From: Smithella sp.
GTDB taxonomy: Bacteria > Desulfobacterota > Syntrophia > Syntrophales > Smithellaceae
Assembly (NCBI GenBank): GCA_035524255.1
Contig: DATKPG010000012.1
Span: 95,163 to 159,162, forward strand
Direction: 5' to 3'
DNA: 64,000 bases
The translations under genes and the position numbers were made by a program. Position 1 is the first letter of the stretch, and each line of letters begins with the position of its first letter. This document shows, in pieces, positions 1 to 64,000 of the stretch. Below the pieces are notes generated by a model. The model searched no databases, was not told where the DNA came from, and saw nothing but the letters and a program-made list of their open reading frames with translations.

Positions 1-1
1 T

Positions 2-316
2 CAGGCCTGCCTTGATGAAACCAAACGCCGCCGCATTATTCAGCGGAAATATAATGAAGAAAATAACATCACGCCGGAATCCATTAAAAAATCAATCAGC
101 AATGTTCTGGGCTCTATCTATGAAGCCGATTATGTGACAGTCCCTGTGGAAACGAAAGGGAAAATCATACCGGCCAGGGAAGAAGATTTGCCGGCTTTGA
201 TTGCCAAACTTACAAAAGAAATGAAACAGGCGGCAAAAAATATGGAATTCGAGCATGCCGCCGAGCTGCGCGATGAACTCAAAGAGTTAAATAAAATACT
301 GCTGGAAATGGGATAA
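2..316 (+). CDS. uvrB: Excinuclease ABC subunit B, C-terminal fragment (5' end lies outside the window)
   Basis: The open frame from the window edge reads QACLDETKRRRIIQRKYNEENNITPESIKK...NMEFEHAAELRDELKELNKILLEMG*. This is the UvrB C-terminal UVR coiled-coil motif. There is no start codon in the window. Confidence 0.85.
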   Translation, partial: QACLDETKRRRIIQRKYNEENNITPESIKKSISNVLGSIYEADYVTVPVETKGKIIPAREEDLPALIAKLTKEMKQAAKNMEFEHAAELRDELKELNKILLEMG

Positions 317-590
317 ACCAGCATTGTGGATCCTCGTCATCACGCATAGTTGCTATCCGTTACACTTTTTTTGTCAATCTCCATGTTCATTTGGCTGTCA
401 ATAATTATTGGGTAAAAATATCATATATTTATAAAATATACCTGAAACGTGTCTTCCATCATGTTGTCTTAAATATTTGCATGAAAACTCAAAGAATGTT
501 AGTGAATAAAGTAAATAATCAGGTCATAAGAAAATTGCCAAACCGTTCAGGTAAAGGCAGGCATTTTGTTAATCTCTTGCGGGGGTGAAT

Positions 591-1526
591 ATGGGAGAAG
601 GAATCAGCGATTACACAAAAAATATTTTTGATTTAAGAAGGCATATGTGGACGGAGGGCGTGGAAGTGGAATTGAGGCGTCTTATCTGGCAAATTGCCGT
701 TGTCGGTAAATATATTTCCGCGAAAATTCATGAGTCCAACAGAAAGCTTGCCGGGCTGAAAAATATTTATGGTGAGGAGCAAATGGCGCTGGATCGCGCC
801 GCCGATGAAATCCTGAAAAATCAGTTGCAGTTTTCCGGTTTTGTGCGCGAATACGCGTCGGAGGAGCTGGAAGATATCATCAAAATCGGATCCGGCAGTG
901 AAAAATATATTGTGACGGCCGATCCGCTCGATGGTTCATCGCTGGTTGATACGAATTTGGCTATCGGAACGATTATTGGCATCCATAAGGATTCCGTTCT
1001 GGATACCGGCAGAAATTCCATGGTAGCGGCGCTCTATATTACTTATGGCCCGCTGATAACGATGATTTATTCGGCGGGAAAGGGCGCGCATGAGTTTGTT
1101 CTCAATCGTGAAGGCGAATATGTTTTATCTCAGGAAAATATTAAACTGAACCAGAAGGGTTCAATCTTTTCGCCGGGCGGCTTGCGCCGTGATTGGACTC
1201 CGGCGCATCTCAAGTTTGTTGAGCAACTGGAAAAGGATGGTTACAAATTACGTTACAGCGGCGGTTTTGTTCCCGACATCAATCAAATTCTGATTAAAAA
1301 AGGCGGCTTGTTCAGCTATCCCGCCTTGAAAAAAGCTCCCCAGGGGAAGTTACGCCTGCTTTTTGAATTGCAGCCCATGGCGTTTATTACAGAACAGGCC
1401 GGAGGCCTCGCGACCGACGGCCATCAGGACATTTTAAATATAAAAGTAGAAAATGTAAATCAGCTCTCGCCGGTTTACATTGGCAGCGCTGCCGAAGTGC
1501 AAATGGCAAAACAAATGTTATCATAA
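591..1526 (+). CDS. fbp: Fructose-1,6-bisphosphatase, class 1
   Basis: ORF 585-1526. The ATG at 591 follows a GGGGGTG Shine-Dalgarno-like run. It has the class 1 FBPase metal-site motif TADPLDGSS, GGFVPD and a C-terminal AGGLATDG region, at about 311 aa. Confidence 0.9.
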   Translation: MGEGISDYTKNIFDLRRHMWTEGVEVELRRLIWQIAVVGKYISAKIHESNRKLAGLKNIYGEEQMALDRAADEILKNQLQFSGFVREYASEELEDIIKIGSGSEKYIVTADPLDGSSLVDTNLAIGTIIGIHKDSVLDTGRNSMVAALYITYGPLITMIYSAGKGAHEFVLNREGEYVLSQENIKLNQKGSIFSPGGLRRDWTPAHLKFVEQLEKDGYKLRYSGGFVPDINQILIKKGGLFSYPALKKAPQGKLRLLFELQPMAFITEQAGGLATDGHQDILNIKVENVNQLSPVYIGSAAEVQMAKQMLS

Positions 1527-1555
1527 TACAAAATACAGCATTGTAAGGAGTAGTT

Positions 1556-2947
1556 ATGATTTGCAAAGATAAGAATGAACTGCAAAATAAATGCGCGAAG
1601 ATTCTTGAACCGGATGGCAATGATGTTCGCATTCTGGATGAAGCTAGACTCAGAGGCGAGCTTATTGACGATTTGATTTACACGGCGGTATTTTGTCCCG
1701 ACAAGACGACGCAATTTGCCGCCCGCTGGCTGATCAGACGCGCCGGCGCGGCTTTAGGAATTATATCTGCTTCAATTCAACCTCTTTATGAGGCGATGGG
1801 GCGCGAAGAGGTGAAGGGCTTCACGGTTCCGGCGATTAATATCAGGGGTATCACTTATGACGCGGCCGGGGCTGTTTTTCGCGCGGCATTAAAAGGGAAG
1901 GTCGGCCCGGTTATTTTCGAGATTGCCCGTTCGGAAATCGATTATACCATGCAGCGGCCGGTTGAGTATGCCTGTGCTGTAATTGCCGCGGCCATCAAAA
2001 CCGGTTATCGCGGACCGATTTTTCTGCAGGGGGATCATTTTCAAATCAATGCAAAAAAATTTTCCGCCGACGCCGCTAAGGAAATTCAAACGGTAAAAAA
2101 CTTAATATGGGAAGCTATTGAAGCGGGATTTTATAATATTGATATTGACACATCCACATTGGTGGATTTGACCAAAGCCAGCGTCAAGGAACAGCAGAAG
2201 ACAAACTACAGCCTAGCGGCGGAACTCACAACCATGATACGTGACTTGGAACCGGAAGGAATTACCATATCTGTAGGCGGCGAGATCGGCGAAGTCGGGG
2301 GTAAAAACAGCACAGTAGAGGAACTTCAGGCTTTTATGGAAGGATATCTGGAGGAACTCGGAGGACAGGGTGAATCGCTCGAGGGAATCAGTAAAATAAG
2401 CGTTCAGACGGGAACAACGCACGGAGGCGTTCCTCTGGCGGATGGCAGTGTGGCCAAAGTTAAAATAGATTTTGATGTTCTGGAAAAATTATCCGCGCTG
2501 GCGCGTTCTGAATATGGTCTTGCCGGAGCCGTCCAGCATGGAGCATCCACTCTTCCCGATGAAGCCTTTGACAGATTTCCGGCTGTGGGCACGGCCGAAA
2601 TTCATCTGGCCACCGGTTTTCAGAATATCATTTACGATAGTTCCAATTTCCCCGGGAATTTAAAAGAAAAAATGTATGCGTATATGAAAACCGAATTTAA
2701 ATCTGAATGGAAGGAAAAAGATACCGAAGAACAGTTTATTTATAAAACCCGTAAAAAGGGATTCGGTCCTTTCAAACTGGAACTGTGGCAACTGCCGGCG
2801 GATGTTCTCAATAAAATAGGAGTTGAACTGGAAAAACAATTTTCTTTTTTATTTGAAAAACTCAAGATGACGGCTACGCAGGAAATTGTTGAAAAATATA
2901 TCAAACCGGTAGATGTGCAGCTGGAAATTCCTTCTTCTTTAAAATGA
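1556..2947 (+). CDS. Class II (metal-dependent) fructose/ketose-bisphosphate aldolase family protein, long form
   Basis: 463-aa ORF with the class II aldolase motifs LQGDHFQ, QTGTTHGG and VQHGASTLP. It sits directly after fbp. It is longer than the ~360-aa FbaA type, so the exact substrate is not assigned. Confidence 0.75.
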   Translation: MICKDKNELQNKCAKILEPDGNDVRILDEARLRGELIDDLIYTAVFCPDKTTQFAARWLIRRAGAALGIISASIQPLYEAMGREEVKGFTVPAINIRGITYDAAGAVFRAALKGKVGPVIFEIARSEIDYTMQRPVEYACAVIAAAIKTGYRGPIFLQGDHFQINAKKFSADAAKEIQTVKNLIWEAIEAGFYNIDIDTSTLVDLTKASVKEQQKTNYSLAAELTTMIRDLEPEGITISVGGEIGEVGGKNSTVEELQAFMEGYLEELGGQGESLEGISKISVQTGTTHGGVPLADGSVAKVKIDFDVLEKLSALARSEYGLAGAVQHGASTLPDEAFDRFPAVGTAEIHLATGFQNIIYDSSNFPGNLKEKMYAYMKTEFKSEWKEKDTEEQFIYKTRKKGFGPFKLELWQLPADVLNKIGVELEKQFSFLFEKLKMTATQEIVEKYIKPVDVQLEIPSSLK

Positions 2948-3972
2948 AAGCGGCAATCTTAGAGAAGATAACCAATTTAAAAGAAAATAAACAACCGCTG
3001 AAAATAGTTGAAATGCCTCCGCCTGCGGCCGGTGAGGGGGAAATTCTCATCAGGATTTCCGTCTGTGGCGTTTGCCATACGGAAATAGACGAGATTGAAG
3101 GAAGAACTCCGCCGCCGGGACTGCCGGTTATTTTGGGGCATCAGGCGGTTGGCGTTGTTGCCGGCCGCGGCAAACTCGCGCAGGGATTCGCGATCGGTGA
3201 CAGGGTCGGAATCGGTTGGATTAATTCGGCCTGCGGCCATTGTCCGGCATGCCAATCCGGAAATGAAAATCTCTGCGTGGATTTTAAGGCGACCGGCAGG
3301 GACGCACCCGGCGGTTACGCCGAGTATCTGGCGATATCTGAGGACTTCGCTTTCGCGATTCCGGATGTTTTTTCCGATGCTCAGGCCGCGCCGCTTATGT
3401 GTGCCGGAGCCATAGGATACCGCTCACTTAGCCTGGCCAATTTAGTTGATGGACAGCGTCTGGGACTGACCGGATTTGGCGCATCCGCTCATCTGGTTTT
3501 GAAAATGGTTCGTTACCGTTACCCGCACACGGAAGTATTCGTTTTCGCCCGCAGTAAAGCTGAACAACGTTTTGCCCGAGAGCTCGGCGCTGTCTGGGCC
3601 GGAGATCCCTATGAGGAATCGCCTTTGAAGCTCCATGCCATAATCGATACAACGCCCGTATGGAAACCGGTTGTGGAAGCCCTGAAAAATCTTGAACCGG
3701 CCGGAAGATTGATTATCAACGCGATACGCAAAGAAGAGGCGGATAAAGATTATCTCCTGCGGCTTAATTACGGCCGTGATTTATGGCTGGAAAAAGAAAT
3801 AAAAAGTGTGGCGAATGTGACGCGCCGTGATATCAGGGAATTTTTGGATCTGGCCGCTCAAATACCCATCATACCTGAAGTGGAAGAATATCCGCTGGAA
3901 GAAGCCAACCGGGCGCTTACTGAACTGAAGGATGGCAATATCCGCGGCGCTAAAGTTTTAAGAATAAGTTGA
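2944..3972 (+). CDS. Zinc-dependent alcohol dehydrogenase (MDR family)
   Basis: It has catalytic Zn motifs CGVCHTEIDE and GHQAVGVV, plus a structural Zn cluster CGHCPACQSGNENLC. An ATGA overlap couples it to the upstream aldolase gene. Confidence 0.85.
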   Translation: MKAAILEKITNLKENKQPLKIVEMPPPAAGEGEILIRISVCGVCHTEIDEIEGRTPPPGLPVILGHQAVGVVAGRGKLAQGFAIGDRVGIGWINSACGHCPACQSGNENLCVDFKATGRDAPGGYAEYLAISEDFAFAIPDVFSDAQAAPLMCAGAIGYRSLSLANLVDGQRLGLTGFGASAHLVLKMVRYRYPHTEVFVFARSKAEQRFARELGAVWAGDPYEESPLKLHAIIDTTPVWKPVVEALKNLEPAGRLIINAIRKEEADKDYLLRLNYGRDLWLEKEIKSVANVTRRDIREFLDLAAQIPIIPEVEEYPLEEANRALTELKDGNIRGAKVLRIS

Positions 3973-4023
3973 TTTATTAAATATCCTCCCGGCAAAATAA
4001 AATAGAAAAACTGAGGGGATTCC

Positions 4024-5736
4024 TCACGATGACACTTTTTTCTGCCTCATGATTTTCCCCGCAACGATATCTTTTTGTCTTTGTTTTTCCCCCGTTTTTT
4101 TCTCGACGAAAATTTTTCTGCCTGTCGCGGGATCCATTTCCGTAAAATACATCAGGCCCGAATAAGTTAAAGGAAGCGGCGTAAAAATCTGCACCTGACG
4201 GGGATTGATTTTTAATTCTTTTCCGGCAAAAGATTTAAGTTCGCGCATGTCTTCTTTAGTGCATCCCGGATGGGCGGCGATAAAGTAATAAGTAAGAAAT
4301 TGTGTCTGTCCGGATGATTTATTGATTTCTTCGAAAATCTGTTTGAATTTCAGCAATGACCGGGCTTGCGGTTTACCCATAAGTTTCAGGATGTTCGGGG
4401 TGACATGTTCGGGAGCCACCTTCAATTGTCCGGATACGTGATGTTTCACCAGTTCCCTCATATAGCCTGTGCAGTGTTTTTGATCGCTAAGCAGTAAATC
4501 GTATCTTATACCGGAAGCAACAAATACTTTTTTGACGCCTTTTATATTTCGCAGGCTCTTTAATAAATTAATCTGCCGGCTGTGATCCGGTTTCAAGCCG
4601 TCGCACACTTGCGGATAAAGACATCTTTTGTTTTGACAGGCTCCGCGGGTCTGTTTTTTCAAACATTCGATGCCATACATGTTTGCTGTTGATCCGCCGA
4701 CGTCCAGAATATAGCCCTTAAAATCGTGAAGCGCGATGAGTTTTCGCGCCTCTTCGATAATTGATTTTTCCGAACGGCTGATAATGGTTCTTCCTTCATG
4801 CAGCCCGATAGAACAGAAATTACATTCGCCGAAGCAGCCGCGATGCGTGGATATCGAGAATTTAATTGTCTCCATCGCCTTGACTCTGCCCTGCGCGCTA
4901 TAGAAAGGATGAACGTCGCGGACGAAATCAAGCGCGTATATATTATCCAGTTCTTCGGGGGTCATATTGGGCTGTGGTTTGTTATGAATCAGATAACGCT
5001 GGCCGTAGCGCTGATACAGACCCCGCGCGGTGAGGGGATCATTATTTTGGTAGAATAGTTTAAACATCCGGACATAAGATTTTTTATCCGCGATAACATC
5101 TTCATAAGAGGGCAGTTCAATATAATCGGGCGGCGGGACAGAGGAGATATAACAAATGCCTCTGATATCCGATATGTTTTGTCCATCCCGCAATTTCATC
5201 GCTAATTCCAGCGTCGCCTTTTCAGCCATGCCGTAAATGAGCGCGTCGGCGCGCGCGTCAAACAGAATCGAACGGCGGATGGAATCCGACCAGAAATCGT
5301 ACTGGGCGATTCGGCGCATACTGGCTTCAACGCCGCCCATCACCAGCGGTTTGGAATTTTTAAAATACCGGCGGATTAAATTGGCGTAAACGACGGCAGC
5401 GCGGTCAGGACGGCGGTTATTCCTGCCTCCGGCGGTCAGATCATCTTCATGTCTTTTTTTCCCGGTTGCCGTATAATTGGCGACCATCGAATCCATACAA
5501 CCGCCGGTGATGCCCCAGAATAGTTTTGGTTCTCCCAGCCGGCAAATATCTGTCCCGCTTAGCCAGTCGGGCTGAGCGATGATTCCCACGCGAAATCCGG
5601 CGTTGGTAAGAACCCGGCCGATTACGGAAACTCCGATAAAAGGGCTGTCAATGTAAGCGTCGCCGGTGACAAGAATTACATCGAGCTTGTCCCATTTTAA
5701 TTTTTTTAATTCAGCGCCGGTTGTGGGAAGAAACAT
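4024..5736 (-). CDS. ygiQ: YgiQ-family radical SAM protein (UPF0313)
   Basis: 570 aa. The N-terminus DVILVTGDAYIDSPFIGVSVIGRVL..GIIAQPDW is typical of YgiQ. The radical SAM cluster motif is CFGECNFCS. Confidence 0.85.
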   Translation of the reverse strand: MFLPTTGAELKKLKWDKLDVILVTGDAYIDSPFIGVSVIGRVLTNAGFRVGIIAQPDWLSGTDICRLGEPKLFWGITGGCMDSMVANYTATGKKRHEDDLTAGGRNNRRPDRAAVVYANLIRRYFKNSKPLVMGGVEASMRRIAQYDFWSDSIRRSILFDARADALIYGMAEKATLELAMKLRDGQNISDIRGICYISSVPPPDYIELPSYEDVIADKKSYVRMFKLFYQNNDPLTARGLYQRYGQRYLIHNKPQPNMTPEELDNIYALDFVRDVHPFYSAQGRVKAMETIKFSISTHRGCFGECNFCSIGLHEGRTIISRSEKSIIEEARKLIALHDFKGYILDVGGSTANMYGIECLKKQTRGACQNKRCLYPQVCDGLKPDHSRQINLLKSLRNIKGVKKVFVASGIRYDLLLSDQKHCTGYMRELVKHHVSGQLKVAPEHVTPNILKLMGKPQARSLLKFKQIFEEINKSSGQTQFLTYYFIAAHPGCTKEDMRELKSFAGKELKINPRQVQIFTPLPLTYSGLMYFTEMDPATGRKIFVEKKTGEKQRQKDIVAGKIMRQKKVSS

Positions 5737-6130
5737 ATTTTTTTATAAAGCCCCCATCCGTTGGAGCCGCAGACTCCTTATGGTAGTGCGACCTTCCGCG
5801 GTTTACAGCGCATTAATCCTCCGCTTAGGCCCGGATCCGGGGGAATTCAAGTCGCGGTTTAAAGTCGCGCAATTGCAGATTTGTTTAAAGTAAGTCGCTC
5901 AACATCAGCCTAAGCGTTAAGGCCATAAGCAACAGCAAACAAAGAAAAACCCGATAATCAAAAAAAGTAAAATGAATTAAATGATTTATAAAGTGTCAGC
6001 CGGTAATTGCTCTTGCGGAAAAAAATGGCGGCGCTGACACCGGCAATGAAACCGGATGTCGCTTGTGCCATCCATGAAATGTGCTGGGGGAAAAACATGC
6101 TTGCCGGTCTCCGGAGCCTGGCCGCGAAAA

Positions 6131-6970
6131 TTAAACATTTAATTCCATGGACTGACCCACGGCAAAGCATTCCATCTTTTTGCCGCTTTTTTTGATGATC
6201 TCATGACAATTATCTACAATCGCGTCGACTTCATCATCAATTCTTTCCTGATTATGATGAAATAAACCTAATTTCTCCACTCCGGCGTTCAAGGCCAGAT
6301 TCAGAACATCCGTGTAACAGGAGTGTCCCCAGCCGCGAGTACTTTTATATTCGTCTTCTTTATATTCGGCATCGTGGATGAGTAAATCAGCGCCGCTTGC
6401 AAATTCAAGATAGTTCTGAAAATCCAGCCCTCCTTCATGTTTGTAACTCAGTTCGTTATCGGTAAGAAAAACAAAACATTTACCGTCTTCCTCAAACTTG
6501 TAACCCGCACCCTGATTAGGATGGCTAAGAGGAATGGGAGTGATAACCATCGAACCGAGCGTATAGCGTTCAATGTATGTGTCCTGGTATGAAATATTCG
6601 CGCGGATGGCGTCAAAATTTACAGGGAAATGCGGCGCCGTCATGACGCGCGAGAGAATTTCTCTGATTGAATTCCGGACAAAAGGATAACCCCAGATGTT
6701 CATATTGATGTCAGGCGAATAAATGGGCTTGAAAAAGGGAAAACCCATGATGTGATCCCAGTGGGCATGCGTCAGCAAAAGAGTGAAATCGTTATAACCG
6801 GCCGCAATCAGATTGTTGCCCGCCTCACGAATACCGGAACCGGCATCAACAATTAATATTTTATTATCGCTTGTCCTGATTTCAAGGCAGGTGGTGTTGC
6901 CGCCATAGCGCAAGTATTGTTTGCCCGAAACAGGAATGGAACCTCGGGAGCCCCAGCAGTGAATTATCAT
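6131..6970 (-). CDS. MBL-fold metallo-hydrolase
   Basis: 279 aa with the metallo-beta-lactamase motif LLLTHAHWDH and later D/H ligands (LIHDAEY, WGHS). Confidence 0.8.
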   Translation of the reverse strand: MIIHCWGSRGSIPVSGKQYLRYGGNTTCLEIRTSDNKILIVDAGSGIREAGNNLIAAGYNDFTLLLTHAHWDHIMGFPFFKPIYSPDINMNIWGYPFVRNSIREILSRVMTAPHFPVNFDAIRANISYQDTYIERYTLGSMVITPIPLSHPNQGAGYKFEEDGKCFVFLTDNELSYKHEGGLDFQNYLEFASGADLLIHDAEYKEDEYKSTRGWGHSCYTDVLNLALNAGVEKLGLFHHNQERIDDEVDAIVDNCHEIIKKSGKKMECFAVGQSMELNV

Positions 6971-7133
6971 TTTTCACCTTTTATCAGTTTATTATGCAAT
7001 AATACAGAATGGATTTTAAATCAAGCAGGATATAATATAGGGAACCGGCAAAAGATCATCGAAATATGATTTTTTAGCCTTGCTAGTATAAGAAAAGTTC
7101 TTAAATTATTTGCAAAAAACGGAGGTTGTTCCA

Positions 7134-7334
7134 GTGAAAAGTATAAAAATAAAGGGAATGAACTGTCAGCATTGTGTAATGGCTGTAACGAAAGCACTTG
7201 GCGCCGTGGATGGAATAAAAGACGTTAACGTGGATTTAAAAAGCGGCACGGCGACCTACTCGGAAATAAAAACGATCGATCCCGCGGTTGTTGCCGCGGC
7301 GATAAAAAAGGCGGGATACGAAATTGTCGAATAA
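7134..7334 (+). CDS. copZ: Heavy-metal-associated copper chaperone
   Basis: HMA motif GMNCQHCVMAV. I prefer the GTG at 7134, which lies 8 nt after GGAGG, to the TTG at 7110 in the ORF track. Confidence 0.85.
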   Translation: MKSIKIKGMNCQHCVMAVTKALGAVDGIKDVNVDLKSGTATYSEIKTIDPAVVAAAIKKAGYEIVE

Positions 7335-9585
7335 CGTGACTGCCCCGGAAAGAACAACTATTGCAGTGGGTGGTATGACCTGCGCGGCCTGCGTGAGGCG
7401 CGTGGAAGACGCGTTAAACTCGGTTGCCGGGGTTGTGGAGGCGAATGTCAATCTGGCTAACGGACATGCCACAATTAAACATTTGCCAAAATGGGGCGGT
7501 CCTGAGGCGCTTAAAAGCGTTATTACTGAACACGGTTATGAATTTTTAGGTGAACTTAAGGATAATCTTCCCGATCCCATTGAAGCTTCCCGGGTCAGGG
7601 AACTCAAAGATCTGAAGTTAAAAGTAACCTGCGGCGCGATTCTGAGCGTGATTATTTTCTTCGGTTCAATGCAGCACTGGTTCGGTTTTTTGCATTTCAT
7701 TCCGCGTCAGGTCATGCTCCGGGCGATGTTTGTTTTGACGGCCCCCGCGGTTTTTTGGGTGGGCAGCCGGTTTTTTGCAGGCGCCTATATGGCCGCGCGG
7801 CAAAAAACATCCGATATGAACACCCTGGTCGCTGTTGGCGCTTTTTCGGCTTACGTCTATTCAGCGGCAGCCACTTTCTTTCCTCATTTTTTTATGACGG
7901 CCGGTGTGATGCCTCACGTTTATTTTGACGGCGCGGCAATGATTGTTACGCTTATCCTTACAGGCAGGCTTCTGGAAGCCAAAGCCAAAGGAAAGACTTC
8001 CGGAGCTATCAAGAAGCTGATGGGGCTCAAACCCATGACGGCGCATCTGGTCAGGGATGATCAGGAACTGGAAGTTGCCGTGGAAGACGTGCAGGTTGGC
8101 GATATCCTGCGAGTCAAGCCGGGCGGAAGAATTCCCGTTGACGGCATAATAATATCCGGCCAATCCACCATTGACGAATCCATGTTGACCGGTGAAAGCA
8201 TGCCAGTGGCCAGGGAAACCGGACAAAAAGTTTTCGCGGCGACGATGAACAAAACGGGCAGTTTTACTTTTCGGGCAACAGGCGTGGGCGCTCAAACGGC
8301 TTTGGCGCAAATTATCCGTCTGGTGGAAGAGGCGCAAGGCTCCAAAGCTCCGATTCAGCGGCTGGCGGACAAGGTCGCGTCCGTTTTTGTTCCGGCAGTA
8401 TTTCTTGTCGCCCTTATGACTTTCGTCATCTGGTATTTTCTTCCCTTAGATAGTAATTTCAGCCGCGCTTTGATTAATTTTGTTTCCGTATTGGTGATTG
8501 CCTGTCCCTGCGCTCTGGGGCTGGCCACTCCGACGGCCATCATGGTGAGCACGGGTCTGGGAGCGCAAAGCGGAATTTTAATCAAGGGCGGCGAGACTCT
8601 CGAAAAAATACATAAACTTTCGGCTGTCGTTTTCGATAAAACGGGCACACTGACGCGCGGCGAAATGGCGGTGACCGATATCGCGGCCGCGGCCGGGTAT
8701 GATGAAAAACAGATTCTTGCATGCGCTGCGGCGCTGGAGAAAAATTCAGAACATCCCCTGGCACAGGCAATTTTGGCAAGGGCGCAGGCTGATGGAATTG
8801 CGGTTGCCGCCGTGGAAAAATTTACGGCGTTATCAGGCATGGGAGCAAAAGCCATACTTGAAAACAAAGAATGTCTTGCCGGTAATCGTTCTTTTATGGA
8901 AAGCGAAGGTGTTTCCGTAAATCATTTGGATGAACCGGCGGCAAGGCTGTCCCGGGAGGGGAAAACGATCGTGTACGTCGCTTCTGAAAAAAATGTTCTC
9001 GGATTTATCGCTATGGCCGATGAACCGAAAATTTCGGCAAAACCCGCGATCGAAAGCCTGAAGAACAGGGGATTGAAAGTCGTTATGATTACCGGTGACA
9101 ACACCGGCACGGCTGAAGCGATTGCCGCCCGGCTGGATATTGATCAGGTGCTGGCGGATGTTCTTCCCGATAAAAAAGCTGATGAAATAAAAAAACTGCA
9201 AGCCGCGGGCGAGGTTGTCGCCATGGTCGGCGACGGGATTAACGACGCTCCGGCGCTTGCGGCAGCGGACGTGGGCATTGCCATTGGCGCGGGAACGGAC
9301 GTGGCCATAGAAGCCAGCGACATAACGCTTATTCGCGATGACTTGACGGGAGTGCCTCAAGCTATCGGCCTGTCGCTCATCACGATGCGCGTGATTAAAC
9401 AAAATCTTTTTTGGGCGTTTATCTACAATGTGATCGGTATTCCTGTTGCCGCGGGCGCTCTGTATCCTTTCTTCGGGATATTGCTGAATCCCGAATTTGC
9501 CGCCGCGGCGATGGCTTTGAGTTCATTTTCCGTTGTCAGCAATTCTTTGCGTTTGCGCAGGATCTGGAAAAAAACCCATTCTTAA
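7324..9585 (+). CDS. copA: Copper-translocating P1B-type ATPase
   Basis: N-terminal HMA GMTCAACVRRVE, transmembrane CPC motif (ACPCALGLATP), phosphorylation site DKTGTLT, SEHPLA and GDGINDAP. 753 aa. Confidence 0.95.
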   Translation: MSNNVTAPERTTIAVGGMTCAACVRRVEDALNSVAGVVEANVNLANGHATIKHLPKWGGPEALKSVITEHGYEFLGELKDNLPDPIEASRVRELKDLKLKVTCGAILSVIIFFGSMQHWFGFLHFIPRQVMLRAMFVLTAPAVFWVGSRFFAGAYMAARQKTSDMNTLVAVGAFSAYVYSAAATFFPHFFMTAGVMPHVYFDGAAMIVTLILTGRLLEAKAKGKTSGAIKKLMGLKPMTAHLVRDDQELEVAVEDVQVGDILRVKPGGRIPVDGIIISGQSTIDESMLTGESMPVARETGQKVFAATMNKTGSFTFRATGVGAQTALAQIIRLVEEAQGSKAPIQRLADKVASVFVPAVFLVALMTFVIWYFLPLDSNFSRALINFVSVLVIACPCALGLATPTAIMVSTGLGAQSGILIKGGETLEKIHKLSAVVFDKTGTLTRGEMAVTDIAAAAGYDEKQILACAAALEKNSEHPLAQAILARAQADGIAVAAVEKFTALSGMGAKAILENKECLAGNRSFMESEGVSVNHLDEPAARLSREGKTIVYVASEKNVLGFIAMADEPKISAKPAIESLKNRGLKVVMITGDNTGTAEAIAARLDIDQVLADVLPDKKADEIKKLQAAGEVVAMVGDGINDAPALAAADVGIAIGAGTDVAIEASDITLIRDDLTGVPQAIGLSLITMRVIKQNLFWAFIYNVIGIPVAAGALYPFFGILLNPEFAAAAMALSSFSVVSNSLRLRRIWKKTHS

Positions 9586-9623
9586 AAAAAGATAACGCTT
9601 TGATTTGGGGCTGGCAAAAATAT

Positions 9624-10748
9624 TTATCTGGCTCCGTGCAGGAGTTCGTCTCCCAGTTTCGCCTGTTTATCCTGCAGGATTTTTTCCTGGAGCGCTCCCA
9701 GAACGTTAATGTCGGTCTTAAGAACATTGAAACGTTCTTTTGTCTTGATTTCCCATTTCGCGACGATGGCCGTTATTTTTGCCTGAAAACCGGCGGATAG
9801 CTCTTTAAACGTCAGCATCAGCGGCACGGCGGCTCTTTCCGGCTGATCCAGCTTTTGCGCCGCTTCGTGGACAATCGCGCGCATGGTTTCCAGCAGGGAG
9901 TCCAGAGCTCCTATTTCGCTTTGCAGGGATTTATCCTTATGAATATTGCGTTTGTCTATTTCCACGATGGTGTCCATCAGCTCAGCGCCCATTGCGCCGG
10001 TTACGGCGCCCATCATGATGACATTTTCCATATCGCCGAAGGGGATTACAATATTCGGATAGGCCGTGTCTTTCTCGCCCAGCATATTTGAGGCAGGTAT
10101 ACGGCAGTTCTGTAACCGGATTCCGCCATGCGGTGAAGGTTTAAGGAAATCGAATTTCAAACGGGGGTTGACCATGACACCCTCGTCGGAAGACGACACC
10201 AGAAAAGCGCTGAATTTTTTTTGCTGCTGTTCCTGAGCGGTTATCGCCACAACGATAAAAAGGCCGGCGATAGGCGCGTTTGTCAGATAAGTTTTTTCTC
10301 CATTCAGGATATAGCAATTGCCGTCGGGAATTGCCGCGGAGGTCATTAATTTTGGACGCGCCCCGTGTTTTGGTTCGGAAACGGCAAAGGATGCGATTAA
10401 CTCACCTTTTGCCATCAGGGGCAGATATTGCCTGCGCTGTTTTTCAGTGCCGAAGCCGGAAATAAGATAGATCGCGATCATCTGCTGATACAGCCAGGAC
10501 AGGGCCAATCCGATATTATAACCGCTGCGGACGAAGACTTCACCGGCTTTGCCAAGCTGTGTCAAGCCGCCGCCGCTGCCGCCGTATTCCTCTGCGATGC
10601 CTATTTGAAAAAACCCCGCCTTGCCCATTTCCCGCCAGATATCATGGGGAAAATCGGTCATGGTCTGCAGATCGGCGCGTGAAGCGATATGTTCAATGGC
10701 AAAACGGGATATCCAGCTGTAAGATTGTCCTGATGGAAACATATTCAT
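9624..10748 (-). CDS. Acyl-CoA dehydrogenase family protein
   Basis: ACAD-like motifs: FAVSEPKHG (compare TEPxaGSD) and GEKTYLTNAPIAGLFIV. I chose the start MNMFPSG at 10748, directly after the VWA gene's stop at 10750, instead of the longer overlapping ORF. Confidence 0.75.
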   Translation of the reverse strand: MNMFPSGQSYSWISRFAIEHIASRADLQTMTDFPHDIWREMGKAGFFQIGIAEEYGGSGGGLTQLGKAGEVFVRSGYNIGLALSWLYQQMIAIYLISGFGTEKQRRQYLPLMAKGELIASFAVSEPKHGARPKLMTSAAIPDGNCYILNGEKTYLTNAPIAGLFIVVAITAQEQQQKKFSAFLVSSSDEGVMVNPRLKFDFLKPSPHGGIRLQNCRIPASNMLGEKDTAYPNIVIPFGDMENVIMMGAVTGAMGAELMDTIVEIDKRNIHKDKSLQSEIGALDSLLETMRAIVHEAAQKLDQPERAAVPLMLTFKELSAGFQAKITAIVAKWEIKTKERFNVLKTDINVLGALQEKILQDKQAKLGDELLHGAR

Positions 10749-10749
10749 T

Positions 10750-12129
10750 TTATAAAACCAGTTCCTCGATGAAAGTAAATAATTGATTGATATTCCGGCA
10801 TTGGCGAACTTCATGACAATGCTGCATATATGATTTAATTTCGCTGTCTCCCGTGTCCCAGAGGGACTCCTGCTCCGGATTCAGCCAGATAACGCGCCGG
10901 CAGCGTTCCCGCATCTGACCCAGAATGGCGTCTTCGGGATTCATATAATTGGTGCGGCCGTCGCCTACGATAATCAGTGTTGTCTTTTTGGTCAGAAGTT
11001 CCATGTGGTCTTTTTTAAAATTCCGCAGAGTTTCTCCATAATCCGTCGACGCGTTGTAATTCACGTCAGATGCCTTAAGCACCATACGAATGGCTTCGTT
11101 GATTTCATGTTCCTCAAATATGGATGTTACCTCCGACAAATGATCAATAAAGACAAAACTGTTAACTTTGTCAAAGCAGTCCTGAAGGGAGTACAGCAGG
11201 TTCAGCATAAAACGCGCCGCCGCCCAGACGGAACCGGACACGTCGCACAGCGTGACAATCCTGCTTTTGCGTTTCGCTTTGTGCCGGTATATGATCTCAA
11301 CGGGAACGCCGTTGTATTTTGCCGACGCCCGCAGTGTTTTCTTAACATCAATGCTTCCTCTGTTACGGATGATGTAGCGGCGGCTGACAATATTTTTCAG
11401 TTTCCGCACCAGTTTGTCAATGGCTTCGCGCATTTCTTCAACTTCCGCGCGGGTAAACGAGGAAAATGATTTTTCGCCGAGTCCCCTGAGCCGCTGTTCT
11501 TCCGTTTGGACTTTTTTAGTTCCGGCATCTCCCGGACGCGGTTCGTACATGAGCATGGAGCGCGCCGCGGCCACGCGCTCTTCAAAATAAGAGGCAAGGT
11601 CGCGCCCGGCGGCTGAGTCCATTTTTGTGTAATTTTCCTCTATAAGCGCTCCGGCGGCGGACGCGGCTTTGTTAATCTGAATCATCATATTAAGCCGATT
11701 GCCCAGAGGACCCAGATTAAACCTGAGCATGGTCGCTTCTTCTTCCGTTCTGATCCGGCGCATTTCGCGAAGAAGCGCGAGAGGATTTCCTTCCAGAAAA
11801 TCCACCACGGCATCGTAAATGGGGTTATCATGGGGTATCTGTTTGAGAATTTCCGCCGCTTTTTTTATCTGATCGGAATGCAGGGCGGCCTGTCTCATAT
11901 CGCCCGTTTCCATGCGCATTTCATGGAAATAAAGGTGGTAGAGACGGTCGAAATGAAGCACATCTCTCATACTTTTAGCCAGATTGGCGCGAAGCAGAGA
12001 CCGGAATTGCGATTCATCAGTCGGGTCAATCAACTGCAATTGATTCAGACTGTCGAGAACTTCCGAGGTTGATACCCGCAGTCCCGACGCGCGGCAGCAG
12101 GAAACAAATTGTTGAATGAGTTTCACCAT
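10750..12129 (-). CDS. VWA domain protein, CoxE-like
   Basis: 459 aa. The C-terminal von Willebrand A domain has the MIDAS motif LCDVSGSV. It lies immediately downstream of a MoxR/CoxD-type ATPase. Confidence 0.8.
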   Translation of the reverse strand: MVKLIQQFVSCCRASGLRVSTSEVLDSLNQLQLIDPTDESQFRSLLRANLAKSMRDVLHFDRLYHLYFHEMRMETGDMRQAALHSDQIKKAAEILKQIPHDNPIYDAVVDFLEGNPLALLREMRRIRTEEEATMLRFNLGPLGNRLNMMIQINKAASAAGALIEENYTKMDSAAGRDLASYFEERVAAARSMLMYEPRPGDAGTKKVQTEEQRLRGLGEKSFSSFTRAEVEEMREAIDKLVRKLKNIVSRRYIIRNRGSIDVKKTLRASAKYNGVPVEIIYRHKAKRKSRIVTLCDVSGSVWAAARFMLNLLYSLQDCFDKVNSFVFIDHLSEVTSIFEEHEINEAIRMVLKASDVNYNASTDYGETLRNFKKDHMELLTKKTTLIIVGDGRTNYMNPEDAILGQMRERCRRVIWLNPEQESLWDTGDSEIKSYMQHCHEVRQCRNINQLFTFIEELVL

Positions 12130-12208
12130 ATATTAAAATATCAAAGCCGTTTTTGTTTTGTTGTCAATTTTAAGGGAATTTTCGTCCATCAACAGCGCTT
12201 TGAGCGCG

Positions 12209-13117
12209 TTACTGCAGAATCCGTCCAATATTCTTGCGAACTTTTTCCATGTCGGCCTGGTATTTACAGACGATGTTGAGTGTTTCCGAAATAACTTCCG
12301 GCGTCAGTTCATTGATCTGTAACGCGATGAGCGACTGCGCCCAGTCAAGTGTTTCCGAAATGCTGGGACTTTTTTTCAAATCCAGCGTGCGGATTTTACG
12401 GATCGCGTCAACCAGAGCGTCACAGAGCCGCTCCTCGATCCCCGGTATTTTAAGCCGGACAATGGAAATCTCCGTGTCCCGCGCCGGATAATCAATATAA
12501 AGATGGACGCAGCGGCGTTTAAGCGCGTCGCTCATATCGCGGTAGTTATTGGATGTCAGCACGACAAAAGGAATATGAATGGCTTTGCGGGTGCCCAGCT
12601 CAGGAATGGAAACCTGAAAATCGCTTAAAAGTTCCAGAAGAAATGCCTCGAATTCCGGGTCGGATTTATCCACTTCATCGATGAGGAGCACGACAGGCTT
12701 ATTTGAGCTTATGGCCTGCAGAAGCGGCCGGTGCTGAATAAAACGGTCGGAGAAAAAGGCGTCCTCCTGGGCGGCTATCTGATCAACCGCCTGGGTCAGC
12801 GTTGAGGCACAAGCAATGATGTCGTTTAATCTGTCTTTTACCATCTGCGTATAAAGAAGCTGCTTGGCGTATTCCCATTCATAAAGAGCCTTGGCTTCAT
12901 CCAGACCTTCGTAACACTGGAGCCGGATAAGATCCCAATCCAGACTGCGGGCTATCGCCTTGGCCAACTCTGTCTTGCCGACACCTGCCGGCCCTTCAAC
13001 CAGAACCGGCTTTTGCGTTGCAGCTGCCAGAAAAACAACCGTGGCAATTTCCCTGGAGGGAATAAAGCCGGCCTTTGTCAGCCTCGATTGAACATCCGCG
13101 ACACTATCATAATCCAT
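12209..13117 (-). CDS. MoxR/CoxD-like AAA+ ATPase
   Basis: Walker A GPAGVGKTELAKAIA and Walker B VLLIDEVDK. Size (302 aa) and the VWA partner are typical of the MoxR family. Confidence 0.85.
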   Translation of the reverse strand: MDYDSVADVQSRLTKAGFIPSREIATVVFLAAATQKPVLVEGPAGVGKTELAKAIARSLDWDLIRLQCYEGLDEAKALYEWEYAKQLLYTQMVKDRLNDIIACASTLTQAVDQIAAQEDAFFSDRFIQHRPLLQAISSNKPVVLLIDEVDKSDPEFEAFLLELLSDFQVSIPELGTRKAIHIPFVVLTSNNYRDMSDALKRRCVHLYIDYPARDTEISIVRLKIPGIEERLCDALVDAIRKIRTLDLKKSPSISETLDWAQSLIALQINELTPEVISETLNIVCKYQADMEKVRKNIGRILQ

Positions 13118-13217
13118 TAATAACTTAATCCCTTCTGATATTTTACAAATAACACGGAAAAGGTGCGGCTATTTAAACCGCGAATTCCCTTGAAAGAGCT
13201 TGCTTTTATCGGGAGCG

Positions 13218-13246
13218 AGTATAGGCAAACCTGTATTGTATGTCAA
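13218..13246 (-). promoter_or_regulatory. Sigma70-type promoter for the MoxR-VWA-ACAD operon
   Basis: The minus strand reads TTGACA (13246-13241), a 17-nt spacer, then TATACT (13223-13218). This is about 100 nt upstream of the moxR-like start at 13117. Confidence 0.5.
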
Positions 13247-13304
13247 TGAAAAACCAGGGCGCAACTTACGGCGTAATGTGCGAATATTTTCCGGGTCTAA
13301 ACTT

Positions 13305-13589
13305 TCAATGCTGCTTTTTTAATTGTCTTGCCCAGAGCGTCAGCCAGATGACAACAAACAGCATCATTGCGACGCCGAGTTTATAGGCCACCATTCCCCA
13401 CAGCCATATCGTGCGGACTTCCGGCCAGGTAACGCCTTCACCAAAAAGGCAAAGATATCCTGCCGGCTGCCGGGATATAATCAGTAAATAAGCAAACCAT
13501 TGAATCAGCAGGACGCAATAGGCTATTAATAAAGTCCACCAGCCTGCTACTGCCGCCGTCCGGATTTTTTTTATTAATATTTCATCCAT
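13305..13589 (-). CDS. Small integral membrane protein, function unknown
   Basis: 94 aa with three strongly hydrophobic, Trp-rich segments. No motif recognised. Confidence 0.5.
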   Translation of the reverse strand: MDEILIKKIRTAAVAGWWTLLIAYCVLLIQWFAYLLIISRQPAGYLCLFGEGVTWPEVRTIWLWGMVAYKLGVAMMLFVVIWLTLWARQLKKQH

Positions 13590-13684
13590 ACTTATCTCCT
13601 GTATTATTTTTGATATTTCTTTGAAATTCCCTGCCTTTCTTCAAGCCGTAAGTGCGCTGATTGTCGTTGATGCCGCTTTTTTTG

Positions 13685-15208
13685 TTAATACGCCCAGTAG
13701 GGGCCTTTGCCGAGGTTGGATGACGTTTTTTCAAGTCCAACATAAACGCTGCGTCCCATGAAAAAGGGTAGCCCCCAGTCGAAGAAAGCGCTTATAGTGC
13801 TGGAATCGTATGGGGCGCCTAATTCACTAAACACCCAGTTTGTTTGCGGACTGAAAAGGGTATCGGCGTTGCCTATCGAAAACGGTATATTGGCGGCGGG
13901 CGATCCTAAATAGCCTTTTGTCGTTGCGGTAAAGCTTAGCGTGGAAGAAGGGCAGTACCATCCTGTGGCAATTCCCGTTGAACAGGTTATCAGGGCGTTT
14001 TGCGAACCTGCGTCAAAAAATAGCGCGTTCGAGCCGGTGTCAATGAAACTGGAGCTGTATGTGTTTCCGCCAGTGACCGGAAAAACGGTTATGAAATTCC
14101 CGCTGGATGGATCGGCAGGATACATCGTTGCTCCGGAAGAGGAGTTATTCGACCGCGTGTCAATGCCCAGGTAAAGATCGCCTTGAATTGAGGTTTTTCC
14201 TCCCAAAGCAACCGAAGGAAGCTCCACGACCACGCCGTTGTTATCAAGAGGAAGGAGCGCGACCGGGTTCGGTACCTGGTTGGATAGGGGCACTGCGGTA
14301 GGAGAGCATACGGAACCGCTGCAGGAATAGTACATCTGGTTACTGGTAACACTTACGCATGTCGAACCGCAATCCTGGGCAAAGAGACCAACGCCCAATA
14401 GCCCGTTGAACCCGGCTGTATTCGGAGAAACATCCGGGGTTCCACAGAGAGATTGGATCTGTTCTGCGTTGGTGCCGAACGTAGAATCGATGACATGGAT
14501 AGGCATGGTAACTGCCGGTTCGTTGCCCAGAATGACGTCAACGGTTTGAACCGGTCCCCAGTCCGCTGAACCGTCAGCGTATTGTATGCAGTCCGCGAGA
14601 TTTCCTGAACCGCTCGTTACTTGTGTGGGGGTAATCGTGAGAACTGAACTGAATATCCGCAAACCGGAAGCTCCCGTATCCAAAAGAATATCATTGATGA
14701 TCTGGCAGTCGGTATTGCTGCCGGGAGTGCAGACCGTAACGCTGACACAGGGCTTGTTGGGATAAGCGTTTGTGCACAGCGTGTCGCCGTTCACTGTTAT
14801 CGTAAGATGGTTATCGTTGTTATTGTTATTGGTTTCTACCGTCAGCAGCGTGGAGCCGTTAATGCTTCCCGACGTAGCAGTTATCGTTGTCGCGCCGACG
14901 GCTTGCAAAGTTACAAGTCCATTGGAGCCGGAAGTGTTGCTGATCGTCGCGATATCCGTGTTTGACGAACTCCATGTCACGGAGGTTGTAATGTCCTGTG
15001 TTGAACTGTCCGAATAAGTCCCGGTTGCCGTAAATTGTTTTGTTGCTCCCGTTTCCAAAAGCAGGCGTTGGTCTGCCGGTGTAACCGCGATAGAAGTCAG
15101 TGTCACGGTGGGAGTGGTTGTTCCGCCGCCGCCTCCTCCGCCCCCGCTGCAGCTTATGACCAGCAAAGAAATCAGACTATAAAAAAGCAGTTTATTTAAT
15201 TTCATCAT
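13685..15208 (-). CDS. Secreted lipoprotein: Ig-like (Big_2-type) domain plus a bilobal pepsin-like domain with two DTG motifs
   Basis: It has a signal peptide and lipobox LLVISC followed by SGGGGGGGG. An Ig-like repeat follows (AVTPADQRLLLETGATKQFTATGTYSDSS..VTWSS). Further motifs are LLDTGASGL (D177, codon 14680-14678), GLLGVGLF and FIDTGSNALFF (D390, codon 14041-14039). The protein is Cys-rich. Confidence 0.8.
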   Translation of the reverse strand: MMKLNKLLFYSLISLLVISCSGGGGGGGGTTTPTVTLTSIAVTPADQRLLLETGATKQFTATGTYSDSSTQDITTSVTWSSSNTDIATISNTSGSNGLVTLQAVGATTITATSGSINGSTLLTVETNNNNNDNHLTITVNGDTLCTNAYPNKPCVSVTVCTPGSNTDCQIINDILLDTGASGLRIFSSVLTITPTQVTSGSGNLADCIQYADGSADWGPVQTVDVILGNEPAVTMPIHVIDSTFGTNAEQIQSLCGTPDVSPNTAGFNGLLGVGLFAQDCGSTCVSVTSNQMYYSCSGSVCSPTAVPLSNQVPNPVALLPLDNNGVVVELPSVALGGKTSIQGDLYLGIDTRSNNSSSGATMYPADPSSGNFITVFPVTGGNTYSSSFIDTGSNALFFDAGSQNALITCSTGIATGWYCPSSTLSFTATTKGYLGSPAANIPFSIGNADTLFSPQTNWVFSELGAPYDSSTISAFFDWGLPFFMGRSVYVGLEKTSSNLGKGPYWAY

Positions 15209-15662
15209 TGCTTACTCCTTGTGGCATCAAAGCAGGCGCGTAGGCGCGTCCCTGCAAATTTCTCATATGTCCCCATTTCTCCACAATAACATTATCTGAT
15301 TCCACCTTAACGAACTTGCGTCCCGGCTGCCGTTTGATATGACTTGCCGCCTTCTGATATTCGGAAGCGTAGGATCCCAAAAGCGGCGTCAGGTCGGGAT
15401 GGGTCAGGCCGTTCCACGCGATGCCGAAGACGACACCGGAGGGAGATACGTATTCCCGGACTGTCATTGTTTCGGACTGGAACACGTGAACGGTGTATTT
15501 TGAAGATGTTATCGTGGTGCTTCGCACAGCCGAAAGAGCCTTCCTGTTCGTCGCGATCGAATCGGTTGATTCGCCGAGAGTGGCGTAAGCCTGCCCGACA
15601 AAAAGTACAATCAAGGCAAGACTAAAACAGAGTAACAGACTTGAGAGTTTTCTTGTTTTCAT
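15192..15662 (-). CDS. Secreted hypothetical protein, translationally coupled to the lipoprotein gene
   Basis: The ATG at 15662 lies 9 nt after GGAGGA. The signal peptide is MKTRKLSSLLLCFSLALIVLFVGQAYA. Its 3' end overlaps the downstream lipoprotein start by 17 nt. I recall a similar DUF pair in proteobacteria but cannot verify that here. Confidence 0.6.
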   Translation of the reverse strand: MKTRKLSSLLLCFSLALIVLFVGQAYATLGESTDSIATNRKALSAVRSTTITSSKYTVHVFQSETMTVREYVSPSGVVFGIAWNGLTHPDLTPLLGSYASEYQKAASHIKRQPGRKFVKVESDNVIVEKWGHMRNLQGRAYAPALMPQGVSNDEIK

Positions 15663-15775
15663 AATCGTTATATCCTCCGGTTTCAAAGACTCTGACTCAA
15701 AGGCCCCAAAGAAACGTTTCTAAAATATTTTTACAACATTATTGTACTTTCTTTTGCTAAAAAGTCGAGCGCTAA

Positions 15776-16465
15776 TTATTTACTTTTTTCAAACTTTGAC
15801 TTATCCGCGCCGCATACAGGACACGTCCATGTTTGGGGCAAATCTTCAAATTTTGTTCCGGGGGCAATGCCGTTATCCGGATCGCCTTTGGCTTCGTCAT
15901 AAACATAGCCGCAAACACTGCAGACATAACTGGCGGAGGCATGGGAATCGGCGGAAGTTTCATCTTTCGCGTAAGTGGGCGCTGTTTTCGGCGATTTGCC
16001 TCCCTTGACATTTTGATAATAGGCGTATGTCATGGGTTCGGCATCGCTTATGAGATCGCAATCGACAATCTGGCCGACAAAGATAGTATGCGTGCCGCAA
16101 TCCAATTCTTTTTCCAGTTCAACTTCCAGATAGGAGACCGTATTTTCCAGGATTATGGGCACATTGGTGACGCCTGTTTTTATTTTTACATTTTGCAGTT
16201 TATTGACATTGTGTCCGCTTTTAAAGCCGAAAAGACCGATGAAAGTCATGGGGGTTGCCTCGGACAGGATAGAGACAACAAATTTGCGGCTGAGTTTTAT
16301 TAATTCATGAGTGTAATTTTCTTTATTGATGCTGATGGCCACTGTCGCCGGATTCGATGTGACTTGAAACAGGGCGTTGGCAATCTGACCGTTGAATTTA
16401 CCGTCCTGACCTGAAGTGACGATGTATAGACCGTAACTGATTTTGTGAATAGCTGCTCTGTTCAT
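15776..16465 (-). CDS. Flavin reductase domain fused to rubredoxin (high-molecular-weight rubredoxin type)
   Basis: The N-terminal flavin-reductase-like domain ([20 protein letters not shown]) is fused to a C-terminal rubredoxin, [12 protein letters not shown]...[13 protein letters not shown], which carries two CxxC pairs. Confidence 0.85.
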
Positions 16466-16768
16466 TCATTCTCCTTTATAGCGGTTTTTTATGACGTTGT
16501 TTATAACTCAATTTTAATTTCAGCGCTATTAATTTATAGGGTTGATCTCATATTGATCTGGTATGATTTCAGGGGATTTTTTCTTTTGACAAAAGAGACC
16601 TTTTCTTATAGTCAAAATAAATTAAAATAATAATCGGGCCTTACAATTTTCTGCCACGATTTATTGTAATCCGGGCGTCTGTGCCAATACTGAAATAAAT
16701 TTATATACAGGGATCATTATACACTTTCCGGTTTATTGTCGAGGCGCTCGGAAAGAGAAAGAATAATT

Positions 16769-17359
16769 ATGAAATATCAGGAATTTATAAAGCGCGATCA
16801 TTTTAATTTCGAAGAAATTCTCGCTTTTGCTTACGGCAAACTGGTGACTGACCCTCCCGAACATTTTGAAGCGAGACTTCCCGCGCCTCCCTTTCTCATG
16901 ATTGATCGCATATTGCTGATTGAAAGCGACGGAAAGAAGGGGAAAATAATCGCCGAACAGGATATCCGGCTGGACGCGTGGTATTTCCAATGCCATTTTC
17001 AGGGCGATCCGGTGCAGCCCGGATGTCTTGGCGTGGACGGAATATGGCAGTTGCTTGGTTTTTTCTGTGTCTGGAATGGATCGCTGGGGACGGGCAGGGC
17101 ACTGGGGTGCGGCGAAGTTGCTTTCAACGGTCAGATTCGCCCGTTTAACAAATGTGTCCGTTTTGAAATTGATGTGCGGCGTTATTCGCGTTTGAAGGAA
17201 TCGGGCGCGAGCGTCGTAATCGGAGACGGACGCATTTATGTGGATGATGAATTAATTGCTACTGTCGGGCAGGCTCGCACAGGTGTTTTTAAGGAGATTG
17301 CTTACAGCGATTACCCGCTTCGTTCGAAACATTCTATCGGTGGCATCATGGAGCGGTGA
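16769..17359 (+). CDS. fabA: FabA-type 3-hydroxyacyl-ACP dehydratase/isomerase
   Basis: FabA active-site block FFQCHFQGDPVQPGCLGVDGIWQLLGFF. The ATG at 16769 is chosen; the upstream part of the ORF has no similarity. Confidence 0.85.
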   Translation: MKYQEFIKRDHFNFEEILAFAYGKLVTDPPEHFEARLPAPPFLMIDRILLIESDGKKGKIIAEQDIRLDAWYFQCHFQGDPVQPGCLGVDGIWQLLGFFCVWNGSLGTGRALGCGEVAFNGQIRPFNKCVRFEIDVRRYSRLKESGASVVIGDGRIYVDDELIATVGQARTGVFKEIAYSDYPLRSKHSIGGIMER

Positions 17360-17856
17360 GCTATCAGATCATTAAAACGGTTGACCGTGTTTCACAGGAT
17401 CCGTTAAAGAGTACTTGTCATATTTTATTTACAGGAAATAATTTGAATATTATAAAAAAATCAGCACTTTATTTTGCCCGGAAAGAATTCTGCAGGGCCG
17501 CGATAAATGATCACGCTGATCTGAGCATTTTTAAAAAGAAACTTACCGGCACCGTAATTACCGGTCTTATTATAATATTTATCAGTTACTTTCTTGGCAT
17601 ACCGGCCGCCTTTATAGTGGGGGTAATTGCCGCCTGGTTGCATAGCCCCGCGTTCGGGGTTATCGGAATTCCTTTGGCTTACGGTCTTTCCTGGTTGCTT
17701 TTGATGCTGGGTATTTATCTTGCCGGTCCTCAATACGGGAGGGCGCTTAGCCGCTTCGTCGTACGGGTTATACTGGAAAAAATTCTCGGCAATGAAGTTA
17801 TCAGGCCCGAATCAACGCGCGTGCAAGATTCAAAGCCGGGCACAACAAAAAAATAA
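17356..17856 (+). CDS. Membrane protein of unknown function (lipid locus)
   Basis: 166 aa. Its GTG start overlaps the fabA stop (GTGA). It has three to four hydrophobic helices (VITGLIIIFISYFLGIPAAFIVGVIAAWL...). No motif recognised. Confidence 0.5.
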   Translation: MSYQIIKTVDRVSQDPLKSTCHILFTGNNLNIIKKSALYFARKEFCRAAINDHADLSIFKKKLTGTVITGLIIIFISYFLGIPAAFIVGVIAAWLHSPAFGVIGIPLAYGLSWLLLMLGIYLAGPQYGRALSRFVVRVILEKILGNEVIRPESTRVQDSKPGTTKK

Positions 17857-17895
17857 AGAGAACTTGAAAAGTCAGATTAAGAACAGGAGTATTAG

Positions 17896-18165
17896 ATGAG
17901 TCAGATTGAAGAATTGATCAGTGAACTTAAGGTTAAAATTATTGAAACACTGGGACTGATTGACGTTGGGCCCGAAGATATCGGGGATGACGCTCAACTC
18001 GTAGGCGGCGATATGGGGATTGATTCCATTGATGTGCTTGAATTGGTGATGATGATTGAAAAAGACTACGGTGTCAGAATCGACAGCAAGGAGCTGGGCG
18101 TTAAAGTTTTTGCTTCTGTGCGCGCGCTGGCCACACACATTTCCGGGAATCAGAAAAAAGGTTAA
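17896..18165 (+). CDS. Acyl carrier protein (ACP-1 of the lipid locus)
   Basis: 89 aa with the phosphopantetheine attachment motif DMGIDSIDVLELVMMIE. Confidence 0.85.
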   Translation: MSQIEELISELKVKIIETLGLIDVGPEDIGDDAQLVGGDMGIDSIDVLELVMMIEKDYGVRIDSKELGVKVFASVRALATHISGNQKKG

Positions 18166-18211
18166 TGCATCGCTTTCGCTAAAATTTGATCTTTTTTAAG
18201 CTTTAATTTCT

Positions 18212-19564
18212 ATGATAAAAGTACTGCTCATTTCAGCGAATACTCTGAGAATTCCCTATCCGGTATATCCGCTGGGGCTTGATTACGTAGCCGGTTCCCT
18301 GGATTCCCGTTATCAGACCAAAATCGCGGACTTAAACGTTTTTGCCAATCCGGATGAGCTGGATACATTGATCAGAGAATTTTCTCCCGATTATGCCTGC
18401 GTATCCATCAGGAATATCGATAATACCGATGTAACAAACAGCAGAGGCTTTCTGTCTGAGTATCAAAGTTTAGTCGGCCGCATCAGGGCAAATTCGAATG
18501 CCCGGATCATTTTAGGCGGCTGCGGTTTTACGATCTTTCCTGTTGAGTTCATGCGGGCGCTGGATGCCGATTATGGAATAGCCGGCGAAGGCGAGAGATT
18601 ACCCGTGCTTCTGGACGCGCTCGCGAAAAACAGGGATGTCAAACAAATACCCGGTGTTTTGACAAAAGAAAAAACGGACTTTGTTTATGAACCCTGGGAT
18701 GGCGAAATTAAAAGACGTTTTGATCCGGCAAATCCCCACACGCAATTTTATCTGTCTTACGGCGGCATGCTCAATCTGCAAACAAAAAGAGGATGTCCGT
18801 TTCATTGCTCCTACTGCACTTATCCCCATATCGAAGGCGCCCGGATGCGGTTTTTCCCGCCGGTTGAAGTAGCCCGCGAGGCCCGCGAATTGCAGGATTC
18901 CGGCGCCAAGTATATTTTCATAACCGATTCCGCGCTCAACGCCAGTTATGAGCACAGCTCTCAGGTCGCGAAAGCCTTTATGCACGCCCGCGTGTCTATT
19001 CCGTGGGGCGGTTTTTTTGCGCCCACCATTCCTCCCGATGATTATTTCAAACAGATGGCGGATGCCGGATTAACGCATGTTGAATTCGGCACGGAATCTT
19101 TGTCGGATACGGTGCTTAAAAATTTGCGCAAACCTTTTTCTTCCGGTGATGTTTTGATTGCCCATGAAAAAGCGCTTAAAGCCTCTTTGCACGTTGCTCA
19201 TTATCTTCTGTTAGGCGGTCCGGGCGAAAACAAACAGACTCTGCAAAAAACACTGACCGGCCTCGATAGCCTTTCGCGGGCGGTATTCTTTTTTTTCTGC
19301 GGCATCCGCGTTTATCCGCACACGGGTTTGTATGATATAGCGCTTCGGGAAGGTCAGATTACCGCGGGCCAGAATATCCTGCCGCCGGTATTTTACCGTT
19401 CAGGGGAAATATCCGCCGCGGAAATTATGCAGACGGTGGAAAATCACGCCAACGGCCGTCTGAACTGGATTATCGGCGCCGGTGAAGCTAAGGCAACCCG
19501 TGTTTTGCCCAAACTCTACAGGAGAGGGTTTACAGGTCCCCTGTGGGAATATCTGATTCAATAA
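18212..19564 (+). CDS. B12-binding-domain radical SAM enzyme (class B type)
   Basis: The N-terminal B12-binding-like domain is MIKVLLISAN..YPLGLDYVAGSL. The radical SAM motif is KRGCPFHCSYCTY. 450 aa. Confidence 0.85.
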   Translation: MIKVLLISANTLRIPYPVYPLGLDYVAGSLDSRYQTKIADLNVFANPDELDTLIREFSPDYACVSIRNIDNTDVTNSRGFLSEYQSLVGRIRANSNARIILGGCGFTIFPVEFMRALDADYGIAGEGERLPVLLDALAKNRDVKQIPGVLTKEKTDFVYEPWDGEIKRRFDPANPHTQFYLSYGGMLNLQTKRGCPFHCSYCTYPHIEGARMRFFPPVEVAREARELQDSGAKYIFITDSALNASYEHSSQVAKAFMHARVSIPWGGFFAPTIPPDDYFKQMADAGLTHVEFGTESLSDTVLKNLRKPFSSGDVLIAHEKALKASLHVAHYLLLGGPGENKQTLQKTLTGLDSLSRAVFFFFCGIRVYPHTGLYDIALREGQITAGQNILPPVFYRSGEISAAEIMQTVENHANGRLNWIIGAGEAKATRVLPKLYRRGFTGPLWEYLIQ

Positions 19565-19709
19565 AGACGGATTGACACAATTCCAAAGTAATTTCCCCGC
19601 CCTTTTCCAGGAAAGGGATTGAGGGATGGTGAAACATCAGGATTTTTCTCTTGTGTCCAATGCCTGCGGAGTTGTCACATCATGACGGAGGTGGATGAGA
19701 CTATCCATG

Positions 19710-20498
19710 AAAAAAATATTAACGTCTGCAAGCCCCGCTCAAATCACGGGAATAATTCTTTTGTCTGCCGCCGCGGTTGTTTTCTTTATGAATTCTCTGC
19801 TTTCGGCGGCTATTGCCCTTTTATATATTGTGCTTTGTGTGGCCGCTTCTTTTTTCCCGCGAAGCAATTTTTTCCTGCCTGTGATCAGCCGCGGCAATAC
19901 CGGCGAAAATTTGGTCGCGCTGACTTTTGATGATGGTCCTTCACTTCCGACAACAGGACAAATAATGGCCCTGCTGGATCGGTATTCGGTGAAGGCAACT
20001 TTTTTTGTTTCCGGCGCCAATGCCTTGAAACATCCGGAAATAATCAGGGAAATAATTGCCCGCGGCCACGCCATTGGCAATCATTCATTTAATCATAATC
20101 CTTTTTTGATGCTGGGAAGTTATCATTATCTTTATCAGGAAATATTCAGGACTCAGGAAGTTTTGAAGAAAATGGGCGTCAATGCTTTGGCCTTTCGTCC
20201 CCCTGTGGGAATCATCAGCCCCAAACTTCCCGCCGTTCTGGATCGACTGGGTTTGTTTTGTGTAACTTTTAACTGCCGCGCTTTTGATGCGGGCAATCGC
20301 CGTGTTAAAAATCTTGCATCCAGAATACTCAAAAAGGTTAAGGCCGACGATATCATTTTGCTGCACGATGTGCCGCCGCGCCGTTTAGAAGACGGCGCTG
20401 TTTTATTGCCGGAAATCGAAAAGATATTGCAGGGGCTTGCGGTTAAGGGCTTAAAAATTGTTCCCCTTTCCAGTTTAATTCACCGGGATATTAATTAA
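19710..20498 (+). CDS. Membrane-anchored polysaccharide deacetylase (NodB homology) family protein
   Basis: Two N-terminal hydrophobic helices are followed by the NodB motifs TFDDGP and HSFNH. The ATG at 19710 (MKKILTS) is preferred. Confidence 0.8.
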   Translation, partial: KKILTSASPAQITGIILLSAAAVVFFMNSLLSAAIALLYIVLCVAASFFPRSNFFLPVISRGNTGENLVALTFDDGPSLPTTGQIMALLDRYSVKATFFVSGANALKHPEIIREIIARGHAIGNHSFNHNPFLMLGSYHYLYQEIFRTQEVLKKMGVNALAFRPPVGIISPKLPAVLDRLGLFCVTFNCRAFDAGNRRVKNLASRILKKVKADDIILLHDVPPRRLEDGAVLLPEIEKILQGLAVKGLKIVPLSSLIHRDIN

Positions 20499-20524
20499 GA
20501 ACCGCCGTTTTTGCCATGCTCAGC

Positions 20525-21385
20525 TTACTGGGACTTGAGTCCCGCCATCTTTTTTATCCATTCGGGGGCAACCTTACGGCCGGTGATTTTTTGGAACCCT
20601 ACCGGGAATAATCGCTTAAGCCAGTCATACACGTAGGCATCCGCTCCGACCATGATGCGCACTTTGTCCTTTTTGATTCCGGCAATAATAATTTTTGCCG
20701 CCTTGTCCGCTGATGTTTTTGCCATAACCTGATTGAAAACGGCAACGCTTCCTTCTCTTGCAAGGGAGGGGTCCGAGGCTTTGTAGTACTTGGCGTTGTT
20801 GGCAATGTTCGTCTTAATTCCGCCGGGGTGCACACACGAGACTTTAACGCGGGTATCAGAGAGTTCCTGCGCCAGCGTTTCAGTGAATCCCCGGACGGCA
20901 AACTTTGCCGTACAGTAAGGACCGTTATTCGGATTGGTGAAAATACCATTAACGCTGCTGATATTGACGATGTGAGCGGAGTCCTGCTTTTTAAGGTACG
21001 GGAGGAACTCCTTGCATCCATAAATCACGCCCCACAAATTGATACCCATGAGCCACTCAAAATCCTCATAGGTCACATCATCCAGCGTTTCCATGATGGC
21101 GACCCCCGCATTATTGATGATGATATGAACAGCGCCGTGAGTGTTAACCACCTCGTTTGCATAGCGCCTGACCTGCTCGCGGTCCGCGGCGTCTACCTTG
21201 TGGGTGCTGACCCGCACATCTTTGTTTCGCCTATGCACCATATCGGCGGTTTCCTTGAGACCGGCCTCGTTAAGATCTGATATTGCCATGTGGCAGCCTT
21301 CATCAGCCAGATTAAGCGCAAGCGCCCTTCCGATGCCGGATGCGGCGCCGGTAATTCCCGCGACCCTGTTTTTTAGATCCTTCAT
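20525..21385 (-). CDS. Short-chain dehydrogenase/reductase (candidate ketoreductase of the locus)
   Basis: Cofactor motif ITGAASGIGRALA, NNAG, and catalytic YCTAKFAV (YxxxK). It is convergent with the deacetylase gene, with 26 nt between the stops. Confidence 0.9.
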   Translation of the reverse strand: MKDLKNRVAGITGAASGIGRALALNLADEGCHMAISDLNEAGLKETADMVHRRNKDVRVSTHKVDAADREQVRRYANEVVNTHGAVHIIINNAGVAIMETLDDVTYEDFEWLMGINLWGVIYGCKEFLPYLKKQDSAHIVNISSVNGIFTNPNNGPYCTAKFAVRGFTETLAQELSDTRVKVSCVHPGGIKTNIANNAKYYKASDPSLAREGSVAVFNQVMAKTSADKAAKIIIAGIKKDKVRIMVGADAYVYDWLKRLFPVGFQKITGRKVAPEWIKKMAGLKSQ

Positions 21386-21798
21386 GGCGGTCTCCTTTTA
21401 TGAGCGAATGTGGTCTTGAAATATCGTTTTTCTTCCCGGTCTTATCTGTTTAAAACAGTCCGGATGATTTGACCTGAAAACGTTGCAATTTTTAAAGCGA
21501 TTTTTAGAATTCTGATGACCTGAACTAAATAAGCAAATCAAATTATCTTGTCAATGTAAATAATAGGGCGCAATCAATTGCGGCATAAACATGATAATAA
21601 CCAGCCGTTAAATTCACGTTATTTTTACGTTAAGTTACCGGTATCATTCGGGTAAAAAACTTCTTTTGAGGCCGATTAGAATATTTGGTCTTATTAACAT
21701 CATTTTTGATGGGTGTTTAACTTGCCAAATTAACTGCATTTTTTCATGGATAAACAGGATTTGGCGAATAAATTAAATATTGACCTTATAAAAAAATT

Positions 21799-21827
21799 TT
21801 GATTGAAAAAACAATCAATGATATGAA
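21799..21827 (+). promoter_or_regulatory. Candidate promoter overlapped by a perfect palindromic operator
   Basis: The promoter reads TTGATT (21799-21804), a 17-nt spacer, then TGaTATGAA (extended -10, 21819-21827). The perfect inverted repeat TTGATTG-AAAAAA-CAATCAA (21799-21818) covers the -35 element and the spacer. It lies about 50 nt upstream of the FabZ-like gene. Confidence 0.35.
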
Positions 21828-21878
21828 TTAGTACTTTTGCGTATTCATTTAACTTTGACATGAGCCAATGGGGTTTAT

Positions 21879-22256
21879 TTGTTGGAAAGTCAATGGAGTT
21901 TATTAAAAGAGATAAAAGTAACTAATGATCATTATATTGAAGCATTGGCGGATGTGCCGGCTGATTCTCCTTGGTTTTTGGGCCATTTCCCCGGCGAGCC
22001 GATTCTTCCCGGAATCGCTTTAGTTTATATCGTCGAACAGGCAATTATCCGGGACGCATTGAAAAAAGGGGAGCCGGTTCAATTAAAGGAGTTCAAAAGA
22101 GTAAGATTTACACAGCCGGTGCGGCCCCGGGAAACGCTGACGGTCAGCATAACCTGTGAGGAAAACGGTGAAGACGTTTTGTTTTCTTTTAAAGTGGCAA
22201 GTCAGGGAAATATTGTGTGCAGCGGTTTAATAAACGCGAAAAAGATAAATAGTTAA
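21879..22256 (+). CDS. FabZ-like hot-dog-fold dehydratase
   Basis: Motif WFLGHFPGEPILPGIALVYIVEQA (compare FabZ HFPxxPvmPG). TTG start; the exact start is uncertain. Confidence 0.75.
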   Translation: MLESQWSLLKEIKVTNDHYIEALADVPADSPWFLGHFPGEPILPGIALVYIVEQAIIRDALKKGEPVQLKEFKRVRFTQPVRPRETLTVSITCEENGEDVLFSFKVASQGNIVCSGLINAKKINS

Positions 22257-22286
22257 ATATAAATAAGCATAGAAGGAGGGGTTGTG

Positions 22287-22559
22287 ATGCCTGATAACCA
22301 GGATACCAAGGGCATTATACGGCGCGTGGCCGAAATAATTATTGAGGAACTCAAATTAGAAGACGTTACCGCGGACACATTTAATCCGGATATGGATTTG
22401 GTGGATGAATTGGGCATTGACAGCATGGATCTGGCGACCATTGCATTAGTCCTGCAGGATGAGTACAAGATCGCCATAGATGAAGATGATTATCCCAAGT
22501 TGAAAACCATTCGCCTGATCGCCGGTTACATTGAAGAAAAACTTGCCGAGAAAAAATAA
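22287..22559 (+). CDS. Acyl carrier protein (ACP-2 of the lipid locus)
   Basis: Motif ELGIDSMDLATIALVLQDEY. A GAAGGAGGGG Shine-Dalgarno sequence lies 7 nt upstream of the ATG at 22287. Confidence 0.85.
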   Translation: MPDNQDTKGIIRRVAEIIIEELKLEDVTADTFNPDMDLVDELGIDSMDLATIALVLQDEYKIAIDEDDYPKLKTIRLIAGYIEEKLAEKK

Positions 22560-23660
22560 TTGATTGAAGATAAAAGGTCTATGCCTATTCGTGATAAAGC
22601 AGCTCTGCAATCAGTCAAACCCGGATTTTCCGAACTCCTGTCTCATCCGGAGGTCAAAGCGCGCTGGGAAAAGGTGAGAAAATATTTTTTTCTGCGGGAA
22701 TCGACTTATGATATGTCCAACCGCTGCAATATTCGCTGTGACGGCTGTTATTACTTTGAAGGAGAAAAACAGTTCGCCCGTGAGATTGGCGATACCCTTG
22801 CGTGGCGCGAGCTTATGCAGGCCGAAAAAGCGCGCGGCATTACTTACGTCGTTCTGGCGGGAGCAGAGCCTTCTTTGGTGCCGGAGCTTCTGGATGTGTG
22901 CTATCAGGAAATGCCGCTGGGCAGCATTGCCACCAATGGTTTCAAAAAAATATCTTCTTCAGTCGGCTATAAACTGCATATTTCCGTCTGGGGTAATGAC
23001 GAAACCAGTTTAAGAATCAGAAAGGCCAAGGACCTTTTAAAAAAACAGATCGAGAATTACGAAAATGATCCGCGGGCGGTTTTTGTTTACACCTTTACCC
23101 GGGAAAATATAGATGAGGTAAAAGAAGTCGCCGCGCAGCTTGTCGCCCATGACTGTAAACTGACCTTTAATGTTTTTTCATCGCCGGTTGGTTACACGGG
23201 AAATCTGCGGCATGATGACGCGTCGTTCAACGATACACGGCAGATGATGATGGAGCTTCTGAATAAATATCCGCGAAATATTATTTTTTCCGCCTACAAC
23301 GCCGTGGCGCATACCCATCAAAAAAGTTTGCATGATCTTTACAGTTGTTCCTATCCCCGTCAGAATGCTTCGCGGGATATCGGGTTGGGGAGGTCTTTCC
23401 GGCAATACAGGACAGACCTTAATTGGGACAGATCGGTCGCCTGCTGTGTGCCGGATACGGATTGCGACGACTGCCGTCATTACGCCGCCGGTTCCTCAAT
23501 CGTCACGGCGCGCCTGTACCGTCATGTGAACGATCTGGCTACTTTTAAATCCTGGCTCGATTATGTTGATACCTATCTGGCTGTCTGGGTCATGGGATAC
23601 GAGAAGGGCGAGAATCTTTGCGCCGAAATTATAAATCCGCCGCGGGCGGCGACAAGTTAG
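22560..23660 (+). CDS. Radical SAM enzyme, paralog A (no B12 domain)
   Basis: Motifs CNIRCDGCYY, AGAEPSL and ATNG, plus a C-terminal Cys cluster ACCVPDTDCDDCRHY. The start is either TTG 22560, which abuts the ACP stop, or ATG 22581. Confidence 0.8.
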   Translation: MIEDKRSMPIRDKAALQSVKPGFSELLSHPEVKARWEKVRKYFFLRESTYDMSNRCNIRCDGCYYFEGEKQFAREIGDTLAWRELMQAEKARGITYVVLAGAEPSLVPELLDVCYQEMPLGSIATNGFKKISSSVGYKLHISVWGNDETSLRIRKAKDLLKKQIENYENDPRAVFVYTFTRENIDEVKEVAAQLVAHDCKLTFNVFSSPVGYTGNLRHDDASFNDTRQMMMELLNKYPRNIIFSAYNAVAHTHQKSLHDLYSCSYPRQNASRDIGLGRSFRQYRTDLNWDRSVACCVPDTDCDDCRHYAAGSSIVTARLYRHVNDLATFKSWLDYVDTYLAVWVMGYEKGENLCAEIINPPRAATS

Positions 23661-23729
23661 AAACGATATTAAAATATTCACCAGATGGGTTGGAATACCT
23701 GATTTTAAAATTCTGTCGGAGCAGTATTG

Positions 23730-24728
23730 ATGAAAACGGTTAGTTCTTTGCTGGATAAAAACTGGTACGAAAGATACAGGCAAATTTCAAATCTTAATAT
23801 CCGCAGTTCCATATACGATGTAACCAACCGCTGCAATTTGCGCTGCAAAGGCTGTTTTTTCTTTTCTTCGGGAGAACATCAGGCGGCCGAAGAAGAGATG
23901 GATATAAAAAAATGGGAAGATTTTATCGACCGTGAAAAAGAACGGGGCGTGAATCTGGCGATTTTAATAGGCGGCGAGCCGACGCTTTGCATGGATCGCG
24001 TCGAGGCTTTCTATAAGCGCCTGCCTACTTATTGCGCCACCAACGGTCTGATTAAAGTTCCCCGGGAAAAGTTTCCCGATATGATGGTGGGAATTTCGCT
24101 ATGGGGCGGCGGCGAAGAAGAGAAAGTCCTCCGCGGGCGCGACACGTTTGCCGTATCCAGTAAGAATTATGCCGGAGATGCTTATACGTATTATCTTTAT
24201 ACGTTGACTCCCCGCCAGGTGGGGAAGATGGAACCTGTCATCAAAAGAATTGCCGATGTCGGCTTGAAAGTGCATCTGCAGCTTTTATCGAATGACGAAG
24301 GCGTTGACGGCTTTTCGTGGCGCGAAGGCGAACTCAAAGATTTACGTCATGAAATGGACGAGATGCTGGATCAATATCCGCAGACTGTAATTTCCTGCAA
24401 ATATTATCATGAGATCATTACCACGGGGAAAATGATGGGACGGAGCTTTGGGTGGAATGAATGCCCCTCCGTTACGGAATCTCTGGATAATAGAGAAAAC
24501 CGGCCCCGCCGTTTAATCCATTTTGCCCGCTGGGCCTCAGATTTAAAAACGGTTCATCGCTGCTGCACGTCGGCAACGCGCGATTGCTCTACCTGTAAAG
24601 ACGGAGCGGCGCATATGAGCTGGGTCATGGTCAACAAACGCGAACATCTGAAATCGGCCAAAGATTTACAAAACTGGATCGAAGTCTATGAAATGTTTGC
24701 CAAGTTGTACCACTTTATTCCTTGGTAA
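23730..24728 (+). CDS. Radical SAM enzyme, paralog B
   Basis: Motifs CNLRCKGCFF, GGEPTL and ATNG, plus a C-terminal cluster RCCTSATRDCSTCKDGAAH. It aligns with paralog A along its whole length. Confidence 0.8.
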   Translation: MKTVSSLLDKNWYERYRQISNLNIRSSIYDVTNRCNLRCKGCFFFSSGEHQAAEEEMDIKKWEDFIDREKERGVNLAILIGGEPTLCMDRVEAFYKRLPTYCATNGLIKVPREKFPDMMVGISLWGGGEEEKVLRGRDTFAVSSKNYAGDAYTYYLYTLTPRQVGKMEPVIKRIADVGLKVHLQLLSNDEGVDGFSWREGELKDLRHEMDEMLDQYPQTVISCKYYHEIITTGKMMGRSFGWNECPSVTESLDNRENRPRRLIHFARWASDLKTVHRCCTSATRDCSTCKDGAAHMSWVMVNKREHLKSAKDLQNWIEVYEMFAKLYHFIPW

Positions 24729-24828
24729 TCCCCAACAATTTTTGATATAGGCACATAATTATTAACGTCTTTGGGTTATCTTGACCCCATGAGATGATTT
24801 TTTATATTTCTCGGAAACATGGTTTGCT

Positions 24829-26079
24829 ATGGGTTTAAAGAAAACATTAATACTGGGCTACGACGCTGTGTCTTCTTTGGGAACGGATTTGGATGTCCAA
24901 TGGCAGCGGGCTGTGGCCGGAAATTGCGGAATAGGAAATCTTACCAGATTTCCTATTGACGCCGCCTTCCCTGTGCGTGTTGCCGGTGAAGTGGCGGATA
25001 TTGATACGCGTCCGTATCCTTTTTTACAGCCGAGGGATCTGGCGCACTGGACATCGCCCATCTTCAAATACGGCATGCTGGTTGTTCACCGCGCTCTGGA
25101 AAAAAGCAAAATTATCATTACGCCTGAAATAGCGCCGCGGGTCGCGATTACCTTCAGTTCGGCGGTTGGCGGTTTGGACGCGGTTCTGCAGGCTGATCGT
25201 CTGATGATTACGGAAGGGAAAATGCCTCATCCTTTTACGAACCCCAACTCCTGCATTAATATGGCCGGCGGCAAGGTTTCCATTCTTACGGGCGCGACAG
25301 GTCCTATCTGCTCGACGATCACGGCTTGCGCTACAGGAATTACATCGCTGATCATAGGCCGAATGCTGCTTGAGCAAAACATGGCGGATGTGGTTATCGG
25401 CGGCGCGGTGGATTTTCCTCTGGTTGAGCCGATCGTTGCCGGATTTGCCACAATGAACGGCGCTTACCGTCCGAAAGAAGGACAGCCCCACGAGCCGCCG
25501 GAAAAAACGAGCAGGCCTTTTTCTGTTCACAGGCGGGGGTTTGTTGTCTCCGAAGGAGCCGGTTGCGTCATTATGGCAACGGAAGATTTTGCCAAATCCC
25601 ATGGGTTGGAATCAAAAATAGAACTGGCCGGATGCGCCATGACATCGGATGCCAGCCATTTTGTTTCGCCTAATTTGACAACGGTGCAAAGATGCATCGA
25701 AGAAACTATTGCCGACGCGGGACTTCGGCCGGCGGATATTGACGCGGTCAACGCGCACGCGACTTCGACCAAAATAGGCGATAAGGTGGAGGCGGATGCC
25801 CTGCGTAATGTTTTCGGCGATAAAGTGCCGCCGGTATCGGCGAACAAATCACAACTCGGTCACGCGATGGGCGCCTCCAGCGCCATCGAAGCCATACTGG
25901 CTATGGAAGGCATGCTTAAAGAGAGCGTGCTGCCCACGATTAATTATGTTCCAGACCCCGAAATTGAAATTGACTGTGTTGGCGAAGGAGCCAGAAAATT
26001 AAAACAGGAGTTTGTGCTGAAAAACGCGTTTGGTTTCGGCGGATGCAATTCCTGCCTGATTTTGCGCAGACTTGAATAG
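24829..26079 (+). CDS. Beta-ketoacyl-ACP synthase (FabF/FabB-like), KS-1
   Basis: Active-site Cys in STITACATG, the two His in VNAHATSTKIGD and NKSQLGHAMGASS, and a C-terminal NAFGFGGCN. Confidence 0.9.
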   Translation: MGLKKTLILGYDAVSSLGTDLDVQWQRAVAGNCGIGNLTRFPIDAAFPVRVAGEVADIDTRPYPFLQPRDLAHWTSPIFKYGMLVVHRALEKSKIIITPEIAPRVAITFSSAVGGLDAVLQADRLMITEGKMPHPFTNPNSCINMAGGKVSILTGATGPICSTITACATGITSLIIGRMLLEQNMADVVIGGAVDFPLVEPIVAGFATMNGAYRPKEGQPHEPPEKTSRPFSVHRRGFVVSEGAGCVIMATEDFAKSHGLESKIELAGCAMTSDASHFVSPNLTTVQRCIEETIADAGLRPADIDAVNAHATSTKIGDKVEADALRNVFGDKVPPVSANKSQLGHAMGASSAIEAILAMEGMLKESVLPTINYVPDPEIEIDCVGEGARKLKQEFVLKNAFGFGGCNSCLILRRLE

Positions 26080-26096
26080 AGGATAATTGTCATATT

Positions 26097-27362
26097 ATGA
26101 AAGCCCCGAAAAACAGAAAAGTTTTTATCGTCGGTTACGGCGCGGCCACCCCGCTGGGGAGCACATTTGAAAAAACATGGAAAAGAGCGATTAAGGGTGA
26201 GGCCGGTTTCCGCAAAGTGACCCGATGTAATGTAGAATCAGCCTGCGATATCGTCGGAGAGATACCGGACTGGTACCCACTGGAGCTTGATTTTACCGAC
26301 GCGAAAGAAGTGTACAACTGGAACGCGGCTTTTGTGATTTTAACGATGGCCGTTTGCAAGGAGGCCCTGCAAAATTCGGGCATTTCCATTGACGCCCAGA
26401 TTGCTCCGCGGATGGCATGCCTTGTCGGTTCGGCGCTCAACGGGTCGGATGCTTTTCGCATTGCCGTTCACGATCTGGAACATCGCGGGCCGCTGAGGGT
26501 CAGTCCTTATTTGTTGCCTAATCTGTGCGCGAATCTTCCTTCCGGCAAAGCGGGAATGCTTTTGAAATTTACCGGCCCTATTTTTTCGCCGCAGGGCGCC
26601 TGCGCTTCGGGAAACTACGCGATAGGCATCGGAGCAAGAATGATCAGGGATGGTGATTGCGATTTTGTCCTGGCCGGCGGCGCTGACGCTCCCATTCTGC
26701 CGGAACTGATTCACGGTTTTGCCAATATGAATGCCACGATCAAGGTTAATCCCAAAGACCGCGCTTATCAAAATCCCGCGCTGGCTTCGAGGCCTTTCAG
26801 CGCTGACCGCAAGGGTTTTGTCCTTTCCGAAGGCGCGGGCGTTGTTGTTCTGGCCGCGGAAGAGGCGATCAAAGCTTACGGGCTTAAACCGAAGGCCGAA
26901 GTTTTGGGCATCGGATGGGCATCGGATGCCCATCATTACACCAGTCCCAACATGTCAACGATTATCCGCGCTATCAGAGAATCCATTGAGGATGCCGGAT
27001 TGAAACCGGAAGATGTTCAATATGTGAACGCCCATGGCACGTCCACGCCCAAAGGCGACAGCACGGAGATAAAATGTCTGCGGGAAGTGTTTTGCAAAAA
27101 GCTTGAAAAAATTCCCGTATCATCAAACAAATCTCAGTTGGGGCATACCCTCGGCGCGACCGCGGCCATCGAAGCCGCTCTGACGATTGAAGGAATGAAC
27201 AAGGGCATAATCCTGCCCACGATCAACCATGTGCCGGATCCCGAATTTGCCGATATCGATGTAGTGCCTGATGATGCCCGCAAACAAAAATATGAAATTG
27301 CTCTTTCCAATGCTTTTGGTTTTGGCGGAACAAATTGCTGTGTCATTTTCAGAGGAGTATAA
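26097..27362 (+). CDS. Beta-ketoacyl-ACP synthase (FabF/FabB-like), KS-2
   Basis: Active-site Cys in PQGACASGNYAIG, the two His in VNAHGTSTPKGD and NKSQLGHTLGATA, and a C-terminal NAFGFGGTN. Confidence 0.9.
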   Translation: MKAPKNRKVFIVGYGAATPLGSTFEKTWKRAIKGEAGFRKVTRCNVESACDIVGEIPDWYPLELDFTDAKEVYNWNAAFVILTMAVCKEALQNSGISIDAQIAPRMACLVGSALNGSDAFRIAVHDLEHRGPLRVSPYLLPNLCANLPSGKAGMLLKFTGPIFSPQGACASGNYAIGIGARMIRDGDCDFVLAGGADAPILPELIHGFANMNATIKVNPKDRAYQNPALASRPFSADRKGFVLSEGAGVVVLAAEEAIKAYGLKPKAEVLGIGWASDAHHYTSPNMSTIIRAIRESIEDAGLKPEDVQYVNAHGTSTPKGDSTEIKCLREVFCKKLEKIPVSSNKSQLGHTLGATAAIEAALTIEGMNKGIILPTINHVPDPEFADIDVVPDDARKQKYEIALSNAFGFGGTNCCVIFRGV

Positions 27363-27364
27363 AA

Positions 27365-27844
27365 ATGAAACCCAAGCCATTTAAACCGGAAATGTACAAT
27401 AATGACGAGCGTTACACGCGGGACCTGACAACTGGTCTTGTCTGGCATCGTTCGCGATACCGGACATTATATGTTGATACGGATCGCTCGCAAGTGGTTT
27501 ATCATTCCAATTATCTGCGTTATTTCGAATTCGGCCGAACTTCCCTGATGCGCGATATCGCTTATTCCTACAAAGAAATCGAGGAAAGCGGATATGTATA
27601 TCCCATCTTCGATTTAGGCATCAGTTTTTATCAACCCCTGTATTACGACGATTTGATGTATATCTACACGCGGCCGGTAAACCTGGAGAGAGTGCGTTTA
27701 CAATTTGACTACCTGATAACGCACGCGGAAAAAGGACATATCATCTGTATCGGCTTCACAAAGCATTGCGCTTTGAATCTGGCCGGAACTCCCGTGGCCA
27801 TCGATCCGAAAACGGTTCAATTATGGAAATCGTTTCCCGTTTAA
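27365..27844 (+). CDS. 4HBT/YbgC-type acyl thioesterase
   Basis: Motif YVDTDRSQVVYHSNYLRYFEFGRTSLMR. The ATG at 27365 lies 7 nt after AGAGGAG and 2 nt after the KS-2 stop. Confidence 0.8.
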   Translation: MKPKPFKPEMYNNDERYTRDLTTGLVWHRSRYRTLYVDTDRSQVVYHSNYLRYFEFGRTSLMRDIAYSYKEIEESGYVYPIFDLGISFYQPLYYDDLMYIYTRPVNLERVRLQFDYLITHAEKGHIICIGFTKHCALNLAGTPVAIDPKTVQLWKSFPV

Positions 27845-28683
27845 ATCAAACCAAGCGGCATCACTGTGATATCGAGGTGTATCCCTATCTGCGGGATCAC
27901 CATTTAGAGGGAGGGGTCATTCTGCCGGCCGTGGAAGAGATGATTGTTCTGGCAGGCGCCGTTAAAACCCATTATCCGCAGATCGATATAAATTGTATGC
28001 AAGGCGCGACCTTTCCGCGTTTTTTATCAATTCCGCCGGATACAACGCGCCTGCCGGTAATGATTGATATGAAAGAATCCGGTGACGGCGGGATCAGGGC
28101 TTCGCTTATCACTACGGTTACATCAAAAACCGGCGATATCAGGCGCACCGTCGAACACGCGAGTGTGGAGTTTCTCTTTGCTGATAACGCTGCGTCATTG
28201 CCGCCTCCTTTTCCCATCATGAAGAATCTGGAAGGAGGTTGCATCAGCGTGCCCTCGGAGGCTATTTACCGTGAACTTGTTCCTTTTGGAGAGGCTTATC
28301 AAAACATCATGGGTGATTTATCGGTTTTGCCTGACGGAGCCCATGCTTTTGTTTCCGGAGGTGATCATGAGGCGGATGAAAGTTTGCTCGGTTCTCCGTT
28401 TCCACTGGATGCGACCCTGCACGCGGCCTGCGTATGGGGGCAGCGCTTTGCCGGTATGGTTTCCTTCCCTGTTGGATTTGGAAAAAGAGTCATTTATCAA
28501 AAGACGATAAAAGGAAATAAGTATCTGGGACGCGTTGTGCCTGCGGGCGTCTCCGGGGAATTGTTGATCTTTAACGCCTGGATTTATGATTTGAATGATG
28601 TAATCTGTGAAAGCATCAGCGGTATGGAGATGAGAGATGTGTCGCGGGGACGATTAAGTCCGCCTGAGTGGATCAGAGCTTAA
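27823..28683 (+). CDS. PKS-type (double hot-dog) dehydratase-like protein
   Basis: HHLEGGVILP matches the PKS dehydratase HxxxGxxxxP motif exactly. About 286 aa. The ATG at 27823 overlaps the thioesterase 3' end by 22 nt. Confidence 0.6.
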   Translation: MEIVSRLNQTKRHHCDIEVYPYLRDHHLEGGVILPAVEEMIVLAGAVKTHYPQIDINCMQGATFPRFLSIPPDTTRLPVMIDMKESGDGGIRASLITTVTSKTGDIRRTVEHASVEFLFADNAASLPPPFPIMKNLEGGCISVPSEAIYRELVPFGEAYQNIMGDLSVLPDGAHAFVSGGDHEADESLLGSPFPLDATLHAACVWGQRFAGMVSFPVGFGKRVIYQKTIKGNKYLGRVVPAGVSGELLIFNAWIYDLNDVICESISGMEMRDVSRGRLSPPEWIRA

Positions 28684-28758
28684 TACGAGGTTACCTGTCA
28701 TGGCCATTATTCTTTCAAGTTATGACGGGACTATGGTTGATTTGCCGGGAATTGAAGC

Positions 28759-29349
28759 ATGAGTAAAATTATCTTAATTTATTGTTTCGCTTATTTTGCC
28801 GGTTCCGTAAATTTTGCCATTATTTTTTTAAAGCTTGCCGGTAAGGCAGACCCGCGGTTGAGCTTCAGCGGCAACGCCGGTACCACCAACGTCTACCGCC
28901 AGGCGGGGATTTTATGGGCGGCAGTTGTCTTCGGGCTGGATATCGGCCGGGCCATAGCCGTGGCGTTTGTAGCGATGTATTTTTTAAACGAGGATTTGCT
29001 TCCCTGGACGTGTTTTTTTCTTATACTGGGAAATAGTTTCCCCTGCTTTCACCGTTTTCGCGGCGGCAAAGGAGTGGCTAACTATTTGGGGTTTACCCTT
29101 TTGGTTGCGCCATGGACGGCTGCATTGGCAGCGGCAATCTGGCTTGTTGTTTATGGAATCGTCCGGATTCCTTTTATCGCCTCATTTTTCATGGTTTTTA
29201 TTCTGGCCTGCGGACAGGCATTAGCTTTTCACTGGCATTTTAGCGCGGTAACAGGCGCGTCTGCGACATTTCTGCTTGTCTTATTTAATCACAGAAAAAA
29301 TATTGCCAGCTACGGGAAAACGACCGAACCGCAGATACACCATAAATGA
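28759..29349 (+). CDS. plsY: Glycerol-3-phosphate acyltransferase PlsY (acyl-phosphate dependent)
   Basis: N-terminal motif FAGSVNFAII and the central PlsY motif FHRFRGGKGVANYLG. A multi-pass membrane protein of 196 aa. Confidence 0.9.
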   Translation: MSKIILIYCFAYFAGSVNFAIIFLKLAGKADPRLSFSGNAGTTNVYRQAGILWAAVVFGLDIGRAIAVAFVAMYFLNEDLLPWTCFFLILGNSFPCFHRFRGGKGVANYLGFTLLVAPWTAALAAAIWLVVYGIVRIPFIASFFMVFILACGQALAFHWHFSAVTGASATFLLVLFNHRKNIASYGKTTEPQIHHK

Positions 29350-29459
29350 AATAGACATGAAGTTGCCGAATCCGGAAATAAAGTATTAAACTGCGCCTTT
29401 TTTGCACGCAAGGGATGCTTGCTGTCTTACCAAAAACCGGATGAGGAAACTGCGCGCGG

Positions 29460-30386
29460 TTATTGCGTGCAGCTGTTTAGTCTTTCGTTAAATTCTTCCG
29501 CGGTAAAGCTATATTCCTGAGTTCCGTAGCTCTCTATCGAAAAAGAAGCGCAGACACTACCCATATTTGCGCACTGCACGATATCCTTGCCGTGAACCAG
29601 ACCGCTAAGCAGACCGCCCCGGTAAGAATCTCCCGCGCCTGTCGGGTCGACCACCTTTTTCACCCTGAAGGCGGGAATGGCAATGTCGCGCTCACGCGTG
29701 GATATCTGTGAGCCCGATTCTCCCAAAGTGGTGATGATGGTGCCGGTTATCTCCAACAATGCTTTTTTGTTAAGCCCTGTCTTGCTGATGATCAGGCTCA
29801 ATTCATAATCGTTGACGATCAGTATCCGGCATCCCTCAATGGCCTGAATCAAGTCCATTTTATCCCACAGGGGCAGGGACTGACCGGGATCAAGGATATA
29901 GTCTATTCCCTTTTTTTTGCAGGCGCGCGGGTAATTAACCATGTCTTCGAAATTGCCGGGAGAAACTATAACAATGGTATTTTCAGGGCGGAGTTTACTA
30001 AAATCGAGCGTTGATTGATATTTCATTGCTCCGGGATTGAATCCGGTAATTTGATTATCGGAACGGTCGGTGGTGATGTAAGCCCCTGCCGTGAATTCGT
30101 CGGCAATAATTTTGATGTTTTCCGTGGACAATCCGTTTTTTGCCAGCCATTTGAAATACTTCTGGTAATCATGTCCGATGGTGGCGCAAATCAGTGGTCT
30201 TTCACCCATTAGAGTAAGCGCGTAAGCTATATTGCCCGCAGTGCCGCCAAATTTTTCCTTCAGGCCGTTTACCTGGAAACAAACATTCAGGACGTGAATT
30301 TTGTCGGGCAGAATATGGTCGGAAAATTTTCCGGGGAAATCCATAATTCTGTCGTATGCCATTGATCCGGAAACAATAATATTCAT
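29460..30386 (-). CDS. PfkB-family carbohydrate/nucleoside kinase
   Basis: PfkB signature DPTGAGDSYRGGLLSG near the C-terminus and N-terminal MNIIVSGSMAYD. The ATG at 30386 is preferred to the TTG at 30404. Confidence 0.8.
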   Translation of the reverse strand: MNIIVSGSMAYDRIMDFPGKFSDHILPDKIHVLNVCFQVNGLKEKFGGTAGNIAYALTLMGERPLICATIGHDYQKYFKWLAKNGLSTENIKIIADEFTAGAYITTDRSDNQITGFNPGAMKYQSTLDFSKLRPENTIVIVSPGNFEDMVNYPRACKKKGIDYILDPGQSLPLWDKMDLIQAIEGCRILIVNDYELSLIISKTGLNKKALLEITGTIITTLGESGSQISTRERDIAIPAFRVKKVVDPTGAGDSYRGGLLSGLVHGKDIVQCANMGSVCASFSIESYGTQEYSFTAEEFNERLNSCTQ

Positions 30387-30433
30387 AAAATTAGGCCCAT
30401 CCAATCCGTTTAAAATTATATCCGCGCTTTCAG

Positions 30434-30462
30434 AATATAGGGAATATTGAATTTTGTGTCAA
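30434..30462 (-). promoter_or_regulatory. Sigma70-type promoter for the PfkB kinase gene
   Basis: The minus strand reads TTGACA (30462-30457), a 17-nt spacer, then TATATT (30439-30434). Confidence 0.45.
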
Positions 30463-30502
30463 TGATATTTTACCCGGATCGCGTGAAGATTCCGGCATCA
30501 AT

Positions 30503-31852
30503 TTAACACATCTTTTGATCCATGATACCGGCGGCTATTTTACGCACATTTTCCATGGCGGTTCGCAGATCGATCGTGCAAAGTTGCCGGTTCTTCATGA
30601 CAATCCTGCCGTTGATAATGCTGGTTTTAACGTCCGCGCCGCGAGAGGCATAGACAAGCTGAGAATAACAGTTATAAAGCGGCGTGAGGTGGGGCTGATT
30701 CATATCCACCAAAATGATGTCGGCTTTTTTCCCCGTTTCTATGGAACCGATCCATTTATCCATTCCCAGCACTTTTGCTCCACCCATGGTGGCCATTTTG
30801 CAAACCGTTTCCGCGTTCATAACGGTGGGGTTAAGAGTAGTTACTTTATGAATCTTTGCCGCGGTGTCCATCTCCCGAATCATGTCCAGATCGTTATTGC
30901 TGGCGCATCCGTCGGTCCCGATTCCGACGGTTATCCCGTGCCTCAGCATCTCGGGAACAGGGGCGACACCGGCTGCCAGCTTCATGGAACTCTCCGGGTT
31001 ATGCGAAACCTTAACACCAAGATCGGCAAAAACGGCCATATCTTCTTTATCCAGCCAGTTGCAGTGAACGGCAATCGTTTTTTCATCCAGAACTCCCAGA
31101 TCCAGCAGATGCCGTACAGGATTTTTACCGTAAAGATTCAGGATGGTGCCTCTCTCGTCTTTATTTTCAAGCAAATGAATCAGATATAAAAGACCGGCCT
31201 CGCGGGCCGCTTCTTTTACGCGGATAAGTGTTGCCGGAGAGCAGGTGTATGGAGAATGACAGAAATACGCGGGTGTTATAAGCGGCGCGCGGGGAAGCCA
31301 GCGGTTTACAAAACGTTGAGCCGCCGCCATCATTTTTTCGAGCGCGGGTTTGTCGGGCAGGATAAAGTCGGCAAATCCCTGCGAAACGACAGCGCGCATA
31401 CCGGCCGCGCTGAGAGCCTCCGCGATGGCGTCTTCAAAGAAATAGCCGTCGCAAAAAGTTGTCGTGCCGGAGAGAATCATTTCCGCCATGGCCAGAGTGG
31501 CTCCGTCGGAAACCATTTTTTTGTTGACGAAACGGGCTTCCGCCGGGAAAATATGTCCGGTCAGCCACTCCATGAGCGGCAGATCATCGGCCATCCCCCG
31601 AAAGCAAACCATCGGCAGATGCGTGTGTGTATTGACCAGTCCCGGCATAACGATGCAGCCGGAGGCGTCAATCGTTTCTTTGGTTTGTATGGCGTCACCT
31701 TGACGATCGTTATTCCGGCCCACCGCGACAATAAGATCGTCTTTAATGCCGACATAGGAATCTTCGATAATTGACATATCAGCGGACATGGTTACAAGCG
31801 TTCCGCCGGTAATCACGATATCCCAGTTATTCTTTTGAAAGGGTTCATTCAT
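30503..31852 (-). CDS. mtaD: Amidohydrolase of the MTA/SAH (5'-deoxyadenosine) deaminase type
   Basis: Metal motif PGLVNTHTHLPM, plus later HCNW and GTDGCASNN motifs typical of the MtaD/DadD/guanine-deaminase-like subgroup. The ATG at 31852 follows GGAGAG. Confidence 0.8.
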   Translation of the reverse strand: MNEPFQKNNWDIVITGGTLVTMSADMSIIEDSYVGIKDDLIVAVGRNNDRQGDAIQTKETIDASGCIVMPGLVNTHTHLPMVCFRGMADDLPLMEWLTGHIFPAEARFVNKKMVSDGATLAMAEMILSGTTTFCDGYFFEDAIAEALSAAGMRAVVSQGFADFILPDKPALEKMMAAAQRFVNRWLPRAPLITPAYFCHSPYTCSPATLIRVKEAAREAGLLYLIHLLENKDERGTILNLYGKNPVRHLLDLGVLDEKTIAVHCNWLDKEDMAVFADLGVKVSHNPESSMKLAAGVAPVPEMLRHGITVGIGTDGCASNNDLDMIREMDTAAKIHKVTTLNPTVMNAETVCKMATMGGAKVLGMDKWIGSIETGKKADIILVDMNQPHLTPLYNCYSQLVYASRGADVKTSIINGRIVMKNRQLCTIDLRTAMENVRKIAAGIMDQKMC

Positions 31853-32010
31853 GTGTAAATTTCTCTCCGGTTCCGTGATCAAAGATAGTCTGATAGAGTT
31901 GTCCCGGGCATACTCGTGGCCGCGGCTTTGATTCCCGGCAGACTTCAGATGCCGTTGCTTCAGTATGCTGTCTTTTGCGGATTAAGCTTTATGACAGGTA
32001 AAAGGGAGAA

Positions 32011-32571
32011 TCAGCCGGGGAATTTTGCTTCCAGCAATTCGTCACCAATCAAGCCAAGCACAATACTAAATCCCAAAGCTATCAGGGTTAACAATGTTAA
32101 TAATGCCATCCCGGATGCCGACGCCGGCTGCCCATCCAATGCAACAGCGGCAATCCCAACAGATGTAAACAGGAAACACAGCCCGAATATAATTTTCTTT
32201 TTCAAGAAAGGCGTTGTCACTTTCCGGAATCTGGTTTTGCCGTCAACAAGTCCGGTTAGGATAGCCAGAATAATAACAAAGGGAAGAATAAATGAAATCA
32301 AGCGCATTGTACCATTCAAAGCCTCATTAATTTGAGGCGGTGCGATAAAAGATAAAACAGAAAGAACAAAAAGCGTAAATGTAAAGGATTGCGGAAAATG
32401 CACGATGATGGGATGAATGTGCAGCATCAGGATTTTACGTCGCCTCTCCGATACCGGAGAGGTGTATGGTTCAAACATTTTTGCGGGCACTCCGCACGCG
32501 GGGCATACATCTTTTACTTTGCCTTCTTTGGTTACATAACCGCACGCCCTGCATTTAATAAAGTTGGCCAT
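32011..32571 (-). CDS. Rubredoxin-like zinc-ribbon domain fused to a four-helix membrane domain
   Basis: The N-terminus CRACGYV...CPACGVP carries two CxxC pairs and is followed by four hydrophobic helices. It is divergent from cydA. Confidence 0.6.
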   Translation of the reverse strand: MANFIKCRACGYVTKEGKVKDVCPACGVPAKMFEPYTSPVSERRRKILMLHIHPIIVHFPQSFTFTLFVLSVLSFIAPPQINEALNGTMRLISFILPFVIILAILTGLVDGKTRFRKVTTPFLKKKIIFGLCFLFTSVGIAAVALDGQPASASGMALLTLLTLIALGFSIVLGLIGDELLEAKFPG

Positions 32572-32703
32572 AAAAATATCCCCGGTGCTTTTTTGTTGGT
32601 TTTTATGATAATATATTAGAGCCTTAAATGAAAGTTAAAAAATAAGTTGTTGAAAAGTTGCATTCTATTGGTTAATATTAATCAATAAAATATGGAGGTG
32701 TCT

Positions 32704-34011
32704 ATGAGCGCAGTACTTCTTGCCCGCATTCAGTTTGCCTTCACAGTAGGCTTCCATTTCCTCTTTCCGGCCATGACGTTGGGAACGGCCCTCATTATCC
32801 TTATTTCCGAAACCATCTATCTGATTAAAAAAGATGACACATTTAAAAAGATAACGGATTTTCTGGTCAGGCTTCTCGGACTGATTTTCGTGATAGGTGC
32901 GGCAACGGGCATTGTCATGGAATTTTCTTTCGGAACGAACTGGTCCGGATATTCCCGGGCAGTCGGAGATGTTTTCGGGCCGATACTCGCGGCCGAAGGG
33001 GTTATAGCTTTTTTTCTGGAATCGGTATTTCTCGGAGTGCTTATTTTTGCCAGAGAAAAAGTTTCCCCGGCGGTTTACTGGTTATCGGCGCTACTGGTAT
33101 TTGTGGGCGGTCACCTTTCCGCTTTCTGGATTGTGGTTGCCAATTCCTGGATGCAGACTCCCGCGGGCTATACGATCAGTGGAATGGGGAAAATCATTCT
33201 CGCCAGCTTTAACGATGCCGTTTCCAATCCGTCAACCATCATCAGGTTTTGGCACACCGTAATCGCCTCCTGGATTACCGGCGCGGTCATGACGGCAGGT
33301 ATTGCCGGGTATTACGTCAGAAAAGGCCTGCACGGCCAGACGGCAAGAGCCATGCTGAAGATCAGCATCATTCTTTTTGCCGTCACACCGATTTTGCAGG
33401 TGGCCACGGGCCACATTCACGCGATCGAGGTCATCAACATGCAGCCGGAAAAAGCGGCCGCGTTTGAGGGTCATTTTTACACAGCCAAAGGCGTGCCGCT
33501 TTATCTCGTAGGATTTGTCGATGAGCAAAACGAGAAAACCTATGGAATTTACGCCCCCAAGGGCCTGAGCTTTCTATACAACTTCAACTGGAATTCGGAA
33601 ATAAAAGGATTGAGAGATTTCCCGAAAGAAAACTGGCCGCCGGTTAACTTTGTGTTTCAGGTGTATCATATCATGGCGGGTATCGGCATTCTTTTAATCG
33701 CGCTTGGACTGCTTGGCGCTTATCTGCTTTGGACTGAAAAAATATATGAAAACAAATTATATCTTTTTGCCCTGCCTTTTATGATCCCCCTGCCGCATAT
33801 CGCTCATGAGACAGGATGGATATCGGCGGAAGTAGGCCGTCAGCCGTGGATAATTTATAAGCTGATGAAGACCGCTGATGCGGCGTCAGTAGTGGTTAGC
33901 GCAGGTGACATAACTTTCAGCCTGCTGATGTTTTTCCTCATTTATCTGCTGCTGGCGGTCATGTTTGTTAAACTGTTTATAAAAATTGTTCAGGAAGGTC
34001 CGGCAGTCTAA
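32704..34011 (+). CDS. cydA: Cytochrome bd oxidase subunit I
   Basis: N-terminus LLARIQFAFTVGFHFLFPAMTLG, then GWISAEVGRQPW. The ATG at 32704 follows GGAGGTG. Confidence 0.9.
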   Translation: MSAVLLARIQFAFTVGFHFLFPAMTLGTALIILISETIYLIKKDDTFKKITDFLVRLLGLIFVIGAATGIVMEFSFGTNWSGYSRAVGDVFGPILAAEGVIAFFLESVFLGVLIFAREKVSPAVYWLSALLVFVGGHLSAFWIVVANSWMQTPAGYTISGMGKIILASFNDAVSNPSTIIRFWHTVIASWITGAVMTAGIAGYYVRKGLHGQTARAMLKISIILFAVTPILQVATGHIHAIEVINMQPEKAAAFEGHFYTAKGVPLYLVGFVDEQNEKTYGIYAPKGLSFLYNFNWNSEIKGLRDFPKENWPPVNFVFQVYHIMAGIGILLIALGLLGAYLLWTEKIYENKLYLFALPFMIPLPHIAHETGWISAEVGRQPWIIYKLMKTADAASVVVSAGDITFSLLMFFLIYLLLAVMFVKLFIKIVQEGPAV

Positions 34012-34049
34012 ATATATTGGGAACGGGAATTACTCTGGAGGCAAAATAA

Positions 34050-35060
34050 ATGGAAAACATACGGAATTTTCAGGAACTCTGGTTCGTTCTTATTCTGGTA
34101 TTGTTTGTCGGCTACTCTCTCCTGGATGGATTTGATCTGGGGATAGGAGCGCTGATGCCCTTTATCGGTAAAACAAAAAAGGAAAAAGATATTTTAATAA
34201 GTTCCATCGGGCCTTTCTGGGACGGCAATGAAGTCTGGTTGATCACCGGCGGAGGCGCCCTGTTCGCGGCCTTTCCTAACGCCTATGCCACGGCCTTTTC
34301 CGGTTTTTATCTGGCGATGATGCTGGTTTTATTCGCTCTGATCTTTCGGGCTGTTTCGATTGAATTTCGCGCGCAGGATCAGGCCGGAGGGGCAATCTGG
34401 GAGATGTCTTTTTTCGCGGGCAGTGCCTTGGCGGCCCTGTTATTTGGCGTGGCTCTGGGTAATGTTGTTTACGGAGTGCCGCTTGATCATAAAATGGAAT
34501 TTACCGGAAACTTTTTCACATTGCTTCGGCCCGTGCCCCTTTTGTTCGGCATTACCGGGCTTGCCGCGATTCTGTTGCAAGGAGCAACATACTCCGTGAT
34601 GAAGACTGAAGGCGAATTACTGAACCGTTCTTTTCGCGCGGTCGGCATTCTCGTGTGGGTAAACCTGGTTACCGCGATTGTCTATTTTCTGACCATAGCC
34701 TTGACGTTTCGGGATATCACGTCAAACTGGTTATTCTATCTGGCCGCTTTATGGACGGTGCTGTGGCTTTCGTCCATATTCTTTTCCGTCAAACATAAGA
34801 ATGAATCTTCCCCGTTCTGGGAATCGTCATTTGCTTTTATCGGATTATGGCTTGCCGTGGCGGCGGTTCATTTTCCCAATCTGGTCAAAGCAAGCAATGA
34901 TCAAAATTTGAGCATAACGATTTATAACAGCTCCACCGGATTACAAACGCTGAAATTGATGAGCGTCATCGCGCTCATCGGCATGCCGGTCGTCATCGCC
35001 TACACGATTTTTGTTTACCGCATTTTTAGAGGTAAGGCGAAATCATCAGAGCATTACTAA
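34050..35060 (+). CDS. cydB: Cytochrome bd oxidase subunit II
   Basis: Motifs GYSLLDGFDLGIGAL and FWDGNEVWLI. It lies directly downstream of cydA. Confidence 0.9.
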   Translation: MENIRNFQELWFVLILVLFVGYSLLDGFDLGIGALMPFIGKTKKEKDILISSIGPFWDGNEVWLITGGGALFAAFPNAYATAFSGFYLAMMLVLFALIFRAVSIEFRAQDQAGGAIWEMSFFAGSALAALLFGVALGNVVYGVPLDHKMEFTGNFFTLLRPVPLLFGITGLAAILLQGATYSVMKTEGELLNRSFRAVGILVWVNLVTAIVYFLTIALTFRDITSNWLFYLAALWTVLWLSSIFFSVKHKNESSPFWESSFAFIGLWLAVAAVHFPNLVKASNDQNLSITIYNSSTGLQTLKLMSVIALIGMPVVIAYTIFVYRIFRGKAKSSEHY

Positions 35061-35182
35061 TAAAGGTTTACCGGTAAATACGATCCCCGGCCTGCAGGTT
35101 GACGGCAAACAGGAGTTGATAAAAAAGCTGTAATGAAGAACAGCGCGGATCTTGCGCATTGACTGATAACAACCTTAAATCT

Positions 35183-36046
35183 TTACCCGAATTTCATCGA
35201 CAAAAAACCGCCGAGGCACGCAAAACCGCTCAGGGCCATGACCAGTATATGCGAAAGGCTGCGGTTGTATCTGATCAGCCGCGGAAAAAAGATGATCAAG
35301 GTCAGAAGCATGATGCTGGGGAGAAGGTAAAACGACCATACGGGCGTCAAGCGGGCATTGGCAAGGCCGCTGATAATAATACTGAGACAGAAGAACTGGA
35401 GCACGGAAGTACAAATTCTGGCGTTGTTAATTCCGAGCACGACCGGCACCGTCCTGATTCCGGCTTGAGAGTCGCCTTCCACGTCGCGAATGTCCCACAT
35501 GACTTCGTAGGTCATGACCATGGCGAACATATAGACAAATGCGGTAAGAAAGAGCCCGTCCGGTTGTGTATGCGCGCGCATCATCGGAAAAACCAGCAGG
35601 CCGAGAGACCATCCCGCGCCCGAACTCAAATTTTTGATGATGAACAGGTTTTTAAGACGCAGATTTGGCCGGGAGGGTATGAGGGGAGTATTATAAAAAA
35701 AACCGACAGCAGCGCCAAAGGCGACCAGCCCCGCGAGTTCCCATGACGGTTCGGTCAAGAGCGAAAGCAGAATGATGCTAGTCCCTGTCACATAGCAAAA
35801 AGCCTTGATGGCACGGCTTTTGGATTGAGCGTCCTTCAGATCGTCCGGGCAGTTTCGCGCATCCTCTTTCGCGTCCGTAAGACGGTTCCATTGACAAATA
35901 CAGGCCACTGCCAGGGTGATAATCAGATAATCGATTCCGCGAAACCGCATTTTCAGAAACCCGGACCAGCACCACATGACCGCCGGAGCGCTTATCGTAA
36001 TGTGCAGCCGGTTTAAGATAAAGGCTTGTATAATCCGTTTCAGCAT
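35183..36046 (-). CDS. UbiA-superfamily prenyltransferase
   Basis: First Asp-rich motif NRLTDAKEDARN (NxxxDxxxD) and second motif WDIRDVEGDSQAGIRTVPV (DxxDxxxD). Polytopic membrane protein. The start MLKRIIQ at 36046 is chosen because the longer ORF overlaps the OYE gene. Confidence 0.75.
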   Translation of the reverse strand: MLKRIIQAFILNRLHITISAPAVMWCWSGFLKMRFRGIDYLIITLAVACICQWNRLTDAKEDARNCPDDLKDAQSKSRAIKAFCYVTGTSIILLSLLTEPSWELAGLVAFGAAVGFFYNTPLIPSRPNLRLKNLFIIKNLSSGAGWSLGLLVFPMMRAHTQPDGLFLTAFVYMFAMVMTYEVMWDIRDVEGDSQAGIRTVPVVLGINNARICTSVLQFFCLSIIISGLANARLTPVWSFYLLPSIMLLTLIIFFPRLIRYNRSLSHILVMALSGFACLGGFLSMKFG

Positions 36047-36051
36047 GATTT

Positions 36052-37161
36052 TCAGCCGGCGGCATTTTCCGGCATAGCCGGGTAGTCTGTGTATCCTTTG
36101 GGGCCCGGTGTGTAGTAGGTGCTTAAGTCCGGTTTTGCCCAAGGCAAGTCTTGCGAGATCCGCTCCACCAGATCGGGATTGGCTATATAGGCGCTGCCGA
36201 ACGACACGGCATCGGCATATCTCCCGGCAATGGCACCATCCGCGCTTTGGGCAGTATATCCGCAGTTGGTTACAAGTTTCCCGCGATACAGCGGCCGAAA
36301 ATGTTTGGCGATCTCTTTGACGGCGTAAGGCACATTGTCAACCGGCAGCATGGGCTCGACCAGATGAGCATAAGCCAGGTCGGGATAATCGTTCAGGCGT
36401 TTCACCACATATTCGAAAGTAGGGATGGTATCCTGATCGATGGTAATGCCGAAAAAACCATGCGCGGAGGGATTAAGACGTATGCCGACTTTGTCAAAGC
36501 CGATTGCACCGCCTGCGGCATTGAGGACCTCGAAAAAGAAACGGGCCCTGTTTTCGTGACTGCCGCCGTAGGCATCAGTGCGGTTATTCGAGCAATTCGT
36601 GAAGAACTGGTGAATAAGGTAGCCGTTGGCTGAATGAATCTCAACGCCATCAAATCCCGCCGAAATTGCGTTAGTCGCAGCATTCTTGAAATCCTGGACG
36701 ATCGCGTGGATTTCATCGATGGTCAAGGCATGCGGGGTGACGGTTTCCTTGAAACCTGACGGTGTATAGGAACGGTCATGAGGATTGATGGCGGACGGCG
36801 CGACAGGGAGCATGCCATCGTGAAAATCGGGGTGCGAAATGCGGCCCACATGCCAGATCTGAAGGAAAATATGCCCGCCTTTTTTATGCACCGCTTCCGT
36901 GACCAGCCGCCAGCCGTCGATTTGCGCGGCGCTGTATATTCCCGGAGTATTGATATAACCGGCCCCCTGTTTGGATATCTGCGATCCTTCGGTGATCAGA
37001 AGTCCGGCCGTGGCGCGCTGCGAATAGTACAACGCGTGCAGAGCCGTCGGGGCATTCTCAGGGTTATCCGCCCGGCTGCGGGTCATGGGGGCCATGAAGA
37101 TACGGTTGGGGAGATCATATTTGCCGATTTTTACGGGTTTTAATAATGTTTGTTCATACAT
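36052..37161 (-). CDS. NADH:flavin oxidoreductase, Old Yellow Enzyme family
   Basis: Motifs LPNRIFMAPMTRSRA, HSANGYLIHQFF and RTDAYGGS. 369 aa. Confidence 0.9.
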   Translation of the reverse strand: MYEQTLLKPVKIGKYDLPNRIFMAPMTRSRADNPENAPTALHALYYSQRATAGLLITEGSQISKQGAGYINTPGIYSAAQIDGWRLVTEAVHKKGGHIFLQIWHVGRISHPDFHDGMLPVAPSAINPHDRSYTPSGFKETVTPHALTIDEIHAIVQDFKNAATNAISAGFDGVEIHSANGYLIHQFFTNCSNNRTDAYGGSHENRARFFFEVLNAAGGAIGFDKVGIRLNPSAHGFFGITIDQDTIPTFEYVVKRLNDYPDLAYAHLVEPMLPVDNVPYAVKEIAKHFRPLYRGKLVTNCGYTAQSADGAIAGRYADAVSFGSAYIANPDLVERISQDLPWAKPDLSTYYTPGPKGYTDYPAMPENAAG

Positions 37162-37361
37162 ATGCCACTCCTTGTTTCTTTATCAAGTTTTCATGGAGTA
37201 CTATCAAATCCATACATACGAAGGGTTAAGATATGAAACGGTGTTTGCCTGGAAAAAGTTTTATTTTACGAATTGACTATAAAAAACTCGAATGTGCATG
37301 TCAAGGAAATCTTGGCTTTCGAAGATGAGGCACGCCGCTTAATTATACCGGAGATTAAAAT

Positions 37362-38531
37362 TTAGTTTAAACAGGGTACATAGGGAATTTTGAGATATTT
37401 TTTTGCTTCTATCCGGGCGCTGCCTTCCCCGTCTTCCACATCCAAAGCCTTTTGATAGTATTCCAGAGCCTGAGCCCTTTTTTTGTAAATGTCATTAATC
37501 ATTCCCAGACGAACAAATGCCCAGACTCTCGATCGGGCATTGTAAAATGATGTATCCTTAATGACACTATTGAAATATTCCATGGACCGGTCGTATTCTC
37601 CCTGGTTAAAAAGGATTCTACCCATTAACTGATCATAGCGGGGCTTAAGTTGGGGGACAAAGGGAGGAGTGCCTGCCTGAATATTCATTTCAATCTTCCC
37701 GGCGATATCGGCGGCTTCGTCGTAGCGATGAAGATCCGCAAGAGTGCCGGCCAGAACAAACGACACATTATAATTATTGGGAAATCTTTTATTTAATTCC
37801 TGGGCATACGGCAGAGCCTTTGCCGGCTGTTTTTCAAAATTCAAATAAGCCGTAGAAAGTTCGGCCTGCGCCAGTTCTTTCAGCAGGTCGCCCTTTTGCG
37901 CCGCCAGTTCCAGTTCCTGAAGTCCTTTTTCCCGGTTTCCGGCGACGATGAATGACGAAGACAGAAAACGAATAAAGCCCGGGAGGTGATAGAGATGATA
38001 ATGAAGCAGGCCCATGAGAAGATACGCGTCATAATTTTGCGGATTTCCCTCTTTTGCTTTTTCCAGATAATCCCAAATATTGGATGTTTCCTGCGCTATG
38101 ATGAAATAACGTTTTTGATGAATGGCCCATTGAATTTTGGCGATTTTAGCCAAAGCCACGGCAAAGTAAGCCTGGCTGTCATGAGGATTATTCCTTATCC
38201 TTTTTTCTCCCCGGTTGATGGCTTCTTTAGCGTAATTCAGCAGCGCTTCCTGATGAATATTTCTGTCATTTAGTTCAAAACTCATTTCGTAGGAAATCAG
38301 GTGGAGCATAGCAAGATAAGCATATCCGGCGGGATTTTCCGGCTCAAGCTCCACGGCTTTTTTGATCGTTTCATTAGCGCCGTCCGCTTCCAGATTAAAA
38401 GCTTTATCAATCCCCTGCCTGAGATAAGCATTGTATGAGTTGGTTGGCGACGGGGCTGCTATTACATCGCTTTCGGCAATTGCTATTACAAAAAACGAAC
38501 AGAGAATAAGAATAAATATTTTTATCTTCAT
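37362..38531 (-). CDS. Secreted TPR-repeat protein
   Basis: The signal peptide is MKIKIFILILCSFFVIAIA. Multiple TPR-like A/Y/L repeat units follow (e.g. AQALEYYQKALDV). Confidence 0.75.
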   Translation of the reverse strand: MKIKIFILILCSFFVIAIAESDVIAAPSPTNSYNAYLRQGIDKAFNLEADGANETIKKAVELEPENPAGYAYLAMLHLISYEMSFELNDRNIHQEALLNYAKEAINRGEKRIRNNPHDSQAYFAVALAKIAKIQWAIHQKRYFIIAQETSNIWDYLEKAKEGNPQNYDAYLLMGLLHYHLYHLPGFIRFLSSSFIVAGNREKGLQELELAAQKGDLLKELAQAELSTAYLNFEKQPAKALPYAQELNKRFPNNYNVSFVLAGTLADLHRYDEAADIAGKIEMNIQAGTPPFVPQLKPRYDQLMGRILFNQGEYDRSMEYFNSVIKDTSFYNARSRVWAFVRLGMINDIYKKRAQALEYYQKALDVEDGEGSARIEAKKYLKIPYVPCLN

Positions 38532-38664
38532 AAGCTCAGGGTTTTTGCGATTCAAAAAAGAAACGAGAATATAATTTTGAAATAATATAATTATAAAATA
38601 ATCGGAGTCAAGAACGATTATTGGATGCGGATTGACGAAAATTATTTATTTTGATAAGTCATAA

Positions 38665-38765
38665 AAAAAGGGGTGGCCCGGCACACGTGACCTTATAGTT
38701 TATACGCCGGATCTGAGATTAAACCCGTTGAACCTGATCTGGATAATGCCAGCGTAGGGAGAGCT
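38665..38765 (+). promoter_or_regulatory. TPP (THI-box) riboswitch
   Basis: GGGGUGG...CUGAGAUUAAACCCGUUGAACCUGAUCUGGAUAAUGCCAGCGUAGGGA matches the conserved THI-box core almost base for base. It is located upstream of thiM-thiE. Confidence 0.9.
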
Positions 38766-38777
38766 TGTTGATTTAAC

Positions 38778-38817
38778 AACCCTTTTCGGCAGGTGCTGAC
38801 GGAAGGGTTTTTTTATA
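38778..38817 (+). terminator. Intrinsic terminator (expression platform of the TPP riboswitch)
   Basis: AACCCTT...AAGGGTT forms an imperfect stem around a GC-rich loop and is followed by a T7 run. Confidence 0.6.
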
Positions 38818-38957
38818 ACGTTTTGCCTGCTTCCGGCTGACTCTATCTGCATTGCCGCCGCGTTATTTTTTAAATGCGTAGCATGAGATGAACTACAAAC
38901 AACTGTTTACAATATAGAGCTATTTACGTACAATAAAAATATAAGGAGTTGAAAAGC

Positions 38958-39761
38958 ATGAGACTAACTGCGGCGGAAATTTACAAGTCCATGGAATTGA
39001 TTCGTCAGCAATCACCGGTTGTGCACAATATTACCAATTATGTCGTCATGAATAATACAGCCAACGCGCTGCTTGCTGTTGGGGCGTCTCCGGTGATGGC
39101 GCACGCGGAAGAAGAGGTCGAGGAGATGGTCAATATTGCTTCAGCCCTGGTGATCAACATCGGCACATTAAGCCAAAGCTGGATCAACTCCATGTTTAAA
39201 GCGGCCCGGCAGGCCCGAAAAAAAGGCATTCCTGTTATTTTAGATCCTGTGGGCGCGGGCGCGACCGCTTACCGGACGAACACGGCAAGAAATCTGATGA
39301 ATAGCGAACCACCGACCGTCATTAGAGGAAATGCATCCGAGATTATGGCTCTTGATGATGACCAATCCAGAACTAAGGGAGTCGATAGCGCGGCTTCTTC
39401 GGAGGCGGCAATCGATGTGGCGCTAAAGCTCAGCAAAATTCATCAATGCGTCATCTGCATCAGCGGTCCGACGGATTATATTGTCGATAAAGAAAATATT
39501 ATGAAGATTAAAAACGGCCATCCTCTGATGTCCAGAGTTACGGGATTGGGTTGCACGGCATCGGCCATTTGCGGAGCCTTTGCGGCGGTAGAAAAACGGT
39601 CTTTCGTCGCGACGGCTGAAGCCATGGCGGTAATGGGGATTGCCGGAGAAATGGCAGCCTCTGTAGCAGCGGGGCCCGGAAGCCTTCAGACTTATTTTCT
39701 GGATTATCTTTATCGCCTGTCCGAAGACGATATCACGGGGCATTTAAAAGTTGAGGATTAA
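38958..39761 (+). CDS. thiM: Hydroxyethylthiazole kinase
   Basis: Motif SPVVHNITNYVVMNNTANALLAVGASPVMA. The ATG at 38958 lies 9 nt after AAGGAG. Confidence 0.9.
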   Translation: MRLTAAEIYKSMELIRQQSPVVHNITNYVVMNNTANALLAVGASPVMAHAEEEVEEMVNIASALVINIGTLSQSWINSMFKAARQARKKGIPVILDPVGAGATAYRTNTARNLMNSEPPTVIRGNASEIMALDDDQSRTKGVDSAASSEAAIDVALKLSKIHQCVICISGPTDYIVDKENIMKIKNGHPLMSRVTGLGCTASAICGAFAAVEKRSFVATAEAMAVMGIAGEMAASVAAGPGSLQTYFLDYLYRLSEDDITGHLKVED

Positions 39762-40393
39762 TGATGCGGGGGGTGTATCTGGTTACTGATCGCGGTTTGT
39801 GCGGAGAAAAACCTCTGGACGAAATCGTTATTCGGGCGGTTAAAGGCGGCGCTTCTTTTGTGCAATTGCGCGAAAAGGAAATCTCCACGCGTTTTTTTGT
39901 GGAGGAAGCCAGACGGATTAGAAAACTGTTAGGGCCATATAAAATTCCGCTGATCATCAATGATCGTGTTGATGTGGCTATGGCCTGCGGCGCCGAAGGT
40001 GTGCATATCGGACAGGAAGACATGCCTTATGAAATTGTCCGAAACCTCATGGGGGAAAAAGCGATCATTGGCCTGTCCGTGGAAACATGGGAAGATGTTA
40101 TAGCAAGTCAAAAACTCGATGTCAGTTATATAGGCGTCAGTCCGATTTTTGCCACGCCGACAAAAACCGATACAAAAGGCGCGTGGGGTTTGGAAGGTCT
40201 TGCCCGGATTAAAGCATTCAGCAGGCATCCTCTGGTCGCGATAGGCGGGATTAACGAAAACAATGTGAGAGAAGTTGTAACGGCCGGCGCCAAATGTGTT
40301 GCCGTTGTATCGGCTATATGCGCGTCTGCTGATCCTGAAGCGGCTACCCGCAGAATCAATGAAATAATCAACTCGTCTTTGACAGAAATGTAG
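39761..40393 (+). CDS. thiE: Thiamine-phosphate synthase
   Basis: Motifs VQLREK, LIINDRVDVA, GVHIGQED and IGVSPIF.T.TK. A TAATG overlap couples it to thiM. Confidence 0.9.
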   Translation: MMRGVYLVTDRGLCGEKPLDEIVIRAVKGGASFVQLREKEISTRFFVEEARRIRKLLGPYKIPLIINDRVDVAMACGAEGVHIGQEDMPYEIVRNLMGEKAIIGLSVETWEDVIASQKLDVSYIGVSPIFATPTKTDTKGAWGLEGLARIKAFSRHPLVAIGGINENNVREVVTAGAKCVAVVSAICASADPEAATRRINEIINSSLTEM

Positions 40394-40489
40394 CTTCCGG
40401 GGATTATCTCATGAAATGGCAACCCAGGCTAAAGCGGTACGTGCCTGTCAACTTCCGTCATCTTTTTGCCGTTTTTTCTCCAGTGAATT

Positions 40490-40939
40490 CTAAAAATATT
40501 CCAGGCGATTAAGACTCTCCGATTCTTTTTCTTTTGGCAGCACCGTAAATGAATTAATCACATTTTGAGGTATCGAACGCAGCCTGCCGGTTTTGGCATC
40601 AACGAAAACCCAGTCGGTCTCACCCCTGACAAGCACGGCATTATCTTCGATGCGAATAATTTTGTATTTACGGAGAGATTGCACCCGGCGAAAGTCTGAC
40701 ACCCACGTCAAAACAATAAGATGTTCTCTGGCAAACGCGGGGCGCAGATATTCGACATGATGGGTCCTGACAACCCAGGTCGCGCCAATATCCGTTGTGG
40801 CTTTAGTGCATCCCTGACTATCGGAATGAAGAACAGAGGCTAATTGCATCCAGCGTAAATACTCAAGATTATTTACGTGGCCATTCACATCCACGGCATC
40901 TTCAGGAACCGTTAATTTATATTGAAAGATTTGCGGCAT
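40490..40939 (-). CDS. Acyl-CoA/acyl-ACP thioesterase (hot-dog, 4HBT family)
   Basis: Motif DVNGHVNNLEYLRWMQ. 149 aa. Confidence 0.75.
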   Translation of the reverse strand: MPQIFQYKLTVPEDAVDVNGHVNNLEYLRWMQLASVLHSDSQGCTKATTDIGATWVVRTHHVEYLRPAFAREHLIVLTWVSDFRRVQSLRKYKIIRIEDNAVLVRGETDWVFVDAKTGRLRSIPQNVINSFTVLPKEKESESLNRLEYF

Positions 40940-41228
40940 GTTGCCTCGTGCCCCTTATTGTATATGATTTCGCAAGCGAGCATTGCCCATGGCTTTGGGA
41001 TAACGGGCGGCTAAATTATTTAATTCCTTAAAAATCGAATTTTCTCCGCAGCTTGACATGAAGAAATTCAATAATAAATTGACACCGTTTATATTTTCAT
41101 GCCTATAATAAACAACAGTATTTTGCAATACTATATCGTGATGGCCACTGCGATGCCCGCGGAAATTTGTTTCTTTGTTAATTTGTGTTTGAAAAGCAAT
41201 ATACTTTTTTCTATGGAGGTCTTAAGCA

Positions 41229-41483
41229 ATGAAGAATGAAAAAGGTGCTTCGAATTGGTTTTTGATTATTATAATTGTGCTGATCATAGCGGCGCTGATT
41301 TACTGGTTTAAATATTTCGGAAAGCCCATGGCCACAGTTATGATGGGAGGCGCCGAGCAGGCCCAGCCGGCTATAGAACAGGCAAAACAGGCGTCTGACG
41401 CGATGAGCAAGGCCAACAAACTTGCTGAGGAAGCGGTGAAAAAAGCAGATGAAGACAAAGCAAATGCAGACGCGGAAAAATAG
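41229..41483 (+). CDS. Small membrane-anchored protein with an Ala/Lys/Glu-rich tail, function unknown
   Basis: 84 aa. GGAGG lies 8 nt upstream. It has one N-terminal transmembrane helix (WFLIIIIVLIIAALIYWF). No motif recognised. Confidence 0.4.
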   Translation: MKNEKGASNWFLIIIIVLIIAALIYWFKYFGKPMATVMMGGAEQAQPAIEQAKQASDAMSKANKLAEEAVKKADEDKANADAEK

Positions 41484-41621
41484 AGGGAATATTTCTGGGA
41501 AAAAAGAAGAAACGGAAAATTCAAGACAGACAAACCTTTTTGATCTGTGGATTAAACTAAGTCAAAATTAGCGGAGGCGATTAAATCCACCGTGTCATGG
41601 AATCTTCCTCGCCGCTCCGCG

Positions 41622-42767
41622 TTATGGATTATTCTGACCTGAGCTGATTTTTACCTGATTGCGACCGGCCTTCTTTGCTGCATATAGCGCCCTATCGGCC
41701 GCGGCTATCAACTCGTCGCTGCTCCTTCCATCCTGTGGAAAACTGGCCACGCCGAAAGAGGCGGTCACGGCAATAGCCGAGGAGCCAAACTTTACCTGTG
41801 TGGCCTCAATTTCCGCCCGTAGCTGTTCGGCGCGCTCACATGCGTGCTCCACGGCCATACCCGGCATAACCAGTAGAAACTCCTCGCCGCCATAACGGCA
41901 ACAGATATCGCTCCCACGGGAATAACGCTTCATTAATTCACCAAATACCCGCAGAATCTCGTCTCCAGCCAGATGGCCATATCGGTCATTGATATCCTTA
42001 AAGTGATCAAGGTCTCCCATGGCCACGCTGATGAAACGCATATAGCGTTGCGCCAACACCATTTCACGGTTCATGGTTTCCTCCATGTAGCGGCGGTTGT
42101 AAAGCCCGGTCAAGCTATCGCGGATGGACTGTTCGCGCAGCAGATCCTGCAACGCCCGCACCTCTCGCTCTATTCGCATGCGTTCGCTGATATCCATGAT
42201 AATTGTGATGAGCGTAAGCTTTCCACCGATATTCATGGCACTTCCGTGGATTTCGATGTCCACTATAACGCCATCCTTGCGCAGACCGTGGAATACGTAA
42301 TCGACGCGCTCTACTTCACCGCTGAGCCGTCTGCGCAATTGTTCCGCGACCAACGTCCGGTCCTGCTCGGCTGTTACATCGAGCGGCCCCAGTTTGTGGA
42401 TTTCATCGTCGCCATAACCGAAAATTTCGGCGAACCTGGGGTTGGTATAACTAAACTTACCGTCCTCGATAGTGGCAATCCCGACCAATGGCTGACTTAC
42501 CACGCCTCGAAACTTTGCTTCGGATTCGCGCAAGGCGCGAGTTATTTTTTCATTTTCGCGCAGAGACGCTTCCAGATCCTCGGTTCGTTTGTGCACCTGG
42601 TCCTCGAGCATGATCGTTGTCTGGAACAAACCGAAGTCGGAACCCTGCGCGTTGGTGCTGCGTTCGACCCGGTTCATCAGCGCCCTGATGACTTTGTTCT
42701 GACGATCAATCTCGGCCAGTAAACTCTGTTCATTCGCGCCAACTATTGGTGGTATTCGTTCAGGCAT
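41622..42767 (-). CDS. PAS-domain diguanylate cyclase (GGDEF)
   Basis: The PAS block is VSQPLVGIATIEDGKFSYTNPRFAEIFGY and the active site is RYGGEEFLLV. The start MPERIPP at 42767 overlaps the FIST gene's stop by 8 nt. Confidence 0.9.
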   Translation of the reverse strand: MPERIPPIVGANEQSLLAEIDRQNKVIRALMNRVERSTNAQGSDFGLFQTTIMLEDQVHKRTEDLEASLRENEKITRALRESEAKFRGVVSQPLVGIATIEDGKFSYTNPRFAEIFGYGDDEIHKLGPLDVTAEQDRTLVAEQLRRRLSGEVERVDYVFHGLRKDGVIVDIEIHGSAMNIGGKLTLITIIMDISERMRIEREVRALQDLLREQSIRDSLTGLYNRRYMEETMNREMVLAQRYMRFISVAMGDLDHFKDINDRYGHLAGDEILRVFGELMKRYSRGSDICCRYGGEEFLLVMPGMAVEHACERAEQLRAEIEATQVKFGSSAIAVTASFGVASFPQDGRSSDELIAAADRALYAAKKAGRNQVKISSGQNNP

Positions 42768-43920
42768 TTCGCACCTCCGAAACGGCGGTACCGATAACGA
42801 TACCCGTAAGCGTCTGATTGACATGGATGCCGCGGAACTGCTCGCCATAGGTATTGAAACCTATTGCATTATAACGCCGGAAAACATCTGCGACACGGTC
42901 TTTCAGCCCACTTTGCAGAATCTCCAACTTGCGCAGGATACAGTCACAGCCGATAACCAGTTGCGGCGGGCCGATTTCGTCCTGAATTGCGGCGAAGGAC
43001 TGTTCCATGTTTGCCACCATGTCCACGCCGCGCGCCACTCGAAGAACCAGACCCTCCTCGATTGCGCAGAAAAATGTCAGGCTGTTGTCCGAATTGGCTT
43101 TTTGGATGGACCGTACATAGTTCATGCCATCAATGATCACCACGACCGGCGAAGCCGCAAAGCGCATGGGGTCTAGATCATTTGCATCGACACCGGTCAG
43201 TCGAGCGTATTCCTCGGCTGCGGGCAGTCCGTTGATTTCTTTTACAATGCGATGGACAGTATCGACCTCGGTGACAACCAGTCTTTCATCGGTCGGCACG
43301 AAGTGCTGAATCTTGAATGTCCTGAAAGGCAATGATGTGCTGATCATGATCATGACTGCACTGTCCGGATGAAAGCGACCTTCAAAATACACGTAGGTGC
43401 TGCCGAAGTCCAGGCCATCACCCGCCGAGCCTCCAATCAGCGGCAATTTGCCCAGCGCGTTCTGCAATGTGCGTGTTACCAATTCTTCACGCACCGACAG
43501 ACCATCGATAAGAAGCACCGCAAAACTGTTCTGTGGCACCGCATGCGGCGCTTTGCTCTCCAACCTTTGCAATTGAGCTTGGGCAAAGTCCTGGCCTTTT
43601 GCGGTATTGAATTGCTGTAAATGGTCGATATGACCGGTCACGGCAGTAAATTCACTTGCAGGAAAGCTCGCGCCGGTTATGCTATAATCAGTATAACCGG
43701 CTGGTCCGATTTCCCCTGCCGTCGTGCAGCCAGTTACCTGAACGCCGGTAAATAGCCGGTCCATTTCCACGGCCAACACATCCAAATCGTAATTGCTTGA
43801 GCAGAAGAAAACCACTAGCGCCATGTCTGGTTGCGCCACCGCCTCGTAAAACTCTCTGGCGGCCGCGCGCGGATCTTTCGCGCAAGATTGCGCTGTTAGT
43901 ATACCTTTCCGGATATTCAT
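42760..43920 (-). CDS. FIST-domain sensor protein
   Basis: FIST_N/FIST_C-like blocks: VVFFCSSNYDL, GCTTAGEIG, IGGSAGD and GFNTYGEQ. It is translationally coupled to the GGDEF gene. Confidence 0.8.
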   Translation of the reverse strand: MNIRKGILTAQSCAKDPRAAAREFYEAVAQPDMALVVFFCSSNYDLDVLAVEMDRLFTGVQVTGCTTAGEIGPAGYTDYSITGASFPASEFTAVTGHIDHLQQFNTAKGQDFAQAQLQRLESKAPHAVPQNSFAVLLIDGLSVREELVTRTLQNALGKLPLIGGSAGDGLDFGSTYVYFEGRFHPDSAVMIMISTSLPFRTFKIQHFVPTDERLVVTEVDTVHRIVKEINGLPAAEEYARLTGVDANDLDPMRFAASPVVVIIDGMNYVRSIQKANSDNSLTFFCAIEEGLVLRVARGVDMVANMEQSFAAIQDEIGPPQLVIGCDCILRKLEILQSGLKDRVADVFRRYNAIGFNTYGEQFRGIHVNQTLTGIVIGTAVSEVRNA

Positions 43921-44199
43921 ATTGTCATCCTCATATGCCCGGGCGATCTATCCCTGATTATATGGATACCAACCTTTTTCCTATAAAATAACGATGATAT
44001 TTTACTCCAAATGTGCCTTTAATTCAAAACAAATATTCTGTTTTCGGAGTGGCGAAAATAGTCGGATTATTCTGTCATTACAAGCAAATACATAAGCATG
44101 ATGCGTCAAACGCAGGAATGTGCTATGAAATATTCATTGTGCGCTTATTTATGCTCAAAAATAAGCAATCGCAAATGGAAAATACTTTATGGCATTGAT

Positions 44200-44455
44200 A
44201 TGAATTAATAATATCACGGTTAGTTTTGGCGGACCGCTACTGCTTGACGGCTCGTCACTTCAGATTGAAGCTGGTGAACGAATTGGGCCTTTGGGACGAA
44301 ACGGTTCGGATAAGTCCATACCGATGAAACTGCTGCACGGCGACATTGTGACGGATTCTGGTAAAATTATACGCGATAAAAAATGTGCGAATTTCATAAT
44401 GCCTCAGGATGTTGAGGGCATTCCCGGCAAAGCGAATTTTATGACCGGCCAATGA
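44200..44455 (+). pseudogene. Remnant of an ABC-F family ATPase (N-terminal ~85 codons only)
   Basis: Frame 2 reads ITVSFGGPLLLDGSSLQIEAGERIGPLGRNGSDKSIPMKLLHGDIVTDSGKIIRDK...MPQDVEG, which is the ABC-F N-terminus. Walker A is degraded (GRNGSDKS instead of GxNGxGKS). The ATG at 44200 is in another frame and hits TAA after 2 codons. The reading frame ends at 44455, leaving more than 400 codons missing. Confidence 0.65.
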
Positions 44456-44469
44456 TTTTAATGAAGGAG

Positions 44470-45543
44470 ATGATGATGGAAGATGGGCTCTACAGGAAAC
44501 TCCAAAAACAACTTGACAGCTATTCGCTCGGTTTCCCGGCAACTGAATCAGGTATCGAAATAGAGATATTAAAAGATTTATTCACAAAAGAGGATGCTGA
44601 ATTATTCACCAATATGACGCCAGTGCTTGAGACTCCTGAGTCGGTATCCGCAAGGTTGGGAAGAAATCCAACTGATGTCGCGCGCCGGCTTGAAGATATG
44701 GCCGCCAGGGGGCTGCTCTTCAGGTTAAAGAAGGATAACGAGGTAAAATACGGGGCCATCCCTTTTATGCACGGGCTTCTGGAATTTAAGATCAAAAATC
44801 TCAGCAAAAACAGAGTCGTGATGTTTGAAAAATATTTCCGGGAGGGTTTTCAAAAGGCAATAGCCGGTAGCGGCGGTCTTTTCCTGCGAACCATACCGGT
44901 CAAGGAATCCATAGAGGCACAGAGGCATATTGCCGCTTTTGACGATGCCTGCGCAATTCTCTTGAAAGCCGACCTGATTGTCATAACGGATTGTATTTGC
45001 AGAAAAAGCAAGTCGGTTATTGATAATGCATGCGGAAAACCGGTTGAGGTATGTTTTATGTTCGGGTCTATGGCAAAATATTATCTTGATAACAAGATGG
45101 GGCGAAAAATTTCGTATGATGAAGGTGTCGCCATCCTGACCGAAGCGCAAAAGGCCGGTCTTGTGACTCAACCTGCATCTTCACAGAATCCCGGCGGCAT
45201 ATGTAATTGCTGCGGTGATTGCTGCGGAATTTTAAGAGCGATAAAATTGGATCCGAAACCGGCTGATTTAGTTTATTCCAACCATCAGGCCTCAGTGATT
45301 TGTGAAAATTGTTCCGGATGCGAAATCTGCCTCGACAGGTGCCAGATGGACGCTATTACAATTAATCATGAAGGAATCGCCGTCATTGATTACGACCGAT
45401 GTATCGGCTGCGGACTCTGTGTCATGACCTGCCCCTCCGACGCGATGTTTCTCGAAGAAAAACCTGAAGGGGAAAAAAAAGTTCCCCCGAAAAATTCCTC
45501 TGATCAGATGCTTGCCCTGGCAAAGAAGAGAGGTATTATATGA
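44470..45543 (+). CDS. Multi-cluster Fe-S protein (two 4Fe-4S ferredoxin motifs plus extra Cys clusters)
   Basis: Motifs CENCSGCEICLDRC and CIGCGLCVMTCP, plus CICRK...C and CNCCGDCCG clusters. AAGGAG precedes an ATG triplet at 44470-44478. Confidence 0.75.
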   Translation: MMMEDGLYRKLQKQLDSYSLGFPATESGIEIEILKDLFTKEDAELFTNMTPVLETPESVSARLGRNPTDVARRLEDMAARGLLFRLKKDNEVKYGAIPFMHGLLEFKIKNLSKNRVVMFEKYFREGFQKAIAGSGGLFLRTIPVKESIEAQRHIAAFDDACAILLKADLIVITDCICRKSKSVIDNACGKPVEVCFMFGSMAKYYLDNKMGRKISYDEGVAILTEAQKAGLVTQPASSQNPGGICNCCGDCCGILRAIKLDPKPADLVYSNHQASVICENCSGCEICLDRCQMDAITINHEGIAVIDYDRCIGCGLCVMTCPSDAMFLEEKPEGEKKVPPKNSSDQMLALAKKRGII

Positions 45544-45628
45544 GATCGTATGCGGACAGACACCAAAAATGAGCAAACTATAACGGTTATACATCCGCAT
45601 CAATCCTTTTCAATTCGGCCGCCAGGGA

Positions 45629-45805
45629 TCACCACTCTATGTGAACACCGGCGGCCGCGATAATCCGCCCGGATTTATATTCCGGTAAGATCCAACGGCC
45701 GCAATCGACGGCTTTTCGTAAAAGTTCTATATATCCTTCCCGTTCTTTAGCCCGTAAATAGTCATCATGAAGCGGCCCCTGCCCTGTTGCCGGTGAGCTT
45801 TTCAT
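45629..45805 (-). pseudogene. Truncated ATP-grasp (beta) portion of an ADP-forming acyl-CoA synthetase
   Basis: ...YIELLRKAVDCGRWILPEYKSGRIIAAAGVHIEW* resembles the N-terminus of AcdB/ATP-grasp_5 domains (A..GR..L.E.E.K..L..yGI). It is in a different frame from the alpha part and overlaps it. It stops after about 58 codons, where about 230 are expected. Confidence 0.5.
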
Positions 45806-47198
45806 CGGCCGACCCCGCACAGGGTTTAATAAAATTTCTTTTTACGAGTGATTCATAATAGTAATTTGAAACGGATAATGCCCGCACGGCCTGCTCCGCT
45901 GTTTCGAATATCGGAATACGGTGCTTGGCGCGAATGGCAATGGACTTGGCCATGGCGTTTGGGGTGTAGATGGCCGCCGGTTTATTGTAATGCTTGCAAA
46001 TCTTCATCAATTCCAGGAGGGTATCGATCACGAACGTCTGCCAGACACTCAGAAGAGGCAAAAGACCGTCCACCTCCTCTGCGGATAGGAGGATCTCGAA
46101 GATATCGAGATAGGTCTGCGGCGGCGCGGGACCAATATCCACGGGGTTTTTGACATTAAAGACCTGTCCCGCCTTTTTCAACTTCTCCTGTGTTTGCGGT
46201 GACAGGCGCACCACCTGCAATCCTGCTTCCACCAGCAGATCCGCGCTGATGCTGCCAAAAGCGCCGGAATTTGTAAACATCGCAATCCGCTTTCCTTTCA
46301 AAAGGGGCATTTCCGTGATGATCTTGGGAAGAGAATGGAGTTCATCGATAGATTTAAGACGGATGATTCCCGCCTGTTTGCAGGCGCTCTCGAAGATCCA
46401 ATCGTTGTTGGCCATTCCCGCCGTATGAGACATGGCGGCCATGGCGCCTTCCGTGGTTCGTCCCACCTTATAGATCATGACCGGCTTGCGCGATTTTTTG
46501 GCGGCCTCCATCAGCTTGCGGCCATTAGTCACACTTTCCAGATAAATGCCGATGACTTCCGTCTCGTCGTTTTGAAAATAATCGATGAAATCTGCCTCAT
46601 CCACATCGCACTTGTTGCCAATGCTGACAACCTTGTTCACACCGGCGAGGTCGTAATAAAGCGATTCCATAACCAATACGGCAATGCCGCCGCTCTGGAT
46701 GATGTAGGAAATAGTGCCCGGAGCTTCAAAAATCTGCTTCATTTCTACCAGGCTTGGGTTGACGCCGTAGAAACAGCAGAATTTTTTGCGGGTGTCCAAT
46801 GTTCCCAGGCAGTTTGGCCCCATGATGCGGATACCGTTTGCCCTGGCGACGTCGTCGATCTCGCACTGCATTGCCGCGCCGTCCTGACCGCCTTCGGAAA
46901 AACCGGCGCTCTCGATGATGATCCGTTTGATTCCCTTGCGGGCGCAATCCTTGATAATGCCGGGAACGTTTTTTGCCGCTACGATGATTACCGCGAGATC
47001 GGGTATTTCCGGGATATCAAGCAATGACGAATATCCCGGGTAGCCGTTCACCGTTTCCCCTTTTGAATTCAACGCGTATACGGTTCCCTTGTACTGGAGA
47101 TAATCCTTCAGCATAACGCAGATCGTGGCTCCCAGATTAAAGGGGGTATTTGAGGCGCCGATGACAACAACTGATTTTGGATCGAAAAATTTTTCCAT
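45765..47198 (-). CDS. ADP-forming acetyl/acyl-CoA synthetase, alpha (CoA-binding/ligase-CoA) portion
   Basis: N-terminus FFDPKSVVVIGASN, followed by succinyl-CoA-synthetase-like flavodoxin domains. The last ~25 residues look non-conserved, which is consistent with a frameshift into the beta part. Confidence 0.8.
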   Translation of the reverse strand: MEKFFDPKSVVVIGASNTPFNLGATICVMLKDYLQYKGTVYALNSKGETVNGYPGYSSLLDIPEIPDLAVIIVAAKNVPGIIKDCARKGIKRIIIESAGFSEGGQDGAAMQCEIDDVARANGIRIMGPNCLGTLDTRKKFCCFYGVNPSLVEMKQIFEAPGTISYIIQSGGIAVLVMESLYYDLAGVNKVVSIGNKCDVDEADFIDYFQNDETEVIGIYLESVTNGRKLMEAAKKSRKPVMIYKVGRTTEGAMAAMSHTAGMANNDWIFESACKQAGIIRLKSIDELHSLPKIITEMPLLKGKRIAMFTNSGAFGSISADLLVEAGLQVVRLSPQTQEKLKKAGQVFNVKNPVDIGPAPPQTYLDIFEILLSAEEVDGLLPLLSVWQTFVIDTLLELMKICKHYNKPAAIYTPNAMAKSIAIRAKHRIPIFETAEQAVRALSVSNYYYESLVKRNFIKPCAGSADEKLTGNRAGAAS

Positions 47199-47491
47199 GT
47201 GCTGCTCGCTTATATGAGATTTTAAAACGCTTTTAAGTAGTCAAATCATTCAATCTTTGTCAAGAAAGAAATATTGGCAATTTTTTGAGAAGAGCCGTTT
47301 TTCTGCCATGATTCCGGCAGATAGGATGTTATAATAAATACATTGAATTCGCGGGCGATTAAATATTCCGGCTTGGCTTTTTTTGGGGGCGGCAGGCTGT
47401 TATTGAATCAAACAATTACTCAAGAATTGAAACTCCCTCAAGGCTTACCGCAAAGAGCTTCAGAAAAAAAGGGGGCAACCTTAAAATCTTC

Positions 47492-47520
47492 TTGACCGGC
47501 AAGTTCATTGTTTATATATA
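47492..47520 (+). promoter_or_regulatory. Sigma70-type promoter for the SET-domain gene
   Basis: TTGACC (47492-47497), a 17-nt spacer, then TATATA (47515-47520). It lies 30 nt upstream of the ORF start. Confidence 0.45.
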
Positions 47521-47550
47521 CGTCCACCTCTAATTAGGGATTTTTTTAAA

Positions 47551-48054
47551 TTGAAACAGGATAAGAATAAAATCAAACGATCTGCGCAAATGGCCCGCGC
47601 AGGAGCCTGCGGCCGCCGCACTCAGGTGCGCTCATCGGATATCCACGGCAAGGGCATCTATGCTGTCCGTCCCATTAAAGCCGGCGATAGAGTGCTGGAG
47701 TATAAGGGCAGGATTATCACATGGCGGAGGGCTCAGGCTCTCCACCCTCATGATCCCAGCCAGCCCAACCACACCTTTTATTTCCACCTGGACGACGGAC
47801 ACGTCATTGATGCCAAACAAAAAGGCAACACGGCCAAATGGATCAATCACTCCTGCGAACCCAATCTGGAGGCCGAGCAGGACGGCATGCGCGTTTTTCT
47901 TAAGGCCCTGCGTGATATTAAAGTTGGTGAAGAGCTCTTTTACGATTATGGTCTGGTCATCGACGGGCGGATAACAAAAAAGCTCAAAGAGGAACATGTC
48001 TGCCTGTGCAACGCGCCCAATTGCCGCGGTACGATGTTAGCCTGTAAAGGATAA
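47551..48054 (+). CDS. SET-domain protein lysine methyltransferase
   Basis: SET signature motifs NHSCEPN and EELFYDYG, plus a post-SET Cys cluster CLCNAPNC. The start is TTG 47551 or ATG 47590. Confidence 0.85.
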   Translation: MKQDKNKIKRSAQMARAGACGRRTQVRSSDIHGKGIYAVRPIKAGDRVLEYKGRIITWRRAQALHPHDPSQPNHTFYFHLDDGHVIDAKQKGNTAKWINHSCEPNLEAEQDGMRVFLKALRDIKVGEELFYDYGLVIDGRITKKLKEEHVCLCNAPNCRGTMLACKG

Positions 48055-48169
48055 ATATAGTCGTCATACAATTTCAAAAGCCATCCGTTCACGGTTGTTA
48101 TTCAAATTAATAAGAGCATGCCTCAGTCTCATCAAACAGCGTGAATATAGTTTGTTTTGAAAATTTTTC

Positions 48170-48198
48170 TTGACAAATGTTTGTGGTTTAATTATGTA
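48170..48198 (+). promoter_or_regulatory. Possible promoter of the aromatic operon leader
   Basis: TTGACA (48170-48175), a 17-nt spacer, then TATGTA (48193-48198). The -10 element is weak. Confidence 0.3.
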
Positions 48199-48224
48199 GT
48201 CTCAGAATTAAGGATAGGTTTTTT

Positions 48225-48323
48225 ATGATGGACAGAAAACTAAATGTAAATAATAATATTTATGGTTATTGGTTTTATACCTATTTTACATTGGTCTGCC
48301 CGTCGCTGAAAAGGACTTGTTAA
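48225..48323 (+). CDS. Aromatic-rich leader peptide (32 codons), not in the ORF track
   Basis: My own translation is MMDRKLNVNNNIYGYWFYTYFTLVCPSLKRTC*. AAGGA (48210-48214) lies 10 nt upstream. Seven of the nine codons in 48261-48287 are Tyr, Trp or Phe. It lies between a promoter-like element and a terminator, directly upstream of the DAHP synthase gene. Confidence 0.6.
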   Translation: MMDRKLNVNNNIYGYWFYTYFTLVCPSLKRTC

Positions 48324-48342
48324 GGTAAAAATAAACCAAAAC

Positions 48343-48396
48343 AGCCATGGGTAGATCGAAAGAGCTTCCATGGCTTTACTGTTTTTAAGGCCATGG
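48343..48396 (+). promoter_or_regulatory. Attenuator segments 1-3 (alternative anti-antiterminator and antiterminator helices)
   Basis: Segment 1 is AGCCATGG (48343-48350), segment 2 is CCATGGCTTT (48368-48377) and segment 3 is AAGGCCATGG (48387-48396). The 1:2 pairing gives 8 bp. The 2:3 pairing gives 10 bp including one G-U. Confidence 0.55.
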
Positions 48397-48420
48397 CGGC
48401 AAAAGTCATGGCCTTTTTTA
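48387..48420 (+). terminator. Intrinsic terminator of the leader (segments 3:4)
   Basis: AAGGCCATG (48387-48395) pairs with CATGGCCTT (48407-48415) across an 11-nt loop, followed by TTTTATTATT. It ends about 6 nt before the aroF Shine-Dalgarno sequence. Confidence 0.65.
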
Positions 48421-48440
48421 TTATTCAGGAGGAGAGAATA

Positions 48441-49451
48441 ATGATCATTGTAATGAAAAATCACGCGACCGAAAAACAAATTGAAGATGTTGTGCACTGG
48501 ATTGAGTCTGTCGGATATAAGGCGCATCCGTCAATCGGCGTTGAAAGGACAATCATAGGAGCCGTCGGCGATAATCGCAACAAGGAAATTCTTAAATACG
48601 CCGAGTCCCTGCCGGGAGTGGAAAAAACAATGCCTATCTTGAAACCATATAAACTGGCAAGCCGCGAATCACACGAAGGCGATTCCATCGTTTCGGTCGG
48701 GTCGATCAAGATCGGCGGGCCGGAATTCGTGGTCATCGCCGGTCCCTGCGCGATTGAAAGCGAAGAACAATTGCTGGAGTCGGCCTATATCGTTCAAAAA
48801 GGTGGCGCTCAGATTCTCAGGGGCGGCGCCTACAAGCCGCGCACATCGCCGTACAGCTTTCAGGGCATGGAGGAAGAAGGCTTGAAAGTGTTAAATGAAG
48901 TCAGTGTGAGGACGGGTCTGCCGACGGTTACCGAAGTGGTTAATCCGGCTGACGTCGATATTGTGGAATCCTTCGCCGATATGCTGCAAATCGGCGCGCG
49001 CAACGCGCAAAATTTCGCTTTGCTGAAAAAAGTCGGTCACTCACGCAAGCCCGTGCTTTTGAAAAGAGGCATGATGACCACGATCGAAGAGTTGCTGATG
49101 TCCGCGGAATACATTCTCTCCGAAGGTAATCCCAATGTAATTCTTTGTGAACGCGGCATCAGAACTTTTGAAACGGCCACGAGAAACACTCTGGATTTAA
49201 GCGCTGTTCCGGTGCTGAAAGGTTTGACGCATCTGCCGGTTATTGTTGATCCCAGCCACGCGGCCGGTAACTGGAGATATGTTATTCCGTTATCCCGCGC
49301 GGCGGTTGCGGTGGGCGCGGACGGCATCATCGTGGAAGTTCATCCGCAGCCGGAAAAAGCTGTTTCCGACGGAGCACAGTCGCTGAAGCCGGAAAAATTT
49401 TACCAAATGATGGATGAATTAAGGGCGATTACCGCGGCGATGAGACATTAG
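48441..49451 (+). CDS. aroF: 3-deoxy-7-phosphoheptulonate (DAHP) synthase, type I-beta, with an N-terminal ferredoxin-like regulatory domain
   Basis: The N-terminus MIIVMKNHATEKQIEDVV...ERTIIGAVGD resembles the Thermotoga-type regulatory domain. The catalytic core has the motifs LRGGAYKPRTSPYSFQG and DPSH. CAGGAGGAG lies upstream of the ATG at 48441. Confidence 0.9.
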   Translation: MIIVMKNHATEKQIEDVVHWIESVGYKAHPSIGVERTIIGAVGDNRNKEILKYAESLPGVEKTMPILKPYKLASRESHEGDSIVSVGSIKIGGPEFVVIAGPCAIESEEQLLESAYIVQKGGAQILRGGAYKPRTSPYSFQGMEEEGLKVLNEVSVRTGLPTVTEVVNPADVDIVESFADMLQIGARNAQNFALLKKVGHSRKPVLLKRGMMTTIEELLMSAEYILSEGNPNVILCERGIRTFETATRNTLDLSAVPVLKGLTHLPVIVDPSHAAGNWRYVIPLSRAAVAVGADGIIVEVHPQPEKAVSDGAQSLKPEKFYQMMDELRAITAAMRH

Positions 49452-49483
49452 AGCTTTTGCAGGGGAGAAAGGAAATCAGGAAT

Positions 49484-50575
49484 ATGCGAACGGTAAAAGT
49501 TGCTCTGAATAAAAAATGCTTATCATCCTATGAAATTCATGCAGGCCCGGACATACTGGACCGGACGATACTGCTGATAGCCAAAAATCATAAGGCGGCA
49601 CATTACGCGGTGATTACCGACGATTGTGTAGGCGGTCTTTACGGGCAAAAGTTTCTTGACGGGCTAAAGGGTATCGGATTAAACGCGTTTTTAATTGAAT
49701 TTCCCGCGGGTGAGACATCCAAAAATATTGACACTGTGCTTCATATTGCGGGAAAATTAATAGAGGCGGGAGCCGACAGGGAAACATGCCTTATTGCGTT
49801 GGGCGGCGGAGTTGTCGGCGATATTGCCGGCTTTGTCGCGTCTATATTTATGCGCGGTGTTCCTTATATTCAGATTCCTACCACACTGGTCGCTCAAGTG
49901 GATAGCAGCATTGGCGGAAAAACGGGCGTTGATCTTCCCCACGGGAAAAATTTGCTGGGGACCTTTTATCAGCCGCGCGCTGTGTTCGCGAATTTGAGTT
50001 TTTTGGAAACGCTGCCGGAAAAGGAATTTAATAACGGTCTTGCGGAAATTATTAAATACGGAATCATTGACAATGAAAAAATGTTTCATGATTTGGAGTC
50101 CAACATCGATGCGATAAAATCAAAAGACCGGAAACTATTGCTTAACCTTGTGGAGAGTTGCTGCCGCATCAAGAAATCGATTGTCGAGATCGATGAAAAA
50201 GAGCAGGGGTTGAGGCGCATTCTAAACTTTGGACACACGCTGGGGCACGCTCTGGAATCAATTTCTCAATATACGATAACGCATGGCGAAGGCGTTGCTC
50301 TGGGAATGACAGCGGCGGCGCGTATTTCTGAAAAAATCGGCTGTCTGAAAAGCGATGAAACCAGGCGTATCGAAGCCCTTATAAGCCAAGCGGGGCTTCC
50401 CGTAAAAATACCGGAGTCTCTTGATCACGATAAGATTGTAGCCCGATTACGGATGGATAAAAAGAAAAAAGGTGATATCATTTACTTTGTTTTGTTAAAA
50501 AAAATAGGAATGCCTTTTATTGATGGAAACATTAAACCTGAACTTATTGCCGCTGTGATTGAGGAGATGAAATAA
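49484..50575 (+). CDS. aroB: 3-dehydroquinate synthase
   Basis: Motifs LGGGVVGDIAGFVAS, SSIGGKTGV and NFGHTLGHALE. Confidence 0.9.
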   Translation: MRTVKVALNKKCLSSYEIHAGPDILDRTILLIAKNHKAAHYAVITDDCVGGLYGQKFLDGLKGIGLNAFLIEFPAGETSKNIDTVLHIAGKLIEAGADRETCLIALGGGVVGDIAGFVASIFMRGVPYIQIPTTLVAQVDSSIGGKTGVDLPHGKNLLGTFYQPRAVFANLSFLETLPEKEFNNGLAEIIKYGIIDNEKMFHDLESNIDAIKSKDRKLLLNLVESCCRIKKSIVEIDEKEQGLRRILNFGHTLGHALESISQYTITHGEGVALGMTAAARISEKIGCLKSDETRRIEALISQAGLPVKIPESLDHDKIVARLRMDKKKKGDIIYFVLLKKIGMPFIDGNIKPELIAAVIEEMK

Positions 50576-51657
50576 TGAAGCCGCGAAGTTTGGAAATCTT
50601 AAGGAGTAAAATCAAAGAGAAAGACAAGGAAATCATGCGTCTTTTAAATGAGCGATCGCAGATATCCGTCCAGATAGGCAAGGTGAAAGGAGAAGGCGGA
50701 ATACAGGTTTACGATCCCGCCCAGGAAGCAAAGGTTTACAATTATCTGCAGGAGTTAAATTCGGGGCCGCTCAGGCCCGCGGCCGTGAAGGCGATTTTCC
50801 GGGAAATTGTTTCCGCGTCGCGCGATTTGCAGCGGTCGACGACAATCGCCTTTCTGGGACCGGAAGCCACATTTTCTCATTTGGTATCCAAACTGCATTT
50901 TGGCGAGTCCTGCCGTTTTTTCCCCCAGACCGGAATCGACCGTGTTTTCGATGAGGTGGAAAAAGGCACGGTGGATTGGGGTGTCGTCCCGGTGGAAAAT
51001 TCTCTGGAAGGTTCTGTCAATGTTACACTGGATCGCCTGATTTTGACGCCCCTGAAAATCAGGGCGGAGATTTATCTGCGCATCAGCGAGTGTTTGATTT
51101 CGTCGGCGACAAGCATGAAAGGCATCAAAAATATTTATTCCCATCCTCAGCCGTTGGCGCAGTGTCAATCATGGCTCAGGACCAATATGCCGAATTGCGC
51201 GCTGGGTGAAATGGAGAGTACGGCCGCCGCGGTGCAGAGAGTGCGTGGTAAAAAGACCGAAGCGGCCATAGGCAGTTCCCTGGCCGCCGAGTGTTACGGA
51301 TTGAACATCCTGGCGGAGGGTATTGAAGATAATTCATCCAATATGACCCGTTTTTTGGTGATCGGCAGGGGAGAGGGCACGGCCACGGGCAATGATAAAA
51401 CATCCCTGATTTTCGCCACGCCTCATTCTCCGGGTTCTCTGCACAGCGCGCTGTCGTCGTTTGCCCGGCGTAAAATCAATCTGACGAAAATAGAATCACA
51501 TCCGGTAAAGGATAAGTTATGGGAATACAGTTTTTTTGTGGATATGATAGGTCACATAAAGGATAAACAGGTGAAGAGCTGTTTGCAGGAATTGAAGAAA
51601 AAAACCACTTTTCTGAAAATATTGGGTTCATACCCGAAAAATGAAGGCGCCTTATGA
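50575..51657 (+). CDS. pheA: Bifunctional chorismate mutase / prephenate dehydratase (P-protein)
   Basis: It has an N-terminal chorismate mutase helix (LRSKIKEKDKEIMRLLNERSQIS), a prephenate dehydratase block IAFLGPEATFSH, and a C-terminal ACT domain TSLIFATPHSPGSLHSAL. Confidence 0.9.
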   Translation: MKPRSLEILRSKIKEKDKEIMRLLNERSQISVQIGKVKGEGGIQVYDPAQEAKVYNYLQELNSGPLRPAAVKAIFREIVSASRDLQRSTTIAFLGPEATFSHLVSKLHFGESCRFFPQTGIDRVFDEVEKGTVDWGVVPVENSLEGSVNVTLDRLILTPLKIRAEIYLRISECLISSATSMKGIKNIYSHPQPLAQCQSWLRTNMPNCALGEMESTAAAVQRVRGKKTEAAIGSSLAAECYGLNILAEGIEDNSSNMTRFLVIGRGEGTATGNDKTSLIFATPHSPGSLHSALSSFARRKINLTKIESHPVKDKLWEYSFFVDMIGHIKDKQVKSCLQELKKKTTFLKILGSYPKNEGAL

Positions 51658-53219
51658 TTTGTATTCCCATTACGTCCGGCACGAATCAAGAAGCCATACG
51701 CGCGATAGAAAGAAGCTGCCGGTTTGCCGATGCTATCGAATTGAGAATGGATTTAATTAGGGAGGGAAATCTGGCCGAATTGATTTGTGCCGCCCGTGAC
51801 CAATCCGCTTCGATCAAAATAATCGTTACGTGCCGGAAAAAAGAAGAAGCGGCTCCCGCCCCGCAGGCAAAACGTGTCAAAAGCTTTGCGGGAAAGACAA
51901 TCGATAAAAAAATTAATTTGTTCAAAGAAGCCATTGAACTGGGCGCGGATTTTATTGATGTAGAACTTGCCGAAGGTTCGGCGACGATTAAGGCGCTTAA
52001 ATCTTTTTGCGCCAAATATGACGGCAAAACGGGGATCATCGTTTCTTATCATAATCTTAAGGAAACGCCGGAGCTGACAAAATTAAAAGAAATATTTCAT
52101 AAGTGCGCGCAGTCGAAACCGGATGTTATCAAGATAGTCACGATGGCGAAAACATTTAACGATAATCTGACAACGCTGGGCCTGATTCCTTACGCGCAGA
52201 AGTATTCCAGTAAGATAATTTCGCTGTGCATGGGGGATAAAGGCCGCATCAGTCGCGCTGTTGCGCCCCTGATGGGTAATTATTTGAGTTTTGCGACGCT
52301 TGGGCAGGAGGGAAAGTCCGCTCCCGGACAATTTACCGTAAGCCAGATGAAGCAAATTGATGAGCTGTTTAAAAGCAAGCGGAATTCGCCCGTGGCGCAG
52401 GTCCCGTCTTTGGGTAAATCTTTGCCTCAGAATTATGTTTTACTGGGCAATCCTGTAGCGCAGAGCCTTTCTCCATTGATGCACAACGCGGCTTTAAAAA
52501 AAATGGGGATTGAAGGAAGCTACAGCGCTTTTTGCGTAAGTGATCTGGCTTTGGCCATACAGGGGTTCAGGGGAATGAATATCAGAGGAGCAAGCGTCAC
52601 CATTCCCTTTAAAGTCGCTGTGATGGAATACGTGGATGAACTTGACGATGACGCGCTGAAGATCGGAGCGGTTAACACGATTATCAACCAAAGTGGCCGT
52701 CTGAAAGGTTATAATACCGATTGGCAGGGTTTGATTCTGACGCTAAAAAAAGCAATGCGGATTAGAAATAAAACATTTGTGATTATTGGCGCTGGCGGAA
52801 CAGCGCGGGCGGCGGCTTACGGAATAATCAGGGAGGGGGGATTCCCGATTATCGTTAACCGCACTTTGGAAAAAGGAAAGATTCTTTCCGCGAAATTGAA
52901 CTGCCCTTTTTATTCCCTATCCGATATAGGCAGGATTAAGGCTGACTGCCTGATCAATACGACGTCCGCGGGCATGTATCCTCGTCAGGATAAATCGCCC
53001 GTGAAAATCCCACTACTGGCCGGATATAAATATGTTATGGATGTTATTTACAATCCACTCATGACAAAACTGCTTACGGATGCCCAGAAACAGGGTTGTC
53101 ACATTTTTTCAGGTTTGGACATGTTTGTAAATCAGGGAGCCGAGCAATTACGCTTGTGGACAGGAAAAGAACCGCCCCGCGCGCTGATGAAAAAAGTAAT
53201 ATTGGAGAGGTTGGCTTAA
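51654..53219 (+). CDS. aroDE: Fused type I 3-dehydroquinate dehydratase / shikimate dehydrogenase
   Basis: The N-terminal half is AroD-like (MICIPIT...ELRMDL...KIVTMA). The C-terminal half is AroE-like (LLGNPVAQSLSPLMHNAAL, GASVTIPFK, NTDWQG, IGAGGTARA). It is a single 521-aa ORF. Confidence 0.9.
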   Translation: MICIPITSGTNQEAIRAIERSCRFADAIELRMDLIREGNLAELICAARDQSASIKIIVTCRKKEEAAPAPQAKRVKSFAGKTIDKKINLFKEAIELGADFIDVELAEGSATIKALKSFCAKYDGKTGIIVSYHNLKETPELTKLKEIFHKCAQSKPDVIKIVTMAKTFNDNLTTLGLIPYAQKYSSKIISLCMGDKGRISRAVAPLMGNYLSFATLGQEGKSAPGQFTVSQMKQIDELFKSKRNSPVAQVPSLGKSLPQNYVLLGNPVAQSLSPLMHNAALKKMGIEGSYSAFCVSDLALAIQGFRGMNIRGASVTIPFKVAVMEYVDELDDDALKIGAVNTIINQSGRLKGYNTDWQGLILTLKKAMRIRNKTFVIIGAGGTARAAAYGIIREGGFPIIVNRTLEKGKILSAKLNCPFYSLSDIGRIKADCLINTTSAGMYPRQDKSPVKIPLLAGYKYVMDVIYNPLMTKLLTDAQKQGCHIFSGLDMFVNQGAEQLRLWTGKEPPRALMKKVILERLA

Positions 53220-53220
53220 T

Positions 53221-54477
53221 TTGAATAATGATAATGCTCATTTTACTGAAGCGTTCGCCACAGTTTTGGTTCCCGGCTCTAAAAGTCTGAGTCAGCGGGC
53301 TTTAGTGGCTGCCGCCCTTGCGCAAAATAATTCTCTGATCAGCAACGTGCTTATTTCCCAGGACACGCATTATTTAATGGAAGGCTTGCGGGCGCTGGGC
53401 GCGGAAATTGTTCCCCGGGAAGATGGTTTTTTCATTTCCGGCACGTCAGGCAACATCATCAACAACGGCAAAGAATTATTTTTGGGAAATAACGGCACGG
53501 CTTTGCGGTTTTTGACGGCGCTTGCCTGTTTGGGCAGGGGCAAGTATGTTTTAACCGGCGAGAAGCGGCTCTGCGAAAGGCCCGTGGGAGCTTTAGCGGA
53601 TGCGCTCAGAGAAATGGGAGCCGGTATTTCCTGCCAAAATAATTGCCCGCCGGTGGAAATTGACGCCCACGGCCTGAGAGGAGGAAAGATAACTCTGCGG
53701 GATATTGAAAGTTCCCAATACGTGTCGGCGCTGCTTTTGTGCGCGCCTTACACGGCGGCAGGCATAGATTTAAGCTTGCAAGGCGGGGTTGTTTCCATGC
53801 CTTACATTGATTTGACGATTAACGTGATGCGCGATTTCGGCGCGAAAATTACCCGAACGGGGGAATATGAATATCATGTTAACGCGAGGGAAATTTATCA
53901 GGGGCGTAAATACCGGGTGGAAGGAGACGCTTCCAGCGCGTCCTATTTTTTTCTGGCCGCCGCGCTTTTAAAGAAAACCATAAGAGTCGCCGGAATCGGC
54001 AGGCAAAGCAAACAGGGAGATATCCGTTTGCTCAATGTTCTGGAAGAACTGGGCTGTATGGTCAGGTCGGAGGAAAATTGGGTCGATGTTACGGGTGGTA
54101 ATCTGGCAGAAGGGAATTTAGCTTTCGATCTCAACGATATGCCGGATATGGTGCCGACTTTAGCCGTGTTGTCGGCCTTCCGCAAGGGACAAACCATTAT
54201 AAGCAATGTGGCTCATTTAAGAATAAAGGAAAGCAACCGTCTGGCCGCAGTCGTCACGGAACTGAACCGCGTAGGCATTAAAGCCAGGGAAATGCCGGAG
54301 GGTTTGGTCATTCAGGGCGGGAAAATGCGTCCGGCAAAAATTGAGACGTATAACGATCACCGGATGGCCATGAGCTTTGCCATTGCCGGTTTGCTTGAGC
54401 GCGGTATAGAAATAAGCGATAAAAAGTGCGTAGACAAATCATTTCCGGCGTTTTGGGAGGAATTGAAAAAACTATGA
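53221..54477 (+). CDS. aroA: 3-phosphoshikimate 1-carboxyvinyltransferase (EPSP synthase)
   Basis: Motifs VPGSKSLSQRAL, LGNNGTALRFL, RIKESNRL and DHRMAMSFAIAG. TTG start 1 nt after the aroDE stop. Confidence 0.9.
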   Translation: MNNDNAHFTEAFATVLVPGSKSLSQRALVAAALAQNNSLISNVLISQDTHYLMEGLRALGAEIVPREDGFFISGTSGNIINNGKELFLGNNGTALRFLTALACLGRGKYVLTGEKRLCERPVGALADALREMGAGISCQNNCPPVEIDAHGLRGGKITLRDIESSQYVSALLLCAPYTAAGIDLSLQGGVVSMPYIDLTINVMRDFGAKITRTGEYEYHVNAREIYQGRKYRVEGDASSASYFFLAAALLKKTIRVAGIGRQSKQGDIRLLNVLEELGCMVRSEENWVDVTGGNLAEGNLAFDLNDMPDMVPTLAVLSAFRKGQTIISNVAHLRIKESNRLAAVVTELNRVGIKAREMPEGLVIQGGKMRPAKIETYNDHRMAMSFAIAGLLERGIEISDKKCVDKSFPAFWEELKKL

Positions 54478-55046
54478 AGATTGTTCTGATCGGCTACAGA
54501 GCGACGGGAAAGTCCACGGTAGGCAGGATTCTCGCAGGTATTCTGAAAATTAATTTTTGGGATACCGACGCGATGGTGGAAGAAAGCATGGAAATGCCGA
54601 TCAAAGAAATTGTGGGGCTTTACGGGTGGGATTATTTCCGGGCAAAAGAGCGGGAAGTCATTGAATCTCTGACGCAAAAAGAAGATTGCGTTATCGCCAC
54701 CGGAGGCGGAGTGGTTTTATACAGAGAAAATGTGAATTTGTTAAAACAGAATGTGGATTTATTAAAGCAGTCGGGCGTGATCATATGGCTTAATGCTCCC
54801 CTGCAGGATATTATTGAGAGACTTAAAAAAGACGCTCAGGAGGAGGATACGCGCCCGCAGTTTACTTCCGGGAATATTATTCAGGAAACGATAGATATTA
54901 TGAGAAAAAGGCTTCCGCTCTATGAGAGCGCCGCGGATCATGTCGTGGATACGTTAAAAAAAGGTCCGGAGCAGGTCGCGGAAGAAATTTATCAATATTT
55001 GCGTAAATCGAAAATTTTAGATAAGATTATCAAAAGTGAAAATTAA
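54474..55046 (+). CDS. aroK: Shikimate kinase
   Basis: MKIVLIGYRATGKSTVG (P-loop), D..ME and ATGGG. An ATGA overlap couples it to aroA. Confidence 0.85.
   Translation: MKIVLIGYRATGKSTVGRILAGILKINFWDTDAMVEESMEMPIKEIVGLYGWDYFRAKEREVIESLTQKEDCVIATGGGVVLYRENVNLLKQNVDLLKQSGVIIWLNAPLQDIIERLKKDAQEEDTRPQFTSGNIIQETIDIMRKRLPLYESAADHVVDTLKKGPEQVAEEIYQYLRKSKILDKIIKSEN
54729..54770 (+). repeat. In-frame 21-nt tandem duplication inside aroK
   Basis: AATGTGAATTTGTTAAAACAG (54729-54749) is followed by AATGTGGATTTATTAAAGCAG (54750-54770), matching at 18 of 21 positions. It encodes NVNLLKQ NVDLLKQ. Confidence 0.8.
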
Positions 55047-55201
55047 ACAGGGTCTTTCTCCTTTGTTAAAGGGGAACGAAGGGAAGTTTTCAGTCATTGC
55101 CATTTCATAAAATCTTCCCTGACCCCTCCTTATAAACAGGGGGAAAATGATCCGCCAGCATGGCGAAAAATTCCTTTAGAAATGATTAACAGGAGTAACG
55201 T

Positions 55202-56278
55202 ATGGCCGGCAATACCATTGGCAGTATATTTCGCGTAACCACATGGGGAGAGTCACACGGCAGCGCTTTGGGAGCGGTTGTGGATGGCTGCCCTCCGGGG
55301 CTGGCCCTGAATGAATCGGATATTCAGAAGGCGCTGGACAGGAGAAAACCTTCAACATCGGTTTCTTCGACGACCAGATCAGAGAGTGATAAGGTAAAGA
55401 TTCTTTCCGGTGTTTTTGAAGGAAAGACCACGGGTACGCCTGTTTCGTTGATAATCAATAACGTTGACGCGAAATCTTCTTCTTACGATGAATTAAAGGA
55501 TGTGTTCCGTCCCGGACAGGGAGATTTTACCTATCTGCAAAAGTACGGTATCCGCGACTGGATGGGCGGGGGAAGGGCCTCCGGCAGAGAAACAGCCGCC
55601 CGTGTTGCCGCCGGAGCCATTGCCGCGAAGGTGATCGCCCGCGTGGGCATTGATGTCATCGCCTACACGCAGGCCATCGGCTCAATCGCGATTAACCGCG
55701 ACAAAATGCCGTCGGACAGGAGTTTGAGAAAATTTGTGTATAACAATTCTCTTTTTTGCCCCGATTCACAGGCGGCGGCGGCCATGGACAAAAAGATAGC
55801 GGCAGTCCGTAAAAAGGGGGATTCGCTGGGCGGGGTTGTGGAAATTATTGTCCGCGGCTGTCCTGCCGGTCTTGGCGAACCGGTTTTCGACAAAATGGAC
55901 GCCGATTTAGCCAAAGCTCTGATGAGCATTGGTTCGGTGAAAGCCGTGGAAGTAGGCGATGGTATTTCTCTGGCGGATCTTCAGGGTTCTGTAGCCAATG
56001 ATCAAATGAATAAAAAAGGATTTAAAACAAATCGTGCCGGCGGAATACTCGCGGGCATCACAAGCGGTGAACAAATTTTACTGAGGGCCTATTGCAAACC
56101 TATTCCCTCCATAGCGAAACCGCAGCAGACCATAGATTTAAGCGGAAAAGAACGGATCATTGAAATCCAGGGAAGACACGATATTTGCGTGCTGCCGCGG
56201 ATCGTGCCGGTTTGCGAAGCCATGGTGAGCATTGTTCTGGCGGATCACTTACTTCGACAAAAGGCGATATGCGGATGA
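55202..56278 (+). CDS. aroC: Chorismate synthase
   Basis: Motifs GNTIGSIFRVTTWGESHG, GGGRASGRETA and RHDICV.PR. Confidence 0.95.
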   Translation: MAGNTIGSIFRVTTWGESHGSALGAVVDGCPPGLALNESDIQKALDRRKPSTSVSSTTRSESDKVKILSGVFEGKTTGTPVSLIINNVDAKSSSYDELKDVFRPGQGDFTYLQKYGIRDWMGGGRASGRETAARVAAGAIAAKVIARVGIDVIAYTQAIGSIAINRDKMPSDRSLRKFVYNNSLFCPDSQAAAAMDKKIAAVRKKGDSLGGVVEIIVRGCPAGLGEPVFDKMDADLAKALMSIGSVKAVEVGDGISLADLQGSVANDQMNKKGFKTNRAGGILAGITSGEQILLRAYCKPIPSIAKPQQTIDLSGKERIIEIQGRHDICVLPRIVPVCEAMVSIVLADHLLRQKAICG

Positions 56279-57063
56279 AAAAAATTAAAGTGGGCATCAT
56301 CGGCGGAACGAAAGGCATGGGGCATTGGTTTGCCCGTTTGCTCAAAAATGAAGGTTGCACCGTCTTTGTCAGCGGAAGAAAAACAGCGCTGGGAATAAAC
56401 GATTTAGCGAAACGCTGTAATGTCATCGTTGTGGCCGTTCCCATTTCCGCCACCGCTGATGTCATCAGGCAGGTCGGCCCGATGCTTGCCAAAGACGCGC
56501 TTTTGATGGATCTGACCTCCCTGAAAGAAGAACCGGTAAAACTGATGCTTAATCATTCCACGGCGGATGTTATCGGATGCCATCCTCTTTTTGGGCCCCA
56601 GTTAAAAGACGTATCCGGGCAGAATGTTATTTTATGTCCGGCGCGGGGTAAAAAGTGGCTTGGCTGGCTTAAAGGAGTGTTTAAAAGAAATAAACTGGTT
56701 GTTCTGGAATCAACACCCCGCAAACATGATAAAATGATGGCAATCGTTCAAGCGCTTAATCATCTCAATACAGTGACCATGGGAATGGCGCTTGCCCGGA
56801 CCAACATCACCCTCGCGGAAATCAACAAATACTCCACGCCGATTTTCCGGACAAAACTTGATATCATCAGAAAAGTTTTTGCGGAAAGTCCGGAACTTTA
56901 TGTTGATATCATCACAAAAAATCCGCGAACGGGCAAAATGCTGGATATCTACGAAAAAACGCTCAAAGATATCCGCGGGAAAATTAAATCCGGTAAAAGA
57001 GAAAATTCCAGAGATGCTCTGGATAAGGCGGCAAAGAAATTATATGGAAACAAAAATCAATAA
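56275..57063 (+). CDS. tyrA: Prephenate dehydrogenase
   Basis: The start MKKIKVGIIGGTKGMGHWFARLL gives a Rossmann fold, followed by HPLFGP. An ATGA overlap couples it to aroC. The longer ORF in the track (56185) lies inside aroC. Confidence 0.85.
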   Translation: MKKIKVGIIGGTKGMGHWFARLLKNEGCTVFVSGRKTALGINDLAKRCNVIVVAVPISATADVIRQVGPMLAKDALLMDLTSLKEEPVKLMLNHSTADVIGCHPLFGPQLKDVSGQNVILCPARGKKWLGWLKGVFKRNKLVVLESTPRKHDKMMAIVQALNHLNTVTMGMALARTNITLAEINKYSTPIFRTKLDIIRKVFAESPELYVDIITKNPRTGKMLDIYEKTLKDIRGKIKSGKRENSRDALDKAAKKLYGNKNQ

Positions 57064-57814
57064 AGTCGCGGAAATGATCGTGGCAGCGAAACGTTTGGTG
57101 GTCTTCACCGGAGCCGGTATCAGCACGGAATCGGGCATACCGGATTTCCGGGGTCCGGACGGACTGTGGACTAAAGTTGATCCTGAAGATTTTACGATAG
57201 ACAGATTTCTGCGTTCCGGCGAGACACGCAAAAAAGTCTGGTACTATCTTGTGGAAGGCGGATTGATGACCAATGCCGAACCCAACCGGGCTCATCTGGC
57301 GATAGCCGAACTGGAAAAAATGAACAAATTAAGTTCGGTGATCACGCAGAACATCGACAACCTTCATCAGCGGGCGGGTAATAATCCGGAGAAAGTCCAC
57401 GAATTGCACGGCAATATGCAATGGCTGGTTTGTCTCGATTGCGGCGCGCGCTATGATTTGGAACTGATGAGAAAAAAACATCCGTCACCTGATCATTTCC
57501 CCGTGTGTGAAAAATGCCGGGGCATCCTGAAGCCGGATGTTGTTTTTTTTGGTGAAATGCTTCCGCCGCGCACCTTAATGATGGCGGAGCGGGAATCTCA
57601 GGAATGCGATTTGTTTATGGTGATTGGTTCTTCGCTTGTAGTTTATCCCGCCGCTTATATGCCGCTCTATGCCAAGCGATCAGGAGCGAATATTGTCATT
57701 ATTAATATGGGAGACACAGGTCATGATGATATCGCCGATGTGTTTATAGACGCTCCGGCGGGCGATACCATGACGAAGATTATGCAAAGGCTGAAATCAA
57801 TCATTAAAAGTTAG
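57044..57814 (+). CDS. cobB: NAD-dependent protein deacylase (sirtuin, CobB type)
   Basis: Motifs GAGISTESGIPDFRG and TQNIDNLHQRAG, catalytic His in ELHGN, and Zn ribbon CLDCG...CEKCRG. The start METKINK at 57044 overlaps the tyrA 3' end by 20 nt. Confidence 0.85.
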   Translation: METKINKVAEMIVAAKRLVVFTGAGISTESGIPDFRGPDGLWTKVDPEDFTIDRFLRSGETRKKVWYYLVEGGLMTNAEPNRAHLAIAELEKMNKLSSVITQNIDNLHQRAGNNPEKVHELHGNMQWLVCLDCGARYDLELMRKKHPSPDHFPVCEKCRGILKPDVVFFGEMLPPRTLMMAERESQECDLFMVIGSSLVVYPAAYMPLYAKRSGANIVIINMGDTGHDDIADVFIDAPAGDTMTKIMQRLKSIIKS

Positions 57815-57829
57815 GGATAGAATTTTTTT

Positions 57830-57856
57830 ATATCCCTCTTTTTTAAAGAGGGATAT
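57830..57856 (+). terminator. 12-bp perfect hairpin after cobB (possible terminator)
   Basis: ATATCCCTCTTT-TTT-AAAGAGGGATAT forms the hairpin. The downstream U-tract is poor (GAUUAUUUAU), so efficiency is uncertain. Confidence 0.4.
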
Positions 57857-57913
57857 GATTATTTATAATCCGCCCTCTTTAGAAACCAGGGGTATAAATT
57901 AAAGGAATGGTGT

Positions 57914-58687
57914 GTGTGCCTGATAGCCTTCGCGTATAATGTGCATCCTTTTTACAGATTGATTCTGGCGGCGAACCGTGATGAATTCTACGAGAGGCCG
58001 TCGGCTTCTGCTGATTTCTGGAAAGATTATCCCCGGGTACTTGCCGGACGCGATCTAAAAAGCAAAGGCACATGGCTGGGCGTAACCCGGTATGGAAAAT
58101 TTGCCGCTGTGACCAATTATCGTGATCCTTCCACCTATAGAAGCGATGCTTTGTCGCGGGGCATGCTTGTCCGCCGCTACCTGACAGGCCATCAAAAACC
58201 CGATAATTATCTGAAAAAAATTGCCTCGCAGATTGATAAATATAATGGTTTTAATTTACTTTTAGGCGATGATGACGATCTTTTTGTCTTTTCCAATCGG
58301 GGGGAGAAGCAAAAACTCAAAGCCGGGATATACGGATTGAGCAATCATTTTTTGAATTCACTCTGGCCGAAGGTGATAAGAAGCAGGAATTTGCTCAAAG
58401 CTTCGGTTAATAAAAAAGGAGATGATTTGGAAGAAGCATTGTTTTCCATACTGTCTGATCGTCATCTGCCGCCGGATAAAAACCTGCCTGATACCGGCAT
58501 AGGTCCGGAATGGGAAAGGCTGCTGTCCCCTATCTTCATCAAAAGCCCGGTTTACGGAACCCGCTCTTCGACCATTCTTCTTATCGGAAAAAATAAACGC
58601 GTCAGGTTTGTGGAAAAAATTTTTGACGGACAAAAGGAGCCGTGGATAACCAGCCGCTTTTCCTTTAAACTGGAAAAAGGAGGATAA
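57914..58687 (+). CDS. NRDE-family (TANGO2-like) protein
   Basis: N-terminus MCLIAFA with the family-defining LAANRDEFYERP motif. GTG start. Confidence 0.8.
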   Translation: MCLIAFAYNVHPFYRLILAANRDEFYERPSASADFWKDYPRVLAGRDLKSKGTWLGVTRYGKFAAVTNYRDPSTYRSDALSRGMLVRRYLTGHQKPDNYLKKIASQIDKYNGFNLLLGDDDDLFVFSNRGEKQKLKAGIYGLSNHFLNSLWPKVIRSRNLLKASVNKKGDDLEEALFSILSDRHLPPDKNLPDTGIGPEWERLLSPIFIKSPVYGTRSSTILLIGKNKRVRFVEKIFDGQKEPWITSRFSFKLEKGG

Positions 58688-58688
58688 A

Positions 58689-59432
58689 ATGAAAGTCGTT
58701 TATCATGAAGATTACAACGAAGTTTATTCAAACGATCCGGCATCCGAGGCTGGCCGTATTCAGGCTGTGGAAATCGCGCTGCGCGGTAAAGTGATATTTG
58801 TAGAACCGGTTACGGCTTCACAGGAAGATATTCTCAGAGTGCATACTCCCGATCATGTAAAATCGGTCGAGCGGGAGGGCGTATACGAAATTGCCGCGCT
58901 AGCCGCAGGAGGTGCGATTAAAGCGGCGCAAATCGGACTAACCGAGCCTTGTTTTGCGCTGATCCGCCCCCCCGGTCATCATGCTTCAGCGGGCAATGCC
59001 TGGGGATTTTGTTATTTTAACAATATGTCCATCGCTTTGGAAAAACTCAAAAGCGAAGGAAAAATTAAAAAAGTGTTTATTCTGGATTTTGATCTGCATT
59101 ATGGAGACGGCAACGTTAATATTCTGGGCAACAAAGGATATGTGACGATCTTAAATCCCGCAGGGCAGAACCGCAACGAATATTTAAAAATTGTGCAGGA
59201 TGGCCTGGCACAAACAGACGCTGATATGATTGCCGTATCCGCCGGTTTTGACAATCACGAAGATGATTGGGGCGGGCTTTTAAAAACCGAAGACTACCGA
59301 TACATGGGAAGACTGGTTCGCGAAACCGCGCGTCGCAATAACGGCGGTTGTTTTGGTATTTTAGAAGGCGGCTATAATCACAGTGTTTTGGGTAAAAATG
59401 TTCTGGCCTTTGTTCAAGGGATGGAAGAATAA
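58689..59432 (+). CDS. Compact histone-deacetylase-family Zn amidohydrolase
   Basis: Motifs RPPGHHA, DFDLHYGDG, SAGFDNHEDD and EGGYN. Only 247 aa. Confidence 0.85.
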   Translation: MKVVYHEDYNEVYSNDPASEAGRIQAVEIALRGKVIFVEPVTASQEDILRVHTPDHVKSVEREGVYEIAALAAGGAIKAAQIGLTEPCFALIRPPGHHASAGNAWGFCYFNNMSIALEKLKSEGKIKKVFILDFDLHYGDGNVNILGNKGYVTILNPAGQNRNEYLKIVQDGLAQTDADMIAVSAGFDNHEDDWGGLLKTEDYRYMGRLVRETARRNNGGCFGILEGGYNHSVLGKNVLAFVQGMEE

Positions 59433-59470
59433 TAAACCTTCCGGGATTTTATATTTCAAATAGCGGCGTA

Positions 59471-60853
59471 TCACTTGCCAATGCAAAAGCTGGAAAAAAT
59501 CTTATCCAATACTTCATCGTTGATTTTTTTGCCGGTTATTTCATCCAGATGATCAAGAGCCTCGCGTAAATCGAAAGCCGCGAATTCGGCGGACAGTCCC
59601 TGTTCAATACTTTCTTTCGCGGTTTGAATATTTTTATAAGATTTTTCCAATGCCAGTTTGTGGCGCATATTAGTAACCATCACACTGCCGGCATTCAAAA
59701 TCCGGCCGCTTCCGGACAGGTCTATGACAGCGTTTTTCAACTCTTCCATTCCGGCGCCTGACTTGGCCGAGATTTTATGAATTTTCACGCCTTGCGGAAA
59801 CCATTGTCCGATAGTTTCTGTTTCCCAGGCCTGCGGTAAATCAATTTTATTGATTGCCGCGATCACATGTCCTGCCTCATTTTTATCAATAATTATTTTA
59901 TCTTCATCCGTTAATGGTCTGCTGACATCGAGCATTACAATTGCAACGTCGGCCCGGGCAAGCGTTTCCCATGCCAGATTGATTCCTTCTTTTTCGATCA
60001 GGTTCTGGGGTTCTCTGATTCCGGCGGTATCCGTCAGATTGACGGGAATGCCGCCGATATGGATTGTCTCTGTGATTAAATCGCGTGTTGTTCCCGGAAT
60101 ATCGGTGACAATTGCTTTTTTTCTTCCTGCCAGTGCGTTAAGCAGGCTTGATTTTCCGACATTGGGTTTGCCTGTGATGATAACATTAACGCCTTCGGTA
60201 TAGGCTTTAGCCTTGCTATATGTCGACAGGAGAGACTGCAGGTGTTTAAGCGCCGGATCAATTTGCGGCGGCATTTTGGGGATTCTTTCGTTAGATGTAT
60301 CTTCGGTAAAATCGATCGCGGCCTCCAGCATGGCAAGCGCGTCGATCAGATGCGAGCGCAGGTTTTCTATTTCTTTGCTTAAAGACCCTTTTAACTGGTT
60401 AAGACCCATGGCGTAAGCTTTTTGAGACCTGGCACAAACCATTGCGGCGAGCGCTTCCGCCTGCGACAAATCAATGCGGTTATTTAAGAAAGCGCGCTGG
60501 GAAAATTCGCCGGGACGGGCCAGGCGGCAGCCCAGATCCTGCAGTTGTTTAAGAATAGACTCGATGATGAGCGGATTTCCATGACAGTTGATTTCTACAA
60601 TGTCTTCTCCCGTGAAAGAGTGTGGTTCACGCATGAAGGATATTAAAACCTCATCGAGAATGGTTTTGCCGTCAGCGGAAACAATATCTCCGTGATACAA
60701 ATGATGGCTTTCCCAGGAACAATGGTTACAGGATGGCTGAAAGATGCGGCGGGCGATTCCAAGAGCTTCAGGACCGCTTATACGAATTACCGCGATTCCG
60801 GACATGCCGAAAGGAGTCGCCAAAGCTGTTATGGTGTCTAGGCGATTCACCAT
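59471..60853 (-). CDS. mnmE: tRNA modification GTPase MnmE
   Basis: G1 motif GKPNVGKSSLLNAL, DTAGIR, and the C-terminal CIGK. Confidence 0.95.
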   Translation of the reverse strand: MVNRLDTITALATPFGMSGIAVIRISGPEALGIARRIFQPSCNHCSWESHHLYHGDIVSADGKTILDEVLISFMREPHSFTGEDIVEINCHGNPLIIESILKQLQDLGCRLARPGEFSQRAFLNNRIDLSQAEALAAMVCARSQKAYAMGLNQLKGSLSKEIENLRSHLIDALAMLEAAIDFTEDTSNERIPKMPPQIDPALKHLQSLLSTYSKAKAYTEGVNVIITGKPNVGKSSLLNALAGRKKAIVTDIPGTTRDLITETIHIGGIPVNLTDTAGIREPQNLIEKEGINLAWETLARADVAIVMLDVSRPLTDEDKIIIDKNEAGHVIAAINKIDLPQAWETETIGQWFPQGVKIHKISAKSGAGMEELKNAVIDLSGSGRILNAGSVMVTNMRHKLALEKSYKNIQTAKESIEQGLSAEFAAFDLREALDHLDEITGKKINDEVLDKIFSSFCIGK

Positions 60854-60896
60854 AAGACACTTCCTTTTTAAATTAAAATGTCAAATTGATTAAAAA

Positions 60897-61838
60897 CTAT
60901 TCCTGTCTTTTCGCACGGATACGCTTGTTGTTTCCTGTTCTCGCGGGAAGAATGACAACTTTTCTGTATTTGCCTTCGCCGCGGCTTTGCGTTGTCAGCG
61001 ATTCATCTTCCTGGAGCACCATATGGATAATGCGGCGGTCATGGGCGTTCATGTGGGCAAGTGATACGGGTTTTTTTGTCTTTTTTACTTTTTCTCTTAT
61101 TTTTTCCGCCAATCCCAGCAGAAATTCCTCTCTTTTTTTTCTGTATTCTCCCAGATCAATCAGGATCATTTTATGATCATTATCAATTTTATTGATCGCT
61201 TTGTTCAATATATACTGAAGGGCATCAAGATTTTGTCCGCGTTTGCCGATCAGCAAGCCGCTGTCATCACCTTCAATGCCAAGAATTATCTTCTCCTGTG
61301 TTTCATGAACGACCACCCTGTATTCCGGTGATATTCTCTGTAAAATACCTTCAAGCAGGTCTCTGGCTTTTGTTCCCATCATGGACACGGGAACTGGTTC
61401 GGCCAGGGGAACCGCAGTAACGGCGGGAATAACTGGTTTTGCCGCAGATTCTGCTACAGGCTCCGCAGGCTTTTTAGGCTTCTGGACAGACTCTGTCACA
61501 GGTTCCGTACGCTTTTTAGGTTTCTCCGCCGGCTCCACGCGCTTTTTGGACTTTTCCGCGGGAACCTCTTTTTCGGGATTCTTTTTCAAATCCGTTTTTA
61601 TCATTAGGTCGCTTTTAGGCTCAGGCTTATCCGTGAAGCTGAAATCCATATCCAGAGAAAGCAGCGACGCTCTTATTTTTGCTTTTTTGGAAAATAAACC
61701 CAAAAAACCGCCGGATTCTCCGGAGATAATTTCGATATTTAATTTTTCACGGGTCACGCCAAATTCCAGGCAGGCTTTTTCGATGGCTTCGTCAATGGTT
61801 TTTTCTTCTATCTCTAATGTCTTCGAACTCATTTCCAA
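60897..61838 (-). CDS. jag: Jag/SpoIIIJ-associated RNA-binding protein (Jag_N, KH, R3H) with a Lys/Pro/Glu repeat linker
   Basis: Jag_N block TIDEAIEKACLEFGV and R3H block HDRRIIHMVLQEDESLTTQSRGEG. The linker is AEKSKKRVEPAEKPKKRTEPVTESVQKPKKPAEPVAESAAKP. Confidence 0.85.
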   Translation of the reverse strand: MEMSSKTLEIEEKTIDEAIEKACLEFGVTREKLNIEIISGESGGFLGLFSKKAKIRASLLSLDMDFSFTDKPEPKSDLMIKTDLKKNPEKEVPAEKSKKRVEPAEKPKKRTEPVTESVQKPKKPAEPVAESAAKPVIPAVTAVPLAEPVPVSMMGTKARDLLEGILQRISPEYRVVVHETQEKIILGIEGDDSGLLIGKRGQNLDALQYILNKAINKIDNDHKMILIDLGEYRKKREEFLLGLAEKIREKVKKTKKPVSLAHMNAHDRRIIHMVLQEDESLTTQSRGEGKYRKVVILPARTGNNKRIRAKRQE

Positions 61839-61857
61839 TCCTCATGCAACATATCAA

Positions 61858-63555
61858 TCAGGCTAATTTTTTATTGATGTAAAATTGCTGACCGATACTT
61901 AAAATATTGTTTAATAACCAGTAAATGACCAGCCCTGAAGGGAAATTCAGGAAGATGAAAGTAAATACCACGGGCATCAGCAGCATCATTTTGGCCTGCA
62001 TGGGATCGCCCACGGCCGGGGTCATTTTCTGTTGAATAAATTGCGTGGCACCCATAATAATCGGCGTAATATAATAAGGATCCTTGGCTGACAGATCCTG
62101 AATCCACCAGAAAAACGGCGAGTGGCGAAGTTCGATGGCGTAAAGCAGGGTATTGTACAGGCCGATAAAAACGGGAATTTGAATGAGTATCGGCAAACAA
62201 CCGCTGAGAGGATTCACTTTATGCTCGCGGTAAAGAGCCATGGTTTCCTGCCCGAGCTTCGCCTGGTCATTTTTATATTTCTCTTTTAAGGCAACGACCT
62301 TGGGTTGAATTTTCTGCATTTCCTTCATGGATTTATAACTTATGTTCCCCAGAGGCCAGAAGACAATCTTAATCAGGATTGTCAGTATAATGATGGCAAT
62401 TCCGTAATTGCCGACGTACTGGTACAGAAATTTGATAAAAATCAGCAAGCCGATGGAAAGCCATTTCAATCCCGGTATCCGTGAATCGAATTCAACAGCT
62501 TCCTGCAGTGACAGGCCCTGTTTCTTAAGAAGTGTGTAATCCTTGGGGCCGATAAATAGATTATATTTAATCGAACCGGACTGTTTAGGCGGTATGACGC
62601 TTTTTGTTTCCTTAAGGTTGATGGAAACCACGTTGCCGCTGTCTTTGGACATGTTGATCGTGGTCAGGGAAGGATCTTGAGGAATAATTACAGCCATAAA
62701 ATATTTCCTCTCAAATCCGCCCCAGGAGACGTCGGGACCCATACTCAAATCAGTTGATATATCAGAAACTTTTTTACGCGTGATGGAATTGGAGACATAG
62801 GCGACAGGCCCTTCTTTACTGTACTTATCCACTTGCTGCTTCGGATCTACATATTCATACCAGTTTAGTTGCGGAGTCTGGGCAAGAGGTGCATCTGTCA
62901 GGTTTGATACTTTTACATCCAGCGCGATTGAATAATTTCCCGGATTAAACGTGAAAATCTTTTCTATCCTGATTTTACCGTTAAAAGTCCGGGAAAATAC
63001 CAGACGCTGGTCTTTTTTATCTTTTGTGATGTCCAGTTTTGTCGTGTCGGCGTCGTAAATGGAATTGGCGGTAATCTCGGCTGCTAATTCAGGGAAAGTA
63101 ATTGCCAGCGGATAAGGCGTGTTTTCATTCACCGCTACAAGCTCTATTAAATCATCGCTCCTATCCTTTGCCGGTTGCTTGGCGCCGAATATTAAATTTT
63201 TTATTTCAGGCCAAATATCTTTCGCGCATTTTGTGCATTCCTTCCGGTACCCTTTTAGCTGAAACGATTTCAGCGCGGCGCCTCTGGTGGAAAACACAGC
63301 CGTGTAATTTTCCGCATCTACCGTGATATCTTTTGGCGGTTCTTCTTTTTTAACAATGATCTGTTTAGCTGCGTACTTTTGCGCCGTCTCAACCGGCAGG
63401 GGCGCGGATTGTTTTACCGCCGTGTCCGTGCTTGCCTGTTTTGATTCCAGAACGGGCGCGACCTTTGGCGGATGCACAGGTGGTCTGAAAAAATACTCAT
63501 ATGTAAAAAGTACAGCCAGTGACAGGACGACAGCCAGAATGGTCCTTTTATCCAT
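61858..63555 (-). CDS. yidC: Membrane protein insertase YidC
   Basis: 565 aa. It has an N-terminal transmembrane helix, a large periplasmic domain, and a conserved C-terminal core (GCLPILIQIPVFIGLY, PSGLVIYW). Confidence 0.95.
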   Translation of the reverse strand: MDKRTILAVVLSLAVLFTYEYFFRPPVHPPKVAPVLESKQASTDTAVKQSAPLPVETAQKYAAKQIIVKKEEPPKDITVDAENYTAVFSTRGAALKSFQLKGYRKECTKCAKDIWPEIKNLIFGAKQPAKDRSDDLIELVAVNENTPYPLAITFPELAAEITANSIYDADTTKLDITKDKKDQRLVFSRTFNGKIRIEKIFTFNPGNYSIALDVKVSNLTDAPLAQTPQLNWYEYVDPKQQVDKYSKEGPVAYVSNSITRKKVSDISTDLSMGPDVSWGGFERKYFMAVIIPQDPSLTTINMSKDSGNVVSINLKETKSVIPPKQSGSIKYNLFIGPKDYTLLKKQGLSLQEAVEFDSRIPGLKWLSIGLLIFIKFLYQYVGNYGIAIIILTILIKIVFWPLGNISYKSMKEMQKIQPKVVALKEKYKNDQAKLGQETMALYREHKVNPLSGCLPILIQIPVFIGLYNTLLYAIELRHSPFFWWIQDLSAKDPYYITPIIMGATQFIQQKMTPAVGDPMQAKMMLLMPVVFTFIFLNFPSGLVIYWLLNNILSIGQQFYINKKLA

Positions 63556-63572
63556 TGAAAACCTCTCTATTT

Positions 63573-63800
63573 TTACTTGACGGGATCGTAACCGCCGGGA
63601 TGCAGGGGATGGCAGCGAAGAATTCTTTTGATGCCCAGGAAGGATCCTTTTACCGGTCCATGCGTTTTAATTGCCTCGATAGCGTACTCAGAGCACGAAG
63701 GATAAAAACGGCAGCATGGAGCAAAAAAGAAAGGTGACAAACAAGTTTGATATAAACGAACCATTAAAACAAAAAGTTTTGTCAAAATATTCCTGAGCAT
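63573..63800 (-). CDS. yidD: Membrane protein insertion efficiency factor YidD
   Basis: Motif [19 protein letters not shown]. 75 aa. Confidence 0.9.
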
Positions 63801-63803
63801 AAA

Positions 63804-64000
63804 TTATATGTTGTTATTTCGCGTGAAGAGTTCCGTCAATTCGCTGCATGCTTCTTGATAAGTAAGTCGGGGCGGCATATTTCTTTTAGCCATGATCACA
63901 ACATCATGCCCGGCGGGAAACAAGCTCTTATTGAGACGAAAAAATTCTCTGATTAATCGTTTGATTCTGTTTCTTCTTACCGCGTTTCCCGTTTTTTTAG
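63804..64000 (-). CDS. rnpA: RNase P protein component, C-terminal part (5' end outside the window)
   Basis: My own minus-strand translation from the window edge is [40 protein letters not shown]...TRNNNI*. This contains the RnpA RNR motif. The stop is at 63806-63804. Confidence 0.85.

Follow-up and report, generated by a model that had tools for sequence, protein, structure and literature searches.

The locus described here, 12.6 kb of a 64,000-nucleotide window (the whole stretch of DNA that was analysed), would on balance seem to encode a self-contained type II fatty-acid/polyketide-like line, in which an acyl chain is tailored by radical SAM (rSAM) enzymes and passed to a glycerolipid. 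Its cluster family is TIGR04072, a widespread 'ladderane-like / aryl-polyene-like' group found in anaerobes.

Profile searches with Pfam and NCBIfam confirmed the fifteen open reading frames of the initial annotation, in position and in domain content, and supported its description of them as a single lipid-themed biosynthetic unit. They are listed here in window coordinates with an upstream neighbour and an internal spacer.

15776..16465, minus strand: flavin-reductase/rubredoxin fusion (PF01613 + PF00301), divergent from FabA
16736..17359, plus strand: FabA-type 3-hydroxyacyl-ACP dehydratase/isomerase (NF003509, 199 bits, cutoff 124)
17356..17856, plus strand: small conserved membrane protein (core of about 115-135 aa)
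17896..18165, plus strand: ACP1, a kuste3340-type, PRK09184-like carrier protein (PF00550)
18212..19564, plus strand: B12-binding radical SAM enzyme (PF02310 + PF04055; TIGR04072, 379.8 bits, cutoff 360)
19695..20498, plus strand: membrane-anchored NodB/CE4 deacetylase (PF01522, 97 bits)
20525..21385, minus strand: classical SDR (PF00106), convergent
21386..21878, no strand: AT-rich 490-nt spacer (GC 0.324)
21879..22256, plus strand: FabZ-like/ApeI-like single hot-dog dehydratase (PF07977, weak, 39.5 bits)
22284..22559, plus strand: ACP2 (PF00550), its stop codon abutting the rSAMa start
22560..23660, plus strand: rSAMa, carrying CxxxCxxC plus CCx6CxxC at the C-terminus
23727..24728, plus strand: rSAMb, paralogous to rSAMa and one of the best-conserved cluster genes
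24829..26079, plus strand: KS1, FabF-like ketosynthase (PF00109 + PF02801; fabF model 317 bits, cutoff 494)
26097..27362, plus strand: KS2, FabF-like ketosynthase (fabF model 379 bits, cutoff 494)
27335..27844, plus strand: YbgC/4HBT hot-dog thioesterase (TIGR00051, 73.5 bits, cutoff 68.7)
27766..28683, plus strand: PKS-type double hot-dog dehydratase (PS-DH; PF14765, 24.6 bits, cutoff 23.7)
28759..29349, plus strand: divergent PlsY-family acyltransferase (PF02660, 121 bits; TIGR00023, 104 bits, cutoff 137)

Several of these frames are maximal and the gene starts likely lie further in; that of FabA is likely 16769, and the gene calls on an identical contig (L001) give 196 aa for FabA and 263 aa for the deacetylase. 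Two AT-rich stretches are present, with GC down to 0.376 over 16.5-17.0 kb and 0.324 over 21.5-22.0 kb. The absences that had been listed also hold, in that Pfam and NCBIfam searches of the 12.6 kb found no FabD, FabH, FabI-type reductase, CLF, LolA, MMPL or Pfa-type protein; PlsX and FabG are missing from the cluster too. Both ACP serines and all three rSAM CxxxCxxC motifs can be read in the translations, and both ketosynthases, both carrier proteins and PlsY score below their equivalog cutoffs. The carrier genome is a Smithella (Desulfobacterota), as opposed to an anammox bacterium.

The gene set is more than a chance assembly: 80 related loci were compared (Smithellaceae, Desulfobacterales and Spirochaetota/Leptospirales), and in dozens of them, representing three phyla or more, its genes keep their order and share a strand. 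The recurrent core comprises ACP1, the B12-rSAM enzyme, the FabZ-like dehydratase, ACP2, rSAMa and rSAMb, the two ketosynthases, the thioesterase and the PKS-type dehydratase, and is often followed by the divergent PlsY. Counted over loci with enough flank, Smithellaceae-like before distant, ACP1 is present in 54/55 and 17/21, the FabZ-like dehydratase and ACP2 each in 45/47 and 18/19, rSAMa in 44/46 and 16/17, rSAMb in 42/44 and 14/15, KS1 in 36/39 and 13/14, and the thioesterase in 31/36 and 13/14. The deacetylase is found at 55/56 Smithellaceae-like and 4/21 distant loci, FabA at 36/51 and 0/20, and the flavin-reductase/rubredoxin fusion lies upstream at 43/49 and 0/18; the small membrane protein occurs at 52/53 Smithellaceae-like loci and at Desulfobacterales loci too.

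Membership of the SDR, by contrast, is not borne out, as it accompanies just four of 50 Smithellaceae-like loci and none of 20 distant ones; it is a lineage-specific, recent insertion outside the conserved core, and the 490-nt spacer came with it. Within the spacer, which has no Rfam match at E<=1 and no conserved small ORF, there is a promoter-like site at 21483-21510, and it presumably carries the promoter of the downstream genes. The division into two blocks gives way to one contiguous operon in relatives, fourteen genes running on without SDR or gap in locus L082. The halves are separable, since two other loci (L022 and L047) have a first block with no second block closer than 10 kb.

At the head of the locus, the FabA translation contains the CHF histidine and the GCLGVD aspartate, and the small membrane protein, which has no family match in Pfam or NCBIfam, aligns with hydrophobic segments. 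ACP1 scores 65.7 bits against NF006617, slightly below the cutoff of 70, and is 41% identical to the kuste3340 ACP (E 4e-15). The deacetylase matches kuste3351 (E 3e-11), and its Leptospirales counterpart has a fused SAM-methyltransferase domain. The divergent flavin-reductase/rubredoxin fusion may supply the rSAM enzymes with electrons; alternatively, its position may reflect no more than family-level synteny. The B12-rSAM enzyme passes TIGR04072, a curated family, 'lipid biosynthesis B12-binding/radical SAM protein', so that the locus, at first called an orphan, is not fully one; the model, whose name derives from ladderane candidates, is also passed by Desulfosarcina and Spirochaetota orthologs. 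Behind TIGR04072 rank the families BzaD, TsrM and PhpK, although the enzyme reaches only 12-33% of the cutoffs of its nearest characterised relatives' models. Among PDB entries it matches TsrM best (6wte, E 6e-27), and C195, C199 and C202 are invariant.

Downstream of the spacer, the FabZ-like protein retains the GHFP histidine and IVEQ glutamate and gives 26.8 bits against the ApeI-like model, below its cutoff of 28.5, while ACP2 is 32% identical to ACP1. The two rSAM genes that follow are indeed paralogous (27% identity, E 6e-36). Pfam and NCBIfam place rSAMa in no curated family, matching it weakly, and over its N-terminal region only, to rSAM/SPASM families, and rSAMb is named in databases as 'radical SAM protein' and nothing more specific. 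Across loci rSAMb is 71-96% identical, with C36, C40, C43, C279, C280, C287 and C290 invariant, and Foldseek, run on a low-confidence model (pLDDT 57), points towards the SPASM/twitch clade, with anSME (top), SuiB, CteB and PqqE.

KS1 (motifs TACATG, NAHATST, LGHAMG) and KS2 (GACASG, NAHGTST, LGHTLG) are 43% identical to each other and nearest in the PDB to FabF structures 4ls5 and 1j3n, respectively. The annotation of both as active fits their residues: the Cys-His-His triad, the Lys and the gating Phe are retained in each, and the site motifs are intact. The PKS-type dehydratase has its exact HxxxGxxxxP motif as HHLEGGVILP, with DATLH downstream, and its Desulfobacterales and Spirochaetota orthologs, at about 500 aa, carry a PF01648 ACPS (4'-phosphopantetheinyl transferase) domain. 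The linkage of PlsY was also a sound observation, for it recurs in Smithellaceae, Spirochaetota/Leptospirales and Desulfosarcina, the gene overlapping or directly following the dehydratase in three phyla (in Desulfosarcina, in D. widdelii). All cluster-linked copies read GN(S/T/R/A)(F/Y)P(C/V)(F/L)H, as against GHMYPVF in Aquifex PlsY, which on sequence is a subfamily-specific motif. PlsY is missing from 8/12 distant loci with sufficient flank, and therefore attachment to a glycerolipid may not be universal; in at least two Desulfobacterales loci (L070 and L077) an ORF the size of an alpha/beta-hydrolase follows the dehydratase in the PlsY position.

From these parts we infer the substrate, each chemical step and the final product as follows. 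The growing chain would be held on ACP1 and ACP2 as dedicated carriers and elongated from malonyl units by KS1 and KS2, with loading and ketoreduction provided by housekeeping FabD and FabG, and double bonds would be set by the FabA, FabZ/ApeI-like and PKS-type dehydratases. The B12-rSAM enzyme most probably C-methylates the ACP1-bound chain, the sole basis for this being that its nearest characterised relatives are all methyltransferases; another change at an unactivated carbon is possible. A second radical reaction would then fall to the SPASM/twitch-like rSAMa and rSAMb, which may form a C-C bond or else dehydrogenate the chain. Release would be by the hot-dog thioesterase and/or by PlsY transfer to glycerol-3-phosphate, giving a specialised glycerolipid, which in the fuller cluster versions LolA and MMPL would export to the outer membrane. 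Against the PlsY step, characterised PlsY enzymes take acyl-phosphate as substrate and PlsX is missing from the locus. The earlier argument that a dehydratase-rich, reductase-poor set predicts a polyunsaturated chain is weak. The conserved core is without any ketoreductase, so housekeeping FabG must serve its ACPs, and a housekeeping enoyl reductase could do the same.

What, then, of other explanations for this combination of genes? Housekeeping fatty-acid synthesis (FabA, FabF, ACP, PlsY) lying beside unrelated rSAM genes would account for a FabA that passes its equivalog model, for ketosynthases nearest to canonical FabF structures and for PlsY, a core lipid gene. It is nevertheless very unlikely, given the sub-cutoff scores of the ketosynthases, carrier proteins and PlsY, a cluster without FabD, FabH, FabG, FabI and PlsX, and rSAM genes that lie interleaved among the ACP and KS genes and are conserved together with them across phyla; the dehydratase-phosphopantetheinyl-transferase fusion in relatives likewise points to dedicated carrier proteins. 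That the rSAM enzymes are RiPP maturases, the FAS-like genes lipidating a peptide product or having nothing to do with it, is extremely unlikely. The weak matches of rSAMa and rSAMb do include the SPASM peptide maturases PapB, SkfB and CteB, but only over the generic cluster-binding region, and the two genes invariably sit between ACP and KS genes. A precursor gene would moreover have no space, ACP2 abutting rSAMa and the rSAMa-rSAMb gap being 66 nt, and the small ORFs of the 490-nt gap sit in a spacer absent from relatives.

Doubtful, though with some small claim to be considered, is an anaerobic pathway to (poly)unsaturated fatty acids or hydrocarbons, of the kind Rattray et al. proposed for clusters common to Kuenenia and Desulfotalea; polyunsaturated hydrocarbons have been found in D. 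psychrophila, which has a syntenic cluster (PMC2649909). FabA and FabB-like ketosynthases would here introduce cis double bonds and the rSAM enzymes would be oxygen-independent desaturases. The equivalog-level FabA, three further dehydratases, two active ketosynthases and a cluster without enoyl reductase are consistent with this, as is the modelled fold, since SPASM/twitch rSAM enzymes include dehydrogenases such as anSME, the predicted top match. However, the rSAM/KS core is kept at distant loci without FabA, the absent reductase says little in a core that has no ketoreductase, the phytoene-dehydrogenase-like desaturase of other cluster versions has no homolog in the window, and we know of no rSAM fatty-acyl desaturase. 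A similarly slight chance attaches to a product of aryl-polyene-like kind, a protective pigment or an antioxidant lipid that would be outer-membrane-anchored and not a bulk membrane lipid; the Smithella cluster would then be a reduced version. Further genes occur in relatives, among them the cultured Desulfosarcina widdelii: FabG, LolA, an MMPL-methyltransferase, an ApeP-like dehydratase, a KS-CLF fusion (best match PRK09185) and a phosphopantetheinyl-transferase domain. A glycosyltransferase is also seen in relatives. The cluster family is therefore aryl-polyene-like, and the earlier exclusion of that type stands for the reduced Smithella version but not for its relatives. The same explanation is favoured by ACP1, whose best model, PRK09184, we take to be of aryl-polyene type, by the FabZ-like protein near the ApeI-like cutoff, and by oxidative-stress-type flanks, the flavin-reductase/rubredoxin fusion in the window and the rubrerythrin beside the D. 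widdelii cluster. Against it, aryl-starter genes (ammonia lyase, adenylating enzyme) are found neither in the window nor in the inspected relatives, the window is without CLF, LolA and MMPL, and to our knowledge known aryl-polyene clusters contain no radical SAM enzymes.

A pathway to a ladderane (cyclobutane) lipid or its direct precursor outside anammox bacteria is highly improbable. Gene families are common to the Kuenenia candidate clusters and the present locus, and TIGR04072 takes its name from such candidates, but the host is Smithella, the phytoene-dehydrogenase homolog is missing, and ladderanes are reported from anammox bacteria only (PMC10139942, PMC9902471). Furthermore, one ketosynthase of the anammox clusters is a mutated CLF-like partner (10.64898/2026.05.19.726425), whereas both in the window are intact. 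The likeness to anammox ladderane clusters claimed in the initial annotation thus extends to the shared cluster type, with homology to kuste3339-3342 and kuste3351, and not to the anammox-specific Cluster I. The B12-rSAM enzyme is the counterpart of kuste3342, whose N-terminal 128 aa are 42% identical to it (E 6e-27) and whose type is common to non-ladderane D. psychrophila, rather than of the Cluster I enzyme kuste3608; neither kuste3608 nor kuste2803, from the anammox-specific clusters, has a match in the window. The cluster type itself is common to non-ladderane bacteria, and the relation to look-alike deltaproteobacterial clusters is supported. A point against the acyl-line reading is that the Kuenenia homologs, when expressed in a heterologous host, yielded no new fatty acid (PMC4790861), and the literature agrees with the earlier statement that such clusters have no experimentally assigned product (PMC2649909, PMC4790861, PMC13459092, PMC9902471). 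The Smithella locus, read as an rSAM-tailored acyl line, is a variant of the known 'ladderane-like' clusters of anaerobes.

The cluster encodes a synthase that is built on dedicated carrier proteins and keeps its catalytic motifs intact, and that is conserved together with three radical SAM enzymes (rSAMs). All 15 open reading frames recognised in the initial annotation are present, and searches of the 15 proteins against Pfam and NCBIfam confirm the stated domains and bear out every assignment. The genes are arranged as follows.

16736-20498: first block, with FabA, a small membrane protein, ACP1, a B12-binding rSAM (B12-rSAM) and a NodB/CE4 deacetylase
20525-21385, (-) strand: SDR
21879-29349: second block, with a FabZ-like protein, ACP2, rSAMa, rSAMb, the ketosynthases KS1 and KS2, a thioesterase, a PKS-type dehydratase and PlsY

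Within the first block FabA reaches 199 bits and so exceeds the cutoff of its equivalog model NF003509 (124 bits), the small membrane protein has no family match in Pfam or NCBIfam, and the CE4 deacetylase is membrane-anchored and followed by the convergent SDR. Two carrier proteins with a PP-binding domain are found by Pfam and NCBIfam. The hot-dog protein at the head of the second block is FabZ/ApeI-like by a weak match (26.8 bits to the ApeI-like model, cutoff 28.5), KS1 and KS2 are both FabF-like and are 43% identical to each other, the thioesterase is of the YbgC type (TIGR00051, 73.5 bits against 68.7), and the set is completed by a PS-DH-type dehydratase and a PlsY-family protein. From the translations it can be read that both ketosynthases retain the Cys, two His, Lys and gating Phe, that FabA and the FabZ-like protein keep the catalytic His and acidic residue, that both ACPs carry the serine of a DS(I/M)D motif and that all three rSAMs contain CxxxCxxC, while the PKS-type dehydratase displays HHLEGGVILP (HxxxGxxxxP) with a DATLH motif further downstream. 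Upstream of the cluster the GC content drops to 0.376, and in the gap inside it to 0.324; neither of these AT-rich regions has an Rfam match at E<=1.

The B12-rSAM combines an N-terminal B12-binding domain (PF02310) with a radical SAM core (PF04055). With 379.8 bits it passes the curated 360-bit cutoff of TIGR04072 (rSAM_ladder_B12; lipid biosynthesis B12-binding/radical SAM protein), in an alignment that spans model positions 1-443 of 443. The locus had been described as an orphan but, given that its B12-rSAM passes this curated model, it is not fully so. The model is also passed by the orthologs of Desulfosarcina widdelii (383 bits) and of a Spirochaetota MAG (394 bits), and the protein is 87-92% identical to NCBI entries named 'lipid biosynthesis B12-binding/radical SAM protein [Smithella sp.]'. 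An identical copy is found in the same gene order on the Logan contig L001, and C195, C199 and C202 are invariant among 42 diverse homologs. The rationale of TIGR04072 is presumably a neighbourhood of ACP, FabF-like and dehydratase genes, all of which are present around the B12-rSAM here. The family is large, as an exhaustive HMMER search gave 643 clusters at 50% identity (E<=1e-30). When one genome per species was scanned, at least 596 stretches coding for a relative were found. A literature search found no publication on this locus type.

The best 80 of these at least 596 stretches were compared by tblastn with the window proteins, together with ORF labelling of selected loci. They derive from Smithella/Smithellaceae, Syntrophaceae, Desulfobacterales, Spirochaetota/Leptospirales and one Gammaproteobacteria MAG. 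The window itself accordingly derives from a Smithella, a syntrophic bacterium within the Desulfobacterota, and not from an anammox organism. The comparison of neighbourhoods across phyla, as proposed in the initial annotation, reveals a collinear, co-conserved core of rSAM, ACP and ketosynthase genes, all on the same strand.

Occurrence of cluster genes among the compared loci. Counts take only loci with enough flank, from 58 Smithellaceae-like and 22 distant loci, the latter being Desulfobacterales, Spirochaetota, Leptospirales and the one gammaproteobacterial MAG.
ACP1: Smithellaceae-like 54/55; distant 17/21
Deacetylase: Smithellaceae-like 55/56; distant 4/21
FabZ-like: Smithellaceae-like 45/47; distant 18/19
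ACP2: Smithellaceae-like 45/47; distant 18/19
rSAMa: Smithellaceae-like 44/46; distant 16/17
rSAMb: Smithellaceae-like 42/44; distant 14/15
KS1: Smithellaceae-like 36/39; distant 13/14
KS2: Smithellaceae-like 32/37; distant 13/14
Thioesterase: Smithellaceae-like 31/36; distant 13/14
Dehydratase: Smithellaceae-like 30/35; distant 12/13
PlsY: Smithellaceae-like 25/34; distant 4/12

With 71-96% identity across loci and phyla rSAMb is among the best-conserved genes, and the B12-rSAM ranges from 53 to 87%. FabA and the divergent flavin-reductase/rubredoxin gene are restricted to the Smithellaceae group, and the SDR appears in four of 50 loci. The cluster is a real and strongly constrained biosynthetic cluster.

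What had been read as two blocks is one operon, since in the related locus L082 the 14 genes run on without SDR or gap, such that the split in the window is ascribed to an insertion. The junction between the deacetylase and FabZ-like genes is an insertion hot spot: in L082 (8062-8195) there is only a short intergenic gap of ~135 nt, in the close relative L003 (12448-13752) a small reverse ORF, and in the window (20499-21878) and four close loci the SDR and an AT-rich spacer, the insertion having brought a terminator-like hairpin along with that spacer. The two halves also represent separable modules, as the Smithella MAG contigs L022 and L047 have FabA, the membrane protein, ACP1, the B12-rSAM and the deacetylase, while the 10 kb that follow lack the second block (in L022 the small membrane gene carries no label in the ORF list). 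A mobile element was considered and rejected, megablast of the second block against plasmids having given no match.

A number of further features lie within the window.

4024-5736, (-) strand: YgiQ-family radical SAM protein (PF08497, 395 bits), unrelated to the cluster
13685-15686, (-) strand: DUF2844 and DUF3443/Big_2 gene pair, upstream of the cluster and common to its closest relatives only (L001-L003)
15776-16465, (-) strand: flavin-reductase/rubredoxin fusion, divergent from FabA
29460-31882, (-) strand: PfkB-family kinase and adjoining amidohydrolase
38659-38778, (+) strand: TPP riboswitch (RF00059, 56.3 bits; gathering score 54.3), with ORFs 38949-39761 and 39761-40393 downstream of it

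The flavin-reductase/rubredoxin fusion is found at this place in 43 of 49 Smithellaceae-like loci, and it still accompanies the first block in L022 and L047, which have that block by itself; it may serve as a reductant for rSAM/cobalamin enzymes or may reflect mere local synteny. The amidohydrolase matches 5'-deoxyadenosine deaminase and MTA/SAH deaminase with scores below the cutoffs; enzymes of this kind clear radical SAM by-products. As a cluster member it was rejected, being syntenic in none of 80 loci, and it is therefore, together with the kinase that recurs in two of them, probably an unrelated neighbour.

At the other end of the cluster the linked PlsY matches Pfam PF02660 and falls below TIGR00023 (104 bits against a cutoff of 137). 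Compared with Aquifex PlsY (5xj5) it retains SGNxGxxN and GGKGVA, with GN in place of the canonical GH, and the motif GN(S/T/R/A)(F/Y)P(C/V)(F/L)H is common to all 31 cluster-linked copies. The gene overlaps the dehydratase gene or comes directly after it in three phyla, a position that, with the shared GN motif, argues for a functional link and a distinct subfamily.

What chemistry might the radical SAM enzymes bring to an acyl chain? After TIGR04072, the characterised families that score best with the B12-rSAM are BzaD, TsrM, PhpK and HpnR, at only 12-33% of their cutoffs, and its best PDB match is TsrM. Its domain order, with the B12 domain at the N-terminus and the rSAM core after it, is that of the class B (cobalamin-dependent) methyltransferases, but its substrate would differ from theirs in being an acyl chain bound to an ACP. 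Since cyclisation and ring contraction are also known among B12-rSAMs, methylation is something that we infer for this enzyme. A role in making the 10-methyl-branched acids known from anammox bacteria and Desulfobacter was also considered as a possibility; SAM-methylase routes independent of oxygen exist already.

The paired small enzymes rSAMa and rSAMb are paralogs (27% identity, E 6e-36) that share a C-terminal CCx6CxxC motif in their translations. The AlphaFold2 model of rSAMb reaches a pLDDT of only 57, and Foldseek aligns this model with SPASM/twitch enzymes in the PDB at a TM of about 0.4, so that the predicted fold hints at a place near the SPASM/twitch clade. A sequence search of rSAMb against the PDB gave no match beyond the cluster-binding motif, and its marginal matches, to Tes at 29.8 bits (NF045702) and to the PDB entry 7tol at E 0.0075, cover the CxxxCxxC region only. 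Tail-to-tail coupling of the Mss/Tes kind was rejected, the likeness being limited to this generic motif.

Three rSAM-containing fatty-acid clusters were described in Kuenenia by Rattray et al. 2009 (PMC2649909), some of which are strikingly syntenic with Desulfotalea, Geobacter and Pelobacter, all without ladderanes (PMC2649909). When all 34 candidate genes were expressed in a heterologous host, no new fatty acid appeared (PMC4790861), and current work is centred on Cluster I (kuste3603-3608), which is described as anammox-exclusive and comprises amxACP, amxFabZ, amxFabF2/amxFabFmut, a phytoene-dehydrogenase homolog and a B12-rSAM (PMC10139942; 10.64898/2026.05.19.726425). According to a 2026 review the chemistry is still not understood (PMC13459092), and antiSMASH-type 'ladderane' clusters of unknown function are routinely reported in Desulfobacterota and other phyla (PMC9902471).

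For comparison with the window, Kuenenia sequences were taken as translated N-terminal fragments of ~128 aa (short ACPs at full length) from a supplementary table of synthetic genes. Among these, kuste3342 matches the B12-rSAM (N-terminal fragment, 42% over 129 aa, E 6e-27), kuste3340 matches ACP1 (41% over 83 aa, E 4e-15), kuste3351 the deacetylase (N-terminal fragment, E 3e-11) and amxFabZ the FabZ-like protein (28% identity, E 2e-10); the match of the kuste3343 N-terminus to rSAMb (36% over 69 aa, E 1e-8) is mainly to the cluster-binding motif. The first 128 aa of kuste3608 and kuste2803 have no significant match to any window protein. The structure 9s5h, likely an anammox FabF heterodimer by its molecule name only, ranks below canonical FabF for KS1 and KS2, and Pfam finds no amine-oxidase/PDH domain in 16.7-29.3 kb, such a domain occurring among the relatives in Spirochaetota only. 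The matches to kuste3342, kuste3340 and kuste3351, with none to kuste3608 or kuste2803, thus place the window with the cluster type shared between anammox and non-ladderane bacteria. The resemblance to ladderane loci noted at the outset stands as far as the kuste3342- and kuste3340-type genes are concerned but does not extend to a Cluster I-type B12-rSAM or a mutated FabF partner.

The relatives, whose components were read by Pfam and NCBIfam, carry additional parts. A dehydratase fused to a 4'-phosphopantetheinyl transferase domain is found in Desulfobacterales and Spirochaetota, which is direct evidence for the ACPs as dedicated carriers. Spirochaetota have a phytoene-dehydrogenase-like flavoprotein directly upstream of the B12-rSAM, and in Desulfobacterales the ACP1 and B12-rSAM genes flank one for a KS-CLF-type fusion of 727 aa (best match PRK09185). 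Desulfobacterales also have a divergent ApeP-like dehydratase, LolA and a FabG-like reductase (37% to kuste3341). The cultured D. widdelii (AP021875.1, 2.90-2.92 Mb, locus L084) has the full set, to which PlsY, a deacetylase, a glycosyltransferase-like gene and an MMPL-methyltransferase fusion are added, and Desulfonema limicola has rSAMb too. Three of these additional features are placed as follows.

L084 (D. widdelii), 1945-3204, (-) strand: second B12-binding protein, 419 aa, with a CRYNCYPC motif
L084, 17757-20789: MMPL transporter fused to a methyltransferase
L081 (Leptospirales), 11347-12807: deacetylase fused to a SAM-methyltransferase

The N-terminus of the second D. widdelii B12-rSAM matches kuste3608 (33% over 120 aa, E 1e-10) and kuste2803 (34% over 77 aa), so that Desulfobacterales clusters seem to include relatives of the 'anammox-exclusive' Cluster I type of B12-rSAM. 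The two methyltransferase fusions hint at further methylation and export steps that are lacking in the window. The initial annotation listed FabD, FabH, FabI, a CLF, LolA/MMPL and a Pfa synthase as missing, and for the window this is true. Its view that there is no aryl-polyene (APE) machinery applies to the window, which has no aryl starter genes, LolA or MMPL and in which no KS/CLF pair (PF13723-type partner) was found, but not to the relatives, with their ApeP-like protein (in relatives only), KS-CLF fusion, and the LolA and MMPL of D. widdelii. With this machinery and these export genes the family as a whole is aryl-polyene-like, and the Smithella version is a reduced form of it.

In the mechanism that we propose, KS1 and KS2 would extend the chain on ACP1 and ACP2, aided by housekeeping FabD and FabG, and the dehydratases would place double bonds. 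The B12-rSAM would then transfer methyl groups, as suggested by its BzaD, TsrM and PhpK relatives and its TsrM match in the PDB, and a further radical step might be carried out by the SPASM/twitch-like rSAMa/rSAMb pair, for which the predicted fold gives a weak hint and the PDB no genuine homolog. The chain would be released by the thioesterase and/or moved to glycerol-3-phosphate by the PlsY paralog. The initial annotation argued that a reductase-poor set predicts a polyunsaturated chain, an argument that is weak because the core is without a ketoreductase as well, so that housekeeping reductases must already serve ACP1 and ACP2.

Several other products have to be weighed against this mechanism. 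Ladderane synthesis, to which the kuste3342- and kuste3340-type genes might point, is unlikely in view of a B12-rSAM of the wrong type, an intact ketosynthase pair, a missing desaturase and a host that is not an anammox bacterium. Housekeeping fatty-acid synthesis would account for FabF-like enzymes and carrier proteins, yet KS1 and KS2 score 317 and 379 bits against the fabF equivalog cutoff of 494, ACP1 and ACP2 fall under all equivalog cutoffs, and FabD, FabH, FabG and FabI are all absent from the cluster in Pfam and NCBIfam, which makes it unlikely too. Equally, the rSAM genes might be RiPP maturases, as the initial annotation had allowed; this is unlikely as well, as the window offers no intergenic room around them for a precursor peptide gene, and the small ORFs of the 490-nt spacer lie only in that non-conserved stretch. 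An anaerobic unsaturated-fatty-acid pathway and, given the aryl-polyene-like character of the family, a protective outer-membrane lipid of the aryl-polyene kind are both live alternatives.

The most far-reaching interpretation, which as a whole we hold to be a tentative and rather improbable one, is that ACP2-rSAMa-rSAMb-KS-KS-TE-DH and the TIGR04072 B12-rSAM make a new class of rSAM-tailored fatty-acyl glycerolipid. The chain of this glycerolipid might contain carbocycles or cross-links or carry several methyl groups, and rSAMa and rSAMb would represent a new family that forms C-C bonds on ACP-bound chains. The product would be a widespread lipid of anaerobic Desulfobacterota and Spirochaetota that current lipid inventories lack. 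If the product is a new lipid it is a possible biomarker for syntrophic and sulfate-reducing communities. Since the core is present in cultured bacteria (D. widdelii, and D. limicola with rSAMb), the product can be tested without anammox cultures, and the cluster offers a compact entry point, with cultured carriers, to the product of rSAM-containing fatty-acid clusters.

Among known systems, APE clusters reportedly combine two ACPs, several ketosynthases, ApeI/ApeP dehydratases and a 4HBT-type thioesterase; at the end an acyltransferase is said to attach the chain to a lipid anchor, with export through LolA/MMPL. The window is alike in its two ACPs, several ketosynthases, 4HBT-type thioesterase and final acyltransferase, and its FabZ-like hot-dog dehydratase scores just below the ApeI-like cutoff; its relatives add the ApeP-like dehydratase, LolA, MMPL and PRK09185-type KS-CLF fusion. 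It differs in that its acyltransferase is a PlsY relative rather than an LPLAT and in its three radical SAM enzymes, which are not known from APE clusters. The mycobacterial FAS-II operon acpM-kasA-kasB has a dedicated ACP followed by two tandem active FabF-type ketosynthases, a layout like that of ACP2 and the ketosynthases here, with sub-cutoff matches to AcpM and KasA/KasB that lie far below the cutoffs; as it contains no rSAM enzymes and its taxa and products are unrelated, the likeness is an analogy of layout only.

Tes, Mss and GrsA/B are known to act on finished lipid chains and are not known to be set between ACP and KS genes. For these rSAM enzymes and Jaw5, an action on unactivated carbons of lipids has been either proposed or demonstrated (Tes as Tes/GDGT-MAS; PMC13459092, PMC13159169). 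The marginal match of rSAMb to Tes, confined to the CxxxCxxC region, does not speak for orthology.

With the kuste3335-3352 type the window shares the B12-rSAM type, the ACP type, the CE4 deacetylase and a FabZ/FabA-type dehydratase, and fuller relatives also have its FabG, phytoene-dehydrogenase-like flavoprotein, glycosyltransferase, MMPL-type membrane protein and SAM methyltransferase domains. The window differs in that its small rSAMs form a paralogous pair, as against the single kuste3343 of Kuenenia, and in that both of its ketosynthases are intact, with no mutated copy. It also has a YbgC thioesterase, PKS-type dehydratase and linked PlsY, and is without the phenylacetyl-CoA ligase, glycosyltransferase, VacJ-like protein, methylases and desaturase, as well as the large membrane protein, which Pfam and NCBIfam do not find in the window. 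Cluster I has neither a host nor a kuste3608-type B12-rSAM or desaturase homolog in common with the window, where both ketosynthases keep Cys-His-His, so that there is no KS/CLF-like pair, but the two follow a common logic of private ACP, FabZ variant, tandem FabF pair and B12-rSAM. The compact, highly conserved core of ~10 genes sets the widely shared 'ladderane-like' gene pool apart from the anammox-specific part.

What the first reader, a model, noticed from the sequence alone, without database searches (positions are those of the whole stretch)
16769..19564. FabA, unknown membrane protein, ACP and B12-radical SAM sub-operon
A FabA-type enzyme introduces and isomerises a double bond on acyl-ACP. 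Here it is tightly coupled (GTGA overlap) to an uncharacterised membrane protein. A dedicated ACP and a class-B (B12-binding domain) radical SAM enzyme follow.

Class-B rSAMs typically methylate unactivated or sp2 carbons. A FabA-made cis-3 or trans-2 enoyl-ACP would be a plausible substrate. No FabB partner is present in this sub-operon.

I recall an NCBI family name, lipid biosynthesis B12-binding/radical SAM protein, for enzymes in such contexts. I cannot verify membership here.
Basis: partly seen in the sequence, partly recalled or inferred. Interest (0 to 1): 0.55.

Follow-up and report, generated by a model that had tools for sequence, protein, structure and literature searches.

The report
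Radical-SAM lipid gene island beside FabA
The four genes are real, but the B12-radical SAM enzyme belongs to a larger, already catalogued "ladderane-type" lipid gene island of unknown product that carries its own glycerol-phosphate acyltransferase, while FabA and the small membrane protein are merely neighbours in this bacterial family.

Summary
All four ORFs exist. FabA, the ACP and the B12-binding/radical SAM protein are confirmed by HMMs.

The genome is Smithella-like, not anammox: no hydrazine synthase was found at 98.8% completeness.

The "sub-operon" is two juxtaposed modules.
- **FabA plus membrane protein.** This pair persists in a same-genus genome that lacks the radical SAM genes. 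FabA lies next to the enzyme only in this one family, and elsewhere sits in a different fatty-acid operon.
- **ACP1 plus B12-rSAM.** These open an ~11.5-kb island: deacetylase, ApeI-like dehydratase, ACP2, two SPASM/twitch rSAMs, two active ketosynthases, thioesterase, dehydratase, PlsY. The island is syntenic in loci titled Smithella/Smithellaceae/Syntrophaceae, Spirochaetes/Spirochaetota/Leptospirales, Desulfobacterales/Desulfobacteraceae, Gammaproteobacteria and Syntrophus.

PlsY in this class travels with the island, and no PlsX was found.

The GTGA overlap is probably not the real start. The conserved start is TTG 17443.

The closest solved relative is the methylase TsrM.

Verdict: a new member of a known, uncharacterised cluster type. 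Methylation of a FabA product is untested and not favoured.

The parts
15776..16465 (-). Flavin reductase-rubredoxin fusion, divergently transcribed. It is a neighbour of the FabA module, not of the rSAM island.
   Evidence: PF01613 119.8 bits plus PF00301 87.5 bits. It lies upstream in the Smithellaceae-type loci. It is still next to FabA in L133 (G015), which lacks the island.
16769..17359 (+). FabA-type 3-hydroxyacyl-ACP dehydratase/isomerase (196 aa), the genome's only FabA-class gene.
   Evidence: NF003509 199.3 bits against 124. H76 and D90 are invariant in 17 sequences. PF07977 gives three matches in the genome and only this one is FabA-like, at 136 bits. FabA is single-copy (one match each in 173 of the 174) in 174 of 201 class genomes.
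17443..17856 (+). Small membrane protein 'Mem' (137 aa). It has an N-terminal amphipathic segment with an invariant Cys, two hydrophobic hairpin regions and a conserved C-terminal helix (RWxVRVILEKILG). The ORF is open back to GTG 17356.
   Evidence: No Pfam or NCBIfam family. 289 relatives, mostly 137 aa. The conserved start codon is present in 53 of 53 loci. The Atlas holds the 137-aa form letter for letter.
17896..18165 (+). ACP1, the dedicated acyl carrier protein and first gene of the conserved island.
   Evidence: PF00550 42 bits; NF006617 65.7 bits, below its cut-off of 70. It is upstream of the B12-rSAM in 59 of 64 loci.
18212..19564 (+). Cobalamin-binding radical SAM enzyme, family TIGR04072.
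   Evidence: 379.8 bits against a cut-off of 360. C195, C199 and C202 (CX3CX2C) are invariant in 30 sequences. AF2 pLDDT 93.6. The best fold match is TsrM, TMq 0.86-0.88. The profile scores 244.9 bits against TsrM.
19695..20498 (+). Polysaccharide-deacetylase (NodB-fold) protein with a hydrophobic N-terminus.
   Evidence: PF01522 97 bits. It lies directly downstream in 57 of 57 close loci and 4 of 17 distant loci.
20525..21385 (-). SDR oxidoreductase on the opposite strand; a variable insert, not core.
   Evidence: PF00106 177.9 bits. It appears at this place in only 4 of the 80 loci: L039, L041, L042 and L047.
21879..22256 (+). Small FabZ/ApeI-like hotdog dehydratase.
   Evidence: PF07977 39.5 bits; ApeI-like 26.8 bits, below its cut-off of 28.5. 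It is downstream of the B12-rSAM in 63 of 66 loci. The L113 homologue scores 30.9 bits on ApeI-like, over the cut-off.
22284..22559 (+). ACP2, a second dedicated carrier protein.
   Evidence: PF00550 42.4 bits. Present in 61 of 64 loci.
22560..23660 (+). Radical SAM enzyme 2, SPASM/twitch-like, with CX3CX2C and a C-terminal Cys cluster.
   Evidence: PF04055 22.4 bits, below its cut-off. The motifs were read. It is 27% identical to rSAM3. Present in 55 of 58 loci.
23727..24728 (+). Radical SAM enzyme 3, paralogue of rSAM2 and the most conserved island protein. Its likely start is ATG 23730.
   Evidence: PF04055 31.6 bits. It is 75-96% identical across the 80 loci of several phyla. Present in 50 of 54 loci. 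The profile hits SkfB, a chain labelled only 'Radical SAM' (5v1q) and GDGT-MAS. The fold is a generic SPASM/twitch rSAM.
24829..26079 (+). Ketosynthase 1 (FabF-like) with an intact Cys-His-His triad.
   Evidence: TIGR03150 317.5 bits, below its cut-off. The alignment to a chain labelled 3-oxoacyl-ACP synthase 2 (4ls5; organism not given by the tool) shows TAC / AH / GH conserved. Present in 44 of 48 loci.
26097..27362 (+). Ketosynthase 2 (FabF-like) with an intact Cys-His-His triad; 43% identical to KS1.
   Evidence: TIGR03150 378.6 bits, below its cut-off. Present in 39 of 45 loci.
27335..27844 (+). 4HBT (YbgC/FadM-type) thioesterase; the exact start is uncertain.
   Evidence: TIGR00051 73.5 bits against 68.7. 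Present in 36 of 42 loci.
27766..28683 (+). PKS-type double-hotdog dehydratase-like protein; the exact start is uncertain.
   Evidence: PF14765 24.6 bits against 23.7. Present in 35 of 42 loci.
28759..29349 (+). PlsY-family acyltransferase, the last gene of the island and the only PlsY in the genome.
   Evidence: PF02660 121 bits; TIGR00023 104 bits, below its cut-off of 137. It is the only over-cut-off match in the genome. It is absent from same-genus genomes that lack the island.

Best explanation

**Module 1** is FabA plus a Smithellaceae-type 137-aa membrane protein, next to a divergent flavin reductase-rubredoxin. FabA is the lineage's single-copy FabA. Its function is inferred to be ordinary anaerobic dehydration/isomerisation of acyl-ACP.

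**Module 2** starts at ACP1 and runs about 11.5 kb to PlsY (17896-29349). It is an accessory lipid island of the TIGR04072 / 'ladderane-type' kind known from non-anammox anaerobes.

Proposed working, all steps inferred:
1. The two active FabF-like ketosynthases and two hotdog dehydratases build a short or medium, at least transiently unsaturated, acyl chain on the island's own carrier proteins.
2. Three radical SAM enzymes tailor the chain while it is carrier-bound. The cobalamin enzyme acts on the ACP1-bound chain, most likely as a class-B C-methyltransferase (SAM to methyl-cobalamin to carbon, with 5'-dA radical H-abstraction). The two SPASM/twitch enzymes make a C-H-activated modification such as a C-C cross-link or ring.
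3. The 4HBT thioesterase releases the acid.
4. After activation, the island's own PlsY puts it on glycerol-3-phosphate, giving a special membrane glycerolipid.

Shown here: gene identities, island boundaries and synteny, separability of FabA/Mem, the PlsY linkage and the TsrM-like fold.

My odds: about 0.85 for the two-module architecture and family assignment; about 0.6 for a glycerolipid end-product via PlsY; about 0.4 for methylation as the B12 enzyme's chemistry.
For: - **Family.** TIGR04072 scores 379.8 bits against a cut-off of 360. Sources name close homologues 'lipid biosynthesis B12-binding/radical SAM protein [Smithella sp.]'.
- **Synteny.** Among 80 named loci, counting only loci with enough flank: ACP1 59/64, FabZ-like 63/66, ACP2 61/64, rSAM2 55/58, rSAM3 50/54, KS1 44/48, KS2 39/45, TE 36/42, DH 35/42, PlsY 29/42. 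The loci include records titled Spirochaetes/Spirochaetota/Leptospirales, Desulfobacterales/Desulfobacteraceae, one Gammaproteobacteria MAG and Syntrophus.
- **Separability of FabA.** FabA is upstream in 39/52 close loci and 0/14 distant loci. By my reading of the place tables, FabA is within 3.5 kb of the enzyme in 42 of 48 genomes of the own family and in 0 of 37 genomes of other families. Elsewhere FabA sits in an acyltransferase / acyl-CoA-dehydrogenase-like / KAS III / FabA (/ KR / FabZ / KS) operon.
- **Natural deletion.** G015 (98% complete, 9 contigs) keeps DUF3443, DUF2844, the flavin reductase, FabA and Mem with no ACP1 or rSAM.
- **PlsY linkage.** G015 and G005 lack TIGR04072, rSAM3 and any PlsY, while G002 and G056 have all three within about 10 kb. 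By my hand tally over 201 genomes: both genes 98, rSAM only 8, PlsY only 10, neither 85.
- **Fold.** The best structural matches are the cobalamin methylases TsrM (TMq 0.86-0.88) and MgmA, with CysS and TokK further down the list; AprD4 and OxsB also rank among the top matches. The family-invariant R67 aligns with TsrM R69.
- **Fusions among 50%-identity representatives.** A lipid-A-type acyltransferase fused to the B12-rSAM, an rSAM/SPASM fused to the B12-rSAM, and the B12-rSAM fused to a hotdog domain.
Against: - No product or activity is known for any member of the family. By the passages and abstracts I saw, expression of the anammox genes in E. coli gave no new fatty acids and the anammox radical SAM enzymes could not be obtained.
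- AprD4 and OxsB, which do not methylate, also rank among the top fold matches. The fold therefore does not fix the chemistry.
- PlsY normally needs acyl-phosphate from PlsX, and no PlsX was found in 5 of 5 genomes searched. The last step thus needs an unidentified activating enzyme. A FakA-DegV fusion exists, but in another cluster on contig C16.
- The PlsY score is below NCBIfam's equivalog cut-off (104 bits against 137).
- Two Smithella loci (L046, L056) and one Desulfococcaceae locus (L111) show the B12 enzyme without the downstream genes within 10 kb.
- Mem-like genes (34-43% identical) lie at the far end of four loci: three of the 18 loci whose rSAM is under 60% identical (L105, L113, L115) plus L097, whose rSAM is 78% identical but which lacks FabA and Mem upstream. 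Mem may therefore have some link to the island after all.
- Genomes of one class are kin, so the 2x2 counts overstate independence.
Confidence: 0.6

Rival explanations
1. FabA, the membrane protein, ACP1 and the B12-rSAM form a dedicated four-gene unit. FabA makes a trans-2 or cis-3 enoyl-ACP1, and the class-B enzyme methylates it.
For: - The genes are adjacent on the same strand with short spacers: 83, 39 and 46 nt.
- This order holds in 39 of 52 close loci and in 42 of 48 own-family genomes (my reading).
- The nearest solved relative, TsrM, methylates an sp2 carbon (the chemistry is recalled).
- One representative fuses a B12-rSAM to a hotdog domain.
Against: - FabA is upstream in 0 of 14 distant loci and adjacent in 0 of 37 genomes of other families.
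- At least 12 genomes have the enzyme and no FabA, and at least 68 have FabA without it.
- FabA-Mem persists without ACP1 or the rSAM in G015.
- FabA is the only FabA in the genome, so it is likely needed for bulk unsaturated fatty acids.
- The hotdog domain of the fused protein shows no BLASTP similarity to the window's dehydratase.
- The GTGA coupling is probably not the real start.
Confidence: 0.12
2. The B12-rSAM does not methylate. It performs a radical rearrangement or C-C ring closure on the carrier-bound chain, as postulated for cyclobutane formation in anammox and as known for BchE, OxsB, HpnJ and the Grs enzymes. The island then makes a cyclised acyl lipid.
For: - The family was named for the anammox candidates. 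Passages of the reviews I read list Kuste2803 as a candidate cyclobutane-forming enzyme and place it with HpnJ and BchE in a similarity network.
- OxsB and AprD4 rank among the top fold matches.
- Two further SPASM/twitch rSAMs, a type that often makes cross-links, are always co-encoded.
Against: - The best fold and profile matches are methylases: TsrM at 244.9 bits and MgmA, with CysS and TokK further down the list.
- BchE and HpnJ models score only 35.9 and 67 bits.
- No cyclic lipid is on record for these taxa in the papers I searched.
Confidence: 0.22
3. The island is an aryl-polyene/flexirubin-like pigment or outer-membrane lipid pathway, not a phospholipid pathway. PlsY and the deacetylase would be incidental neighbours.
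For: - ApeI-like and ApeP-like dehydratases, a LolA-like gene, a ketoreductase and a KS-CLF-type fusion flank the same core in the Desulfobacterales-type locus L113.
- A lipid-A-type acyltransferase is fused to a B12-rSAM in one representative.
- The own genome has an APE-like cluster with an aromatic lyase and another B12-rSAM on C16.
Against: - The window's island has no aromatic-starter enzyme, no CLF (both ketosynthases keep Cys-His-His), no LolA or MMPL gene and no glycosyltransferase.
- PlsY co-occurs with the enzyme in 98 of 106 genomes and is nearly absent otherwise, in 10 of 95.
- PlsY lies 8-14 kb from the enzyme on the same contig in most families where both places are listed (my reading of the place tables; exceptions G094, G033, G147).
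Confidence: 0.1
4. This non-anammox bacterium makes true ladderane lipids.
For: Only the TIGR04072 membership and the general gene content.
Against: - No hydrazine synthase in a 98.8%-complete genome.
- There is no ketosynthase with a mutated triad and no phytoene-desaturase-like gene in the island. Both are features of the anammox Cluster I as described in the preprint passages.
- According to its abstract, Rattray 2009 found no ladderanes in Desulfotalea, which has similar clusters.
Confidence: 0.02

Closest known systems
NCBIfam TIGR04072 (rSAM_ladder_B12), 'lipid biosynthesis B12-binding/radical SAM protein'
   Same: The score is over the curated cut-off. The match is full-length (1-443 of 443), with a B12-binding domain, a radical SAM domain, the CX3CX2C motif and a lipid gene context.
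   Different: The score is only 20 bits above the cut-off. No member has a demonstrated reaction. I had no anammox sequence to compare directly.
Kuenenia stuttgartiensis cluster kuste3335-3352 and the syntenic Desulfotalea psychrophila cluster (Rattray 2009, PMC2649909; gene table in Javidpour 2016, PMC4790861; passages read)
   Same: By the papers' gene lists, that cluster has FabZ, ACP, FabG, two radical SAM enzymes, several FabF genes, and an ACP next to a polysaccharide-deacetylase-like protein. This is the same cast and partly the same order as FabZ-like, ACP2, rSAM2, rSAM3, KS1, KS2 and ACP1...deacetylase here.
   Different: - That cluster also lists phytoene desaturases, SAM methylases, a glycosyltransferase and a phenylacetyl-CoA ligase, none of which is in the window's island.
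- The B12 enzyme Kuste2803 lies in another Kuenenia cluster.
- No PlsY is listed there.
- The likeness rests on annotations in the papers, not on a sequence comparison made here.
Anammox 'Cluster I' KustE3603-3608 (amxACP, amxFabZ, amxFabF2/amxFabFmut, PDH-like, rSAM; Dietl 2023 PMC10139942; Granatino 2026 preprint; passages read)
   Same: Dedicated ACP, FabZ-like dehydratase, a pair of FabF paralogues and a radical SAM enzyme.
   Different: - Both ketosynthases here keep the Cys-His-His triad, whereas amxFabFmut has lost it.
- There is no desaturase-like gene.
- The FabZ-like protein matches ordinary FabZ structures (43.8 bits) better than entries 7qv0 and 8ay* (about 30-32 bits), which I take, unverified, to be amxFabZ.
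TsrM (tryptophan 2-C-methyltransferase), the closest solved structure
   Same: Same two-domain fold (TMq 0.86-0.88) and a profile match of 244.9 bits over both domains. The invariant Arg aligns with TsrM R69.
   Different: - About 20% identity, and TsrM has an extra C-terminal domain.
- The position aligned with TsrM E273 is Ala here and hydrophobic in the family consensus. That E273 blocks radical SAM cleavage in TsrM is recalled, not tested.
- The substrate here is presumably an acyl-ACP, not free tryptophan.
Aryl-polyene (APE) type II PKS-like clusters
   Same: ApeI-like small dehydratase, paired ketosynthases, two ACPs and a 4HBT thioesterase. Desulfobacterales versions add ApeP-like, LolA-like and KR genes.
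   Different: There is no aromatic starter enzyme, CLF, exporter or glycosyltransferase in the window. Three radical SAM enzymes and PlsY are present, which, as far as I recall, APE clusters lack.

Membership tests
TIGR04072 lipid biosynthesis B12-binding/radical SAM protein | Whole-protein HMM score at or above the curated cut-off (360 bits) | tested here: met
   379.8 bits, E 1.5e-113, model positions 1-443 of 443. The genome search gave 379.4 bits.
TIGR04072 lipid biosynthesis B12-binding/radical SAM protein | N-terminal B12-binding domain plus radical SAM core with CX3CX2C | tested here: met
   PF02310 47.7 bits and PF04055 73.2 bits. C195, C199 and C202 are invariant in 30 sequences.
TIGR04072 lipid biosynthesis B12-binding/radical SAM protein | Encoded among fatty-acid-synthesis-like genes | tested here: met
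   ACP, ketosynthases, dehydratases, thioesterase and PlsY are in conserved synteny.
Class-B (cobalamin-dependent) radical SAM methyltransferases | Cobalamin-binding Rossmann domain and a fold like solved class-B methylases | tested here: met
   AF2 model pLDDT 93.6. Fold matches include the methylases TsrM, MgmA, CysS and TokK, with AprD4 and OxsB ranked among them.
Class-B (cobalamin-dependent) radical SAM methyltransferases | Methyl transfer from SAM via methyl-cobalamin to the substrate | not testable with these tools
   This needs an enzyme assay. Non-methylating relatives (AprD4, OxsB) also match the fold.
FabA (3-hydroxydecanoyl-ACP dehydratase/isomerase) | HMM score over the equivalog cut-off | tested here: inconclusive
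   NF003509 is met at 199.3 bits against 124. TIGR01749 is not met at 164.3 bits against 238.15.
FabA (3-hydroxydecanoyl-ACP dehydratase/isomerase) | Catalytic His and Asp of the hotdog active site | tested here: met
   H76 and D90 are invariant in 17 sequences, within the motif CHFxGDPVQPGCL...D. Equivalence to E. coli His70/Asp84 is recalled.
FabA (3-hydroxydecanoyl-ACP dehydratase/isomerase) | FabB partner ketosynthase | tested here: not met
   None of the five extra ketosynthase genes scanned reaches the FabB model's cut-off. The best is 322.6 bits against 630, for the housekeeping FabF on C1.
Anammox ladderane Cluster I (KustE3603-3608 type) | FabF paralogue with a lost Cys-His-His triad (CLF-like) | tested here: not met
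   KS1 and KS2 both align with Cys, His and His of FabF structures. The feature is taken from preprint passages.
Anammox ladderane Cluster I (KustE3603-3608 type) | Phytoene-desaturase-like gene in the cluster | tested here: not met
   None lies between 16.7 and 29.4 kb. A CrtD-like gene lies elsewhere, on contig C17.
Anammox ladderane Cluster I (KustE3603-3608 type) | Host is an anammox bacterium (hydrazine synthase) | tested here: not met
   PF18582 has no match in the 98.8%-complete genome. Relatives are named Smithella.
Kuenenia kuste3335-3352 / Desulfotalea-type lipid cluster | Orthology of the two radical SAM enzymes (Kuste3342/3343, DP1853/DP1855) and of the deacetylase-like protein (Kuste3351) | not testable with these tools
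The likeness rests on gene lists in the papers.
PlsY (glycerol-3-phosphate acyltransferase) | Family HMM | tested here: inconclusive
   PF02660 scores 121 bits against 24.1 and is met. TIGR00023 scores 104 bits against 137.2 and is not met.
PlsY (glycerol-3-phosphate acyltransferase) | PlsX partner supplying acyl-phosphate | tested here: not met
   PF02504 was found in 0 of 5 genomes, the own genome included.
Aryl-polyene (APE) clusters | ApeI-type dehydratase, KS/CLF pair, aromatic starter, export genes | tested here: not met
   ApeI-like scores 26.8 bits, below 28.5, in the window. Both ketosynthases are active-type. There is no lyase, LolA or MMPL gene in the island.

The most novel reading that the evidence does not exclude
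The island is a self-contained, horizontally mobile 'lipid cassette'. It brings its own carrier proteins, chain-building enzymes, three radical SAM tailoring enzymes and its own PlsY into anaerobes that otherwise have neither PlsX nor PlsY. It would make a so far undescribed class of radical-SAM-tailored (methyl-branched and/or carbocyclic) acyl-glycerophospholipids.

The island is present or absent among species of one genus. Its B12 enzyme is the nearest non-anammox relative of the ladderane candidates. It would therefore give a tractable entry to the chemistry of the whole TIGR04072 family, ladderane biosynthesis included.
Probability: 0.3. Interest if true: 0.7.

Novelty: new member of a known kind. 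Interest (0 to 1): 0.42.

Why it matters
By the review passages I read, radical SAM tailoring of fatty-acyl rather than isoprenoid lipids is proposed for only two cases: ladderanes and the Jaw5 product. The ladderane pathway is still unsolved, partly because anammox bacteria have no genetics and their enzymes express poorly.

This window adds no new kind of system. It does sharpen the target in four ways:
- It defines the conserved core: ACP1, B12-rSAM, dehydratase, ACP2, two rSAMs, two active ketosynthases, TE, DH and PlsY.
- It removes FabA from that core.
- It ties the pathway to glycerolipid assembly through a dedicated PlsY.
- It points to natural with/without pairs inside one genus for comparative lipidomics.

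If the product were identified, it would assign a reaction to a family that has 643 representatives (one per cluster at 50% identity) at E<=1e-30. It might also explain orphan branched or cyclic lipid biomarkers of anoxic sediments and digesters.

Tried and rejected
- **FabA-Mem complex prediction**. The verdict was 'no answer', so nothing follows for or against binding.
- **RNA evidence for co-transcription**. No RNA holder was listed, so no reads were laid.
- **Promoter and terminator scan of 16.3-22.4 kb**. It found 17 promoter-like sites against 11.4 +/- 3.4 expected and 10 terminator-like sites against 8.1 +/- 3.1. This is near chance and was not used.
- **Rfam scan of the window**. There is no cobalamin riboswitch, only a TPP riboswitch at 38659-38778.
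- **Atlas search for Mem**. It returned only unnamed clusters of Thermodesulfobacteriota.
- **Fused proteins against the window's genes**.
  - The hotdog domain of the fused protein P0267 has no BLASTP similarity to the window's FabZ-like protein.
  - The SPASM half of P0254 resembles rSAM2/3 only around the radical SAM motif (E about 1e-5).
  - The fusions therefore support a lipid/hotdog link only in a general way.
- **Flavin reductase-rubredoxin as a dedicated reductase of the rSAM island.** I considered and dropped this, because the gene stays with FabA in the island-free genome G015.
- **Second TIGR04072-like gene on C43 as a pseudogene.** I considered and dropped this too. The three stops lie outside a 501-aa intact ORF that scores 275.9 bits.
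- **Fold search for rSAM3**. The model pLDDT is 77.9 and the matches are generic SPASM/twitch enzymes at TM about 0.5. This gives no specific function.
- **Direct sequence comparison with Kuenenia or Desulfotalea proteins.** This could not be done. The one genome-contig scan returned only the 80 best loci, none from Planctomycetota.

Full report
**Observation**

The interval 16769-19564 holds four + strand ORFs.
- FabA (16769-17359) matches PF07977 at 134.9 bits. It passes the NCBIfam equivalog NF003509 (199.3 bits against 124) but not TIGR01749 (164.3 against 238). Its catalytic His and Asp positions are invariant in 17 relatives.
- The ACP (17896-18165) matches PF00550.
- The 450-aa protein has a B12-binding domain and a radical SAM domain. 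It scores 379.8 bits on TIGR04072, 'lipid biosynthesis B12-binding/radical SAM protein' (cut-off 360). The next family, BzaD, scores 150 bits.
- The second ORF has no Pfam or NCBIfam family.

The GTG that overlaps the FabA stop is in the sequence, but conservation begins at TTG 17443, behind an AGGA. Most of the 289 relatives are 137 aa. The equivalent codon is a start codon in 53 of 53 related loci with a Mem match covering at least 80% of the query. I read an 83-nt spacer, not translational coupling.

**Organism**

The window is contig C12 of a 3.28-Mb, 98.8%-complete genome. Close homologues of the enzyme are named Smithella or Syntrophaceae. No hydrazine synthase alpha domain was found, so this is not an anammox bacterium.

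**What the enzyme is conserved with**

I aligned 30 diverse family members and fetched 80 named loci with up to 10 kb on each side. I then mapped 18 window proteins onto them by tblastn. The counts below use only loci with enough flank.

| Gene | Loci with the gene / loci examined |
|---|---|
| ACP1 upstream | 59 / 64 |
| FabZ/ApeI-like dehydratase | 63 / 66 |
| ACP2 | 61 / 64 |
| rSAM2 | 55 / 58 |
| rSAM3 | 50 / 54 |
| KS1 | 44 / 48 |
| KS2 | 39 / 45 |
| Thioesterase | 36 / 42 |
| Double-hotdog dehydratase | 35 / 42 |
| PlsY | 29 / 42 |

- The 18 loci whose enzyme is under 60% identical come from records titled Spirochaetes, Spirochaetota or Leptospirales; Desulfobacterales, Desulfobacteraceae or Desulfococcaceae; Thermodesulfobacteriota; Deltaproteobacteria or 'delta proteobacterium'; one Gammaproteobacteria MAG; and Syntrophus. 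Most of them (9 of 10 to 14 of 15, by gene) keep the downstream core.
- Exceptions are L046, L056 and L111, where the enzyme has no downstream core within 10 kb, and L104, which has a large insert.
- rSAM3 is 75-96% identical across all of these loci.
- The deacetylase is constant in close loci (57 of 57) and occasional in distant ones (4 of 17). The opposite-strand SDR is seen at that place in only 4 of 80 loci.

**FabA and the membrane protein are a separate module**

- FabA lies upstream in 39 of 52 close loci and 0 of 14 distant loci. Mem lies upstream in 53 of 55 close loci and 0 of 16 distant loci.
- In 201 genomes of the class, TIGR04072 is over its cut-off in 106. FabA is found in 174, one copy each in 173 of them.
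- At least 68 genomes therefore have FabA without the enzyme. By the family tallies and lists, at least 12 have the enzyme without FabA.
- Comparing the place tables by hand, FabA lies within 3.5 kb of the enzyme in 42 of 48 genomes of the own family and in 0 of 37 genomes of other families.
- In three genomes of two other families, FabA sits behind a malonyl-transferase-like gene, an acyl-CoA-dehydrogenase-like gene and a KAS III gene in two of them, and behind KAS III in the third; downstream, FabZ-like and KS genes were scanned in one (L132), a KS in a second (L130), and in the third (L131) only tblastn likeness to the window's SDR, FabZ-like and KS genes points to them (L130-L132).
- The own genome has the matching KR-FabZ-KS piece on contig C39.
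- Most telling is G015: same genus, 98% complete, 9 contigs. It has no TIGR04072 match and no rSAM3. It still keeps DUF3443, DUF2844 and the flavin reductase-rubredoxin, with FabA and Mem divergent from them. A metallo-beta-lactamase-fold gene stands where ACP1 would be.

One caveat remains. Mem-like genes (34-43% identical, E 6e-13 to 9e-24) lie at the far end of four loci: L105, L113 and L115, whose rSAM is under 60% identical, and L097, whose rSAM is 78% identical but which lacks FabA and Mem upstream. The own genome also has a paralogue beside trmJ on C2. The Mem family may therefore be loosely linked to such islands.

**PlsY belongs to the island**

- The island's PlsY is the only over-cut-off PF02660 match in the genome.
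- In the same genus, G015 and G005 (both 98% complete) lack the enzyme, rSAM3 and any PlsY. G002 and G056 have all three within about 10 kb. G162 (92% complete, 270 contigs) has rSAM3 and PlsY but no enzyme match, which may be an assembly gap.
- Across the 201 genomes, PF02660 is found in 108. My hand tally against one search gives: both genes 98, enzyme only 8, PlsY only 10, neither 85.
- In most families where both places are listed, PlsY lies 8-14 kb from the enzyme on the same contig (my reading of the place tables; G094 at about 22 kb, G033 at about 32 kb and G147, far apart, are exceptions).
- These genomes are kin, so the table is descriptive and not a test.
- No PlsX (PF02504) was found in 5 of 5 genomes searched. 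The island PlsY is also below NCBIfam's equivalog cut-off. How its acyl donor is made is unexplained. The conserved 4HBT thioesterase plus a fatty-acid-kinase-like FakA-DegV fusion on C16 is one possible route.

**The enzymes**

- Both ketosynthases align with the Cys, His and His of FabF structures. They are not a KS/CLF pair of the anammox type described in the 2026 preprint (passages).
- rSAM2 and rSAM3 are paralogues (27% identical) with CX3CX2C and a C-terminal Cys cluster. Their profile hits SkfB, a chain labelled only 'Radical SAM' (5v1q) and the lipid tail-coupling enzyme GDGT-MAS weakly. The fold is a generic SPASM/twitch rSAM.
- The B12 enzyme folds with pLDDT 93.6.
- Its best structural matches are TsrM (TMq 0.86-0.88), MgmA, AprD4, CysS, OxsB and TokK. 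The family profile scores 244.9 bits against TsrM.
- The family-invariant R67 aligns with TsrM R69. The residue aligned with TsrM E273 is Ala here. From memory, R69 sits under the cobalt and E273 blocks SAM cleavage in TsrM. If so, this family binds cobalamin like TsrM but can still make the 5'-dA radical.

Among representatives at 50% identity, there are 643 at E<=1e-30. I scanned 9 of the 150 listed representatives, picked as longer than the ~450-aa unfused form (492-2331 aa). Three of them fuse the enzyme to another kind of lipid- or radical-SAM-related domain: a lipid-A-type acyltransferase, an rSAM/SPASM enzyme, or a hotdog domain; a fourth (P0365, 2331 aa) strings together several radical SAM and B12-binding domains with a SPASM domain. 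The fused partners are not detectably the window's own genes.

**Comparison with what is known**

- Rattray et al. 2009 (abstract and passages) described FAS II clusters with radical SAM enzymes in Kuenenia. They reported striking synteny with Desulfotalea psychrophila, Geobacter and Pelobacter, and found polyunsaturated hydrocarbons but no ladderanes in Desulfotalea.
- The gene table in Javidpour 2016 (passages) lists FabZ, ACP, FabG, two radical SAM enzymes, FabF genes and an ACP next to a deacetylase-like protein. This resembles the island here in cast and partly in order. I could not test orthology.
- antiSMASH-based surveys report 'ladderane' clusters in Desulfobacterota and other non-anammox phyla, with unknown function (passages).
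- My searches for TIGR04072, its names and the Kuenenia locus tags found only these papers and one review. None assigns a reaction.
- The Desulfobacterales-type locus L113 adds ApeP-like, LolA-like, KR and a KS-CLF-type fusion between ACP1 and the enzyme. The wider family therefore shades into aryl-polyene-like systems. The own genome carries such a cluster on C16.

**Verdict**

The finding is real but ordinary in kind. It is a new member of the known, uncharacterised TIGR04072 / 'ladderane-type' lipid cluster family in a Smithella-like bacterium.

The most likely working is carrier-bound chain building, tailoring by three radical SAM enzymes (with the B12 enzyme probably a C-methylase on ACP1-bound acyl) and delivery to glycerol-3-phosphate by the island's own PlsY.

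The useful new points are the defined core, the PlsY linkage without PlsX, and the presence/absence pairs within one genus.

Noticed in passing
window 28759-29349, and genomes G000, G002, G005, G015, G056: No PlsX (PF02504) was found in 5 of 5 genomes. G005 and G015 also lack PlsY. By my tally, 85 of 201 class genomes have neither PlsY nor the island. How these bacteria acylate glycerol-3-phosphate is unexplained.
   Followed up: partly
L125 = G000:C16:16000-35900: This is a second specialised lipid cluster that looks aryl-polyene-like. It holds two ketosynthases, a B12-binding protein, an aromatic amino-acid lyase, a 4HBT thioesterase, a FakA(Dak2)-DegV fusion, a GT2 glycosyltransferase, an MMPL-methyltransferase fusion, a lipid-A-type acyltransferase and another B12-rSAM. 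A phage-type integrase lies beside it.
   Followed up: partly
L126 = G000:C17:32000-36500: A CrtD/phytoene-desaturase-like gene is followed by an ACP, a ketosynthase (PRK09116-like, 398 bits, below its cut-off) and a PlsC-type acyltransferase. This recalls the desaturase-containing clusters described for Kuenenia and Desulfotalea.
   Followed up: no
L128 = G000:C43:1752-3257: An intact 501-aa paralogue of the B12-rSAM scores 275.9 bits on TIGR04072, below the cut-off, and lies next to an SDR. A whole sub-cut-off paralogue class (about 280-310 bits) recurs across the class.
   Followed up: partly
L046, L056, L111: Two Smithella loci keep the B12-rSAM plus the deacetylase but have no downstream core within 10 kb. 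One Desulfococcaceae locus has the enzyme alone.
   Followed up: no
window 23727-24728 and loci L039-L118: rSAM3 is unusually conserved: 75-81% identical (tblastn) between Smithella and the loci whose rSAM is under 60% identical. In the same loci the B12 enzyme is only 52-57% identical. This suggests strong constraint or recent transfer.
   Followed up: no
P0365 (2331 aa), P0252, P0254, P0267: One representative is a giant protein with five radical SAM stretches and four B12-binding stretches. Others fuse the B12-rSAM to a lipid-A-type acyltransferase, to a SPASM rSAM or to a hotdog domain.
   Followed up: partly
window 9624-13117 (- strand): An acyl-CoA-dehydrogenase-like gene lacking the C-terminal domain match lies with MadC-like VWA (177.9 bits) and MadB-like AAA ATPase (332.3 bits) genes, both below their cut-offs. 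DUF3443 and DUF2844 genes follow.
   Followed up: no
window 38659-38778 (+): A TPP riboswitch (56.3 bits against 54.3) lies ahead of hydroxyethylthiazole kinase and thiamine-phosphate synthase genes.
   Followed up: no
window 48393-56278 and 59471-63555: A near-complete shikimate/chorismate operon runs on the + strand: DAHP synthase, DHQ synthase, chorismate mutase-prephenate dehydratase, DHQase-shikimate dehydrogenase, EPSP synthase, shikimate kinase and chorismate synthase. mnmE, jag and yidC lie at the window's end, a set that often sits near the replication origin (the origin remark is recalled).
   Followed up: no
L127 = G000:C2, 3457-3807 (-): A 116-aa paralogue of the small membrane protein (40% identical) lies next to a TrmJ-type RNA methyltransferase, outside any lipid context.
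   Followed up: no
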